Shown: positions 1 through 64,000 of the stretch, piece by piece | Layout: every line of letters begins with the position of its first letter | Position numbering within the stretch: position 1 is the first letter of the stretch | From: Dimorphilus gyrociliatus | Taxonomy: Eukaryota > Animalia > Annelida | DNA: 64,000 nt | Direction of reading: 5' to 3' | Assembly: GCA_904063045.1 (NCBI GenBank) | Contig: CAJFCJ010000007.1 | Coordinates: 4,285,404 to 4,349,403 of the forward strand | The notes under the pieces: generated by a model | The model's database searches: none | The model's input: only the letters and a program-made list of their open reading frames with translations | What the model was told of the DNA's origin: nothing | Translations under genes and position numbers: made by a program

Positions 1-2774
1 GTATTGCATGGAATAAGAGTAATTTTGTTCGTATTCGCTTTATCATTTAAAAGGTTTTAGATTGATTAATGTATACATTATTCAGGATCTTTTGGCTGTT
101 GGGTATGGTCAATTTGAATACACTAAGCAAAAACCCGGTCTTGTTTGCTGTTGGTCTTTAAAAAATCCTGAGGTTTTTATCACACATCTCTTGTCATTTT
201 CTACTTTAGTTTTGTTTTAAACGATTTAGTTTCCTGAGAGGATTTATTATTGCCACGAAGGAGTAACGGCTCTAGACTTTTCCAAGGCACACCCAAGTTA
301 TCTTGCCGTAAGTTTATTCAATATATTGTTTATGACCTAGTTTTTATTAATAATGGCATTAGGTTGGAATGTACGATGGCACAGTAGCAATATATAACGT
401 AAAATCAACTAGTAACGAAACAGTTTTGGATACCTTGTAAGTATATTTATTAACATTTATTCATTTAAAATTCAATATCTTTTTTTATAAAAAAAAAACA
501 TTTCATTTTTCTTTTATTATAAAAAAACTCCCTCAACAACTATCTCTTTTATTCTTTACTTTTTTTTTATTAAAAAAAAAACAAAATGTTAGAAAGGATA
601 TGAGAACGGTCGACACGTAAGTAAAAATAAAGTAGTAAAGTTTTTTATTATTATTATTATTAAATAACTTAGAGGTTGAGGTTTGCATGAGCACAGCAAA
701 AAATATTTAAAAATAAAATATTATAACTTTAATTGCTTTACAGTTTTCATATTAATATTTATAATTAATTTAATAATCAATCATGTGTATATGTGAAGAA
801 TATTTATATAATGGTAACCATAATTAGTATTTTTATCACCTAATTACTATTCATATTTATACTGTTTATATATATATATGTAGATATAGATATATATTTA
901 ATAACAATTCGGGTATAATGTTAACAACTAACTAATAGTGATTTTTTTCTTCGTTCTTCTGCCCCCTCCCCCTCCCTCTCCCCTAACCTAAAAAAATATC
1001 TGAAAAATCCTTTTCTCTCTCGTTCCCAAAAAAACAAACCCTTTACAGAATCTTAACAAAGAATAAAGCTCAGACGGTGTATGCACAAAATGTTCAATAG
1101 TTGTTTTATTGTCTTTAATATTATTCACACAAAAGTATACAGGCATGGTTCACTTGTTTTTTATTAAATTTTAACAATGAATGATTAACTGTTTATTATA
1201 CAAATAGGTGTTTTATGTTTAAAAAACAAACAAACAAACACACTTTTTTATTTATTAGTACTCTTAATGAATGTAGCGAATGCTTATACACTGGAATTTT
1301 TGATAATAAAAGTTGTTCGGTTCGCCTAATTTTTTTTATTTTTTATTATTTTATATTGTTAATTTGCATCATGACGATCTCTAAATAAAATTAAAGATAT
1401 GTAGATTAATTTCATTGTTACAGAGAATCGGCTGGTAAACACATTGCTCCTGTTTGGAGAGTAAATTGGGTAGAGAAGAATAGGGAACAAGATAACGAAA
1501 AATCTGAAGTTCTTGTTTCTATAGCCACTGATGGGCGAGTTATTCAATGGTCAATACGCAAAGGATTTGAAAGTTATGGTTGGTTGATAAATAGAATTTT
1601 GATGATAAGGAACCATTAACATTCCGATGGTTTTTTTTTTCCTGTTATTAGATTTGATGAAATTGAAAAGAATGCCTCAAAAGCCTATATGCCAAGGTTT
1701 AAGAAATAAAGAAAAAAGAACAGAAGCCTTTATATCCAAATTAGCCGGTGGATTATGCTTTGATTTTTGGCCTGTCGATACAAATATGTAAATATTTTCT
1801 TTAACGTATTTCTTATACATCAAATATAATATACAATAAATGAAACAGATATATAGCTGGAACTGAAGAAGGTTACATTCATAAATGTTCTTGTTCTTAC
1901 AATGAACAATTCCTGGAAACTTATACCGGCCATGCTGTAATTAATACTATCTAATGTAATTAAAAAAATAATAAAAGCTCCTTGATTTTTTGTTTTAGGG
2001 ACCAGTTTACAGAGTTAAATGGGCACCTCACCTTAAAGGTTGATAATCATAATTATTTTACTTCAGTTTTTAATTACGTTTATATAAATCACACTTTCCT
2101 CTCCCCCACAAAGATATCTTCATAAGTTGTAGCGCTGATTGGACAGTTAAATTATGGCACCAAGAGTATACATTCCCACTAATAAGTTGCCAATCTTCCA
2201 TGGTAAGATATTTTATTTCAATATTTCCAAATCAATTTTCCTGATAATCCGATTGGAAAATAAAATTTTCTTATAAATATACTTTAATTATTCTTTCCCT
2301 CTAGAACTCTATTCCGGATATTTGTTGGTCTCCTAAATGTTGTAGTGTATTTGCTTGTGTCAATGAAAGAGGCATAGAAATTTGGGATTTGGCCCAGAAT
2401 ACACTGGATCCTTGTATAAAAACTATACCAGTCGGAGAGGAGAAGTTTAGTTCTATTGTGTTTAGTAAAAATTCAGAGGTAAATATTCTTCAAAGAAAAA
2501 AACAGTTTGCGACACTTTTTTCCATTACTAATTGCTTTTGTACTCGTTTGTTTTTTTTACTTAACAGTGCGTTTTAGTTGGAGATAGCGAAGGAACAGTT
2601 TCTGTTCATCAACTGCAAAGTGTATATGAAAGTGATGAGGCGCAGCAAAAGACGTCATTTATGAAAGTTATCCACACCGCTCTTGAGACAAGTAAGCAAG
2701 ATCAGACAAGACAACAACAACAGCAACAACAACAACAACAGCAACAGGCTCAAAGTGAAACCGCGCCGGCTTGA
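1..2774 (+). CDS. DNAI4: Dynein axonemal intermediate chain 4 (WD repeat-containing protein 78), 3' part; 5' end lies outside the window
   Basis: Manual splicing of short GT-AG exons gives DLLAVGYGQFEYTKQKPGLVCCWSLKNPE/FPERIY..., KHIAPVWRVNW, VLVSIATDGRVIQWSIRKG, YIAGTEEGYIHKCSCSYNEQFLETYTGHAGPVYRVKW, FISCSADWTVKLW and CVLVGDSEGTVSV. These WD40 blades match WDR78. Stop TGA at 2772-2774. Confidence 0.9.
2712..2747 (+). repeat. (CAA/CAG)12 coding trinucleotide repeat, poly-Q12 at the DNAI4 C-terminus
   Basis: caa caa caa cag caa caa caa caa caa cag caa cag, in frame in the last DNAI4 exon. Confidence 0.95.
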
Positions 2775-2972
2775 AATGTTCGTTTACGATAAATAACTTT
2801 TTGATATTTCTATTAAATTTAATAGTATAAGTTGTATATTACATTTTGAGGTAATAAAAGTAAAATATTGAATTATTTACGGTGGTTTAAAGTGAAAACA
2901 GTCTTAACTTTAAAAAAAACTAGTTCTTACGGACGCCGTAACCAGATTACATGCGGAATATTTCGCTTAAAA

Positions 2973-5900
2973 ATGTCGCGGCCAAGATTTCCAGGCTGCC
3001 CTGATGCTCGTTTTGGTAGGGAACTAATCACATATACACATTGCGATCAAGCTACTGGTGATGTTAGTGAAGTAGAAGCTTTTGCAGAAAATATTCAAAA
3101 AGCAGTGCGAGAATTTTCTGCTTTATTTCACGAGGATGAAGGTGTAAGTAAAATTTCCTTAATAGTAAAACTCCAGCTTGTCTTTTATCTATCCTGCTCT
3201 TGCGTAATGCATAATTTTATCAAAACTATTCAGGGAGATGAAGCAGACTTCGAAGGTTTCACTTCCGCAGACTTAGAGGATGCTGAGTACAATTTAAAGC
3301 AAACTCAACCACTTGATTCTGATGAGGAATTTTCGTCTAAATCAAGCGAATCCGAATCTCATTCATCCGATTCTAATGCATCAACAACTCCTTCAAAAGT
3401 TAAACAAGACAATTTTCACATCAAAAGTGTGACATTTTCCACTGACAAATTAAAGTTATCTAAAAGAAGACGACACTCTGATAATTTAGACAAAAAACAT
3501 AGCGATAATGAAACAGATTCTCTCGTTGAACGTGAAAGAACAGTCTCAAATGAAAATAGACGGGAACGTCGTCCAAATTCTAAGTTTGTCGGTGGAGACT
3601 TTCTAAATAGTTCTATTTCAATTAAACGAAAAAATTTATTGAAAACTACAACTTCCCTCATTCGAAAGCTACCTTATAAATCCAAGACTGTAGCAAAATC
3701 GATTAAATATTCTAAAACGAAAAAGAACGTTAAAAATAAATCGCCAGGTAAGTTTATTCCCAAATAATAATTAATTCTTAATTCTAACTGGTGTGTGCCT
3801 GCAGGTAAAGAAATTAATCTTAGTCATCTTATTTGTTCCTGCTGCGGAGTGTCAATTTCTGCAAAAAAGAAAAACACATTCAAAGAGTCAACAACCTATT
3901 GTCTACAATGTAAAAATTTGTATGATAATGTACAGAAAGGATTAACCCAAGTTGAATGTCCTTATGCAAAGGAATGTAAAATTAGTGATCTGGAAAAATG
4001 CGACGCCTGCTGCTATCAACGTTTCTGTGAACTTTTGTCATTAAATAGCGATTTTACTTTGACTGTTCCATCAGAGGTTTTTATTAACAACTCTACTAAT
4101 TTCTGCTGTTTGCTTATAGTTAATAACATTTTTTTATAGGAAGAGAATAGTCAAACCAAGAATTCAATTAGCGAGGACACCGATAACAAAATTGATTCAA
4201 TTTCTCCTGATGTTCATATCGAAGCTATTTGTGAAGTTTGCAATTGGAAAACAATAGTTAAAGAATATCTTGGTGTTTCATCCTGTACAAAATGTCGAAA
4301 CTTGTTCAATTACAATAGAACCAACAGAAAGCAGAAATTATTTAGAAGAAACGTTAATTGTACAGGAAAGTGTGACATTCAACCTGTCAAATTTGGCGGT
4401 TGTAGGTATTGTTTGTCTCAGAAATGTTATAATATCTTTGAAGAGGGTCGAAAGGTGAAGCTCAGTATATTTCTATTTTTATTTCATTTTCTTATACAAA
4501 TAATTAAACTTCCAGAGAAGCAAATGCCAAGGAAAATTTATATTGGGTGAAAAGAGTACAACGCCTCATTTAGCAAACGTTGATTCTACTGCTTTAGAAA
4601 AAGATACTATGGTATTTATATATTAACTACTCATTTCAATGATTTATTCATTATTTTCGAAATAAAAAGGATAAGTCAATGGAAGAAAGTAGTGAGGACG
4701 AAGCTAGCGGTCAAAATGGTCCAAGAGTTAAGCACGTTTGTCGAAGTGCGTCTGTCGTATTTGGTTTACCATCAGCAAATTTTGAAGATGAAAACGAACC
4801 ACCTGCACCTCGCCTTAGCGCCTTACCAACAAACAAAAAACAACGTATTGCAAGGAAATTCTTAGCTCGTGATTCTGATTTAGAAGAACTAAACGTTGAC
4901 GATATGATAGGTGAAGTTGCAAACAGTAAAAAGAGTACTCCTACTCCTAATGCTACAAAAAAAACCAATCGATGCGGACGCTGTTCCAATTGTAAACGAA
5001 AAAATTGTGGAAATTGTCCTAATTGCAAGTTTGTATTACGATCAATCATATGACATTTATTTAGTACTTTACCTAATATTTTTTTTATCTAATTTTTAGG
5101 GAGCCTCTAAAACTAGGACGTGTTAAACTAGATTGTTTGTAAGTTTTACAAAAATAGTCTTATCGTAGATTTTTTCTTATCGATTAAATTTCTACGTGTA
5201 CAGGGAGAGAGTTTGTTTGGCAGTAATCGATAGTGAATCTGAATTGGGAAAGTTAAGGGGTCGAGAGTCTATTCGTCGCAAGCGATACAGAGCATTTGAA
5301 GAAGACTATGAATATAGTGAGTTATCAACTACCGACGATGATTCGGATAAGAATTGTATTTCCAATGAGGAAGAACAAGATGAGACTACTTCTCGAATAT
5401 CAAAAAGTAAGCATAGTCTTTGTCAGCCGTTGAAAAAATTGTATTATCGCTTAAATTTATCACCAATTCAGTTGATCAAAATGGAGAGAATTTGAAAATT
5501 AGGAATTTCTTTCGTACCAGCGATAGCGTGCCACCTGAAAGTCTGATGAAACGGAATCTTTCACCAGATAATATCGGAAGTCGAAATAATGCTACTACAA
5601 CGCGACTAGGAAGGCATATTAAGCCTAAAGCTCGCTATTCAGATTGCAATTTTTCTAGTATAACTGCTTCTTCAACTGAGAGAGCAGATACTAATGATAA
5701 AAAAGATAGAGATATTAAGAAAAATCAAAGGTTAAAATTGCTAAAATCCAGCAAACTGCCTAAGAAACCTGAAAAGCAAGAAAAGCCGTCTGCTCCACCT
5801 GTTCCAAAGGTATTTTAAAATGAACTTGGAGTTTAGAGTAAATGTTTGTCTTATTTCAGCAACCAAAAACGATTAAGAAAGTAGAAGAAAAAAAAGAAAA

Positions 5901-8900
5901 ACCAGGCAACAAAGAAAAGCCGAGAAGAATAAGGACAAAGAACGTAGTTTGCGAAGATAATTCAAAAGTTGACCCAAAATTGATCCCAAGATTGAAGTGG
6001 CCCCAATCCGCAGGGGAAGATTACATAAATTTGGATTTTAATGCAAATCTTTCCCTATCAGAATGCTGGGCAGAGGGATTTAGTGTAATAACAACTGCAA
6101 ATACTAAAATTCCATCAGTTCTGTGCTACCTATGTGGCTCCATTGGCAACCATAATTTGATATTTTGCAATGTATGCTGCGAACCGTTTCACTTTTTCTG
6201 TTTAGAAAAAGGTGAAAAACCCATAAAAGGTGCTTTGGACACGTGGATTTGCCGTAAATGCATCTACTGCAGGGCTTGCGGTGGTTCAAAAAAGTCGCAA
6301 GAATTAAAAAGATGTAAAATTTGTCAAGACGGTTATCATATTAATTGTGCAGGTCAAAATCATTTATCCTTCGGCCCTCAAAAGTCTTGGATATGTCGCC
6401 GCTGTGTTAAATGTAAAAATTGCGGTATCAAAAGACCATCCGGATCGTCTGGAAAGTGGTATAATGATTTTACAATGTGTCATAAGTGTTCAAAATCACT
6501 AAACCAAGGAAATTTTTGTCCTATTTGCAAACACTGCTATAGTGACAGTATTTTCGACACAAAAACAATACAATGCAGCAAATGCGATGTTTGGGTTCAT
6601 GCAAATTGCATGAATATTTCAGGTACATACCGTTTATAATTTATAGATAAGGTGTTTCACTGTTTCTTTTTTATATTATTAGATGATATTTATGAGATGA
6701 TGTCAAATCTTTCTGAGACTCAAGCATTTCGTTGTTCGAAATGCTGTCCAGATAAGGAACCTATTTGGCTTTTAGAATGTAATAATCAACTTCGTGGTGG
6801 GATGACTTCTATTCTGGAAAAGTTGAAGGAATTTGAAAATGTTTTAGAACCCTTGTCTCGTGATAGCTTGGTAGGTATTCAACCTTCTAAAAGCTGTAAA
6901 TATTTTACTAAAATATTCTTTGATGTTGTTTTAGGTTTTATGCACTGAAAGTAACTTAAATAAACATCGCTCTACGAAAGAAACCCATCCGTACACTTTT
7001 GATGATATAAGTGAAAAGATGATTAAAGAAGATTATAGCGTCGTAAGTAGTTTTATTAATATGTTTTTTTTTATATTTTGATACGCTTTTAAATGATTTC
7101 ATTCTAATGCAGGATTCATTTTGTGATGATATTGTAAGAATTATAAGATTTAATCAAAACAATTGTCGTAATCGAATGAACAAAGAACAGGACATAACAA
7201 ATTGCGTTGTTAAATTTTTAGAGGTTACTTTCATTTTTTGAAAATCACTTTAATTTAATTACTCATAATGAATGTTTTTTTTAGTTAATGAATGAAAATT
7301 TCCCTTGGTTTGACTCAAGAAAATGTAGATTTTGGGAATTTAGTCAAATTTTTCCGGAGTATGTTTAATGATATTCTTTTTATATAGTTTCAATTCTGTT
7401 GATACACTTCCTAATAATTCTGTTATTACTTGTTTTTTATTATATATAGCTGTATGCTACCAAATGCTTGTATGCCACCTAATGAAGATCACACATATGC
7501 ATCATGGATGAACGACAGTAGGGAGATATTTACAAAATCAAACAATAATTTTGATTTATGCGACGCATCAAATTTGGACATTTTAAATAAAAATGATTCG
7601 AGGAAATGCAGCTTTTGTCAAGTTGTCGGAGATTCTCCTGTTGAAAGTGCAGGTAGATTATTATACGCTGGACCTAATGATTGGGTACACGTAAACTGTG
7701 CCTTATGGAGCGCTGAAGTATACGAAAACAATGATGGACAAATATTCAAAATACAAACTGCCATTTGCAGAGGAAGTCAATTGGTAAGAAATAAACAGAG
7801 AATTCTATATTTTCAAGATAGATAACTAAATCGTTTTTTATTACTTTCTGAAGAAATGTCAAAAATGCAGTATCAGAGGCGCTACTGTTGGGTGTTGTAA
7901 GCCAGGATGTACCAGCAACTATCATTTTATGTGCGCTCGTAGTGTTGAATGTGTATTTCAAATTGATAAGAAGATGTTTTGCTCTAAGCATCGCAATTCA
8001 ATTAGTAATCAAGTAAGAATATTGTTATATATTTTATCAAGTTATTAAACTTCTTTTCTCTCTTTTTTCCTTCGTTCAATTAGATTTTATCTCTACAAGC
8101 ATTTCCAGTTCTGAGAAGAGTGTTTGTTAATTCTCAGAGTCGTAAGTCATACAAGTCTGTATTGCCAAACGAAGTGAAAGTTCTAGTTGGTTCATTGACT
8201 ATAAATAGCCTTGGCCATCTAATACCATTATCTGACAAACCTGACCATCTTCTTCCGAATGAATTTCTGTTGCAACGAAAATACTGGTCTTATAATTCAA
8301 TAAAAGAAAAGATAACGTACTCTCTAAGAGTACATTTGGTTCAACCAATAGATAGAATTGAAGTGAAGGAAACAAGAATAGTTCATGATGAAAATCATCC
8401 AGATTTCGATATTAACGTGTTAAGAGATTATGAAGAAAAAGGAATTCATATCAGTAATAAGAATTCAGAGAAGGAAAGAAAACTATTTCATTTAGATTTG
8501 GAAAAACCTGATTTCGATTATAGAAATTTAGCTCCAAAAACACTAAAGCTGTTAGGCTTTCCGACAAACGATAGTGATAATTTTAGTGTATCAAATAATC
8601 TCATAGATTTAACTAATGCTGATAATCAGGACGACCTACCTTCTTCCGATAATGATGGTGACTGCTATATTATTGTTAACAACGGAGCTGATGAAGCAGA
8701 TATTGCTTTAGAGTTTGAATCATATAGTCAAGATAACATAAGAATAATTAATGAAGACGAAAAGATAATTATACCACAAATTGATGGTGCTAATGATAAA
8801 ACAAATACTCAAGGGAAATATCCGAATATTAAAAATTGTTTTGTAAAAATTTTACGTCTTCCTGATGTAGCAGCAAATGAATATTTAAAAGGAAATTACA

Positions 8901-11133
8901 AGAAAAGTTCAAACGAAAAATTACATCCAGAGATTAAAGAGTGTTCAGTTAAACTTGTTCGAGTGACTGCTCAACAAATACGACAACTTTCCAGGCCAAA
9001 AAATCTCGTTGATTCTACGGAAAAGAGAGATTATTGGTATTGTTCAAAATGCTATGTTGTTTATAAAACGCAAAAAGCTCAGGATTCTCATCAAAAACGT
9101 TGTGCGTTCAAAGATAATGAAAAGGAAAAAAATTCTAACAAAGTTGATAAAAATGACACTGATACGGATGAGGAAGTGGATTTCTTTCAAAATGGTCCCA
9201 TGGATAACAGTAATAATGTTAAAAAAATGGATACTAATGGGTTAAATAACAAAGTGAAGCTTCCTAGTATCCATTGTTTTGGTAAAAATTCTGCTTCTAA
9301 TTTAACTTCAACAACCTCACAAAATTATCGTTTTCAAAATTTTACAATGGATCCGATTCACGAAAAGCTGAATAGTGAAAATTCTTTCAGTAGCAAACGA
9401 AAAATTAGTTGTAACGCTCAAAAGATTGTAGTTTGTAAAACATTAAATAATCAGCCAATGACGAAGCTAGATTTGTTTTTTCAATCAATATCTAATGATT
9501 TCATGTCCAATGTCAATAGTTTACCTACAGAGGAGGAAATTTCTAATTTGAGTGATGAACAATTAGTATCTACATACGATGCGGATGGTAGCTTATCCTC
9601 TTTTATTTTGAAAAAAGCGCAATGCCATAACTTAGATATTGATGTTAAAAAAATTCGGTCACTAATAGCCAATCAAATGAAGAAAATGGTTGAGATGAAA
9701 AAATTAATACCTCATTATAGAAATATTGCGTCGAATAATTCGTTGAAGAGAGGACCAACTATTATAAAATTAAACACACCAGGGCATGATCAGGTTGAAA
9801 GAGCAACGTTTGAAGTACAGGGAAAACGACGAAAAATATGTGATTTACCTAGTACTTCAATAGAGAAATCTCCTGATAAATCGTGTATATTGTTACATTC
9901 CGAAAGAAGAAAGCTTAGACTTCCGCCAGCAACTCAGGAAATAGATGTACCTAGTACAGATTTGCAAAATTTATACGGAAAAAATAGTCATGATAAGGTT
10001 AATTGCTATTCTTAAATATTTAATTGTTAGCTTTGATTAAATCTAACCTGTAAACTTATTTATAGAGTAAAGATCCTAATTTATTTTTCGAAATAAGAAG
10101 CGAGGGAAAAGTTTTAGTAGAGAGCAAAGCCGTCAAAGAAGCCTGGATGACTTTGTTTAAGAAAGTTGCCGAAGTTCGGTTAGATTCTAATTTACCTCAC
10201 TTATCATTTTCATCTTGTAAACCTACTTTATTTTCTGGATATGGTTTAAAATCTGTAACTTTTCTTACCGAACAATTGTTCGGCAACACTTTTTGTCGCC
10301 AATATACTTTTAAGACACGTAAAGTTTCTCCAGTGGATTTTGTTCCCGAATATTCTAATCCCTCAGGATGCTGCAGAGCCGAGCCTTACAGGGACAGAAA
10401 AGCAAAAGATATGTTCAATTTTTTACTTTCAAAACACCGAGTATTTCCGACAACTCACTTCTCAAACGATGCTCCCCATCATATGTTGCAGAAGAGTCAA
10501 ATTCGAGCAACTGCATCAAATTTACCGCTCGTTATGAGACTTAGACATCTGCCAGATATGGCTAAGCAAGCTGTAACGGTCCATAGATCTCCAATTCACG
10601 GTCGGGGGTTATTCTGTCTTAGAGACATTGAAATGGAGGAAATGATTATAGAATACGCAGGAGAATCTATCCGAGCAATCCTAGCCGATAAAAGAGAGAG
10701 GGAATACGAAAGAAAGGGAATAGGATGCTATATGTTCAGAGTTGATCATGATACCGTTATTGATGCAACTATGAGTGGTAATGCAGGTCGATTTATTAAT
10801 CATTCTTGTGAGGTGAGAAATTTCAATAGTTGCCCATAAATAATTTGAATTAAAAAAAAATTTCTTTCCTACAGCCTAATTGCTATTCAAAAATTATAAA
10901 AGACACAAATAATCAAAAACGCATTGTTATATTTGCACAAAAGAGGTTAGTTACCTTCGCGCAATTATATAATTTCGCAAGATAGACAGTTAATTTTCTA
11001 TAATCCTTTTTTCTTGCATTGTTACAGTTTGAAAAGAGGAGAAGAGCTAACTTACGACTACAAGTTTCCACTCGAAGATGTGAAAATTCCCTGTTTATGT
11101 GATGCCAAAAAATGTCGGAAATACTTGAATTAG
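2973..11133 (+). CDS. KMT2A: Histone-lysine N-methyltransferase trithorax/MLL1 (KMT2A/B orthologue), multi-exon
   Basis: ATG 2973 gives [10 protein letters not shown] (menin-binding-like motif), then an FEGF motif and GPRVKHVCR. It continues with a CXXC, PHD1-3 (ORF 5842), a bromo-like region, an extended PHD ([15 protein letters not shown]), FYRN, FYRC, a Win-like [11 protein letters not shown] ([10 protein letters not shown]...[15 protein letters not shown]) and post-SET ([26 protein letters not shown]). Stop at 11131-11133. Confidence 0.95.
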
Positions 11134-12223
11134 TCAAGAAGCTGATAAAAAAAAACATTTTTTTGGTGCTTTTCTATAAAAGTGCGATAAGAAAAAAATC
11201 TTTTCACTTCTTTGCCTTTGTTATTCTTTATCTATTTTTTCCGTTTTGTTTCTTTTATTCGGTTCTCTTAATTTTTTTTAAGTCACCCTCAATAAGAAAA
11301 AAGGACGTGTGTTGTGTTCACTTTGCCTATTTATATCAATGCTATCATATTCTGAAAATATGTTTTAAGTATACTTGAAAATGTACTTTTAGATAGGAAA
11401 AGGAAACTAATAATGATAAAAAAAATTATTAATACTTTTGTAATTAAATTTCGTTTTCTCAGTAAAACTTGACATTTTTTACAATTTTAATGAAACGTAA
11501 GTTGAAAAACAGTAATGCATGCAATACACAGGTATAAATTTAGTTTGAATTATTCGATTAATATTAACAATTATTTGTTATTTATTAAAAAGTTATTTAA
11601 TCCTTAGTCTAGTATTCCCATATTGATTTTTTTTCTTTAAAATGGGAGCACTAGGTTTAGAAAATCTAATTTATTAACAATAGCCTTTTCTTAATTACAA
11701 CTATTTACTTTGTTTTTTAAATTTGTTATATTTAACCAATATTTTAAAAAATTATGAAGAAATTTTCTATAATAGTATAACGAATAAAAGACAATAAAAT
11801 AGATGTAGGATCTATTATCATGTTTTTACTGAGCAATAAGCATACATTTATATACATATATAGATAGTTTATCAATATTTTAATATTGATAAAACTAGTG
11901 TAATTGTTATTGATTAATGAAAAATTTATGCTAAAATATATATGTGATATATTTTCAATTTGAGCCTATTATCCGCAAGTCGTAAATCTCAAATCTTTTA
12001 TCTATTTACAGTTATTTCTCTTAAAATAACTTGTTATAATAGTATGGTTCTTGTGCTTTACTAATTTTTCTGCAATATAATTTTATAATTGTTTTCGTCC
12101 TAAATGGAATAAAAAGCAACAAGTTAACAGTTGTTTATACTGTATATTGTATATATTTGTTATGAGAACGAAATTTATGTATTAATCAGGAGATAAGTAG
12201 GCCTCAGCACATGTTTCGATCTC

Positions 12224-12236
12224 GTTGCTAAGCAAT
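12224..12236 (+). promoter_or_regulatory. Candidate RFX X-box upstream of KIF17
   Basis: GTTGCTAAGCAAT is a near-palindromic match to GTNRCY-N(0-3)-RGYAAC. It lies just before a putative non-coding first exon (donor ag|gtaccc near 12258) of a ciliary kinesin. Confidence 0.4.
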
Positions 12237-12855
12237 ACTGTAAACAGGAAAAATTAGGTACCCCAATCCGTTCATTTTAGTTTTAGTGGCAGTTTCGACA
12301 GGAAAATTCTCTCGTCCGAATATTTTCTTTCCACAATGAGAGAAAGTGATATCTAATCCTGAAAGGAGGACAATTTTTCATGAAGAAATCAAATACAAAT
12401 TTTTAAAAGGATATTTTCAGGAGAATAATTCAATCAAAATCGGAAAAGAAATATTTATTAGTGAAATTTATAGCGATATATATAGAAAATATATATATAT
12501 ATATATATAATTCTAAGTGTATATATCAATATATATATATAGAATATAAAATCAAAAAAGAATCAATCGTTCATATCTATAACTTAAGTGAAAATTGGTA
12601 AGTTATAATGTTCTATTCAGAATGTTTTTACTTCTAGATTTACGTTGCAAAAAAAAGAAAAAAAACAAAAGAACAAAAAGAAAAAAGCCTTAAATTTTTA
12701 TGAACACATTAAAATCTACGTCTTTTTTCCTTCCTATCTGCTACATTTAAGATCTGCATTTACTTTTTGTTATCTTAAATCTTGAATGTTCCCTCCTTTA
12801 TTTATTAACTTTTCAACGACAAATATTCATTTAGGTATACTAATTGACTGCAAAG

Positions 12856-15800
12856 ATGGCTGAAGCTGTAAAGGTTATCGTAAGGTGTAGGCCTATGAAC
12901 ACCAGAGAAAAAGATTTACGTTGCGAATGTGTGGTATCAATGGATGGTAAAATAGGACAATGTTCAATAAACAATCCTAATGATAAAAAGGCACCACCAA
13001 AATCCTTTACTTTTGACGGAGCGTTTTTTATCGATTCAACCACTGAACAGATTTACAACGATATTGGCTATCCCTTAGTAGAGGTGAGTTCAAATTTTAT
13101 AAAGAATTATCAAGTTTTCACTTAAACTGTACAACAGTTTGTAAATGTCTTAAAAAAATTTTGAGTATTGTATGAACGTACTATAATAATACTATTAGTT
13201 CACCTTTGACTATATAATTAATGAACATATGAAAAAAACGTCAAGTAGTTATTATTTACTCCTAATACATAGGGCGTCACTGAAGGCTATAATGGTACAA
13301 TATTTGCCTACGGGCAAACAGGATGTGGAAAAAGTTTTAGTATGCAGGGTATAACAAATCCAGCAACGCAAAGGGGAATAATACCAAGGTAAGAAATCTT
13401 CTTTCTTACTCTATTATCAATCCTAATATGTTTTGTAATACGACTAATTGAATTGTTCACTGTGTGTCTCTTATCAATTCCCGTATTTTTCCTATTCTTA
13501 TTAAAGCTGCTTATTACGTAATCGACTCATTTATTGATCTTTTTATTCACAATGTTTTAAACAATCTTTCTATTATACGTGTCATTTGAAAGTTAAAACG
13601 CAAGAAGTTAATTTCTTAATCTTGATCAAGTGCTGTGTTATTGAGTTCATATATATGTATATATATAAATTTATACATACATTTTATATATATATATATA
13701 TAGATGTATATACTAATTTATTAATATATAGTATAGATAACAGTTTAAGCTTGATATTTCCACTTAAACTTCACCAAAAAATTCGTTCATTTGGTTATGT
13801 ATTACTCAATTTTAATCTACAATTATTTAAGAATTAACACAGGCCTAGTATATATTTTCTTAAACACGAGAAAGATCGTGCTTTGAGGGGGGTAAAGAGG
13901 AAGAAAGAGAAGAAGAGAGAGTTATTTGCCTATTTTTACATATGTATATATATATACAAATATATAATTTAGAAAGAGAAAGAATGTTTAAACAATTAGA
14001 ATTGTAACTTGATATGAAGAGATATAAAACATTAATATTTGGAAAATGCAGATTAGTATGTTTAGCTCTTCGAAAAATGGTGTAAAAAAGAAAAAAAAAG
14101 CCGAGAATCGAAAGATCGCCAAGTGAAAAGCATAAATATTTTTATTCAATCGATCCTAATGTCATTGTGCATTAGGTGTTCGCCATAACTTGAAGATTTC
14201 CTTATCGATTTTGTTATATTTATATCCTATAAATATAAAAGAATACACATATAGCTCTATTTTATAAATATACATAGAAATTTATATACTATATATATAT
14301 ATCTATACATAAATATAAATACATATTTGTCTTTACATATATAAAAATTTGAAATATATCTTGTTTCCCAGTTGAAACCACTACATTCTTGTACTGTCTT
14401 CTCCCCCACACCAATTCCTTAATTAGCTATGTATTTTATCAATATTATTATAATTATTAACCTTTAATTTTTATTCTTATATATATGGTTTATGTATAAA
14501 ACAGTGAACAATTCATTATTAGTCATTAAATGAGAATGATTTAGCTATCGTTCTTAAAATATCGAAGAAGAAATTATAAATTGCATTTAATGATTTTCTT
14601 AATAGGGCATTTGACCACATTTTCGAAACTGTACAAGTTACGGAAGGCTCGAAATATTTAATCCATTCTTCGTATCTTGAAATCTATAATGAAGAAATAA
14701 GAGATCTACTTGGTAAAGACTCCAAAAAGAAACTAGATTTAAAGGAGCATCCCGAGAAGGGTGTTTATGTTGCAGGTCTTAGTTTACATCCCTGTAAAAG
14801 TGTTATAGACTGTCAAAAAATTATGGAAAAGGGTTGGGATAATAGATCTGTGGGTGCAACACTGATGAACAAGGATTCGTCTAGGAGTCACTCAATATTT
14901 ACTATACATTTAGAAAGGAGCGAAGTAGATGAATCTGGAGAAGAACATATTAGGGCGGGTAAATTAAACTTGGTCGATTTAGCTGGTTCAGAAAGACAGG
15001 GTAAAACCGGGGCAACAGGAGATCGTCTTAAAGAAGCCACTAAAATTAATTTATCACTTTCGGCACTTGGAAACGTTATTTCCGCACTTGTAGATGGAAA
15101 ATCAAAGCACATACCTTACAGAGATTCTAAATTAACTAGGCTATTACAAGATTCTTTGGGAGGTAACACTAAAACTCTTATGGTTGCTTGTCTTTCTCCC
15201 GCCGATAACAACTACGATGAAACATTGTCAACACTAAGATACGCGAACAGAGCCAAAAATATAAAAAATAAGCCTAAAATTAATGAAGATCCTAAGGATG
15301 CTCTTCTAAGAGAATACTCAGACGAAATTGCTAAGCTAAAGGCTATGTTGAGAGGTGAAATACCTGTAGATCCAGCCCAGTTAGAAGGTGGAGTAGGCGG
15401 TAATTTCAAAGCTAATGCTCCAGCACCTCAAATAAAAGAGAAAATCGTTGAAAAAGTTGTATACGTTAATGGGACAGAAGAGCAGGAAGAAGAAAGAAAC
15501 CAATTAAGAGAGGTAGGTGTATTTTATTACAAGGTATTACGTAATTATTAAATAAGCCTTAAACAATTTTTTTGTAAGTAAATGAATAAGATAAAAAAGA
15601 AAATGAGAAACAAGCAAGCTTATTATCATATTGATTAAAATTAGTAGCTAAAATAACGGGCACTTAAAAAAAGCACTTTTTCTACTAATTTATTTGTCTT
15701 TCTTTATGTTTAAGAAAAAAATATCAATAAAACAAATATAAAACACTTTAAATCAATTAATCGAATTATATTAAGGTCTTTGTTTTATAGACCTATGCAG

Positions 15801-18800
15801 CCGCAATATGTAAATGAATTTATTTATTATTAACTAAGTTAAACTCACCTTTTATTTTATTTTTTATTTTTTATCTATTTTTTTTTCAATCGAAAAATCA
15901 CTTATACAGAAAATCACAACGGTAAGAATATAAATAGTAATAACATCTAAGAATTAAACTAAATCAAACCAAGAAAAAAAGCATTAATCATATATCAGAT
16001 TTGTTTTTTTTTCTCTTTCTATCTTCCTTTGTCCCCTTACCTATCGTTTTTCTGTCTTCTACTTACCTTTACCATCTCTCCATCTTGAAATAATTTAAAA
16101 ATATGCTTCAGACAATTAATATTTCTTTTAAGTAGTTAATTTAGTTTAGTCTAGTAGTAAAGCTTATTACGATTTTTTGTTGCATACGATATCGTATATC
16201 AATAATTTGATAATATTATATAAAACTTTATGTAATAAAAATTATATTAGAAAGCACTTTCTGTCAAATATTTGATAAAAAAAATACTGAAAAGTCTTTC
16301 TAAAATACTTTTTTTTATCCTTTGATTTTACTGTTTCATTCTGTCATTATCTAGTTTTATTTATAAATTAAAAAGACTAATTATTTAATGTTTTGTTCAT
16401 TCTTCTTCACAAATAATTATCTCATTTATATTTTAAGAGAGAAATTTGCTTCTAATATTTTTTTATTTCAATATTAATTAGATATATTTATATTAACTTT
16501 TTATTTACATTGTTAGGAATATGAGGAAAAGATTGAAAAATTACAAAAAGCATACGAAGAACAAAAACTTAGTGCAGATGCAAGAGAAAATGAATTAGAA
16601 AAGTAATTTTTTGTTTAATTTTAATTCTTAATTCTATTTAATTTATTTATAGATTGAGAAGTCAATACGAGGCAGATATAGAGAGTGTTAATACAAATGA
16701 TGCAGAGTTAGGTGAACCAGGTAACAAAGTTTTTACAATATCTTTATTCCTTTATTCCGTTATTTAATTCTATCGAAGACTATAATTAGAACATAGATAG
16801 GATCTCTTGGCAAAGGCTTTAGCACTATTATGGCATTTTATTATTTATGTTCATATATACAATATACTGTATTTACTTTCAACACACATTTTTTTGGGTT
16901 ATACAAGATTAGGCGATATCTTTCAATTTTTTTTTACTATATAAATTATTATTTGGGGCGTTAAGTTCGTCTTGCTAAACCGTCGTCAACTCCTCGAATA
17001 ACTTCATCGGGTAGTTTACATTTTGTACCGGAAGAGGAAGAAATGGATTTTGAACCTGAAAGTGTTACTAGGAGTAGAGAACCTTTAAAGAATATAGCTT
17101 TAAAAGCAAAAATAAATAGAAGAAAAAGCCATCAAAACATTGTTCTTGAAACCGACGATAGAATGGATAGGCTTTATGCAGCCCTGGATGGTGAGAGGGT
17201 TGAAAATTAATTGAATTTCTCTTTAACCTGATTAAAAGCAGATTAACCTAGTTATTTCCAATAGAAACAGTTTAAAAATCTCATGCTTATTATTATCTTG
17301 CTATTTCCTTAGTTTTATTGAACGAAGGCAAATTTATTTTCCATTAAGAATGATTAATTTCATTCTTCTATTTTTATATACTCTATTTTTTCATGATTCG
17401 TTTATTTTTCAATCTATCATCTCTAACAAAATGCTAAAAAAAGTTGTTTTTTGAAAAATTAAGTTGCTGGTACTAAAGGATCAAAGAATGGTAAAAGTCC
17501 TCGTAGTAGGAAAGGTAATAATACTGTATGGTTCACGAATATTTAATATGGATTGTCTTTAGTTGTTTAATTTGGTTTACATAAAAAAAAGTCGGGTTGA
17601 TGAAGGGAATAGTTATGCTATTCGTTTCATTACCATAGGGGAAGAATAAAATCAAATGTAGCGGGTGAAGGAGATTAGAGAAGAAAGAGCCGTATATTTC
17701 TATTCATTCTTACTCATAATAAGAGAATAACAGAAAGGATAAAGATCTTGTTTAATACAGTATGGTGAATTAAACATTTCAAACTGAAACTTTCCAATAG
17801 TGAAAAGAAAGGAGAAATATTATTGTAATATATATGATCAAGTAATAACATTTAAATGCTATAGTTGAAAGTTAACATATAGGAAAAGTGTAGTTCTTTA
17901 AAGACGATTTCGAGTCATGTAACCTATTTCAAGACTATCAGGTTATTATCCGCTATATTCTATATGTAGTAGAAGGATATGAATATCAACTTTAAACTAA
18001 ATGATAAGTAGGAGTATTTATTGTATATCGCTATTTCTTCGTTTATTGGTCAAGTCTACTTCAAACTAACATTTACAAAAAGAGGAATGCTTACAATAAA
18101 AGTACTTTATCTCAAGCGTCAAATTTGCAATAATTTAATAACGTGGTGAATATTTAGCTCAACTATGTAAAAAGGATTAATAAGCTAAAGAAATCTTTTA
18201 TAAAATTATTTTATTTATTACTTCTTATGAGTAATAGAATCAATGTTATATACTAATATTGGAGGCGGTCTATTTTCAATAAAAAATCCAGCCCCCTACA
18301 ATATCCCAATAATTTTCTAGAAGCGAATATAAAATTAAATACAGGATTTAACAAGTATCAATATAATTAATTAGCTTAAGAGAAATATAAATACTATTTG
18401 TTCCTTCCCTCTATTTGTTAAAAATCAATTTTTTTTAATTCTGCACAACTAAAACACAGATGGTGTTTTTGATGAATTAACAAATCTTTATGTGTTTTTT
18501 TTATCTTCTCAACTTTCCTTATTATCTATCTACCTGTTTCTCTCTTTCTCTCATTTTACTCTCTTACAAGGTTTACCCTTGAAATATTTATTAGTTAAAT
18601 ATATTCATTTCATATTATTTTTTTTTAACAGCTAAAGCAAAGTCAACGACTCTTCAAGATGAAATTGAAGAGGTAACAGATTAACTTCTTTTACCCAAAT
18701 TTCTTGTCATTTATTCAACAATACCCCATTATGCTTTAAATATTACAACTATATTGTGGTGCCATCTTGAATTTTCTTATACCTTAAATATTTTCTTTTC

Positions 18801-20728
18801 TTTGCAGATTGGTGAGGAGGATGAATCTTATAATGGCTCAGATGATCGTCAAGTTCAAAAAGCCACTAGAATTGTTGAAGGAGATGAAGAGATTCTTCAA
18901 GAAGAAGCGAAAAGAAGGTATAAGTCATAAGCATGAATAACTAAATACCAGTTTTAGATCTTATCTGAGATAATCTATCCATGATTTCATCTTATTAAAT
19001 TCAACTTAGTAAGATAGTTAAAAGGTTTATTTATCAGGAAAAGAGCCCAAGTTTAAACCTAACAAATTGCGTCTAATCTATTCATTGATTTAACTAAAGC
19101 TTAATTGATTATTTGAAAACATAAAAAACAGACCATCTAAAGTGGAAATTGAAGCGGAAGCTCGACACAGGTAGAGCATAAAACTGCACAAAGAGAAAAT
19201 ATTTATTTTATTATTATTTGGGTCACTTTTAAAAGCGAAGGCGTTTTAAAACGTCAATTTTTTTTCTGTTTCTTTTCCTCTTTTATTTTGGCTCAGCTTT
19301 TTTGAATAACAAATCTTGATGTTATATTGTGATTTACATTTTATAAAACACTCTATTCCTTATTTTTCAATTTGAAATAAACCACAGAACAACTTATATA
19401 ACTCACATATCACATATTTATTTATATATTATATATTTTACTTGTATAATAATGTTTTTTTTATCACGAGTTCATCAACTTACTTTTGTGTAATTAGTTA
19501 TCTATATTATTAATGATTTTACTTATTTCAATCTGTTAGATTGGCTGAACTTCAACAAGCCATGGTCGGAGGTGAAATGAAAAATAATGAAGAAGTCAAA
19601 GAGCGTAGAAGAAAGAGAAAACATCATGCTGAAGAAAGAAAACAAAAATTAGCAGGTAAATGATTGAATTTCCAATAGTTTTCACAACAGTACAAAATAT
19701 TTAATAATTGTACAGAGGCTCTTCAGAATATGGATGGAGATGATATTATGCTACAAATATATGATAATGCGCAAGATGAAGTTCGCATTAAAGATAAACA
19801 ATTAAGAAAAGCGCAGAATACTGTAAATAATATATTTATAATTATATTATTCAGGTGGAAAAGCTCTTAAGAACTTTATTTAACTTTCAGATGATATCAT
19901 TGAGAAGCGAAATTGCAGATTTACAATCAGAATTTGAATTCGATCGCAGTACTTATCTCGATACCATTAGAAAGCAAGAACAACAATTTAAACTAATCCA
20001 GTCTATACTCGATAAAGTATCTCCTACAATAAGGCGAGATTGTAATTATGCTAATCTTGATAGAATAAAAGCGCAAAGCAAGTAAGTTAAATTTAGATTA
20101 TAAGTTTATTCCTCTTTTGTAATTACAACTATTTTATCAACTTTATTATATTTATCATTAATTTATAAGATGGGATGAAGAAAGTGAAACTTGGATATTA
20201 CCCAAAATGACTATTGAAAGAACAGTCTTGCCCTCCGTACCTGGAGGAATAACACCAACTGCTAGACAAGAGAATCCTCGAATGCGAGTTAATGGTACTG
20301 CTGTTTATTCTGAAGAAGATAGAAATGCTGAAGATGCTTATTTAATGAAACTACAAGAAAGAGGCAATAGTGAGTCTCCAAGTTATTTTGCTAATCGGAG
20401 ACAGGATACTCTCATATCAAATGCTCAACAAGATAGAAACAGAGGTATATTATAATGGAATAACCTACTAAATTGATCTGATTAAAAATAGTGTTTGTTT
20501 TTAGTTTTAGGACGATCCAAAAGCCCAAATGGACTACTAACAAATGGGAATACTCAAGTGGGGGGTGAGCTTAATTTTCAAGATAAAAGAGCCGCTGAAG
20601 TTCACGGTCAAATGTTGGGAGACGGAATTGATAGGAAGCCGATAAGATTAGAATCGCTCCCAACAGCTTCGGCAAATATGAAGAAGAATAAAAAGAAGAA
20701 AAATATTAACACAATGGAATATTATTAA
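12856..20728 (+). CDS. KIF17: Homodimeric kinesin-2 KIF17/OSM-3, multi-exon
   Basis: N-terminus [16 protein letters not shown]-loop GQTGCGKS (exon near 13272-13388), switch motifs SSRSHSIF and [11 protein letters not shown]. The stalk has [13 protein letters not shown]...[17 protein letters not shown] and [15 protein letters not shown], and the tail has [10 protein letters not shown]. Stop at 20726-20728. Confidence 0.93.
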
Positions 20729-21562
20729 GCAATTTTTCAGCATGGGGATAATTGAAAGAAGCGAAACTTAAAGTGTTCACCCCATTGTTTTAGTTTATTT
20801 TATTTTCGTTATATAAAGCTTATGCAATTCTATTTTCGTCCATATATTAGAGTATTTGTTTACTTGATTATATTTTAAGAAATCAAATAACAACAAATGT
20901 CACCACCAGAAAATGTTGACCAATTAACGTCAGACTATCTTTCACTCAACTTAGGTAAATTATGTCCCATTATCAGTTTTGAATCACTAGCAAAAGCTGC
21001 TGATATACTTTCTGAAAGTCTTTCTATTGAGGGAAGTAAGATTACAAGATAAATAAATCTCTTTGAATATTCTAATTGGGACTGCCGACTATACACTATA
21101 CATCAGCTTTTGATATGATTTAACAACTTTAGAGGGTATTTCTGTATTTCTATGACGTTAAAGGTAAATTTTACTCCTGAAGAATTCTGCCAACGATAGT
21201 GTTTTCTACTTGATTTTTTTAGCCATGTTTCCCAGTCAGTATTTAATACTGTTTTTGATTAAATGTTTTTTGGTGTGTGTTTTTTTTTTCACTTGATATT
21301 CACTAAATTTCAAGATAAACTCAATTAAAAAAATATGAAAAACAATCTTTTTTTAGTTCTCTTCAAATGTAAAATTAACAGAAAACACAAAGTACTTTTA
21401 TTAACTAAACGCTTTTTCTTCAACTTATTAAAGTAGCTGCAGATTTCGCAACAACAAAAATATGGCCGAAACAGTATGATAAAAGTGAATATTTAAATAG
21501 ACGAAAAAATTTTAGTCTCTAACATCTTAACGCTTTCGTTCTTCTTTCTTTGTTTTTCAGTT

Positions 21563-22975
21563 TTAATGTCGCGCAGTAGCATTAACTTCATTTCTCATTG
21601 GACATTCTCTCGTTACTTGATTTGTGCTTTTAACTTGTAGACCTGCTTTTAGAACTGCACTGCGAAATAACATTGATTTCATTCTCCATTCGTAATCTTT
21701 ACCAACTTGAATAGCTTTTTCAAAAGTTGTCTTCTTTTCATCAACTCTTTTTGCATAAAGTATCTAAAGAAATAACAAATGAGCAACATTACATAAATAT
21801 AGTAATATAGAACTTTTTACCTTCAATTTACTATCGATTCTTGCATTAATTTGCCCATCAAGAATTAATTTCATTAGCTCATCTTCCAAATTCGAAACTG
21901 TTGTATTGAAAGCCTCCGCCATTTTATGCATATTTGCACTTGTATATGGTCTAAAATATTGTTTTAGAGCTCTCTTCCTTATTTCGTTGTAGAGAATTTC
22001 AATATGTGGAGCTAAGTAGATATCGAGTAGTAAAGCATCTTTTATTTTATCCAGAGTTTTCAGGCATTGGGCATATTTAGAATTATAGAAATCGTATAAA
22101 ACTTCGCGTAATTGAGGTTCAAGTTCGAGAAACAGTTTAAATGAAACTGAACTTAATACCATTCTTTGTAATTCCTGCCGATCAAAAGTTGCTAATGAAG
22201 TTAATACTCCCAATACAGCTATATTATTAGCGCTAGTCATATCAGGAATGTCAGAATATTCGAATTGCGCTTGAAGGAAAGCCTTAGCCGCTGATTTATA
22301 TTTACCAAGAGAGAGCTCAGCTAGACCAGATGCACATTTTAGACGAGTAACAATATTCGGATGACTATCCTCTAATTCAACGTTTAAAGAAGTTTGAGCC
22401 TTATTTACGTAACTTAATACGTGCGACCAGTTTTGAAGATATACGCTAACTTTAATAACATTTAAGCACATATAAATTATATGTAAAGGTGCCGTACAGA
22501 AATCTCTCGCTCTTGAATAGCATTTTAAAGCATTATTTAAATCTCCACAATCCAAATAATGATCACCCAAATCGTCAAGTCCTCTTCTAATACTTTCTTT
22601 TATTGAATTTGACTTATAATTTTTTAAATCAGTATCTAGTTTTTCCAATTTTAGAGCAGATTTTTTAGTTGTTATTTCAAGCCAATTGTAATCAACGGAA
22701 ACCATGTTCGGGCACGATACCTCCAATTGCTGAACAATTTGCTCGAATAATTGAACATTGAAAGTTTGCATACATGTATTTAGAGCCAGTTTCAAAGCTT
22801 CAAGTCTTATAGAAGGACAGTGTTGAGCTATATACTGCAGCCGGTAAATTTTAGCCAGACCTGAGAAATTTGATGTTAAAGATTCTAGGTCAACATTTAC
22901 ATTTTCAACTAGATGATTTAAAGCGTTTGCATTATCGTTCTCTTCAGGGATCACGTCTACCTGCATAGGCTCCAT
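21563..22975 (-). CDS. GPS1: COP9 signalosome subunit 1 (GPS1/CSN1), two coding exons
   Basis: MEPMQVD..., [40 protein letters not shown] and a PCI domain (GQINARIDS). A 57-bp intron at 21764-21820 is followed by [19 protein letters not shown]...ARH and a stop at 21563. Confidence 0.93.
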
Positions 22976-23206
22976 TACTTTCAAGTTGTCTGAGGGGAAA
23001 CGCGAATATAAAGAACTACACGAAATTATAAACATCGGATAGAATTTATATAGTAAATACTTGCTAAATCAAAGCTCACTTCCAATAGACAGTTAACTAT
23101 TTTATTATTTTTGCTTGACGTAACGCAACCAAAGACAATTAACTTATTATTCGTAAATAATTCCAGATATTCACCAGAAGCAAAATTTTAAATAGGAAGT
23201 AGACAA

Positions 23207-23223
23207 ACTTCCGGAAATGACGT
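23207..23223. promoter_or_regulatory. ETS-CRE composite site in the GPS1/BIVM bidirectional promoter
   Basis: ACTTCCGGAAATGACGT (ETS core CCGGAA overlapping the CRE half-site TGACGT) lies between divergent ATGs at 22975 and 23406. A second CRE-like TGACGTAA is at 23116-23123. Confidence 0.6.
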
Positions 23224-23405
23224 TGTTATTTATAGTCACCGTCCGGTATTGAAACTAAAAATTTAAGGGATAATAAAATTTACTTAACAAAAAATTGTGT
23301 GCACTTTATAGCCCAACTCAAATATTCTCTGCTCTCTGATTCTTACGGGCAGCCAAGCTTCTCGATGGATTAACATAGCTGAATGCCGAAACAATACTAA
23401 CAGCA

Positions 23406-24975
23406 ATGAGCAGTAGCAGAACAAGAAACAAACAAACATCAGCCAAAAAAGATCGGCCTTCATCGGCACCGCAAAAGAAGGGTGCAAATTCTAAAAGCCT
23501 TGCCAAAAAGCGAGCACACAGTCATCCATTGACATCAACGTTGCCAAAATTGAAAAATCAAGAACTTTTTCCCGCTTCTGATGTTGCCAATATTGCTACA
23601 TTCGAAGAGAATTTGATAGATGAACACTTTGAAAAATTGAATATAAGCCATAGATGGAAAACGGAAAATACTAATTTAACACAACCAATGACAAACTATC
23701 CTATATCATGGGAAATTGATATCAAACCTTTCTCAGGAAATTCTAGTGCAAAAGGTACTTAAAAAAATCATTTTTAAACATGTTATTTATTATTTGACTG
23801 TAATTTCCAAAGTTGAAGAACAACAAGCATATTTGCCAAAATTAGATAGCGTAGAGGAGTACGTAGCTCCCCGTTGTACTTGTACATCAAAAGATATCTC
23901 TCAGAGGAAGGTACTAGATTTGACAAGATGGTTTGTATAGTAAATCTAATAGAATTTATTCATATTTATATTTAATATGGAATTTCTATTTAAACAAGGC
24001 ATTGTATTAGCCGACCTCAGTATTCAAAATCATGCGGTATGTCTTCGCTAATTTCTTGCTGGAATTTCTTATTCTCTACTTTGGGTCACGGCGAGTAAGC
24101 TTTACTTTTCCTTTGACTAATTAAATATATTATCCTCTAAACTATATAAATATTTGCTAGTCGGCGCCCAATCACCCAGGAAGAGGCTTTACTCGCTATT
24201 GGTTTTAAACCGCCTTTTGAAGAAATAAAGTTTGGTCCATTCACTGGAAATGCTACATTAATGAGGTTTATATTTACATTGTAATGAATGAGCTATTGTT
24301 TATTTAATTATTCATTCATACATTATTTAGATGGTTTAGGCAGTTGAATGATTATTATAAAGTTAGGGGAAGATGTCATTTCATGTATAAACCAAAGGGA
24401 ATGAATTCAACAACTGGTATTGATGAAGTAATTGGACTTCAAAAATTAAAGGAAGCGTTAAAGGTAAATTATTAATTTATATTACGCAATATTTAAAAAT
24501 TCTCTTTTATTCTGTTTATTTACTATATTTAGAATCCTAGATGTGCAATCATCTATCACTGTTATAACCACTATATGTGTCCTATTGGTTATGAAGATAC
24601 TCCTATTGAATCTGAAAAAGCATATTCGTTAGTAAAATATTACTTTTAATTGTATTTTAATCTTAACCTTTCTCTTTTAATTAATAGACGCGATTATAAT
24701 GATAATTTTGAAACTTGGTTAATAATTGGTGATACTAGCCGAAAGCATCCTTCAATGCATTGCAAACAGTTTGTTTATTAGTTAACATTTTATATCAAAA
24801 CATAAGTTCCTTTCTTATTAGATGGAAAGATATTGTTATGGATTTGAATACGGAATCCCCCGAATATTTTGATATAAGGAAATCTGAAAAAGGTTTACAA
24901 ACATTACAAACTGCTAAGAAACCTGGACGCAATCTACATTGTCTTATGGCTTTTGAGAAATGTAAACCAGTTTAA
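23406..24975 (+). CDS. BIVM: Basic immunoglobulin-like variable motif-containing protein (BIVM) orthologue, multi-exon
   Basis: Spliced product: [36 protein letters not shown]...[39 protein letters not shown]...[16 protein letters not shown]...[37 protein letters not shown]...[10 protein letters not shown]. This is recalled as near-colinear with the BIVM core. Confidence 0.9.
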
Positions 24976-25362
24976 GATTAATAACAATTCTTATTTTCTG
25001 TCATACTTTGTATACTAAATGGATGGGATTTTTCTCAACTTTAGTGATTTTAAATATATATTTTCGTTGTAATTTTATCTTATTTTTAAGAACAATTCAA
25101 ACGTTTAAATATTTTATCAGATCTTGAGCGATAAAACAATATTATTAGAAAGTTTATTTCTAGTTGATTTCTTATAGTTCTTCTATTTATGTTATTGATG
25201 CTCAAAACAATTCAAGTAGATTTTAATTAAGAAAAAAGATATATTTACGCAAGAGTGGATGCTTTTAAAAGAAACTTTTAAGGCCCGAAACAATTTTAAT
25301 TAGAAATGTGCAATAATTTCCGAATTCATTCCATGTTCTGTCCGTAGTCCGGATAATAAAGC

Positions 25363-28253
25363 ATGCCTAAGAAAAACGATAGCGATTTCATAGGAACAAT
25401 AGAAGATGATGACAATATATCAATAGAAACGGAGTCATCTGCTGATGAAGATGAGGTAGCGTAACTGAGACTATTTGAAATACATTTGTTTTTAAGTATT
25501 TTAAAAATATCAACTTTCTATTATTTTATCGCTCATACAGACAACACATGCTCGAAAAAAACCAAAGATAAATAACAAAAATAAGGCTCCAGAATTTAAT
25601 ACTGAATTCGAATTTAACTTTGGACAAAATGATAAGATTGAATTTGATCGGGATATTGCAACTGAATGGGCAAAAAAGAAAAGAGAGATTACTAGCCTAG
25701 AAGAAAAAATTGCAAATGCTAAGAAAAAACACAAAAATGACACTAAAGACAATGATGAAGATGAAATGGTAGATGAATTAGATGAGAGTAGTGATTCAGA
25801 TGTAGAAAAACAAAAACCTGGTTTGTATTTATAAAATATTATATATATATATATTCTTATTGAAAAGTTTTCAAGCATATTTACTGCTTATGTTTCAAGT
25901 TAATTATCTATAAATAATTAATATTTTAATAGATAAATTGAAGCTTAAGGAGAAGAAACTTTCAAAGAAGCGTAAAAAAGAAATGGCAGAAGTAGAAATT
26001 GTAAGTTGCTAATTGATTAAAACAATCATATGTTATTCAAGAATTTCTTTAATTCAACAGGATAAAATACAATATTCTAAAGAAATTAATGAATATGATA
26101 GAAGTTTAGGATTTTCCGATATGAATATATCTAGACCTATTTTAAAGGTAGTTAATAATTTTTATTACTATTACAAATAACTTTCAAATATATAAAATAT
26201 TTAAATTATTTTAAATAGGCATTAAGTGGAATGAACTTCAATAAACCAACTCCCGTTCAAACTGCTTGTATTCCTGTTGCTCTTCTTGGTAAAGATGTAT
26301 GCGCTTGTGCCGCTACCGGTACTGGTAAAACTGCAGCTTTCATGATTCCAACACTGGAGCGTTTACTGTATAGGCCTACCCAAACTCCAACAACTAGGGT
26401 TTTGGTGTTGGCACCTACGAGAGAATTAGCTGTTCAAATTTATCAAGTTTCGAAGCAATTAGCAGCCAATGTAAATGTTCATATATCTTTATCTGCTGGT
26501 GGTATGGATGTTAAAGCTCAAGAAGCAGCCTTAAGACTAGGTCCAGATATCGTTATAGCAACACCTGGTCGTTTAATAGATCATCTTCATAACGCGCCTA
26601 ACTTTCATTTAAATTCTGTAGAGGTTGGTCAACACTATTTCTTTTTATACCAAAATAATTCAATTTTTTGTAGGTTCTCATTCTTGATGAAGCAGATAGG
26701 ATGCTCGATGAATATTTCGCTGAACAAATGAAAGAAGTTATAAGATTGTGTTCCAAAACTAGACAAACTATGCTATTTTCTGCCACAATGACAGAAGCTG
26801 TCAAAGACTTGGCGGCTGTATCCTTGCAAGATCCCGTTAAGGTTTTTGTCAATCAAAATACGGACGTTGCGTTTAATTTAAGACAAGAATTTATAAGGAT
26901 TAGAGAGGGGAGTGAAGGTATAATCCTAAACGAATTTCTATAATTATCTAATCGCGATAAACTAATTTTCTTTTTATATTTCTAGGCGATAGAGAGGCAA
27001 TCATTATTGCCCTTCTCAAAAGAACATTTCATTCGGAAGTTATACTCTTTGTACAAACTAAGAAGCAGGCTCATCGATTGCATATTTTACTTGGTCTTAG
27101 CGGTATCAAGGTTGCCGAACTTCATGGAAATCTTTCACAGGCTCAAAGATTAGAATCTTTATCCACATTTAAACATGGCGAAGTTGATGTTCTTATAGCA
27201 ACAGACGTAGCTGCAAGAGGATTGGATATTGCTGGTGTAAAAACTATCATAAACTTCACGATGCCCAATAGTTTACCTCATTATATTCATCGAGTTGGTC
27301 GAACGGCTAGAGCTGGTCACATTGGACGATCTGTTTCCCTGGTTGGTGAGAGTGAAAGAAAGTTGCTTAAGGAAATCATTAAAAAAACTAGAAAAGGTGT
27401 TAAGAATCGTGTTATTCCGGCTAACGTTATAGCAAAATATCGCGATAAAGTGGTTTCATTCGAAGGGGATATAAAAGATATCTTGGAACAAGAAGATGAG
27501 GAGAGAGAAATTAGATCGACTGAAAATAAAATGAATAAAGCGCAAAAAGTTCTTGATGGTGATGACGAAAGAAAAAGAACTTGGTTCCAAACTCATAAAG
27601 AGAGACAAGAAGAAAAGTCAAGAATGAGACTTACTGAACCAAAAAAGAACTCTAGAGTAATGATGAAAATGATGAAAAATCAAGATAAAGCAACAGTAAG
27701 TATCCAGTATATGCTTCAAATTATTTCATCGACTAAAACAATAACTATAATGGAAAATTTATTTTCAGCCCGAAACCAGAGTAAAACAAGAAATTGATTT
27801 ATCTTTAGCATATTCAATCAGACAATCGAAACGAGACGGAAAGCAGAAGAGGATACGCGCTTGTGTAGAAAGTACGTTAACTGCAAACTAATAAAACAAA
27901 TTTTCATTTTAAATAAATATGAATTAATTTAAATAGGTGAACCGCCAAAAAAGAAAAAGAAGACTTCTAAGAGTAACGTCACGAGAAATCTAACAAAGAT
28001 TGACAATAGAAGCGTCAAACAACTACGACATGGGTAAGAGTCGTTAAAATAAAACTTAATAATTATAATATATATATACTGTATATAGATCTAGTAGTTG
28101 TTTTATCGTAAAACTGGATGACTGAAATTGATTTATAGATTTTTGATTGTTCTTTTTATTTTATGATACAGTGAAGGAAAGAGTCAAAACAAAACGACAA
28201 TGAAGAAGAAAGGGAAGAATTTCAATTCAAAGAGCAGATACAAAAGACGATAG
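25363..28253 (+). CDS. DDX27: DEAD-box RNA helicase DDX27/Drs1 (60S biogenesis), multi-exon
   Basis: N-terminus [10 protein letters not shown]-motif [10 protein letters not shown], motif [24 protein letters not shown] spanning a splice junction (VE|[11 protein letters not shown]), SAT and [10 protein letters not shown]. The C-terminus is [10 protein letters not shown] with a stop at 28251-28253. Confidence 0.95.
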
Positions 28254-28640
28254 AGGAAAAATTATAGGATTGAATACAATTTTGTTCTGTATATTCCTAA
28301 TTACGAAGAAGGTTGAATAGATATGTGAAAAACTAACTTCAACTGTGTTATAATAAAGTTTATAGAATAATTTAAAAAAACAATAAAATATTGAATTTGA
28401 GACTCGAAGCAGAAAAGTTTTTTAATGAAGTTCACTAATTTGCGCAAATCAGAGTAATAATTATTGAAATTTATAGTTTAGGTAGACATTGACGATTGAT
28501 CCGTCTAGGACAATTTGATTAGAGCCATTATCCGGGACAACGCAGAGAAGGCAGTAAACTCTTTTCTACCAGTAGTTTTGTTAAGTAGAAATGCAAACAG
28601 TCATTTTCAGTGATATCAGTTGACGGTGTTACGTTAAAAA

Positions 28641-30842
28641 ATGAGTATGGAGCAGTCTAAAGTGGAGAAAAGCGAAAAGTAAGAGTTTAAGAATTTTAGC
28701 ATACATGTGTTGGATATATATATATACAGTGTATATATATAGTCTTATAGACTATGGAAGAAATTTCTGTATAACCTATTATTATTCTTAATTATACGAA
28801 ATAGAAATTTTTTTGTGTATATTTCTATATACTGTGTATTTTCTCGCTATATTACTGTGTAAAAAGCTTGTTTAACTTTCTTTTATTAACAGACATAGAC
28901 CTATTGGAAGCGTCGTTAAACGTATTCTTTCCGAAGTGTTGACATGTCCAAGGTGCGGCCAATATTTTAACGAACCGCGAATTTTACCATGCTCCCATAC
29001 ACTCTGCTCGAAACCTTGTCTAAAAGAGGCCTACAACTCTAAGAGTGAAAGTCTTGATTGTCCGATTTGTAAGAAAAGTTTCTCAAGTTTGAAAGAAGAT
29101 TTCGAGAATTATCCATTTAATTTGAACGTTATAAATGTTCAAAAGATCATTCCAAATCCTTTAAACAGACATGTGAGTATTTTATTTAATCTTTACAGGT
29201 ACTTGATAATTGATTTCCATTTTTTTCTCAATAGTTATGTGTTGAATTTGACAATTGCGTCGCCGAAGCAACTCATAGGTGTCTCACTTGCTGTAATTTT
29301 TACTGTGCCAAATGTCGATTACATCACGAAAAACTACTAGCAGATCATAACGTTATGACCTTAAATGATCTATATTCTGGTGGCAAGATTCAAGAATTAC
29401 TTGAATCTGCTGAACTTGCTGAAAAATGCCAACAACACAATAACATACCAGTTACTTTCTTTTGCGTAGACGATTCCTGTCAAATAGCGGTTTGTGATGC
29501 ATGTATTGAAACTGAGCACAAAGGACACAAGATCAAAGATCTACAAGCTGTTCGTAAATCGCATACTTTAGACTTAAGGAAACATGGGCGAGAATTGGAA
29601 CTTTATATTTCCGACAATGAAAAGTTGGTAGAAAAAGAAATGGTGAGAATTCAAGGAAGGGTTGATCGTACAAGAGAAAAAATTGAACAAGAAGCAGATG
29701 GTTTAAAGAATATCATTGAAAAAATTAAAAATGATAGATTATCCGAATTGGCAAAGATTAACGATGGAATTGCTGATTTGGGTGGAAGTGTTAATGCGAA
29801 GCTTAAGAAATTGAATGATACACGAAATCAACAAGATCACGTAGTTCCTTTGGGAACAGTTTTTGATTTGCAAACTATTGGTGATCATTTTCATTCGAAA
29901 GCGTCTAGCTTACAACAACAGACTCAACGCCATTTGGAGAATTTATACGAAATTAACTTATCATTTGAAAAAGGTAGCTCTTTCAATCGGATTCAAGAGA
30001 TCCTCGAAGCTGAATTCGGTAAGGTTGTTCCAAGAGGCCTGCCGAATGGTCAATATTCATTGGAAAAAAAATATTCTTTCGGTGGCATTAGCTTGGAATC
30101 TGAAATTCGGGTTGGAAACGCTTCGGCGATAGACGTTTATGGACAATGTTTATATGTTGCGTCTAGGCAGGACGGTATTAAGGTATATCATATGGGCGAT
30201 GGTCAACAGATCACCAAATGGCCTATGCCCGAAATAGGAGAGGGCAAATGGAAAGTAAGCGGGGTCGCCGTGTTAGATAATAAAGTCTACGTAACCTACG
30301 ATAACAGCGACGGAATCGTAAGCGTCCATGAACTTAACGGTCGGGTTATTGAACTCTGGAGGAAAATTTACGGAAAGAATCAAGTAAACGTAACGGCTAG
30401 GGAAAATTGTGTTGTTCTATCAAGTCCTAACGAATCAAAAGTTCTTGTATATTCAACCGATGGAAGACATCAATTGACCATTTCCGAACACCTAAAAACA
30501 CCAATTTATTCTCTACATTCAAAACAAAAATTCTACGTTTGCGATAGCTCTAAATCATCAATACTTGTTTATGGACCAAGTGGTCGCCATTTAAACAACA
30601 TACCAATCAATTGCCGCCCGTCAAGCCTGCTGGTAAATGACCAAGGTATAATTATGATTACCGATTGGCAAGGTCATAGAATTTTATTTACTACGTCAAG
30701 CCGTTTCGTAAGATCATTAATTAACCACTCTGAGCATGGAATATGGGCTCCAACTCAAATTCTTCACCGTCAACCGTCCAAGATAATACTCCTTGAATCA
30801 AGTCGAAATGTCGTAAAAGTATTCGGTTACAAGACAAGTTAA
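28641..30842 (+). CDS. Tripartite-motif E3 ligase: RING, B-box1, B-box2, coiled coil and NHL-like beta-propeller
   Basis: Three exons (28641-28678, 28893-29172, 29235-30842). RING: CPRC...PCSHTLC...C...CPIC. B-box1: CVEFDNC...CLTCCNFYCAKCRLHH. B-box2: CQQH...FFC...CDAC...H..H. These are followed by a coiled coil and degenerate NHL repeats (VSGVAV..KVYV; GIIMITDWQGHRI). Confidence 0.85.
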
Positions 30843-31696
30843 AAAGAAAGAGAAAATGGCATAATTTCGATTTACGTAAGCCTAAAATACTATATTTTTC
30901 AATTGATAAGAATTTATGTAAATAATGACAAAAATAAAAGAAAAGAGAAGAAAAAATAAGTACAAAAGGTTCTTCTCTCTTACTTTTTCTCTTTCGAATT
31001 TACTTTTTTTCTTGAATACAAAGATATATAATAAAAAGTACAAAAATTACTCCAGACCAAAATAGCGTAATGTATTATTATATAGCCCTCCTGAACAAAA
31101 AGAAAGAAATTTAAGTCACACTTGTTAAACAATACACACACGATTATACTGTAAAAAAAGCTACTGTGCAGGTTGGATCACCTAATAGTTATCAGTTCTT
31201 TTGTATCGTCTAAGGTGAATATCTTGTTTCTAGTCAATCGCTGTATGTAAGAATCTAGAATATAAGAAAATAGTTGCTAATCTAGATTAACTGCACGATT
31301 GTCAAGAAATATAAAATAGTCACCCGAAAGAAATGATATTGGATAGGATAAGGTGTAAACTGCACTGTGCATTCAAAATATGATAAACTAAAGCAGACTT
31401 TAACAATTAATAGTTTAGTTACGCTGAGAGAAATTTAAAGAATTTCAATTTAAAGCAGTTGAAATTGAAATTCAAAGAAGTATAATAAATGCAATTATGG
31501 GTTATTATCGCTTGCCTGTTTGTACAGTACTGCCAATAGTCACTGTTACAAAATGAAAATCTTATCATTCTAGAGAGAATATATCAATGACAAACGGCCG
31601 GTATTGTATAATTAAATATTCACCCATCTCTTTAGTCATAACTAGTAGTTATTGTTTTTAGTCTGCTTTTTCCAAAACACAACTAATTTAGAGATG

Positions 31697-34600
31697 TTAA
31701 TTCTTAGCAAGAACACTTGCCAATAGAGCCATTCTAACGTACATTCCATATTCTGCTTGTTTGAAATAAACTGCTCGAATATCTGTGTCGAAAGTATGAC
31801 TTATCTCTTTATTACGCGGTAGGGGATGCATAACTATCATATTCCTTTTCGCTTTGGACATTAATTTTGGTGTAACAATCATAGAATCGGGATATTGAAG
31901 TTTCATGCCGCCGGCTCGTTCTGTCTGAAATCTTGTCATGTATAAAACATCAGTTTCCGGTAAGACGCTTTCGAGAGAATCACATTCGCGATAGTCGCAT
32001 TTTTTCGCCTCGATATAGCTAAGAATTTCATCTGGCATCTTATAATCTTCATAGGAAACGAATCTTAATGAGACTTTATACAAAGTCAGGAGTTTAGCCA
32101 AAGAATGAACAGTTCTTCCGTGACGTAGATCACCACACATTGTTACAACCAAGTTATTTACTGTGCCGATTTCTTCACGAATAGTGAAAACATCCAAAAG
32201 GGCTTGAGTCGGATGTTCACCGTCACCATTTCCAGCATTGATTACAGGTTTTTGAGAAACTTTTGCCACCGAATCAAAATCATTCTGGCCATGTCTTAAA
32301 ACTACTAGATCGGAATAACCAGCCATAATCCTAATCGAATCAGAAAGACTTTCTCCTTTCATCGCAGAAGAACTCATTTTGTCAATAGATATTACACTGC
32401 CACCTAATCTTTGCATGGCAGCAGAAAATGAACACGCAGTTCTTGTTGACTCTTCATAAAAAACTGATGCCAGTACTTTTCCTTTAAGAATGTGATCGAG
32501 GGGCCTCTCTTTCTGAACTGCACTTTTCATAGCATGAGCTAGATTAAATAGATGATGAAACTGCTCCCTTGTGAAGTTCATAACAGATAAGATGTTCTGG
32601 CCAGTGATGCCTGGAATAACTTGAGAATGAAGCGAAAGATCATGAACACTGGGCAGATCAGTAGGCGTTAGCACTTCGGAGAAGGAAACCTCGCGAGAGT
32701 CCCTCGCTGCTCTCTTTGGAGGTGATAAAATAGCAGCAGTTGCTTCCGATTGAAGAGAGGGTGGCGGTGATGGAGTAAGAATTGTTCGGGAAAGTGATTT
32801 AATATCTTTGCCACTTCCAGGTTTTGCCATTATCACACCATCAATAAATGCAACTTCGCCCCTAAGGACAACTTTAAGAACTTTTCCAGACACCTTTCGT
32901 CCAGCAAACGGTGACCATCCAGCTTTTGTAAAATACTTCGTTTGTGGTAATGTCCATTCTTCGTCTAGATTAACTTCAACGTAAGTTTCTTGTTGTGATG
33001 GCAACTTGAAAATTTTTCTTGGATTTTCGTACATTTTCATCTCTATATCTTCTATGGTCAATCTGCCGTTTTTAACAGCTGTTAAGAGAAGGGGTAGTAT
33101 TGTTTCCATACCAGGGAACCCTGGAGGTGGATTGTCCGATTGCTTTTCGCTTAAGGTGTGAGGAGCGTGATCTGTTGCAAATATATCAATTACAGACATA
33201 TTTTCCCATAGAGCATTTTGATCATCTTTAGTTGCTAATTTAGGACGAACATCGCTCCTCTTTAATCCAATTGAGTCAATATCGTCTTGGCAGAGGAATA
33301 AATGATGAGGCGCAACTTCACAGGTCACTTTTATACCACGTTCTTTAGCTTTCTTAATAATTTCTATTTCCTCCCTTAAAGCGACGTGACATATGTGAAT
33401 TGGTCGCTCGTAAAGTTGAGCTAAGAGAATTATGGCAGCAGTAGTTCGACTCTCTGCGTGAGCACATATGGGTAAAGATTTTGGCCAACTTGCCATATGT
33501 GACGCCCAAGTATCCATTTTATCCATTCTTAAAGTTGTAAAAGTTTGATTTAGATACATCTTAAGAGCGCAAGCCTTTGATGCTAATTGTTTAGCAAACT
33601 TATAGTTTTCTTCACTGGCACCTACAAAAATACCATAATCGCATCTAGCATTATTTTTAGCTCTTTCTTCCACAATAGCAAAACTTTCTAAATCAACTAT
33701 GGATGGATTGGTATTAGGCATAGCGAGTAACATAGTAATACCGCCGGCAAGAGCTGCTTGAGTTCCTGATTCCCATGTTTCTTTATGCTCTCCACCTGGC
33801 TCTCTCATGTGAACATGGACGTCAATCAGGCCTGGCAAGCGAATAATATTTTTATGAGACAAATAATCAAAGTGGGATCTCATAATCGGTGGGTGCTTAT
33901 GGCCGCATTTAGCCAGAGCTGCAATAAGCAGTTTTACGCATTTGATATCTGTTATCAAAGGAACAGAATAATCAACAGCCATCCTTCTTGTTTTGTAACC
34001 CTGAGTTACAAATGCACTAGCAGCTCGACTACCTCCGTTTCTCATTGGCAAATTCACAACTAAATCGAATTTCTTTTCCGATAAATAATCCGCTATATTT
34101 CTTTGTTTAACAGCACTCTTTCTGCGAGATTCTTCAGAGTCTTCGTAAGGCCAATCAACAGTCTCAATTTTAACATTATGAGTTGAATAAAAATCAGCTG
34201 TGCCTATTGAAGCATATAGGTTGAAATTCATTTTTTCTAATAGCTTAACACTGGGCAAAAGTTCTTGTTTGTGTTTATAACTTCCAATTGATAAAAGAAT
34301 ATTCTTGTTAGGGAATTTAAAGCCTGATGATAACTGGGCTTTCAAATATGCCTCGTGATGATTTTCTCCGAAACAGGCAACTTCTCCAGTGGAAGCCATC
34401 TCAACTCCCAATAGAACATCTGCACCTGCCAGTCTAGAATATGAGAAGACAGGAACTTTAACACCAACCAAACCTCTTCCAGTCAGCATGCCTAATTCTT
34501 CAACATGTTCATTCATCACGACTTTAGTTGCAAGAGCAATTAAATCTACACCCAAAGTTTTGGATATAAAGGGAAATGATCTTGATACCCTGACATTGCA

Positions 34601-37600
34601 TTCGATAACTTTTAATTGATTATCTTTAGCTATAAGTTGAATGTTAAATGGTCCATTAACAATTAATGCTTCACCAATAGCTCGACATATAGCTTTAATC
34701 TGTTCCAAAGTTTCATCGTTCAAATCGCGTGGTGGAGTTATCAAAGAAGCGTCACCAGAGTGAACTCCGGCATTTTCTACATGCTCGGAAACGGCCATGG
34801 CTATAACACGTCCATTTTTTGCCACAGCGTCCACGTCAATTTCCTTAGCATCAAGAATAAATTTCGATATTACAATGGGATAATCTTTTGAAACAAGAGC
34901 TGCCTGTTCCAGATACTGTCTGAGATCCTGATGTGAGTGAGCAACATTCATAGCTGCTCCTGATAGAACGTAAGAAGGTCTGACTAAACAAGGGTATCCA
35001 ACAGTGTTACAAAACTTTTCTGCAGATTCTATATCGCTTAGTTCTTTCCATCTTGGTTGTGAAATTTTAATAGAGTCCAACATTCTACTGAATTTAAATC
35101 TATTTTCGGCATTATCAACAGTGTCTGGAGATGATCCATAAATTTTAGCACCTGCTCTCGATAATGGTACTGCGATATTATTTGGTAATTGTCCTCCCAT
35201 ACATAAAATGAGACCAGTTGGATTTTCTATCTCGTAAATATCCATAACGGCCTCTAAGGAAATTTCATGAAAGTAGAGTCGATCACACATATCGTAGTCT
35301 GTCGAAACAGTTTCAGGATTGAAATTTAGCATGATAGTTTTATAGCCCATTGATTGTAACTGCCATATACAACCAACAGCACACCAATCAAATTCAACTG
35401 AAGAACCAATGTGATAAACCCCGGATCCTAAAACCATAACATGCTTTTCTTTAAAATTAATGTCATGTTCGCTACCGTTGTATGTCAAGTATAGGTAATT
35501 AGTCTTAGCTGGCCATTCAGCAGCCACTGTATCTATTTGTTTCACAAAGGGTCTAATGCTTAATTCTAACCTTCTTTCCCTCACATTCGTTTCTGATGTT
35601 TTGAGACAATTTGAAATTTGCCGATCTGAGAATCCGAGTTGTTTAGCTCTTAATAAAGTAACTTTATCAATACTTTCTGGTCCATCAATATCTTCTAAAA
35701 ATTTTTGCATAATTACTATATTTTCCATTTTATGTAGAAACCACAAATCAATGGCTGTAAGCTCATGAAGTTTTTCAATATCCCAACCATGATATAGAGC
35801 AGCAGCTAGAACAAACATACGGCTGTCTGTGGGCTCCCTTAATTCTTGTTCATTTGGCTCAAATAGCTTGGGATCAAAGCCAGTATTGGAAGCGTTGGTC
35901 ATTCTTAAAGCTCGTTGAAGGGCCTCTTCAAAAGTTCTTCCGATGGCCATAACCTCTCCCACAGATTTCATGGAACTACCTATCTTTTTGGATACTCTTT
36001 GAAATTTACTTAAATCCCATCTGGGAACTTTAACAACACAATAATCCAACGATGGTTCGAAACAGGCTGTAGTTTCTCCTGTTACATTGTTTCTCAAAGC
36101 TGCTAGAGAATATCCTAGAGCTAATTTGGCTGCCACGTAAGCCAAAGGATATCCTGTAGCTTTGCTAGCTAAGGCGGATGATCTAGATAATCTAGCATTT
36201 ACTTCTATGATATAATATTGAAGACTTTTTGGATCTAAGGCATACTGAACATTGCATTCTCCAACAATACCTAAATGTCTTACAATCTTAATGGCAGCCG
36301 TACGCAATAGGTTATATTCTTTGTTAGTTAATGTTTGGCTTGGAGCTATAACTATTGATTCCCCGGTATGAATACCCAATGGATCAACGTTTTCCATGTT
36401 ACAAACAGTCACACAATTATCATAAGCATCTCTAACGACTTCGTATTCTACTTCCTTCCACCCTTTAACTGACTTATCAACAAGAACTTGGTTAGTATGA
36501 GCAAAAGCCGTCGTAACAATAGATCTTAATTCTTCGGGATTGAAAGCAAAGCCAGATCCAAGTCCTCCTAAAGCGTATGCAGCTCTAATCATGACAGGAT
36601 AACCAATTCTTTCGGCAGCTGCTAAAGCCTGATCAACGTTGTAGGCTGCTTCGCTTGGCGCCACAAATTCGCCAATTTCAGACATCTTATCAGCAAAAAT
36701 CTGTCTATCTTCCGTTGATTCAATGGATGAGACTGGAGTTCCAAGAACAGTTACTCCATATTTGTCAAAAACATCATTATTTCTTAATTTTACTCCGCAA
36801 TTCAGAGCGGTTTGTCCACCAAAAGTCAAAAGGACTGAATCTGGTCTTTCACTTGCAATAACTTGTTCAACGTATTCTGGAGTTAATGGAACAAAATACG
36901 CTTTGTCGGCGAGAGACGTTTGTACTGTTGCAATATTAGGATTGACCAAAACAGTCTGAACATTCTCCTCCTTTAGAGCCTTTATGGCTTGAGAACCCGA
37001 ATAATCAAATTCACCAGCTTGGCCTATACTAAGACCACCAGATCCCAAAATAAGAACTTTTCTGGGTTTAATTTTGAGGCTTTCAACTTCTATTGGTTGT
37101 TCTCTAGATGTTTTCGTTAATCTAGTTGTTAAACTCTGTTTCAAATTAGAACTATTCAAGGTATCAATAAAAACGTCAAAAAGCATCTCCATATCTTCAG
37201 GACCTCCTTTATGTTCAGGATGAAATTGAACAGAAAAGAATGGTTTTGTTCGGTGAAAGATACCCTCGTTGGTCCCATCGTTTTCATTTATAAATAATTC
37301 TTCCCATTCATCAGGTAACGATTTATAATCGACAGCAAACCCATGATTTTGTGTTGTAATATAACATCTCCCTGCAGCTACGGGCCCCAATGCTTTTGCA
37401 ACAGTGCATGGTTGATTGTGACCTCTATGTCCGTATTTCATCTTATAAGTCTTTCCTCCGGCAGCTAGAGACAATAGCTGGTGACCAAGGCAAATTCCAA
37501 AAATAGGTTTATTTCCTTTCATAAGCTTTTTTAATTCGTTAACTGTATCAGAGCATAATCCCGGATCACCAGGCCCATTGGAGAAAAAGTAACCATCTAC

Positions 37601-38487
37601 TTGTGATACCTCACTAAACTTATAATCCCAAGGCACAACAGTAACTTCTGCATTTCTCGAACATAAGCATCGAATTTGATTCAGCTTCATACCACAGTCA
37701 ACGGCAATTATCTTATATTTTCCACCTTTATTATAAACTTTTGGTTGTGGTATTGAAACCTCTTTACATAAATTTCGAAGATTAGGATCTTGATATTCAA
37801 TAGCAGAGATATCATCCCGATCCAGGACAATCTTAAAATTGAAAATTATTAAGCATCATTAAACCTTTGTAATAAATGCTTAAATTACTTTTCCTAGAAC
37901 GCTGCCATGGTTACGCAACTGTTTAGTTAGAGCCCTGGTATCGACTCCAGTTAATCCGGGAATATTATACTTTTTCAACCAATGTCCAAGAGATTGAACA
38001 GCTGACCAATGGCTGAATTTATTTTCAGTAACCTATTGATGGAAGGTGGAATAAGGAAGGAAAATTTCAATATAATTTTAAAAATAATTGATATTCGTCT
38101 TTAATCATACCTCGCCGACTATAAGTCCAGCAATTTGTACTTTATTCGATTCGAACCAAAGCGATATTCCAAAGTTATCCTTATCATTTTCATTCGGAAT
38201 ACCGTAATTACCGATCATGGGATAAGTGAGAACGAGAATCTGATCTTTGTAGGATGGATCGGTAAGGGATTCAGGATAACCAACCATCCCAGTTTGGAAT
38301 ACTTTTCAAGCAAAATGAAAATCAAATTTACTAAGATATTATAGTATATTTATACCTATTATAACTTACCCACTTCTCCTGAAATACTTCTCTCAGCTCC
38401 AAATGTCGTACCACTAAATTTGGAACCATCTTTGAGATATAATGAAGCAACTGGTCTATTTACTAATTCTGCCCTGGAAAATACCAT
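31697..38487 (-). CDS. CAD: CAD multifunctional pyrimidine biosynthesis protein (GATase-CPSase-DHOase-ATCase), four coding exons
   Basis: Start [22 protein letters not shown]; exons 38487-38370, 38301-38111, 38032-37889 and 37831-31697. GATase GICLGHQ and QFHPE; [13 protein letters not shown] and VEFDW; DHOase [10 protein letters not shown] and FATDHAPH; ATCase [12 protein letters not shown] and MHPLPR. Confidence 0.98.
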
Positions 38488-38748
38488 ATCTTGTCAAATA
38501 CACAGCTACAATTTGTACGTATGTACGCATATAAAGTAGGAGTAGTTGGAATCGACTTAAAGTTTTTCTTATATACTAAGGCCGAATACCTTTTAACAAT
38601 CCGAGCTTATGGTATATAGTATTACGTAACTGAATAATGCTCTAACATAAAACAATAGTACATAAAATGTTTGTCATTGAAATTAGGTGTATAATATAAC
38701 TGTCTTCAACAAGTGTTTCTGGTCGCATACAATCAACAGCATGGCGAG

Positions 38749-39126
38749 CACGTGTTTTCTAATCAAAAATTCTATAAACCGAAATTCCAGAATATCTCAG
38801 ATTATTTGAAAAAATGAACAACTCACATTTAATTTTACTACTTTTTTCCGATTGAATAGTCAGAAAAAAGATGTACAGCAAAAGGGCAAAAGGTAAAAGG
38901 TATTTTCTGAGCAAAACGGAAGCCTTTTTTTAGATATTGCGCAGAACGGAGGTGCACCGAGGGAACCAGTCTATGAGAACACGTGTTCAATAAAGCTAAC
39001 ATAAAGAATTTTGTGTTTTTTTTGCTTGCTTCCTTTCTATTGAACTAAAAAATTTTTATTATGTGTGTAAAAAGATAAAAAAGTAAACCTGAAACTCTAT
39101 ATCGATACTTTTAAAAAGAACACATG
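38749..39126. promoter_or_regulatory. E-box cluster plus DRE-like element upstream of CAD
   Basis: CACGTG at 38749-38754; CACGTG at 38980-38985 inside the 12-bp palindrome GAACACGTGTTC; CACATG at 39121-39126 in AGAACACATGTTCT; TATCGATA at 39100-39107. Confidence 0.5.
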
Positions 39127-39382
39127 TTCTTGATATTATCAGGTCCTTCTTTATTTTGTATCTATTTCAACTTTAAGTAGACAAATCAAAAAATATCACC
39201 AATAGTTTTTTTTACTACTGATATACAATGATCGATTGCTTTAAGTATAAAAGTATTACATTTATCTTCCCAGACAAATTTAAAAACTTTTTGCTTAAGC
39301 CAATAAAATATTCTATTACTATTCGATTTTTCTGCATATTTTATCTGTTTTGGAACTTGTTTGAAAATTTGAAATACAAGAT

Positions 39383-42300
39383 ATGATAATCAACAATTTA
39401 TTAGTGCAGTTGACTATTATTGCATTCTATGCCATTAAGTGTAAAACTGAAGGTGAAATTCATCTATGGAATAGGTATCATTGTTAATAATATGTCAGCT
39501 ATATGTACAGACATCTTTAGATATACGTTATTATCAATAAGGAAATAAATGTTTTCTAAAAAAAACTGTTTAGGCAATAAGCTTTAATAGATATAACAAT
39601 GTGAGCAATAAGTGAAACTCGTCTAGCAACAACAATGTCTTTGTGCTTACAAATAAGGAAAGTTCTCTGATAGAGTAAAATGATAATCTTCAATTAGTTG
39701 TTTTTTCATTAAATATACATTTATTCTATATAAATGAAACTATTGAAATAATTTATCCAAAACATATTATCACTGTAAAAACCCACTTCTCATATAGTTA
39801 TAAGCAATTTCACAGTTGAATTTGCATAACTTTTTAAAAATAAGTATATATTCTAATATTTCTTATTAATAGCCTGTTAGATATGTATGAAGACTTAAAC
39901 GAAAATGATCTTCAAATTCAACAAAGAACGCGCTTGAAAGACTGCAAATATAAAGTATTTCAGTCGTATCACTACGGATTTCCTAAAGATATGACATTTA
40001 ATGTACTAATCAACAGCATTCGCGATTTAATTAACGATGGTTACTCCGGTTATAAAAGTGGTCACTGGGGTAAAATTGTTATTACTATCAATTTTGCTGA
40101 CTTTTTCAATCAAATTGCAACAAAATGCTTTGAAATTGAGCCAAACAATCCTAATTGCATTTGGGAAATGACTTCCGCCAAAAAAGCATTAGATAATTAC
40201 GAATACAATAATATAAGGGGCAAATCTTCTATGGCCCAAAAACTATCGGGTGTACCTTATTCCGATGAAGAATTATCCGTTATAATAACTTTTCTGGAAT
40301 GCATAGAAAGACGATCGAAATCTTCCTCTTTCATTTATCATCATGAAATAAATTGTCCTAACCCTTGTCTAAAAAAACCTTGCATGAGTATAGATTACGC
40401 AATTCATGATTCGTGTCAGATTGCGTTCCCTGGAGCACAAGAAAATCAATTTATCTGTTTATGCCAACAATATTTTGAGTGGAGTAGTTCTTCATTAAAA
40501 TGCATAGAGGAGGCGGTTTGTGCTGAAGCAGAAGGTATTTGTAAAAACGACGGAATTTGCGTCAGAGACGCAGCGAAGATTAGCACTGGTTTTGTATGCA
40601 AATGCACTGAAACTCATTTTGGTAGAACATGTGAGGCTCCAAGAAATGCTTGCATTGAGAGATATAAAAAAAAACTGAAACCTGGAAATCAGCTATGTGG
40701 AGGATATGACATTGAGGATGGAAAAATGATCGAAGTCTACCCAGGAATGGGGAAAGACGGCAGATTAGGTGAATGCAAACCCATTCTTGGTACTGATAGG
40801 TAAAACCAAAGAAAAAAAGCTGTTAGATTGAATCCCTTATTTTCTTATTGTTTAATCTATTAAAATTAATTGCACGTCTTTGCTATTAAAAGTTTCGGAT
40901 GCTTATGCTATAATGGATTTCGTCACGATGAAAAAGTATCGAAAGATCCTAATTGCCGCCAGAAATATTCAGCTGTGTGCGATAGTAGTGTTTGTCCGCC
41001 TGAAATAGGAAGAAAATGCCGAGAGGGAAAATGTGTTTGTGCCAACATTCTAGAAATAAATACGTTGGAGCTATCCGACGAAATAAGTAGTTCATTTTTT
41101 TTTATCATTTTTCGACAGAAGAAAAGCAATTTGACTATTTTTAACTTTTGTTAGGCTGTAGTGATCTAGAGGCTGCAACAGAGTGGCTTCCATGGGGGCC
41201 TTGTGAACCACATTGTACAACTAGACCAGAACTAAAAAGATATAAAAAACGTCAGAGAAACGGCTGCGCCCTAAAAGATGGAAAATACTGCCATATAATG
41301 CAACAAGCCTTAATATTAACTGAACAGATTGAACGATGCGACAATATTTTCCCTTGTAAGATTGATGGTACTTGGTCAACTTGGAAAGATTGGACCAAAT
41401 GTAGTTTTATATGTGGAAATCAGGCCACCAAGACAAGAGTTAGACTTTGCTATTATAATACAAGCTTTGACTTTAGACAGAATACCAACTTAAACAGGCG
41501 TAAAGTGTTTTTTTTTTATTATTATTATTGAATTTCATTTTCAATACGAGACAGAAATAATTACTTTCTCAACTGTTATCAGATTGGAATAGTTTGATAA
41601 GAGGTAAACCTTGTCAAGGAGATTCGACAGAGACCCAATACTGTACAAACTTAAAGCATTGTCCACCGGGAATTAACCCACAGTTACTAAAAAACTCTCG
41701 TTTAAGACAGTTATTCGATGATCCATTTTTTAATACCTCACTAAATGGTATGACTGTTTGGACAAGATGGAGCAAATGCAGTTTGATCATTAATAAGGAT
41801 TGTGGTATGGGTCAAATGATACGATTTCGCATTTGTCAATATGGACCGGGTTTGTGCCCCGGGATTTCAATGTTTAATATGGGTCAATGCAAAAAACCGT
41901 GTCCAAATAATTATAAACTTGGAACTTGGAGTTCTTGGACAAATTGTAGAAAGGGAAGATGCTTTAGAACTAGATTCTGTAAAGGCTCAGAGGAATTTTG
42001 TGGAAGAAAGAGGAGAGAAACACACGACTGCGTTAAGGACAATGCAAATGCAGCTGAAGCATGCAAAGGCTTATGCAGGTGTTATGGACAGGGTTCGTGA
42101 CAGTGTTTTGTCTTTTCCAACTAATACTATTCTTAACCAATATTATAGTTTTAACTAAAGAAATAGGCTTAATTGCTCTCTTGTATGGTAAGACAATTCT
42201 AGAAAAGAATCGCCATCAATTCATTAAGGGTAGAACTGGAGGCGATATCATGCTCACAAGGAGTAGGTACCTGCAGCGGGTTTTTTTTGTGTATATTTTC

Positions 42301-42713
42301 TTTTGACATACAGGATTTTTGAAGAGATATAAAAAGATGCGAAATCTTTTACGTTAGTATCGAATAGATACTCACAAATGATAGAAATATAATAAATTGC
42401 AGGTATAGAGAAAGGGTTAGCTTGGTACTGGTTTCTATTAATAGGTGGTCTGCCTTTGTTGTGCTGTCCAATTATAACATTTCTTGCATATAATTTTTGT
42501 AATCGTTGTCGGAAAGGCCAAAGATATTCTTCTTTACAAGAAATTGAACACTCGAAGGATAGTCGTAAATATTCAAGGTCATCGAATCAGATTGTTAAGC
42601 CAAAACCACCTAGATATTCTACCATTATATTTAAGGAGGGAGATGCTTCTTCAGACAATTCTTCAACTCTTGTAAAATTATCCGACAATAAAAAAGGTCA
42701 AAGGTTAAAATGA
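39383..42713 (+). CDS. Uncharacterised type-I membrane protein: signal peptide, unknown helical domain, several EGF-like repeats, about four TSP1 repeats, TM helix and short cytoplasmic tail
   Basis: Exon 1 (39383-39452) is MIINNLLVQLTIIAFYAIKCKTE. EGF repeats include CKNDGIC...FVCKCTETHFGRTCE. TSP1 motifs are EWLPWGPCEPHC, WSTWKDWTKCSFICG...RVRLC, WTRWSKCS...RFRIC and WSSWTNC...RTRFC. TM is GLAWYWFLLIGGLPLLCCPIITFLAYNFC. Exon joins at 42090-42400 are uncertain. Confidence 0.8.
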
Positions 42714-42932
42714 AACAAAATTAAATATTAAAAAACTATTTTCTTATATTCATAAATATAATTACATTAAATTGTATAAATTTTATTAAAACTGTTTTAT
42801 AAAAATGCACTTTAATAAAAAGGACATTTAAAGAAACAAGAAAAAAAATAACGTAATAAAAATATAAAAGTATAATAAAAACTATATAGTGCTAAAAACA
42901 TCCTTAACTCTCCTCCCATTAAGTTAGTTTTT

Positions 42933-45900
42933 TTATGAGCAGAACCACAAAATCATTGCTAAGAAGATGTTAACCCATACTGCTTTGATAGCACTACTTC
43001 CAGCAGCTATTCTACATTTTAAAGTATGAAACCTAAAATGGAAGAAAGAGGCAAACTTAACTATGAGTATTTAACTTTGAAGTGGAATCTTACCTATTCT
43101 GTTCGTTACTAAGCATTTTTCTATATTCTTCTTCCATTGTTTGACCATCAAAATACCACGCTCGATCATTAAATGGGTATTCAAAACCCTGACGACATTC
43201 ACACTTGTACCCGCCTCGGTGAAATTTTCTACCGGGTGTCAATAACGGTATCGGGACACACTGAAGGGAAAATGATAATTAACTCTAAGGATAGAGATGG
43301 AAAATGAACACTTATACTAAAGGTCCCGTAAGATTAGATTACGGATTGCTCGAGCTCAAATAGAACGTATGGCACAGGAGAGTATTCACATCTAATAAAT
43401 CCGTGAATATTCCGCCAGTGCCAAGCGTCCGATTAGCTAAAAACTAGGACTACATGATGGAGTCATACTCCAAAGAAAAGGATAATAACAGATACTTACG
43501 TATGTACTCTCATAATGGCAACGGGCAGTATTCTTAAAAGCGTTTGCAATATAGAATTCAGCTGGACATTGATTCAAATCCAGGGTTTCTAATTTAACGT
43601 CTACCGTAACGACTCCTTTAAATTCTAGAGCTGTACCAATCGAATTTTTTCCAAAGAAAGGAACTGAATACGTCACAACCCAATCATTAACGTGACCAAG
43701 ACTGTCTTCCTTCTCTCCACCGCAACTAAAATAGGGCGGGGACCACCAGCCATCATCCTCCTCAGGTGCTCGATAATAAAGGGGGTAAAGTTCAAATTTT
43801 TTAGAAGATGTTCCATTTATATCCGATCGAATCATTGGTTTCTCTGTATATTTGGTTAAGCCGTATGTATTAGATTGCCAACGCTCTTTTACTTCTCTAA
43901 ACCATCGTTCTTCTAAATAAGCTTCATCCAAGCCAGCTTTGTCTAGCGCTCTGTAGTTTTTATTTGCTTGATCAGCATCATCTCCTCTTTTAGTATGGCG
44001 CCAGGCGTACGGACCGAATAACTGACGTGTTTTGCCGTCGGGACCAACATATTTATCTCGGTCAAAGAATATTCCCGATCCATGCAATTTTAAATCTCCC
44101 ATTACATTTGCCAAAGCTTCTCCAAACAATAATTCGATGTTCAGTAGTTTATCACCTCTTAAATTACCATATTCTTCGTACATATCAATATTCTGAAGGA
44201 AATTACTTAAAAAATGTGATAAACGTAGTGCTGTTCTTGCTTGGTTAGAAAATTGCTTTTGAACGCCATAGGCAACATCACCGGGTAATTCTAAGTCATC
44301 CATTGATTTTTCATGACAGTTATCTCTAGTTACTGATTCCTTTTTACGGAGTAAGTCCTGCATACGTTCATGAGCTTTTTTGTCGAAGGTGGCCCTTTTA
44401 GATCGACTTTTAGCATTAGTACTGCGTTTATATCGGGCAACGAAGACCTTTCTCTTTCTCCTCTGAGATGACTCAATCATTTCTTGGGCTTTATTGTAGC
44501 TATATTGCAGTTCCTTTAAGTCAACTGACCGCAAAAATCGCTGCTGTTTTGTCAATATTTTGCTTTGACCGTCTAACGCCTTAATGGAACGTTTTTCAAC
44601 TTTTTCTTTATCTATAACTGGTCCTTTAGCTTCTCGTTTTTCAATTTTTGATTGCTTTTTTTGGACGGAGCGTTTTGAGCGACCAATACCTAGAGTCCCA
44701 TTTCCACGGATGATTGGTATAACTTGTTTCAGGCCTACAGGTAAACATTCAAATCCTCTTTCATACTCTTCCTCAGTTGCGCTTTCAATTTGAGATCCTT
44801 GGAAAGGGCCTCTTTGCCAAGGAGGATATCTGTAACCAGGAAGGCATACGCATTGATAGCCTCCTCGTCGAAAGCCCCAGCCATACAAGGGCTCGCACAT
44901 AGTGGACTTTTTACATCTAGATATATCGGTCAGATATGATTTAGGATTTCCTATTCCAGCAGGACATGGGTTAAAATCAACGCTCAAAAAGTCTATATCT
45001 TGTACAGATGCTGCAGTAATCCTATAAAATAGTACACTCTTATGTAATTTAATTTCTAAACTAGACAAAAAAAACAAATACGAACCAATGTCTTCTTAAA
45101 TGAAACCATTCCAAGTATCTTGGCAAGTGATCAACTATAGGAGCAGAAGCCGAAACAATCCATTTATTTGATCTTCCACAATCGAAATAGGGTCTGGTAA
45201 AATCTACAGGTTGAAATACTTGCTTTTGATTTTGCTGATTTTGTCCTGGAAAAGGTGGACCATAGAAAGTTTTTCCTTCAAACTCGTCAGTAGTAAATTT
45301 TCCAGTTTCGTTCGAATATTTTATACCGACATTATAATTATGTTTCTTGATCGAATCCAAACCTTTCTTACCCCACCCATCGGGCATCCACTTAAAATAC
45401 CATTCATTTAATTTATACGTGTCTCGAGTATAATTGTTTTGTGGACCAGCTCCGTAATCAACTACGTCTATAGTTTGATTTGTGGGCTCTCTTAAAAAAT
45501 TTGTAGGTTCATTATAATCGTCAAATCTAAATGCCCTGGGTCCAAATAGTAACATGGTATGATTTATAGCTATATTTCTATACCAATTAGGATAGGTCTT
45601 ATTAAACTCGAAAAATATTCCTGACCCATTGATGTTATATTCATTGGCACTGACGTCTGCTGCTGCTGAAAAGTAGTAGTACATCAATCCAGGTTGATAT
45701 TTGAAATGATGAGTTTCATTAAGTTTTTGAAAAACATAAGAGTAGAAAAAAGCCCGATTTAAAGCCATATTGTGCAAGTGAAGAAGATTGGTTCTATTCG
45801 GATAAATAACAGTGGACAGAAGTCGATTAAATTGAGGTACTTGACCGACGGTTGTCTCCGGTAAATGAAGTTCTTCTTTAGATTTGGAAGCACAATTTTC

Positions 45901-46080
45901 AGCGTTAACAGCGTCCATTCTTTGTGTAATTTCATCGAATTTATCAAACTTAGCCCATGAATAGGGCGATTTAGATTGGACAACAACTGCTTCTTGCAAT
46001 ACGACGAAAGCAAATATAAGAGCTGCCCCTGCTGTAACTATTCCAAATCGGAAAGTTTCTCCCTTCTTAAATCTCTCCAT
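42933..46080 (-). CDS. Secreted, probably GPI-anchored protein with two tandem GPR158/GPR179-type extracellular (Cache + EGF) modules and no 7TM domain
   Basis: N-terminal hydrophobic signal. Module 1: GSGIFFE, FGPRAFR, TRPYFDCGRSNKWIVS, DFNPC, GFRRGGYQCVCLPGY. Module 2: ARTALRLSHFL, GSGIFFD, FGPYAWR, GWWSPPYFSCGG, WVVTYSVPFFG, FKGVVTVDV, DLNQC, HRGGYKCECRQGFEYP. The last exon is FHTLKCRIAAGSSAIKAVWVNIFLAMILWFCS with a stop at 42933. Confidence 0.85.
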
Positions 46081-46194
46081 TGGTTCCGTTTATCAATCTA
46101 AAACACGATCCTGTTAAAATAACGTAACAAACTGCAGTTCTGCTATATCTTATTCACCTGAGCAGAGATCACTAATCGCAGGTAATCGCCTATA

Positions 46195-46366
46195 GCGCCA
46201 TCTACAAGTTCAGTTTCGAGGTAAGAGAAATATTTGGAAAAAAAAAATTATTTATTTATTGTAAAATTATAATCTTTGATTAAATTAACAGGATAATTCT
46301 TTATTAATTTTTTCCAAATTACGCAACCGGAAGTGACGTTAAATTTTTTTTTTGTGCGCAAGCGCA
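46195..46366. promoter_or_regulatory. Bidirectional promoter (GPR158-like / USP10) with CTCF-like, ETS-CRE and NRF1-like motifs
   Basis: GCGCCATCTA at 46195-46204, CCGGAAGTGACGT at 46327-46339 and TGCGCAAGCGCA at 46355-46366, between ATGs at 46080 (-) and 46466 (+). Confidence 0.65.
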
Positions 46367-46465
46367 TATCCGACTTCCACCATGATGGAGCGACTGTAGG
46401 ATTCTTAGGAATGATTGTTTTTGAAAATGAATTAACGAGCAATTAAAGCAGTGAATTTACCAGTA

Positions 46466-49400
46466 ATGGAGGGTGAGGATAAGGTAAAAACATAGATTAA
46501 ATCTACTTAAAAATTTTCTGCAAAAGATACCTCATTCTATCGTAAATGGGGACTTTATTAGTAACCATGTGTCAACACTGACTTATACAGAGACCGAACC
46601 TCGGACTCTTTACAACAAAAGATTGATACACACCTAACCCCCTCAATTTTATGCACAAATATTATATTGACAAATATAACTTGTGATGAAAATTCTAATT
46701 AAGCGTCATATCCTCCTACAGTTATCATTATCGTTCCTTGATGTCGACGGTTTGAATGACGACGAAAAGGATGAATTGTCAGGTATTTTACGCGGGAAAG
46801 GTGCTATGGAAATGACTAGTATTGTAAGTAACCTCTATTAAGTGTCACACGAAGGTCGATTAACGAGATTTTTTTAGCCGGTTACATCGTCTGAACAGCA
46901 TAATGAACTTTTTGAAGAAAAAATCGACAATTCTTTAGTAGAAGACGAATATAAAGGACATGGCGAGAGAGCGCACCTGGACCGAGATTGCGATTCCGGA
47001 ATGAATGTGGACGATTCCTTAGTTAGCGGACATGCATTTCCAGATCTTCAAGAACCGTTTCCAGCTCCTTATTTTCCTAATAATATGCCACCATATATTC
47101 CTTGTTATCCAGTCAGTGACGGACAGTCACCAGACTCATGGCACCAGCCTGTGTTTATGCCGTATTATGGCGTCGGAACCTTTCTTCATCACTCGCAACC
47201 TCCATTGTTAGTACCGCAGCATTATCCTCACCCTTACCACTTGCCTTTGCCTGCGGGACTACCACTGGGTTTTGATCCCCACCGACCTCCACCCAATTTC
47301 ATAGACCCGCAGCAACAGGGTCACACTTTTCAGCAACAGCATGTGAAACGTCAGCACCATGCTCAAAGCTGCGACTCTGCCTCGTATAAATCATCCACGG
47401 ATAGCACTGGAACGCCCCCAATGCAGTATTATTACGAAGATAATAACACAGATCCGATGAGCATTAAAGAATTCAGAAAAAAGAGTAACGATAAAAAAAG
47501 CAAAATTGTAACCGTCTTAAACAATGCGGTAAATGCAGACCAACCTGCAACTTTAAATGCAAGTGACGAAAGCACAATCGAGGCAAACGTTTCTGCTGAT
47601 AAAAACTGTTCTAGCCCAGTCAATGCTGCAGAAGAGAACTGTAAAGTTCAAGAGATAAATGAAGTAATAATCCCTGCAAAAGAAAATGGTGAAACTGAAA
47701 ATTTGATTCAAAAATCTGATCCCTGTGATGCATGTAATCATCAAACTATGTCTGAAAAAAACAGTTCCAACGAAACTGAAATGGAATTGAAATTTGGAGA
47801 TTTAGAACCTGAATTGCGTTTGTTGGTTAAAACAAACAATAATAATAATGCGAAAGAGGGTGCTAGCCCAAAATCAACCTTGATCACAAATGTTGATGCA
47901 GCTTCAATTTCCAACTGTGTTAATGAAGAGGCAGAGATTGAAAACAATATTAGCCAAGAATTGACTTCCACCAAGCCATCATCGCCGGATCATCCTGCTG
48001 TTAAAGCAGAAAGCGTAGCGGATGAAGATGCTCGTTTGCGTCCTGTTAAAGACACAGACTTTCCGTGTATTCCAGGAACCAAGCCAGCAGTAAAGGAGTC
48101 AACATCGAAAAGCTGGGCAGGTTTATTTAAAAGGAATCGTGGTCTCCAAAAACCCAACAACATCGACGGAACCGACCGCCCAAAGGAAAACTCATTCGAA
48201 AAGGATGACTTTAGTCCTGAGCAACGAGAACGTCTTGTTCAAGTAGCCGATACCCTATTGGCTTACAAACACTCTTATCAACCGTACCCACTTCGCATGC
48301 GTGGTTTGTGCAACAAAAGCAACTGGTGTTATGTCAATGCAACACTACAGGCGCTCCTCTCATGTTCAGCGTTTGTTCGTTTGCTCAAAAATATACCGTC
48401 CAGTGGTCCAACAGGGTCTGTCTCACCTACACCTATTGCGGACTCTCTTATCGACTTTTTGGGTTACTTTGAGAGCTTTTCGTCACCCGCAGTACTAGTA
48501 GAAAATAAAATAAAACTTAAGAGTAAGTTGACATCTCCTAAATTTGAGCAATATAAACTGGAACTCTTTTACAGATCCAAGAGCAACTCCGCAAGATTTG
48601 AATTTAGGCGTGAAGTTTGAACCCGAGTCCATTTATGAGATGTTAAGAGACTGTGAGAGCCAGCAGATTTTTAAGGTTAGTCATGTTACTAAAGTATTTA
48701 TGGTATATATAACATTCAGGTAAACTTTGTAGGATGGAAGACAAGAAGATGCTGAGGAATTCTTAAGCTTTGTCCTAAATAAATTACATGATGAATTTCT
48801 AGCGGCTATGAAATTAAGAAAGAAACCAGTTGAAAATGGGCTGGCCAAAGAGGTAACTGAAACTGAGGACGCTACCGATAATAATAATTGGGAACAAGTG
48901 ATGCCGAAGAATAAGAGTATAATAACTCGTCATGCAACAGTTGAACAAAGTCCAATAATGGACTTATTCGGAGGTGTTATTCGATCAGCTGTTCGTAAAA
49001 GTGGCGAAAAAGATTCAGCTACTTTACAACCATTTTTTACTCTACAACTTGATATACAACCGGAAAATGTAAACAGTGTACGCGATGCTTTGGAGCATCT
49101 GGCTTCTAAGGAAGTCTTAACTGATGTGACTAGTGGGAAAACAAATCAACAAGTTGAAGCTACACGTCGGACTACGCTTGAACATTTGCCTCCTATTCTT
49201 ATACTTCATCTAAAAGCTTTTGTTTATCAAAAGAACGGGGGAAGCGTAAAAGTTTGCAAAAATGTGGATTTTGATTGCACATTAGAGATCAGTAAAGGTA
49301 TTTGTTTTTTTATAGTTGCTATTCAATTTATTAAACACGTTAAATAATATTGCAGAACTTTTATCATCAACTGTCCGTCAGAAGTACCAATCAGCAAATT

Positions 49401-49618
49401 CTCGACGCTATAATTTGTTCGCCGTTATCGGGCACCACGGAGAACAAACTCAGGGTGGACATTACTCGGCCGATGTCTATCATAAAGGATTAAATTGCTG
49501 GCTAAAAGCCGACGACGAAGTAATTCGTAGCCAGCCGAAAGGTAACGTTTTCAAACAGCACCAGGGTTCACGGATACCATACATTTTGTACTATGAGAGA
49601 ATCGACGCTTTTTCCTAG
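46466..49618 (+). CDS. USP10: Ubiquitin carboxyl-terminal hydrolase 10 (Ubp3 orthologue), multi-exon
   Basis: Cys box RGLCNKSNWCYVNATLQALL, GRQEDAEEFL, ATLQPFFTLQLDIQ, LPPILILHLKAF and His box HHGEQTQGGHYSADVY, preceded by a long disordered N-terminus. Stop at 49616-49618. Confidence 0.93.
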
Positions 49619-50944
49619 TCGATGGCGCTCGCGCTAAACTTTTCCAAGTCGAACTGCTCAAATTGTATGTCGACTTTTTTTATCCTGTACTGCAGCTGTG
49701 GGTGTTATGTTATTATCACTTCCCACGTAATTGTTCACTTTTGTTTTACGGTGCCTTAGTTAAGTGTGCGTCAGCGTGTGCGCGTGTGTAAAATGCTGTA
49801 GATTAATGTATAAAGATAACATATATTATTGGCAGAAAATCTTTTTACTGGACTTGATATCATAAAACTGTACTCTTCTGTTATCCACATAATGACTATT
49901 GAATGAATAACAACTATGCAGCGTTTTGGTTAAATTGTACAGATTATTGTCGTATTCATGAAAAGTTTATTTTTTTAGAAACGCTGCTCGCCTCGAAAAT
50001 GATTGTGTCTAAATCCTTAAAACAATGTGATAAACGATCTTTTGTTCGTGTAATACTACTATACCACATAGAGATACACGCGCATCTGTTTAGCAGCAGT
50101 TTTAGCGTAGATAACATTGAAAGTCTCCCTTCCGCACTTCAAAAGTATGTTCGAATTGTAACAAATGTAGTTTGATTGTTAATTACTGTTATTCTGCTGC
50201 TAAAACGATTTTGTCGATAATGAAGTTGATTATCGTACTGGCGCTGCAGTTAGGAAGAGGTATTACCTTTTTGTTGATCGCTATGTGATAGATTTGTCAA
50301 GATAACCGCCGTAACCTTTTCATATTGCATATGTAATATATACATAAAATATGTCTACATATATTTTTATGTGTATATTAATACTTGTATACATAACTGT
50401 TCCACGTCCGTACATATAAAGTATACAATATATACCATATATGTATATATGAAATATTTATAAACGTATTGAGAAATTTTAAAATGAATTTATATATATA
50501 TATTGTATTTATGTATCAGTATATATATGCGCTTATACCTGTATGCGTATAAATATGTATATAAGGTAGGAGAGCTTATGCTAGATAGGTGTAGGCATGT
50601 CTTTTGTTAACTTTCACATACTATACATATTTATATCGAGGATCAGAGAGATCTATGATTTTTTTTTTTTTTGGATATTAGCTGAATTGCTTCGTTAAAT
50701 GTGTAATTCTAGAATCTGAATATTTAATTTTAAAAATGTCAATAAATTCGGATTCAAGAACTGATCATTATAAACTAGTTTGTAAAAAAACGGTAAAAAT
50801 GTAAAGAAAATTTTATATAGAGTTGCGGTTAAAACAAAATAATTGTAATAAAAATATAAAACTTTTTCAATATTTTGTTTAATAAACGTATTTAACACGG
50901 TTTCTGAAAAAAATCAAAAACTCATCATGCATACAACAAAGTTT

Positions 50945-51654
50945 CTAACAAATTTTCTCTTTATGAAATTTTTCAACAATTTTCCGAACATGGGATAAGG
51001 CATGGTCATTACCTTTTGAGGTAGCAGCAGCTTTAGTTGGTATTATACCAACATTTTCTGGACCATAAGGAGGTGATATTTTAACACCGTTAAACACTAA
51101 TAATGATTTCTCCTGCCAACTCACATCCTCTAATCTTTAGAATTCAAAGAGTAGAAAATCAAATAACTAATCAAAAAATTGAAAGTAAATATATGAAGAA
51201 AGGCAACTTACGTTTTTCGTATATAGTTACACAGATTTTGACCAACTGGCGTCACATCCAATCCAACATACCTCGATTCCGTTCTTTTGTATTCAACGTT
51301 TCTTTGGATGCGTTTATCAATTTCATCTTTCCCAGCGAAATCTATAGTTAAATCAAAATCCCCTTTAGCTTCTTCTACTACACTTACACTCTCAAGAAAC
51401 TGCATATTTATCATATCTATATCGAAGAGATGCTGCTTTCCACTGTGAGCTTTCCTTCCTACAGTAGCAATAACGTGAATAATTTGGATAAGATCGTTGT
51501 TATTATCGATTAAAAACTCACTTAAAACGAGAATTTGATTTTGAGGATCAAATGCCACTACCTCCCCAGTTTTCTCTCTTCCATCTCTACAGCGAACTGA
51601 TACTTTTGTGCCCTTTCTCAGGCACTCTTCGTCTTCTATCTTCTCGTCCGCCAT
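50945..51654 (-). CDS. LSM12: LSM12 homologue, copy A (Lsm fold plus anticodon-binding-like domain), three exons
   Basis: GTKVSVRCRDGREKTGEVVAFDPQNQILVL, DIDMINMQFL, YVGLDVTPVGQNLCNYIRKT|LEDVSWQEKSLLV, ISPPYGPENV and HALSHVRKIVEKFH. Stop at 50945. Confidence 0.9.
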
Positions 51655-51703
51655 TGTCGATGCTATCGACCGACGACGACCAACGGTTACCGGTTGAGCG
51701 TCA

Positions 51704-51713
51704 GCGCCATCTA
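51704..51713. promoter_or_regulatory. CTCF-like core motif upstream of LSM12 copy A
   Basis: GCGCCATCTA, 50 bp upstream of the ATG. Confidence 0.45.
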
Positions 51714-52243
51714 ATGCCCATAGTTTTTCTCATTGTTTTTTATCAACAGTTTTTCAGTTTTGACGTTCTCACAGCAAAAACAATATTACTGGTTTGTGAG
51801 AACAAACCAATAAATTATCTCTCAACGTAACTTTCTTGAGTTCTTTGTTATTAAAATAATTTTTTAGAACTCATTTAGTGAGCGCAGCGGATTCAATTAC
51901 ATCCATTTTCAGATTTAAACCTTGCATATTATTTATAATTCATTTATGTAACAAGTTCAACAACCACCTCGTTAAAGCATGCTTCTCATTTAACTTTTTG
52001 TCTAGTTAAATCTGCGCACATGGAAGTATAGTGTGTTTTATTGCCTGATGTGAATAAACTGGTAGTTGCCAAACTGATAAATTGCGGAACATTCTAAATC
52101 GAGCATTCGTCATATCTACAACTCATTACAATCTCTCAAGTTGAGATATAGAGAAAGTATCTAAAAAAGGAATCACTTCCGAAAAAATATATTGTTCTTA
52201 TGCTGAGAGAATATTTTACAATTAATGGTCTTTAGGAACGATA

Positions 52244-54779
52244 ATGGATGAAAATATTAATAATACCCAGGCCCGTCTTCGGAAGAACCAAGGGGCTAAA
52301 GTTGAGACAAAAGAATATGAAGAATGTAAGGCTAGATTTGATTATGCCAAAGATAACTTGGACGATAATGATGATAAAAGTGTACCCCCATTATCTTTTG
52401 AAAATTCTTGGACGGAAGGACAGAGACTTTCATTTAATGTAAAACAACAATGGCAATTTCTTGTATTCTTCCTATCTCTTTGTATATCTATGTATTTCTT
52501 AACTATATACAACGAAAGACAATTAATAAAAATAAAAGAGGAATACGCTATGAATGTAAAGCATGAAGAATTTTGGTGGCAAAAAGCTTTTATTTATAGG
52601 ATTGATGTTGGACAGTTTGTTGATTCGAACAAGGATGGTGTTGGGGATTTTTTAGGTTAATTGAATTTCTGTAACCATTATAAAATCTATTTATATATTG
52701 TTTTTTTCACTAATATCCTTTACCTTTTTCCTTTGATTATTTTTATGCTGTATAAAGGAATCGTTGCAAAAATTGAGTTATTGAACTCTCTATTGGTCGA
52801 TGCAATATTAATTGAAAATGCCTTCTCGCAAACTGAATCTGGAGCAATATTAAATTTTTACGATGCCCACTCAAAATATGGCGGATTGGAAGAGTTTAAG
52901 CAAATGATTTCAGTATTGAAGGAATCTGGTAAGCCAACCTTAGCAAACACTTGTTTTTTATTATGTAATCTTAACAATTACTTTATAGGTGTAAGAGTTT
53001 TATTAAGGGTGAGACCCAATCAAACTAGCAAACTTCATAATTGGTTCGTATTAAGCGAGACATGTGGAGATTGTAAAGAAAAAGATTACTATATATGGGC
53101 AGACTGTTCTCCTGGTAAACCCCCAAATAACTGGGTAAAGTCAAATATTTACGATACTATTAAAAAGGTTACACAATAATGAACTAATCAATAATCTTAT
53201 TAGAAAAATAACAGAGGAGAATCAATATGGAATTATAGTGAAGTTAGAAAACAATGCTATTTAAGTCAATTAGGTGGGAAACTTGCCGACTTAAACTTTC
53301 GAAATGTAAATGTAATTAACGAGTTTAAAGTAAGTTTCTTGATTAAAATGTAAATGTAACACTACTTAAATTGACAGTTATATACTAAATTTGTTTTATC
53401 TCTTTTCTTAAGAATATATTCAAAAAATGGTTAAAATTAGGCATCGATGGCTTCCTTTTAGACGAACTTGATTTATTGTACGAAGAGGAAGATTTATCTG
53501 TAGATGAAGTAGTAGACGATGTGGAAGTAAACGAGGAAGGAGAAACTATTGTAAGTTTTTAATTGTTTGTTTTGGTATTTGTTTTACTCAAATAAATAAA
53601 TTCACGAATGCAGTTTTTATGGCTTTTTATTTTGTTTACAGAAGATTGATACGTCAAAAGAATTGACAAGAAACAGACACGAAGTTTATGATTTATTAGC
53701 TCTATGGCGAGAAGTGTTTGATACCTATCAGATAAAAAATAACGTTCAACTGTATATAAATAATTGATGTGTATATCCTTAAAATAACATTAAATCTTTA
53801 CTCTAACAGTTTTATTTCCTGTCAATTTCTGGAGCCTGACATGCCCTCAGAATCAGCACGATATTTTGACACTGGAATAGACGCTCCAATAAAAACATTT
53901 AATGTTGTTCCCAAGTGTGGTAGCATGTGTTTTTACCAAGAAATTGACAGTTGGATCACCGAAGTTCCATCAAACAAAGTCTCCTCTTGGGGTGTAAGGA
54001 TTTTTTTAAATTTTATATTCTGTTTTAAAAGTTGTTAAATCAGCACTTGCAAAATACTATTTAATAGCTATAGTGGCTTAAAATGAACTGTACTTTATAG
54101 TTCATTAAAGAGTTATTAGCTGATTGATTACTAAAAAAAAACTGTCAAAGGAGCAGAATTCATAGGTTTTTAGGTATTATAAACTAAAAATAATAAATAT
54201 CTAATTGACTTGTAGAAGTGTAAGAACTTCAAAAACAGAATATTTATCCTCTTTGCAACATTAAAAACTATTAGTACTTTATTTTTTTCAGCTTGATGGA
54301 AAACATTCCGTTTTACATGATTTATTAATTATGACTCTTCCAGGAACTGCTTTTATCCAAAGAAATTTATCAGTTAGTTTTTTGTTCTTTTCTATTAAAC
54401 ATGATCTTATTGCTAAGTATTGTATTTTCTTTGATAGGATGATTCCGCATTGAAAACATTCGAAAGACTATCTAATCTTAGAAAAGAACATTCCTTTCTT
54501 AATGGAAAATTCAATTATGCTGTTATAACGAATTCTATACTTTCATATGTTCGTTACGCAAGGCGTTTCCTTCCTTACTTGGTTGCTGTGAATTTTGGTG
54601 AAAAGACAGAATCTATCGATTTTACAGAATCTACAAATTACATGAGCGGTGAAATAATGGCAGTTACGAATCCAACTGGTAAATCCTTCAATCAATTATA
54701 TCAGAAAGTTGGATTAAAAGATCTGAAGCTTAATGACGGAGAAGGAGTTGTAATCAGATTACTTCCAGATGACCTTTGA
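52244..54779 (+). CDS. SLC3A1/SLC3A2-like type II membrane protein with a degenerate GH13 (alpha-amylase/maltase-like) ectodomain, multi-exon
   Basis: Cytosolic N-terminus and TM QFLVFFLSLCISMYFLTIY. Then WWQKAFIYRIDVGQFVDSNKDGVGDFLG, DYYIWAD...PPNNW, CYLSQL...ADLNFRN, WLKLGIDGFLLD, LLIMTLPGTAF and LVAVNFG. Stop at 54777-54779. Confidence 0.85.
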
Positions 54780-55620
54780 ACAATTTATACACTTATTCTC
54801 CTTTGCATTTTAAGTAGCATTACAAATGTGTATATAATCTCTTTACTGTTATTGATTTACATTTGTTAGACGCTTTTTTGCTATAGGTATAAAACAACTG
54901 ATATTTGTTTATTTATAAAAATGAGTCAAGCTATACACTTAAATTCATTTACAATTTACTAACATTTGTAGTTGCTACTAACTTAGAACTTGGTACCTGG
55001 AACGAAAATGAATGGGAAAAATGAAAGAGAAATGGACAAATAAAGAATAAATTGTATTCCTTTTTGTAAATTATGATATTAAAAATTACGAATAACGGTA
55101 ATAGAAGGTCTTTTGAGATATCAATGGTGCTTAAATAATTTATCGGGAAAGAATTTGACAATTAGATACGTCATTGTTGGGAAAAATTGCATTTTTCTAT
55201 GGCAAAACTAAGTAAACGAACATTTCTTTTTGTCTATAACTTGCAGAATTATTATAATGTAGACTGAAATGAGTATTGTCTTATATACTAACGTATATAC
55301 AGTATATTTATATATATATACTATTTAGATCACTTATTACCTAAGAGTATATACTTGTCTGACTACAACAGAGAGGTAGATATTGAACGAACGAAAAGAA
55401 TAAGCTTCTAAGTTGGAAGGAATATGACTGAAAATATAGGTTTTTATGTTGTAATTATATCTCTTTGAAAGATGGTTATAGACTGCGAAATCACTTTCTC
55501 CATTTGATATTCCATATTTTATGTTCTTACTCTCTTATTATATTACTATTATTTTTTTAACAATACCCTTATTTTCCTATATTTAATGTAATATATTTTT
55601 TAATTGAACTATAAAAATTT

Positions 55621-56365
55621 TTACTGATCGTCTTGAGTTCTAGTCCTGTGAAATTTCTCAACAATTTTTCGCACGTGAGATAAAGCATGGTGGTCGTTAG
55701 GCTTAGATGAAGTTAATTTTGCTAGTTTATCAACGTTTTCAGTTCCGTACGGCGGTGATATTACAATTTCGTCGAATACAACCAAAGACTTTTCTTGCCA
55801 GCTAACTTCTTCTATCCTAAAAGTAATAATCGATATTAGAATATACAATATATGTACATCTTCTGATAAATACCAATTATTAATATTTTATGTAATTTAA
55901 TATTTATAAAATAACTTACGTTTGCCTAATGAAATTACATAAATTCTGGGCTTTGGGAGGTACGTTAAAGCCTATATATCTGGACTCATTTTTCTTCATC
56001 TCAACATTGTTTTGAGTGCGTTTTGCTAATTCTTCTTTACCCACGAAATTTATTGCAACTTCAAAGTCATTTCTCGGTTCTTCTGTTACCTTTAACTCTT
56101 GTATATGTTGCATATTTATCATGTCAATATCGTATAATTTTCGCTTGCCGCTCTTAGCTCTTCTTCCTATAAGAAATCATATGATTATACTGGATGTGCA
56201 GAATTATTGCAAATTTTCGTGCGAATTCCTACTTAAAATGAGAATTTCATTCGTTGGGTCAAAAGCCATTACTTCACCCCTTTTTTCCCTTCCGTCAACG
56301 CATCGTAGCAATAATTTCGTACCCTTTAAAAGGCATTCTTCGTCCGGTATCTTTTTAGCCGCCAT
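55621..56365 (-). CDS. LSM12: LSM12 homologue, copy B, three exons
   Basis: MAAKKIPDEECLLKGTKLLLRCVDGREKRGEVMAFDPTNEILIL|RRRAKSGKRKLYDIDMINMQH...QNLCNFIRQT|IEEVSWQEKSLVV...ISPPYGTENV...HALSHVRKIVEKFH. Both intron positions match copy A. Confidence 0.9.
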
Positions 56366-56388
56366 TGTTGACATAAGATACTAACAGG

Positions 56389-56398
56389 GCGCCATCTA
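56389..56398. promoter_or_regulatory. CTCF-like core motif upstream of LSM12 copy B
   Basis: GCGCCATCTA, 24 bp upstream of the ATG, in the short TRPT1-LSM12 spacer. Confidence 0.45.
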
Positions 56399-56527
56399 TA
56401 GTTTCATTTTGTAAATCTCTTATTTCGGATATAAAATAAATCTTTGAATATTCAAGAATCTTTGTATTATAAATAGTTAAAGTAACTATTGTTAAATGAT
56501 CAGTAATTGGATGCTAAAGAAAAACAA

Positions 56528-57396
56528 TTATGATCCAGTTTTCACTTTAATAATATATTTAGGCGGTAAACAGCCAGTGGAATCGCCAGGAGAAACAATA
56601 ACTCCATTAGCCGATTGAAAGAATTCGTAACCATCTGTTTAAAGAGAAAGAATAAGAAAACTTAATTAAAGTATTGTAATTTGATAATAATTCTATGCAT
56701 CTTATATTACCGTTAATTGCTCCAACCATATCTACATAGAGAAAGACTGTACATCCACTGGGTATTCCGCTTATGGCGTTCTCATCATCTCTAGCGAAAT
56801 GAATATGTTGACGATTCATACGATTAATACCCTGAAAAAATAATGTAATGTTTACTCATGACACATTTATTATTATTAGTCTTATAACAGTTTGTCTTAT
56901 TTTTTGCCAACACTTGTTATTTGTTCCATGAATAATAAATCCGTAACTTTGGGCTTGTTGAGTCGTAATTTTTTGGATGGAGGTATTGTTTATGCTTATA
57001 GTATGTCCTTGACAAGCTTTTATAAATGCTTGACCTCCACTTTCTTTTATTTCGTACCGTTTTTTTTTGTCTTCTTCAGCTAATCGATAAAATGAGTCCG
57101 TATTGAATTCACGAAATGATTTTAAGGTCAATAGATCTTGAATTGGAACATAACCATCTAAAAAGCAAGAAAATAGATAGGTTAAAAGTAACTTTAAAGG
57201 CTGGATATTAAGAACAAATCAATAATTACCTGAGTCTGGTTTCACTATCTTACTTGTTCCATGCCTTAAAATAGATACAAGTTCTATTGATCTTTTATTA
57301 TCGATCTGGAAAAAAGAAACATTAAGATGGTTGCATTCTTTATTTATTGCAGGATAATATGGTTTCGCCATATACCCTCTTTCCTATTGCATGCAT
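56528..57396 (-). CDS. TRPT1: tRNA 2'-phosphotransferase 1 (Tpt1/KptA), multi-exon; start codon uncertain (57396 or 57371)
   Basis: SILRHG, DGYVPI, DKKKRYE, ACQGHT, IIHGT, GINRMNRQHIHF and FFQSANGVIVSPGDSTGCLPPKY. Stop at 56528. Confidence 0.9.
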
Positions 57397-57448
57397 TTCC
57401 AAACATGGAAGTTTTTGAGAAACGAAAGTAACAACTAGTGTCCTCTAT

Positions 57449-57528
57449 CCAATAAATTTTTGCGCAGGAACCGGAAAAAGGGGAATTTTTTAACACCTGT
57501 TGACGTCACATTCAAGGATATCCCGGAA
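57449..57528. promoter_or_regulatory. TRPT1/MYO6 bidirectional promoter with CCAAT, TGCGCA, ETS and full CRE
   Basis: CCAAT at 57449, TGCGCA at 57461, CCGGAA at 57471 and 57523, and palindromic TGACGTCA at 57501-57508. A donor (ag|gtgagt, 57582) and an acceptor just before the MYO6 ATG (58670) suggest a non-coding MYO6 first exon here. Confidence 0.55.
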
Positions 57529-57885
57529 CACCTATATGTTTCGACTGAGATAACAGGTGTTTGACCAGTCAACTAAATTAGGTGAGTAATATCGTCCGAC
57601 ATTTACTAAAAAGATCGTTTAAAAGCTTGGCGTTAATATTCGAATAGTGTTTAATTAAGATATAAAGTGATCGTGACTTGACTACCTCGCGTATTTAAGT
57701 ACTCCACCCTGTGCGTTATTCGTCCTCGATCGCCGGCACGTACACGTCAAAGGTATAGAATTTTTCTTGGTTATATAGACTATCTGAATAGCTAAGCATT
57801 TTTACTTTAGTCACAACCGGAATTAGTACATAGTTAAAACGTTCAAATCCAAACGATTAACTGTCAGACTAGGAGTTTATATATA

Positions 57886-57888
<3 letters not shown>

Positions 57889-57928
<40 letters not shown>
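57889..57928. repeat. (AT)20 microsatellite
   Basis: Perfect dinucleotide run in the putative MYO6 5'-UTR intron. Confidence 0.97.
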
Positions 57929-57935
<7 letters not shown>

Positions 57936-58680
57936 TAAACCACTATAAGTGTAAAAAAAAGAGAAAAAAGGAAAGAAATAGAGTTATGTTGAAATTGAAG
58001 GAAAGAGGCGAATTGATTTGTCTTCGTAATCCTTGTTCATTGGTTATACTGTATTTTCGTTTGACACGTCTATTCTATTATATAGTGTGTAAGAATCTTA
58101 AATAATACATATACTATTATATATATATATTTCTTTGTATTTCTTTTAACTTCCTGTATTATATCATTCAAAATATTGAAAGAATCGGCGTAATTTCGGT
58201 TAAAATTTGAAATATTCTAATATCAAAATTAAAGAAAAGATTATCGAAGAGGCGTGATAGTTTAGATAGATATGGTTAAGCCTAATATTTAGTATATATA
58301 CTTGTATTGTAAAAGAAACATCCAGAAGATAAAACACGATCTACAACCGTGACAATTGTTATTAAACATTTTATACAGGTGTTTGTCAGGTACTGAAAAA
58401 GAATTACTCGTTTCTCTCTCTTTCTCACTCTTTTTTATCAATAAAATTAAAAATAAAACAAAAGTAAAAAAATCTATATTGTGTACTCTATACATCAATT
58501 GTAAAGTGTATTCATTCAGATATTTCTATATACATACTGTATATAAATTTATACCTGCATGTATACTTATATTCCATGTTAAATATATATATATAAATGT
58601 ATATACAGTATGTATGCTTGTGTATTTCTACAGGTGCGTTTCATATTATAGGCCTTTGTTAATATTATAGGTAACCGAAT

Positions 58681-61600
58681 ATGGACGACAATAAAAGAGT
58701 TTGGGTCCCACACCAGACGGATGGTTTCAAATTGGGTCGGATAATCGATTTAGGTTCTGATTCAATTTCTGTTGAACCTTTCGATACACCAGGCCAGGTA
58801 AGAAACAATCTGTTTACATAAATCATTGCTATATACAGTATATATATATATATATATATCATATACTGTATATTACTAATATATAAACATATTTAATATA
58901 CTGTATACATAAATAGCACAAAATTTTACCCCCAACTAGACCCCTCCCTATTCTTTTTTATGCAATCTGAAAATTTTATATCGATTATTTTCTCTCTTAA
59001 CCCTATTGGTTCTTCTTTTATTCTAACGATTTTTTTTCATTCGCGCTCTGTTTTGTTCAAGTCGCTTCAGTTTCGCTTGTTAGACCTATATCGCAAGACT
59101 TTAATACTTGTTAGAAATATTAGTATTAGTAATTCTTCCTATTGATATGATTGTCTATCTTTACTGGTTCCAATAATGAATTGTCAAGTGTTGCATATTG
59201 AATAGAAACACATGTGTAATATAATTATATGCAGTATGTAGGAGTATATCATTATATATTGAATATTTAGATATAAGTATATTATATTATATAGTATATA
59301 CTATAGCAAATTTAATATTCAACAATTTTTTTTATCTCTTCGTTTAAGACTTCTGATTTTTTATTATAGGCAATAAGTGCACCATATGATAGAGTATTTC
59401 CGGCTGAAGAATACGATAACAAGGATGTTGAAGACAATTGCAGTTTAATGTACCTGAATGAAGCTACACTGCTAAATAATTTACGGATTCGCTACAAGAA
59501 GGTTTTAAGCCTATAATTGAATTCATTAATATTCTAAACGTTGCGTTACTACATGCTCTAAAACGAAAATTTCATTTTTTCACCTCTACCTATAGGATGC
59601 CATCTATACATACGTCGCTAACATCTTAATTGCTGTTAATCCATACAAAGATGTGTCACATTTGTATGGGACTGCCGCTATTAAGAACTATCAGGGTAAA
59701 TCCCTTGGCACTGTTCCGCCTCATGTATATGCAATTGCCGATAAAGCTTATCGTGATATGAAAACTTTGAGAGCAAGTCAATCGATAATTGTTTCGGGAG
59801 AATCAGGTGCAGGAAAAACTGAATCAACAAAATACATACTAAAATATCTTACTGAATCATGGGGCACTCACGCCGGACCGATTGAGGATAGAATAAATGA
59901 ATCTAATCCATTGCTAGAAGCATTTGGAAACGCTAAAACGGTCCGCAACAATAATTCATCAAGATTTGGTAAATTTGTCGAAATTCACTTTGATAAGAAG
60001 ATGCTTGTAGCTGGCGGTTATATCTCGCATTATCTATTAGAAAAGAGTAGAATTTGTACGCAGAGTCCTGAAGAGAGAAATTATCACATTTTTTACAGAA
60101 TGTGTGCAGGAGCTCCAGAGACTTTATACAATAGTCTTAAATTAGCTGCACCAGATCAATTTAGGGTAAGTAATAAAGTATAAATATACAGTTTGTAGTC
60201 TATATAATATTATAGCTATATATAGTATATATATATATATATATATATATAATAATATATATATATTAATATATACAATATATAGTGTATATGAAAAAGA
60301 AGCTTTAAATTGAAAAAAAAAAATTAAACAAATTTTTCTCTGCTCTTCTTAGTTTTCTCTTGAACACTGTTCAAAAGAAAATAAAGAAAGGTCTTTTTAA
60401 TGAGCCAAAGCATGATAAAAACTTAGAGTTTTTAAATTTTTATCGTCTAAAGCTTTATCTCTTGCATGATTATTATTACTGTTATGTCGTGATGTGCACA
60501 ACAGTATCTGAATCGTGGGAACACTCAATTCTTTTCTTCAAACTCCGATTTGGCATCGAATAGGAAAAGTCAACAGGTACGTATATGGTTTTCTCTAGAA
60601 TTGAGAATAAAAGCAAAGAACAAAAGAAATATAATCCTTTTTTACTTTTAACTTAAGTATTATAATATCGGATTTATTTTGTTCTTTGCTCCTTTTTTTG
60701 TATCTTTTTTGTTTTGTTTGTTTTTTTTTGACTTTAATTTATTATTTTACCCGACTGAATTATTATAATAATACAAATTTTTTTTAAAAAAAAACTAGAA
60801 AAACTTTAATTTATCAAATGCTAATTTCATTTATAAATGTTCTTTTAGTTCCTCAAGTCTGGAAGCTTGAATGATCCTGTGATGAATGATATTAATGATT
60901 TTGCAGTCACTGATAAAGCGCTTTCTTCTATGGGTATGGAGGATCAAACTAGAAGCTTAATATATTCGGTTGTTGCTGGCATTCTTCATCTTGGAAATGT
61001 TTCATTCGAAGATGATCATGATGATAAGAAAGGTGGTTGTAAGGTGACAGCTGACACTGAACGCTTTTTACAAAACGCCGCTCAACTTTTGGGCGTCGAC
61101 GAGAAAGATCTTAAATCAGAATTAACTTCAAGAGTTATGCAGTCCGCGAAGGCTGGTAAAAGTGGAACGGTAATAAAAGTCCCACTTCGTCAAAGCGAAG
61201 CAAACAATGCAAGAGATGCTTTAGCCAAGTTTATCTATGGAAAGCTATTCGATTATATAGTAAAGTGTGTTAATCAAGCTTTACCGTTTCAAAATTCTCA
61301 AAACTATATTGGTGTTCTGGATATCGCTGGATTTGAGTATTTTCAAGTTAACAGCTTTGAACAGTTTTGTATCAATTATTGTAATGAAAAATTACAACAA
61401 TTCTTTAATGAAAGGATTTTAAAAGAAGAACAAATTTTATACGAAAAGGAAGGTTTAAATGTAAAGAAAATCAACTATATTGATAATCAAGATTGCATCG
61501 ATCTCATTGAAAAAAAATCGATTGGTATTTTTGATGTATTAGACGAAGAGAGTAAATTACCTCAACCAAAACCGGATCACTTTACTAGTGAAGTTCATTC

Positions 61601-63465
61601 GAAAAATAAGAATCACTTTCGTTTGTCTATACCTAGAAAATCGAAATTAAAGGCTCATAGAGAAGTTAGAGACGATGAAGGCTTCCTTATTAGGCACTTT
61701 GCAGGTGCTGTATGCTATCACACTAAGCAGTTCATTGAAAAGAATAACGACGCTTTGCACTTTTCTCTGGAGATGATTATCTCGGAGAGTAAAAGTCCTC
61801 TTGTTAAGGAGATTTGCTCTCCAGATCCAAATGCTAAAAAGGTTCAAACAAAAGGAAAGCTTGCGTTTATATCAGTTGGATCGAAATTTAGAACTCAATT
61901 ATCAACTCTTATGGAGAAGCTTCGTTCAACTGGAACAAGCTTTATTCGTTGCATAAAACCCAATTATAAAATGATTTCGCAATGTTTCGAGGGTATGCCA
62001 ATTCTTATACAACTTCAATGTTCTGGAATGACATCCGTTTTGGAGTTGATGCAGCAAGGTTACCCGTCTAGAACTCAATTTTCTGAACTGTACAACATGT
62101 ATAAACAATACATGCCTCCTGATATTGCTAGGTTGGACGCTAGATTATTTTGTAAAGCTTTGTTCAAAGCTCTTGGATTAAACGAAATGGATTTCAAATT
62201 CGGTCTAACAAAAGTATTTTTTAGGCCAGGAAAATTTGCGGAATTCGATCAAATTATGCGATCTGATCCTGAAAATCTAGCACTACTAATTAAAAAGGTT
62301 AAAAAATGGTTGATATGCAGCAGATGGCGTAAAGCCCAATGGTGTACACTTTCTGTAATAAAACTCAAGAATAAGATTTTGTATAGAAGGGAACTACTCC
62401 TTCTCTTACAGAAGACTATTAAATCGTGGTTGGCTGTTAGGGAATATAGACCACGTATCAAGGCTGTTAGTAGAATACTGGCTTTGCACGATCAATTATC
62501 TGCCGTTGAGCCAATTATACCGCAGTTGAAAAAGGATAAAGATTCAGCAGCCAAATCAGTTAAAAAGGTCAAAGAACGACTTGGAGAGGTTGTCGCTAAA
62601 ATACGCCAAGGAAAACTGGTTGCTGCCAAAGATTTGGAAAAATCATATAGCGAAATGGTTAAGGAAGTTGATAAAAATGTTATGGATATTAGAAAGTTGC
62701 TCGAAAAGCAAAAGGCGGCCGACGAAGCGGATAGGTTAAGAAAGATACAGGAAGAAATGGAGAAAAATAAGAAATTGAAAGAAGAAGAAGAAAGAAAGAA
62801 GAAAGCGGAAGAGGAAGAAAAACGTCTAAAAGCGGAAATGGAATTGAAGAGGAAGAAGGAAGAGGAAGTTGCTCGTAAAGCTGAAGAAGCAGAGAGAAAA
62901 GCGGCTGAAAAGAATGCCGGTAAAATACAAAAAGAAAAAGAAGAAGCTGCTAAAAAGTATTTATTATAAGAATATAATATTAATGAAGATTAATAATATT
63001 TAAAAATTTTTTAAAAATCTATCAGCCAAGAAAGATTGGAACAAGAAAGAAGAGATCGTGAATTGGCATTAACACTAGTTAACGGAGAACAGGGAGCCGT
63101 TGAAGAAGCTGCTCCAACTGCAAGGTATGTATATATAAAAAAGCATTCTTACACTTTGTTAGACGTAGCTGTTATGGAATGTTAATATCAGCAGAATTGC
63201 GTGGTTTTTTATTCTTTTTTTTGCATCCTTACATTACTATTATCGTTGCATTTTATACGAGAAAAATCTCCGCATGCCTAAAATATTGTTGGAATTTGTA
63301 GTATTTTTGTTTGTCTTTCTCGTTAAAACAAACAAACAAACAAACAAATCGCTTATAGCATTATGAAGGCAAAAAAAAAAGAGAAAAAAATCAATCTTGT
63401 AAGGCAAAGTGTTACTTTATACTGCTTTCAAACATGTATATATATATTTATATACAGTATATATA

Positions 63466-63505
<40 letters not shown>

Positions 63506-63792
63506 TATGAATTCACGCCGCTTTTCTACCCGCTCCGCCCTCCTCAAAAGTACAAAAATCATAAATTAGTTAAAACGAAGGGAGAAAATATAGAAACTTT
63601 TATTGGATATTGGTCTTTTTATTAGTACTATGGGTGTTACTATCCTTCTCCCATTGTCCTTTCAGCTTAAATATTCTTTCTTATTTTTAAAGCTTTGCTT
63701 AGCTTTTAACAATTTATTAGATCAGTTCTATCTTTTATAACTAATTAAAACAGAGTACGATCGTTCAAAATGGATCCGAACGATGATCCAAG
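58681..63792 (+). CDS. MYO6: Unconventional myosin VI, 5' part; cargo-binding domain lies beyond the window
   Basis: [20 protein letters not shown]-loop GESGAGKTE and switch [10 protein letters not shown]. Insert-1 is [10 protein letters not shown]...NRKSQQ|[10 protein letters not shown], and GTVIKVP holds the TEDS-site Thr. DIAGFE is followed by the reverse-gear insert-2 [26 protein letters not shown], an IQ motif and an E/K/R-rich SAH. The last confident exon ends at 63124; 63754-63792 is a probable micro-exon. Confidence 0.97.
63469..63502. repeat. (AT)17 microsatellite
   Basis: Perfect dinucleotide run in a MYO6 intron. Confidence 0.97.
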
Positions 63793-64000
63793 GTTCGTAG
63801 CTGAAATCTTTGTTCATTCTATTCTATTCGTAATTGGTTCTACGAGAAGAGATACAACCTGAGAATTGATTTAATAGATATGATATAAATCATATGTATT
63901 TTTTTGTAGTAACCATAACCTTACGAATAGAAAGTATTATGAACAGTGTAGAAAAATAATTAACAATTTCCAGCCGTTTCGTTTACGGAGAGGTTAAGAG

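What the first reader, a model, noticed from the sequence alone, without database searches (positions are those of the whole stretch)
42933..46080. A 'GPCR without the GPCR': tandem GPR158-type ligand-binding ectodomains ending in a GPI-type signal
Seen: two complete, diverged Cache-like plus EGF-like modules, each ending in the RGGYxCxCxxG[YF]xYP...[GF]xx[IM]E EGF signature. There is then no seven-helix region, only AAGSSAIKA followed by a terminal hydrophobic VWVNIFLAMILWFCS* with no cytoplasmic tail. Established: GPR158/179 are class C-related receptors that use a Cache ectodomain to bind small ligands (glycine for GPR158) or matrix proteoglycans and that dimerise. A small-residue omega site, spacer and terminal hydrophobic tail define GPI signals. 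Inference: a membrane-tethered or shed single-chain pseudo-dimer acting as co-receptor, ligand sink or trans-synaptic partner for GPR158-family receptors. I know of no functional description of such a system. This is the best candidate for a new system in this window.
Basis: partly seen in the sequence, partly recalled or inferred. Interest (0 to 1): 0.85.

Follow-up and report, generated by a model that had tools for sequence, protein, structure and literature searches.

The report
GPI-tethered tandem GPR158-type ectodomain protein
This annelid gene encodes a cell-surface protein made of two copies of the ligand-binding outer part of the glycine receptor GPR158, with no membrane-spanning signalling part and a probable lipid (GPI) anchor; the family is conserved across protostome animals, and I found no published function for it.

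Summary
Window 42933-46080 (minus strand) holds a four-exon gene of Dimorphilus gyrociliatus. Its 927-aa product is identical to the public model DgyrCDS6739. RNA contigs show all three introns spliced as modelled and run unspliced through the stop codon. No class-C 7TM coding sequence occurs anywhere in the 64 kb window.

The protein has a signal peptide and two diverged modules, each with N-terminal helices, a Cache domain and an EGF-like domain. Pfam GPR158_179_EC matches twice (E 9e-41). AlphaFold models of each module match GPR179 and GPR158 ectodomains (Z 9-12). A basic linker with four RX[KR]R sites joins the modules. The protein ends in a small-residue cluster plus a 15-residue hydrophobic tail.

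That C-terminal pattern recurs in 169 of 173 full-length orthologues from molluscs, annelids, flatworms, rotifers and arthropods. Insect orthologues are 64-80% identical to a sandfly query; the fly gene is probably CG31195. The tandem duplication predates the Spiralia/Arthropoda split.

So the architecture and the GPI reading hold, but this is an annotated, widespread orphan family, not something special to this window. The co-receptor and pseudo-dimer function remains inference. I found no functional paper.

The parts
46081..46187 (-). 5' UTR (minimum extent)
   Evidence: The spliced RNA contig of run X5 begins at 46187 (table 8).
45086..46080 (-). Exon 1: start codon, signal peptide (about residues 1-36) and most of module 1 (N-terminal helices plus Cache, to residue 332)
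   Evidence: ORF and splice donor TG|GTTCGT. The joint 45085/45020 is seen in RNA contigs of X1 and X5. Orthologues read ...RYLEWFHLRR..., which fixes the distal donor.
45973..46080 (-). Signal peptide region (residues 1-36; hydrophobic core 13-36)
   Evidence: 19-mer Kyte-Doolittle hydrophobicity (KD) up to 2.19 at residues 8-38. 43 of 50 aligned orthologues have an N-terminal hydrophobic 12-mer. No SignalP run was possible.
44727..45963 (-). Module 1 (residues 40-430, interrupted by intron 1): three N-terminal helices, Cache domain, EGF-like domain; 8 conserved Cys; 8 N-glycosylation sequons, 3 of them invariant
   Evidence: AF2 of module 1 alone gives pLDDT 82 and pTM 0.82. VIA-align gives 3lic Z 15.0, GPR179 8irj_A Z 12.3 over 259 residues and GPR158 7ewl_A Z 10.7. 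Invariant columns come; Cys and sequon positions.
45022..45085 (-). Intron 1 (64 nt, GT-AG)
43500..45021 (-). Exon 2: end of module 1 with EGF-like 1, the linker, and the Cache part of module 2
44385..44726 (-). Inter-module linker (residues 431-544): basic (19 K, 14 R in the 110 residues 436-545), low AF2 confidence, four RX[KR]R furin-type motifs at residues 446, 519, 528 and 538
   Evidence: motifs, composition; pLDDT below 50 over 436-486 and 518-540. All 32 long-linker (spiralian) orthologues carry at least one RX[KR]R, against 6 of 141 short-linker (arthropod) ones.
43002..44384 (-). Module 2 (residues 545-905, interrupted by introns 2 and 3): N-terminal helices, Cache domain, EGF-like domain; 8 conserved Cys
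   Evidence: Pfam PF22572 at residues 758-865 and PF22673 at 702-812. phmmer to GPR158 7ewl/7she gives E 1e-9. VIA-align gives GPR179 8d1b_A Z 10.1 over 243 residues, 8irj_A Z 9.7 over 258, and GPR158 7ewl_A Z 8.8.
43261..43499 (-). Intron 2 (239 nt, GT-AG); read through in the public 859-aa model DgyrCDS6740
   Evidence: The spliced joint is in X1, X3 and X5 contigs, and no retained-intron contig was seen.
43094..43260 (-). Exon 3: EGF-like domain of module 2 (CVPI...RGGYKCECRQGFEYP...)
43033..43093 (-). Intron 3 (61 nt, GT-AG)
42933..43032 (-). Exon 4 coding part: last conserved Cys (C901), the GPI-type signal and the stop codon
42936..43010 (-). Putative GPI-attachment signal (residues 903-927): small-residue cluster A-A-G-S-S, spacer AIKA, hydrophobic VWVNIFLAMILWFC, one residue after it
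   Evidence: In 169 of 173 full-length orthologues the sequence after the last Cys is R-[LIV]-[ASG]-[GA]-[AG]-[SA]-[SGT], then a spacer, then a hydrophobic 12-mer (KD at least 1.8). The median is 28 residues after the Cys and 5 after the hydrophobic window. No dedicated GPI predictor was available.
42787..42932 (-). 3' UTR with ATTAAA (42816) and AATAAA (42787)
   Evidence: RNA contigs run collinearly through the stop codon to 42851 (X3) and 42881 (X5).

Best explanation
Shown: the locus is an expressed four-exon gene for a 927-aa secretory-pathway glycoprotein. The protein consists of a signal peptide, two diverged tandem copies of the GPR158/179-type ectodomain (N-terminal helices, Cache domain, three-disulfide EGF-like domain), a basic linker, and a short C-terminal hydrophobic tail. 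It has no 7TM or cytoplasmic part. It belongs to a single-copy-like family conserved from flatworms, rotifers, annelids and molluscs to ticks, crustaceans and all insect orders. The internal duplication is older than the Spiralia/Arthropoda split. Inferred, fairly strong: the C-terminus is a GPI-attachment signal, so the mature protein sits on the outer leaflet of the plasma membrane and can be shed. Inferred, moderate: the two modules pack against each other in a fixed way, as an intramolecular counterpart of the Cache-Cache homodimer of GPR158/179. In spiralians the linker is cut by a furin-type convertase, leaving module 1 associated with GPI-anchored module 2, much as in alpha2-delta. Inferred, weak: because it cannot signal on its own, it works as a ligand-binding, non-signalling surface subunit. 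That would mean a co-receptor or auxiliary subunit that presents a small ligand or matrix/proteoglycan partner to a transmembrane protein, in the manner of GFR-alpha or alpha2-delta.
For: Gene model and expression: exon/intron structure, identity to P0231, and spliced RNA contigs in three independent studies (X5, X1, X3). Domains: Pfam, phmmer and profile hits to GPR158/179 PDB chains, an AF2 whole-chain model with pLDDT 81.8 and pTM 0.81, and structural matches of module 2 and module 1 to GPR179, GPR158 and bacterial Cache sensors. No 7TM: no 7tm_3; no internal hydrophobic segment; tblastn of three class-C 7TM regions against the window gives nothing credible, while the ectodomain control finds both modules; no minus-strand joint leaving exon 4. 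Secretory route: N-terminal hydrophobic segment, 10 N-X-S/T sequons of which N95, N151 and N173 are invariant, and 8 conserved Cys per module. GPI signal: the conserved pattern in 169 of 173 orthologues although the tail sequence itself is not conserved. Age and constraint: modules 1, 2 and GPCR ectodomains each form one branch (SH-aLRT 100/97/97) with mirrored species order; listed insect orthologues are 64-80% identical to the sandfly query P0074. Fixed module packing: a pTM of 0.81 over 927 residues, including about 110 disordered ones, cannot be reached if two roughly 380-residue bodies were placed at random (inference; module 1 alone gives 0.82). Furin sites. Shedding or secretion: a protein named CG31195 (802 aa, 93.7 kDa) is listed among abundant proteins of male accessory-gland secretions of Bactrocera dorsalis (PMC4652233).
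Against: No GPI predictor or experiment was available. The Dimorphilus tail is short and contains Lys911 and Asn916. A tail-less single-pass anchor or simple secretion cannot be excluded from sequence alone. No ligand, partner, expression pattern or phenotype is known, so the co-receptor role rests only on architecture and analogy. The residue aligned with GPR158 E271 is invariant Asp in module 1 but variable in module 2 (D28/K13/R5; Ser in Dimorphilus), so at least one module may not keep an ancestral pocket. That E271 lines the glycine pocket is my recollection and was not verified here.
Confidence: 0.6

Rival explanations
1. The C-terminal hydrophobic stretch is a real transmembrane helix. 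The protein would then be a type I single-pass membrane protein with essentially no cytoplasmic tail, not a GPI-anchored one.
For: AF2 draws residues 906-926 as one helix. A few orthologues have 3-5 partly basic residues after the hydrophobic stretch, such as ...RLLN...SRIR and ...KKF.
Against: The uninterrupted hydrophobic run is only about 12-17 residues in most members. It is preceded by an almost invariant small-residue cluster (A-G-A-S-S) that has no role in a TM anchor. The tail sequence is unconserved while its pattern is conserved. The median is 5 residues after the hydrophobic window, and there is no conserved stop-transfer charge cluster.
Confidence: 0.12
2. The protein functions mainly as a soluble or shed extracellular factor, either a decoy or ligand sink or a matrix component. 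The hydrophobic tail would serve only transiently, or be removed.
For: A CG31195-named protein of matching size is abundant in secreted accessory-gland fluid of an oriental fruit fly (PMC4652233). Furin-type sites in spiralian linkers could free module 1. The public 859-aa isoform model lacks the tail.
Against: The tail pattern is conserved in 169 of 173 orthologues, which argues that membrane tethering matters. The intron-retaining 859-aa isoform also lacks the EGF-like domain of module 2 and is not seen in RNA contigs. Shedding of GPI proteins is fully compatible with the main explanation.
Confidence: 0.15
3. The gene model is truncated. The real product would be a GPR158-type GPCR whose 7TM exons lie further downstream, or were missed.
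For: None found. Some database entries of orthologues are auto-named 'G-protein coupled receptor 158'.
Against: RNA contigs from three studies pass collinearly through the stop codon into a 3' UTR with poly(A) signals. The only joint near exon 4 has GT..AG on the plus strand and belongs to the convergent neighbour. No class-C 7TM similarity exists anywhere in the 64 kb window; the best hit (E 0.017) lies inside a myosin-like ORF on the other strand. 173 orthologues of 790-980 aa from many phyla end at the same place.
Confidence: 0.01

Closest known systems
GPR158 (mGlyR) and GPR179, class C orphan/glycine receptors (PDB 7EWL, 7SHE, 8IRJ, 8D1B)
   Same: Each module has the same ectodomain plan: N-terminal helices, a Cache/PAS-like core and an EGF-like cysteine-rich part. 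Similarity is recognisable by sequence (Pfam PF22572; phmmer E 1e-9) and by fold (Z 9-12 over 220-260 residues). GPR158/179 ectodomains dimerise through two Cache helices (PMC8611064, PMC11437087).
   Different: There is no 7TM domain, no cytoplasmic RGS7-binding tail, two modules in one chain and a GPI-type end. Each module has 8 conserved Cys, whereas the GPR179 ectodomain has 12 (one Cache pair plus five CR pairs; PMC11437087). I infer from the Cys count that the membrane-proximal 'spiral' loop, which contacts ECL2 in the receptors (PMC8611064), is missing.
Drosophila Smog (CG31660), the fly GPR158-like GPCR and Fog receptor
   Same: It shares the GPR158-type ectodomain, and it co-occurs with the tandem family in insects (PMC6778782, PMC9574626).
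   Different: Smog is a 7TM receptor with one ectodomain. The tandem protein is a separate gene (probably CG31195), and its modules branch outside the GPCR ectodomain group. No link to Fog/Smog signalling is known.
Voltage-gated calcium channel alpha2-delta subunits and CACHD1
   Same: These are extracellular Cache-containing glycoproteins that lack their own signalling domain. Alpha2-delta is GPI-anchored and proteolytically cut into two associated pieces, and it acts as an auxiliary subunit (PMC9901441, PMC3112168). There is weak fold similarity through the Cache domain (8if4_A Z 6.2).
   Different: The tandem protein has no VWA domain. Its Cache domains are of the GPR158 type with EGF-like domains, not dCache_1. 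There is no detectable sequence relationship beyond the fold, so this is an analogy and not membership.
GPI-anchored ligand-binding co-receptors such as GFR-alpha (general knowledge, not tested here)
   Same: The logic is the same: a lipid-tethered ligand-binding ectodomain that must signal through a separate transmembrane partner.
   Different: The fold is unrelated. For the tandem Cache protein, the partner and the ligand are both unknown.
'GPR158/179 extracellular domain-containing protein' family (insect CG31195-like; public DgyrCDS6739/6740)
   Same: This is the family the gene belongs to. It matches in length class, signal peptide, two modules, invariant Cys and sequon pattern, and C-terminal signal.
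   Different: The Dimorphilus protein has the longest class of linker (127 residues by the measure, four RX[KR]R). It also has a Ser at the otherwise mostly acidic or basic position before the module 2 Cache Cys, followed by a short insertion.

Membership tests
GPR158/GPR179 (mGlyR-type) class C GPCRs | Cache plus EGF-like ectodomain (Pfam PF22572) | tested here: met
   Two matches with whole-protein E 9.3e-41. Fold matches to 8irj, 8d1b and 7ewl for both modules.
GPR158/GPR179 (mGlyR-type) class C GPCRs | Class C seven-transmembrane domain (Pfam 7tm_3) | tested here: not met
   No 7tm_3 hit, while three GPCR-type relatives score E 1e-25 to 1e-42 in the same scan. No internal hydrophobic segment. 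No 7TM similarity in the window. Transcripts end after the stop codon.
GPR158/GPR179 (mGlyR-type) class C GPCRs | Cytoplasmic tail that recruits RGS7-Gbeta5 | tested here: not met
   The protein ends one residue after the hydrophobic tail.
Tandem 'GPR158/179 extracellular domain-containing protein' family (CG31195-like) | Signal peptide, module 1, linker, module 2 in one chain of about 790-980 aa | tested here: met
   Full-length alignment with 49 orthologues at 37-65% identity. Both module HMMs match end to end.
Tandem 'GPR158/179 extracellular domain-containing protein' family (CG31195-like) | C-terminal C-R-[LIV]-small-small-small-small motif followed by a hydrophobic tail | tested here: met
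   CRIAAGSS...VWVNIFLAMILWFCS; the pattern is present in 169 of 173 members.
GPI-anchored proteins | N-terminal signal peptide | tested here: inconclusive
   A hydrophobic segment at residues 8-38 follows a basic N-terminus, and 43 of 50 orthologues have one. No SignalP was available.
GPI-anchored proteins | Omega site of small residues, short polar spacer, terminal hydrophobic stretch, no cytoplasmic residues | tested here: met
   Heuristic test only. The candidate omega region is A904-S908, the spacer is AIKA and the hydrophobic run is 912-926.
GPI-anchored proteins | Actual GPI attachment (PI-PLC release, anchor mass spectrometry) | not testable with these tools
   This needs an experiment.
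Alpha2-delta / CACHD1 | VWA domain with MIDAS motif plus dCache_1 domains | tested here: not met
   No VWA or dCache_1 Pfam hit. Only weak Cache-level fold similarity (8if4_A Z 6.2).

The most novel reading that the evidence does not exclude
The family is the ligand-binding half of a split receptor system found in protostomes. A lipid-anchored, single-chain pseudo-dimer of Cache domains captures a small ligand or a proteoglycan and hands the signal to a separate transmembrane partner. The partner might be a GPR158/Smog-type GPCR or an ion channel. This would be the Cache-domain counterpart of GFR-alpha/RET or alpha2-delta/CaV.
Probability: 0.2. Interest if true: 0.8.

Novelty: new variant of a known kind. 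Interest (0 to 1): 0.55.

Why it matters
GPR158 (mGlyR) and GPR179 are studied intensively as brain and retinal receptors, and their Cache ectodomain is a drug target. A second, very old lineage appears to use the same ectodomain twice in one chain, without any 7TM part, on a lipid anchor. It is held at 64-80% identity among the listed insect orthologues, which shows the module has a conserved function independent of G-protein or RGS coupling. The family is an unstudied surface protein present in model organisms (Drosophila, probably CG31195), in disease vectors (ticks, mosquitoes, sandflies) and in parasites (schistosomes, liver flukes). Finding its ligand or partner could open a new extracellular signalling or adhesion axis in protostomes. 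It could also shed light on how the GPR158 ectodomain dimer works. For this window, though, the result is mainly a correct annotation of a conserved orphan gene.

Tried and rejected
**Proximal splice donor for intron 1.** I first used the donor at 45107, which gives 920 aa. Orthologues and the RNA joint support the distal donor at 45086 instead.

**Literature searches.** Searches for a functional paper on the tandem family used several word sets: GPR158, Cache, GPI-anchored, GPR158-like, smog paralogue, and Drosophila-species gene names. None described the family.

**Laboute et al. 2023.** This is the glycine-pocket paper and it is not held. I therefore could not verify the pocket residues and did not carry out a pocket comparison. 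Only the position aligned with E271 was examined.

**Sequence and profile alignment to GPR158 PDB chains.** The alignment covers only the C-terminal half of the Cache domain plus the EGF part. The N-terminal half had to be compared by fold.

**ESM Atlas look-up of the fly orthologue.** It gave only the automatic family name.

**The 7TM tblastn hit at 61650-61904.** Its E-value is 0.017, and I rejected it. It lies in a 700-aa myosin-like ORF on the plus strand, upstream of the gene.

**The plus-strand joint 42701>42941.** I considered it as a possible continuation of the gene and rejected it. Its GT..AG ends are on the plus strand, so it belongs to the convergent neighbour.

**Pseudo-dimer geometry.** It could not be compared with the GPR158 dimer, because model coordinates and PAE are not returned by the tools.
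Full report
**What is there.** The window is from the annelid Dimorphilus gyrociliatus. The longest exon translation matches public protein DgyrCDS6740 at 100% identity. On the minus strand, reading frames and splice signals give four exons: 46080-45086, 45021-43500, 43260-43094 and 43032-42933. The introns are GT-AG and 64, 239 and 61 nt long. The spliced translation is 927 aa and is letter-for-letter the public model DgyrCDS6739 (P0231). The second public model, DgyrCDS6740 (859 aa), reads through intron 2 and so lacks the second EGF-like domain and the tail.

**Expression and the 3' end.** I laid Logan contigs of four public runs on 42600-46300. A 2883-nt contig of run X5 spans 46187 to 42941 with all three introns removed exactly as modelled. 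The skipped ends read CT..AC on the plus strand, which is GT..AG for a minus-strand gene. Two metatranscriptomes from other studies (X1, X3) show the same joints. Contigs continue collinearly through the stop codon to 42881 (X5) and 42851 (X3). ATTAAA and AATAAA follow at 42816 and 42787. The only other joint, 42701>42941, has GT..AG on the plus strand and belongs to the convergent neighbour.

As a direct test for hidden receptor exons, I ran tblastn with the 7TM regions of three GPCR-type relatives against the whole window. Nothing credible came up. The best hit (E 0.017) lies inside a myosin-like ORF on the other strand, upstream of the gene. The ectodomain control found both modules. The refutation test 'transcripts splice into 7TM exons' therefore fails to refute the finding.

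**Domains and fold.**
- Pfam finds GPR158_179_EC twice (E 9.3e-41) plus the Cache-type PDC sensor model, and no 7tm_3. Three single-module relatives scanned in the same call each show one EC domain followed by 7tm_3.
- phmmer and a family profile hit the GPR158 and GPR179 PDB chains.
- The two halves are homologous to each other over their whole length: 23% identity, 399 columns, E 4e-15.
- AlphaFold2 on a 50-sequence alignment gives mean pLDDT 81.8 and pTM 0.81. Only the linker (436-545) is of low confidence.
- In that model, module 2 (547-904) aligns with GPR179 (8d1b_A Z 10.1 over 243 residues; 8irj_A Z 9.7 over 258) and with GPR158 (7ewl_A Z 8.8).
- Module 1 folded alone (pLDDT 82, pTM 0.82) matches bacterial Cache sensors (3lic Z 15.0). 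Over nearly its whole length it also matches GPR179 (Z 12.3, 259 residues, model 10-391 against chain 60-362) and GPR158 (Z 10.7).

Both modules therefore have the plan of N-terminal helices, Cache core and EGF-like domain described for GPR158/179 (PMC8611064, PMC11437087). Each module has 8 conserved cysteines, whereas the GPR179 ectodomain has 12. I infer that the membrane-proximal spiral loop, which touches the 7TM domain in the receptors, is absent.

**Topology.** The only hydrophobic segments are residues 8-38 and 903-927. There are ten N-X-S/T sequons, and three of them (N95, N151, N173) are invariant across 50 orthologues. This fits passage through the secretory pathway.

After the last conserved cysteine the protein reads R-I-A-A-G-S-S-A-I-K-A, then fifteen hydrophobic residues, then one Ser. 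Among 173 full-length family members collected here, 169 share the pattern: C-R-[LIV]-[ASG]-[GA]-[AG]-[SA]-[SGT], a short spacer, and a hydrophobic 12-mer. The median is 28 residues after the Cys and 5 after the hydrophobic window. The tail sequence itself is not conserved. That is the signature of a GPI-attachment signal rather than a transmembrane anchor. No dedicated predictor or experiment was available, so I put GPI anchoring at roughly 0.75.

**The family.** Homologues of 790-980 aa with the same architecture occur in the following groups:
- annelids, molluscs, flatworms including schistosomes and liver fluke, rotifers and an orthonectid;
- ticks, mites, crustaceans, springtails and every insect order sampled.

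The listed insect and other arthropod orthologues are 64-80% identical to the sandfly query P0074. All are named 'uncharacterized' or 'GPR158/179 extracellular domain-containing protein', with some stray automatic names ('GPR158', 'Fras1-related'). The named deuterostome hit (Ptychodera) is a single-module 7TM receptor. I saw no nematode, deuterostome or cnidarian tandem member, but the survey was not exhaustive.

A maximum-likelihood tree used modules 1 and 2 from 16 species plus five GPCR ectodomains. It places each of the three groups on one branch (SH-aLRT 100/97/97). The Spiralia/Arthropoda order is mirrored inside both module clades. Module 2 lies nearer the GPCR ectodomains, and module 1 sits on a long branch (HMM scores agree). 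The duplication therefore predates the protostome radiation.

**The fly orthologue.** The D. simulans-group gene (P0217, 807 aa) lies on the opposite strand inside a gene encoding an hnRNP Q-type protein, that is Syncrip. PMC3934907 states that CG31195 maps to an intron of Syp. A Bactrocera protein named CG31195 has 802 aa (PMC4652233). I therefore take CG31195 as the probable D. melanogaster orthologue, although this is not verified by sequence.

Only four papers in the library mention CG31195, and none is functional:
- it is a miR-184 target with tandem sites in S2R+ cells;
- it is a mapping marker;
- a P-element in its 5' UTR may explain an eye phenotype attributed to Syp;
- it is abundant in accessory-gland secretions.

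The fly 7TM homologue of GPR158 is a different gene, smog/CG31660, the Fog receptor.

**Mechanism.** The architecture is established. The rest is inference.

1. The whole-chain pTM of 0.81 equals that of module 1 alone. It could not be reached if the two 380-residue bodies were placed arbitrarily, so AlphaFold predicts a fixed module-module packing. GPR158/179 ectodomains dimerise through two Cache helices, and the corresponding helix of module 1 (NRTxLLHLHNMALNRAFF) is the most conserved stretch of the family. An intramolecular pseudo-dimer is therefore plausible. I could not inspect coordinates.

2. All 32 long-linker (spiralian) members carry at least one RX[KR]R motif; Dimorphilus has four. 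Only 6 of 141 short-linker arthropod members do. This suggests convertase cleavage between the modules in Spiralia, reminiscent of alpha2-delta.

3. With no signalling part of its own, the protein most likely acts as a tethered ligand-binding or partner-binding subunit, or after shedding as a soluble one. Nothing here identifies the ligand or partner. The residue aligned with GPR158 E271 is invariant Asp in module 1 but variable in module 2. This is only a weak hint about which module keeps a pocket.

**Verdict.** The structural interpretation (no GPCR part, tandem Cache/EGF modules, GPI-type end) is supported, and the functional interpretation is untested. The gene is not a peculiarity of this window. 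It is a correctly annotated member of a large, deeply conserved and apparently unstudied protostome family. I rate it a new variant of a known kind: a receptor ectodomain reused as a lipid-anchored tandem protein. The interest is moderate.

Noticed in passing
window 43261-43499: The public isoform model DgyrCDS6740 (859 aa) is an intron 2 read-through. It ends in ...YESTYVSICYYPFLWSMTPSCSPSF and lacks the second EGF-like domain and the tail. RNA contigs of three runs show only the spliced form, although contigs drop rare variants.
   Followed up: partly
window 40870-42713 (+) and joint 42701>42941: The convergent plus-strand neighbour encodes thrombospondin type-1-like repeats (WSxW...C motifs) and a short tail. 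One X5 contig shows a plus-strand GT..AG joint from 42701 to 42941. An alternative terminal exon of the neighbour would then overlap the last coding exon of this gene in antisense. Only 30 nt support it, so it may be an assembly-graph join.
   Followed up: no
L001:1-14899 and 10001-13526 (D. simulans-group assemblies); P0201 (Diaphorina citri): In flies the orthologue is nested on the opposite strand inside the Syncrip/hnRNP Q gene. A psyllid gene model fuses RRM domains with the tandem Cache protein, which suggests the same neighbourhood in Hemiptera. In Dimorphilus the neighbours are different.
   Followed up: partly
window 44385-44726: The long basic linker with RX[KR]R motifs is a spiralian feature: 32 of 32 long-linker members have it. 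It is essentially absent from arthropod orthologues (6 of 141), whose linkers are about 48 residues at the median.
   Followed up: partly
window 47001-48620 (+): A 539-aa ORF begins 920 bp upstream of the gene on the other strand. It is proline/glutamine-rich at the start and ends in a ubiquitin-specific-protease-like motif (GLCNKSNWCYVNATLQAL). It is probably the first exon of a USP10-type deubiquitinase.
   Followed up: no
window 60867-62969 (+): A 700-aa ORF shows unconventional-myosin motor and tail features. It was the source of the spurious weak 7TM tblastn hit.
   Followed up: no
residues 764-776 of the protein (window about 43690-43728): Dimorphilus module 2 has Ser where most orthologues have Asp, Lys or Arg before the Cache cysteine (PYF-x-C). 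This is followed by a short insertion (GGEKEDSLGHVND) not seen in the other 49 aligned sequences.
   Followed up: partly

What the first reader, a model, noticed from the sequence alone, without database searches (positions are those of the whole stretch)
44394..44681. Prohormone-like linker with seven furin/dibasic sites between the two Cache modules
Seen within about 95 aa: RSKR, EKR, EKR, RFLR, RRKR, RYKR and RSKR (GRSKR/SVQKKQSKIEKR/EAKGPVIDKEKVEKR/SIKALDGQSKILTKQQRFLR/SVDLKELQYSYNKAQEMIESSQRRKR/KVFVARYKR/STNAKSRSKR/ATFD). Established: R-X-[K/R]-R is the furin consensus, and KR is the PC1/PC2 site. Inference: the precursor is cut into a soluble N-terminal module, a GPI-anchored C-terminal module and up to about six short peptides, i.e. 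a receptor-ectodomain and peptide polyprotein. Site density far exceeds what one cut would need.
Basis: partly seen in the sequence, partly recalled or inferred. Interest (0 to 1): 0.72.

Follow-up and report, generated by a model that had tools for sequence, protein, structure and literature searches.

The report
Conserved convertase-cut linker between Cache modules
A worm cell-surface protein built from two sensor-like halves has a flexible joining piece studded with protease cutting signals that are kept across several animal phyla, so the protein is very probably cut into two chains as it matures, though there is little sign that it also makes hormone-like peptides.

Summary
**Observation:** confirmed, on the minus strand. 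Window 44394-44681 encodes 96 residues running RSKR to RSKR. They hold four R-X-K/R-R motifs, two EKR and one RFLR.

**Gene:** the window is Dimorphilus gyrociliatus (annelid) and the gene is DgyrCDS6740. It reads signal peptide, Cache/EGF-like module 1, linker, Cache/EGF-like module 2, GPI-type tail.

**Not chance:**
- Shuffling the linker gives P = 0.0006 for the four canonical motifs.
- In 63 long-linker orthologues there are 175 motifs against about 23 expected. Motif density is about 250 times higher inside the linker than outside it.
- The motifs look like convertase sites, not general basic patches. R-x-K-R dominates, P1' is S/D/E, and P2' is aliphatic.
- The site next to module 2 is present in every named annelid, mollusc, brachiopod, flatworm and rotifer sequence examined, and in a nematomorph. 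Arthropods have a short linker with no motif, and a tardigrade has a long one with none.

**Supporting context:** AlphaFold2 predicts a disordered linker between two confidently folded modules. The genome has nine convertase loci.

**Reading:** a convertase-excised connecting segment yields a two-chain, GPI-anchored protein. The prohormone part of the claim is weak. Amidation signals are almost absent and the spacers drift between phyla. Cleavage itself is untested.

**Novelty:** a new variant of a known kind, in an uncharacterised family.

The parts
45086..46080 (-). Exon 1: start codon, signal-peptide-like N-terminus (about the first 35 codons, 45976-46080) and most of Cache-like module 1
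   Evidence: ORF plus a GT donor at 45085-45084. The N-terminal hydrophobic helix spans residues 12-34. The exon 1/2 join is the same as in the public protein P0001.
43500..45021 (-). Exon 2: end of module 1 with its EGF-like Cys-rich part, the basic linker, and most of Cache module 2 (GPR158_179_EC)
   Evidence: AG acceptor at 45023-45022 and GTAAGT donor at 43499. Pfam PF22572 scores 99.3 bits against a cut-off of 28.1.
44394..44681 (-). The 96-residue linker core, RSKR to RSKR, predicted disordered
   Evidence: pLDDT is below 50 across most of residues 430-544 of P0001.
44670..44681 (-). Site A, RSKR|S: the first convertase motif, just after module 1
   Evidence: Falls in a conserved R+KR|S column in all 15 annelid-type sequences. 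Also present in molluscs, Lingula, rotifers and flatworms.
44589..44597 (-). EKR|S dibasic site
   Evidence: Aligns with a [KR]R|T column kept in most annelid-type sequences.
44634..44642 (-). EKR|E dibasic site (not conserved)
   Evidence: there is no conserved column at this position.
44529..44540 (-). RFLR: minimal R-X-X-R motif inside a conserved annelid motif (IL-x-KK-x-RFLR)
   Evidence: present in 11 of 15 annelid-type sequences.
44451..44462 (-). RRKR|K canonical motif
   Evidence: Its position is only loosely conserved.
44424..44435 (-). Site C, RYKR|S, inside the conserved motif VPRYKR(D/S)
   Evidence: the consensus vPRYKRd runs through the annelid-type sequences. Related motifs occur in bivalves.
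44394..44405 (-). Site D, RSKR|ATFD: the last convertase motif, immediately before the first helix of module 2
   Evidence: A motif lies within 25 residues of the FD anchor in 5/5 annelids, 1/1 brachiopod, 27/27 molluscs, 4/4 flatworms, 8/8 rotifers and 0/9 arthropods. It is also present in a nematomorph. The module 1 / module 2 homology begins at exactly this residue.
43094..43260 (-). Exon 3: EGF-like Cys-rich end of module 2 (missing from the public model)
   Evidence: AG/GT boundaries. The translation matches the conserved orthologue C-terminus.
42933..43032 (-). Exon 4: conserved LKCRIA-small-residue motif, hydrophobic tail (GPI-type signal, about 42936-43007) and stop codon
   Evidence: the same small-residue-plus-hydrophobic tail is found in every phylum sampled.

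Best explanation
The stretch is the connecting segment of a single-copy annelid gene, DgyrCDS6740. The gene encodes a secreted, GPI-anchored protein made of two homologous Cache-plus-EGF-like modules of the GPR158/GPR179 ectodomain type, with no seven-helix domain.

The segment is disordered and carries a set of furin/proprotein-convertase sites. The most likely course of events is as follows. In the late secretory pathway, subtilisin/kexin-type convertases cut at the site just after module 1 and at the site just before module 2, and in annelids and molluscs at internal sites too. This excises and fragments the linker. The single-chain precursor becomes a two-chain mature protein: module 1 as a free chain, and module 2 on the GPI anchor with a new N-terminus equivalent to module 1's mature N-terminus.

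The two modules probably stay together non-covalently as a pseudo-dimer.

**Shown:** the motifs, their conservation, their convertase-type signature, the predicted disorder, the GPI-type tail, and convertase genes in the genome.

**Inferred:** that cutting happens, that the linker is discarded rather than used as a signal, and that the chains stay associated.
For: **1. Motif excess in this protein.** Four R-X-[KR]-R against 0.51 expected, P = 0.0006.

**2. Family-wide excess.** All 63 long-linker orthologues have at least one motif. There are 175 observed against 22.8 expected, and 52 of 63 are individually significant. Five motifs occur in 49,903 residues outside the linkers, against 175 in 6,863 residues inside.

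**3. Protease-type signature, not charge alone**.
- Basic tetrads: RxKR 133 and RxRR 42, against KxKK 15 and RxKK 2, although R is only 52% of K+R.
- P1' is mostly S/D/E. Hydrophobic, Pro or Cys residues occupy P1' in 5 of 167 sites against 49 expected.
- P2' is A, V, I, L or F in 114 of 167 sites against 46 expected.

**4. Positional conservation with drifting spacers.** The first and last sites are kept across annelids, molluscs, Lingula and rotifers. Flatworms keep one or both, and a nematomorph has the last. Annelid linker identity is 16-39% against 57-67% in the domains.

**5. Accessibility.** The linker region (residues 430-544) has pLDDT mostly below 50, between modules at pLDDT above 90.

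**6. Enzymes present.** The genome has nine P-domain loci, and the one tested is Peptidase_S8 plus P_proprotein.

**7. Secretory-pathway context.** There is an N-terminal signal-like helix and a conserved GPI-type tail.

**8. Module homology starts at the first residue after the last site** (E = 3e-7).

**9. Modules probably pack together.** pTM is 0.81 for the 859-residue chain despite about 150 disordered residues, which implies a defined packing.
Against: - No protein-level or RNA-level data were available.
- Arthropod orthologues (0 of 9 with a motif, linker about 30-45 residues) and a tardigrade orthologue (long linker, no motif) lack the sites. Cutting is therefore not essential to the family's basic function.
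- The orthologue counts are not phylogenetically independent.
- The linkers of annelids and molluscs are basic beyond the motifs (K+R 21-33%), so an additional charge-based role is not excluded.
- Each module has eight cysteines, so there is no obvious spare Cys for an inter-chain disulfide. Continued association rests only on a predicted model, for which no inter-domain error map was available.
Confidence: 0.75

Rival explanations
1. Receptor-plus-prohormone polyprotein. The inter-site fragments are released as bioactive signalling peptides, and the density of sites exists to produce them.
For: - There are up to seven basic sites in 96 residues.
- Some annelid inter-site segments carry conserved motifs: IL-x-KK-x-RFLR, IVPR-x-S-Y and VPRYKRD.
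- The genome has many convertase loci.
Against: - Only 2 of 344 dibasic sites are preceded by Gly, so there are almost no amidation donors.
- The number of canonical sites varies from 1 to 5 between species.
- Rotifers have only the two flanking sites, and flatworms only one or both of them, around long linkers that share no sequence with the annelid ones.
- No fragment is repeated within a linker.
- Arthropods lack the segment.
- Annelid linker identity is 16-39%, and most of it comes from the sites themselves.
Confidence: 0.12
2. Basic glycosaminoglycan-binding linker. The K/R clusters bind heparan sulfate or another polyanion and are not cut.
For: - The linker is 33% K+R in Dimorphilus and 21-30% in other annelids and molluscs.
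- From my own knowledge, not tested here: the vertebrate relatives GPR158 and GPR179 bind heparan-sulfate proteoglycans. The GPR179-pikachurin complex appears among the structural matches.
Against: - Charge alone would let K and R interchange, yet RxKR/RxRR make up 175 of 247 basic tetrads while KxKK and RxKK together make up 17.
- The strong P1' and P2' preferences have no meaning for polyanion binding.
- Rotifer and flatworm linkers are not basic (K+R 10-16%) yet keep R-X-[KR]-R motifs at one or both boundaries.
Confidence: 0.06
3. Drifting low-complexity spacer in an AT-rich genome. The lysine- and arginine-rich sequence, and its motifs, have no function.
For: - The genome is AT-rich: GC is 27-40% across the window.
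- Spacers are poorly conserved.
- Arthropods manage with a short linker that has no motif.
Against: - There is an eight-fold excess of motifs over composition across 63 orthologues.
- Site columns are conserved across phyla.
- There is no DNA-level repeat.
- Motifs are almost absent from the rest of these proteins.
Confidence: 0.04

Closest known systems
GPR158 (mGlyR) and GPR179, class C orphan GPCRs
   Same: Module 2 matches Pfam GPR158_179_EC at 99.3 bits. The family profile hits the Cache ectodomain of the GPR158 and GPR179 cryo-EM structures at E about 1e-19 to 1e-16. The predicted fold matches the GPR179 and GPR158 ectodomains and bacterial dCache sensors. An EGF-like Cys-rich piece follows each Cache domain.
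   Different: There is no seven-helix domain. The ectodomain is duplicated in tandem and the protein ends in a GPI-type signal. A convertase-site linker sits between the copies. I know of no reported convertase processing of GPR158 or GPR179 (my own knowledge; nothing found).
Voltage-gated calcium-channel alpha2-delta subunits
   Same: They are extracellular, membrane-associated proteins that contain Cache domains. They are made as one precursor, cleaved post-translationally into two chains, and that cleavage is a functional maturation step (PMC5092059 and PMC9016415, found). They are described as GPI-anchored in the literature listed there.
   Different: Alpha2-delta has a VWA domain, and none was found here. 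Its chains are disulfide-linked, and its cleavage is attributed to ADAM17 (PMC9016415), not to multi-site furin-type motifs. No excised multi-site linker is described for it. There is no sequence-level family relationship beyond the Cache fold.
Furin-processed two-chain surface proteins and excised connecting peptides (e.g. glypicans, insulin receptor, proinsulin C-peptide, ENaC inhibitory tracts, complement C3/C4 linkers); from my own knowledge
   Same: These have R-X-K/R-R motifs in an exposed segment of a secretory-pathway protein. In several of them, paired cuts remove an intervening peptide and leave two associated chains.
   Different: They are unrelated folds. Here there are up to seven basic sites in a linker of about 96 residues between two duplicated ligand-binding-type modules. 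Processing has not been demonstrated.
Neuropeptide/prohormone precursors
   Same: They have a signal peptide and many dibasic and R-X-K/R-R sites close together.
   Different: Amidation-type Gly donors are almost absent (2 of 344). There are no repeated peptide copies, and the spacers are not conserved between phyla. The sites are embedded between two large folded domains of a membrane-anchored protein.

Membership tests
GPR158/GPR179 receptors (class C GPCR) | Cache-type extracellular domain matching PF22572 | tested here: met
   PF22572 E = 2e-28, 99.3 bits against a cut-off of 28.1, in module 2. The match in module 1 is weak. Structural matches to GPR179 and GPR158. PDB profile hits.
GPR158/GPR179 receptors (class C GPCR) | Seven-transmembrane domain following the ectodomain | tested here: not met
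   The gene ends 32 codons into exon 4 with a single short hydrophobic tail. Orthologues are 800-950 residues and have the same ending. The protein therefore belongs to the ectodomain superfamily, not to the receptors.
Proprotein-convertase (furin-type) substrate | R-X-K/R-R motif(s) with compatible P1'/P2' residues | tested here: met
   Four canonical motifs here. Family-wide, P1' is S/D/E and P2' is aliphatic.
Proprotein-convertase (furin-type) substrate | Substrate travels the secretory pathway and the motif is exposed | tested here: met
   Signal-like N-terminus and GPI-type tail. Linker pLDDT is below 50. These are predictions only.
Proprotein-convertase (furin-type) substrate | Convertases encoded by the same organism | tested here: met
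   Nine PF01483 loci in the genome. The one checked has Peptidase_S8 plus the P-domain.
Proprotein-convertase (furin-type) substrate | Cleavage demonstrated at the protein level | not testable with these tools
Prohormone / neuropeptide precursor | Conserved or repeated bioactive peptide units between sites, often with a C-terminal Gly for amidation | tested here: not met
   G-[KR]R accounts for 2 of 344 dibasic sites. There are no internal repeats (and direct reading). Spacers are unrelated between phyla. Only annelid-level motifs are kept.
GPI-anchored protein | N-terminal signal peptide, plus a C-terminal run of small residues, a short spacer and a terminal hydrophobic stretch with no cytoplasmic tail | tested here: met
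   Exon 4 ends with an A-A-G-S-S-A run followed by a 15-residue hydrophobic end. The same pattern is seen in all 14 orthologues inspected. No dedicated GPI predictor was available.
Calcium-channel alpha2-delta / CACHD1 | VWA domain together with Cache domains | tested here: not met
   No VWA match in the Pfam scan of either large exon.

The most novel reading that the evidence does not exclude
Paired-site excision of the linker is an activation switch. In the uncut precursor the tether holds or masks the two Cache pockets, and convertase cutting releases them. This would resemble the release of inhibitory tracts from ENaC. In annelids and molluscs, one or more conserved linker fragments (the IL-x-KK-x-RFLR and VPRYKRD pieces) could additionally be released as signals, making this a combined receptor-ectodomain and peptide precursor conserved across Spiralia.
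Probability: 0.15. Interest if true: 0.8.

Novelty: new variant of a known kind. Interest (0 to 1): 0.5.

Why it matters
The protein belongs to a widespread protostome family with no published function that I could find. It consists of tandem GPR158-type ligand-binding ectodomains on a GPI anchor.

A conserved, convertase-cut connecting segment predicts a defined maturation step from single chain to two-chain pseudo-dimer. That step is easy to test, and it parallels the proteolytic checkpoint known for the Cache-containing alpha2-delta subunits.

It also offers a natural comparison. Spiralians and a nematomorph keep the sites, while arthropods and a tardigrade do not. This allows the question of what cutting adds.

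For annotation, it shows that the public Dimorphilus model lacks the real C-terminus and its membrane-anchor signal.

Tried and rejected
- **Plus-strand reading of the coordinates.** It is full of stops. The feature is on the minus strand.
- **DNA-level tandem repeat as the origin of the motif run.** None was found.
- **Linker as an alternatively spliced cassette.** Biomphalaria and Paramacrobiotus isoforms differ at the C-terminus, not in the linker. In Dimorphilus the linker lies inside one continuous exon.
- **Basic patch for polyanion binding.** The R-specific positions and the P1'/P2' signature argue against it as the main role.
- **Literature search for the family.** Nothing was found on a tandem, seven-helix-less GPR158-type protein or on its processing. 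One query was rejected for a syntax slip.
- **ESM Atlas feature search.** It returned only the expected GPR158/179-type and Cache clusters.
- **Deuterostome or cnidarian members of the tandem family.** None appeared among the full-length hits that I named from the exhaustive profile search. Only ten clusters were named, so absence there is not proven.
- **Joined four-exon model.** It was not assembled, searched or folded. Exons were handled separately by reference, and the public protein P0001 (exons 1-2 plus 20 spurious residues) was used for alignment and folding.

Full report
**Where and what**

The coordinates are right but the strand is minus. The plus strand of 44394-44681 is full of stops.

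The stretch sits inside a four-exon gene with clean GT-AG boundaries:
- exon 1: 46080-45086
- exon 2: 45021-43500
- exon 3: 43260-43094
- exon 4: 43032-42933

The best database match is DgyrCDS6740 of the annelid Dimorphilus gyrociliatus, at 100% identity. That public model reads through the exon-2 donor, which adds 20 spurious residues and misses exons 3 and 4. Translated separately, my exons 3 and 4 match the C-terminus conserved in every orthologue inspected. That C-terminus is a Cys-rich EGF-like piece, then LKCRIA plus small residues, then a terminal hydrophobic stretch. This is a GPI-type signal with no cytoplasmic tail.

The joined model was not searched or folded. P0001 was used instead.

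**Architecture**

Pfam finds the GPR158/179 extracellular (Cache) domain in the second half at 99.3 bits, and only weakly in the first half. The two halves are nonetheless homologous to each other (BLASTP E = 3e-7).

Each half has eight cysteines.

AlphaFold2 with an 87-sequence alignment gives mean pLDDT 83 and pTM 0.81. Both modules score above 90. Residues 430-544, which contain the linker, score mostly below 50. Foldseek matches the model to the GPR179 and GPR158 ectodomains and to bacterial dCache sensors. The family profile hits the same solved receptors.

The gene is single-copy in this genome, with one distant relative on another contig.

**Is the motif run more than chance?**

Within this protein, shuffling the 96 residues gives a mean of 0.51 R-X-[KR]-R motifs against the four observed (P = 0.0006). 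Dibasic pairs in general are not enriched. There is no DNA repeat.

Across the family:
- All 63 orthologues with a long linker have at least one motif. There are 175 in total against 22.8 expected from composition.
- Outside the linkers, the same proteins hold 5 motifs in 49,903 residues. Inside, they hold 175 in 6,863 residues.
- These sequences are related, so the counts are not independent events. The next two sections address that.

**Sites conserved, spacers not**

- The first site (R+KR|S, just after module 1) and the last site (R-x-K-R, a few residues before the FD motif that opens module 2) keep their positions in annelids, molluscs, Lingula, rotifers and most flatworms.
- A motif lies within 25 residues of the module-2 anchor in 5/5 named annelids, 1/1 brachiopod, 27/27 molluscs, 4/4 flatworms and 8/8 rotifers.
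- Rotifers and most flatworms have exactly these two sites around a long, non-basic linker (K+R 10-16%) that shares nothing else with the annelid linker. Chance motifs would be very rare in such linkers.
- Among flatworms, Macrostomum keeps only the first site and Fasciola only the last.
- A nematomorph (Gordionus) has a single RSKR before module 2, and it is the only such motif in the whole protein.
- Among annelid-type sequences, the basic sites fall in conserved columns. Linker identity to Dimorphilus is 16-39% against 57-67% in the domains.
- Arthropods (0/9) have a linker of about 30-45 residues with no motif. A tardigrade has a long linker with none. An orthonectid has only plain dibasic pairs near the two ends.

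**Protease sites or just charge?**

- In basic tetrads of the form B-x-B-B, RxKR (133) and RxRR (42) dominate. KxKK (15) and RxKK (2) are rare, although arginine is only 52% of K+R.
- The residue after the motif is mostly S, D or E. Hydrophobic, Pro or Cys residues occur 5 times in 167 against 49 expected.
- The next residue is A, V, I, L or F in 114 of 167 cases against 46 expected.

These preferences fit what is established for furin-type convertases (my own knowledge). They have no meaning for polyanion binding.

The genome encodes nine P-domain loci. The one I checked has the subtilase catalytic domain plus the P-domain.

**Most likely mechanism**

Convertases cut at the two boundary sites, and at internal sites in annelids and molluscs. 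This removes the disordered linker and turns the precursor into two chains.

The last cut falls exactly where the homology between the modules begins. Module 2 therefore acquires a free N-terminus equivalent to the one that signal peptidase gives module 1.

The high pTM, reached despite about 150 disordered residues, implies that the modules are confidently packed against each other. I therefore expect the chains to stay together on the GPI anchor as a pseudo-dimer. This is inference: I had no inter-domain error map, and there is no obvious spare cysteine for a disulfide.

The extra sites are best read as redundancy that ensures complete removal of the linker.

**The prohormone idea**

This idea is weak. 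Only 2 of 344 dibasic sites follow a glycine. No fragment is repeated. The number of canonical sites ranges from 1 to 5. Fragments are unrelated between phyla.

Some annelid-level motifs between the sites are conserved: IL-x-KK-x-RFLR and VPRYKRD. A lineage-restricted peptide role therefore cannot be excluded, and I give it about 12%.

**Comparison with known systems**

- **By fold and sequence:** the nearest relatives are GPR158 and GPR179. This protein fails their defining seven-helix feature.
- **By logic:** the nearest analogue is the alpha2-delta subunit of calcium channels. It is a Cache-containing extracellular protein that is cleaved into two chains as a maturation checkpoint (PMC5092059). 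There the cleavage is attributed to ADAM17 (PMC9016415).
- **By mechanism:** furin-cleaved two-chain surface proteins and excised connecting peptides are a well-known kind (my own knowledge).

I found no paper on this tandem family or on its processing.

**Limits**

- Taxon names were obtained for only ten of the exhaustive-search clusters, so the family's absence from deuterostomes and cnidarians is not established.
- Signal-peptide and GPI calls rest on sequence features and conservation, not on dedicated predictors.

**Verdict**

The convertase-site reading is well supported by conservation. The peptide-polyprotein reading is mostly unsupported. This is a new variant of a known kind of processing, in an uncharacterised protein family.

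Noticed in passing
window 42933-43499 (minus strand): The public model DgyrCDS6740 (859 aa) reads through the exon-2 donor at 43499, which adds 20 spurious residues. It omits exons 3 (43260-43094) and 4 (43032-42933), so it lacks the second EGF-like piece and the GPI-type signal that all orthologues have.
   Followed up: yes
window 39883-42713 (plus strand): A run of Cys-rich ORFs with EGF-like and thrombospondin-type-1-like patterns (judged by eye, not scanned) forms a convergent neighbouring gene. Its last ORF ends about 220 bases from this gene's stop codon.
   Followed up: no
window 47001-49347 (plus strand): Two long ORFs upstream of the gene. The first contains a Cys-box-like motif (NWCYVNATLQALL) that resembles ubiquitin-specific proteases. 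This is a resemblance from memory and was not scanned.
   Followed up: no
G000: C6:4302107, C19:961551, C6:5167931, C2:3909508, C19:3086761, C11:816838, C14:1525779, C4:1873495, C6:4651611: There are nine separate proprotein-convertase P-domain loci in a genome of 78 Mb, which seems a large set for a miniature genome. Only L005 was checked (Peptidase_S8 plus P-domain).
   Followed up: partly
L008 = G000:C19:1141973-1145455: The only other match in this genome to Cache module 2 (35% identity over about 190 residues). It may be the seven-helix GPR158-type receptor of this animal. It was not examined.
   Followed up: no
orthologue linkers (P0002-P0017), aligned to window 44394-44681: Annelid-type linkers share short motifs between the basic sites: IL-x-KK-x-RFLR, IVPR-x-S-Y (absent from Dimorphilus) and VPRYKRD. 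Their conservation is not explained by cleavage alone.
   Followed up: partly
P0124/P0278 (Gordionus), P0126 (Paramacrobiotus), arthropod orthologues: Within Ecdysozoa, a nematomorph keeps one R-X-K-R before module 2, while a tardigrade and all arthropods sampled have none. This hints that the site predates the split of Spiralia and Ecdysozoa and was later lost.
   Followed up: partly
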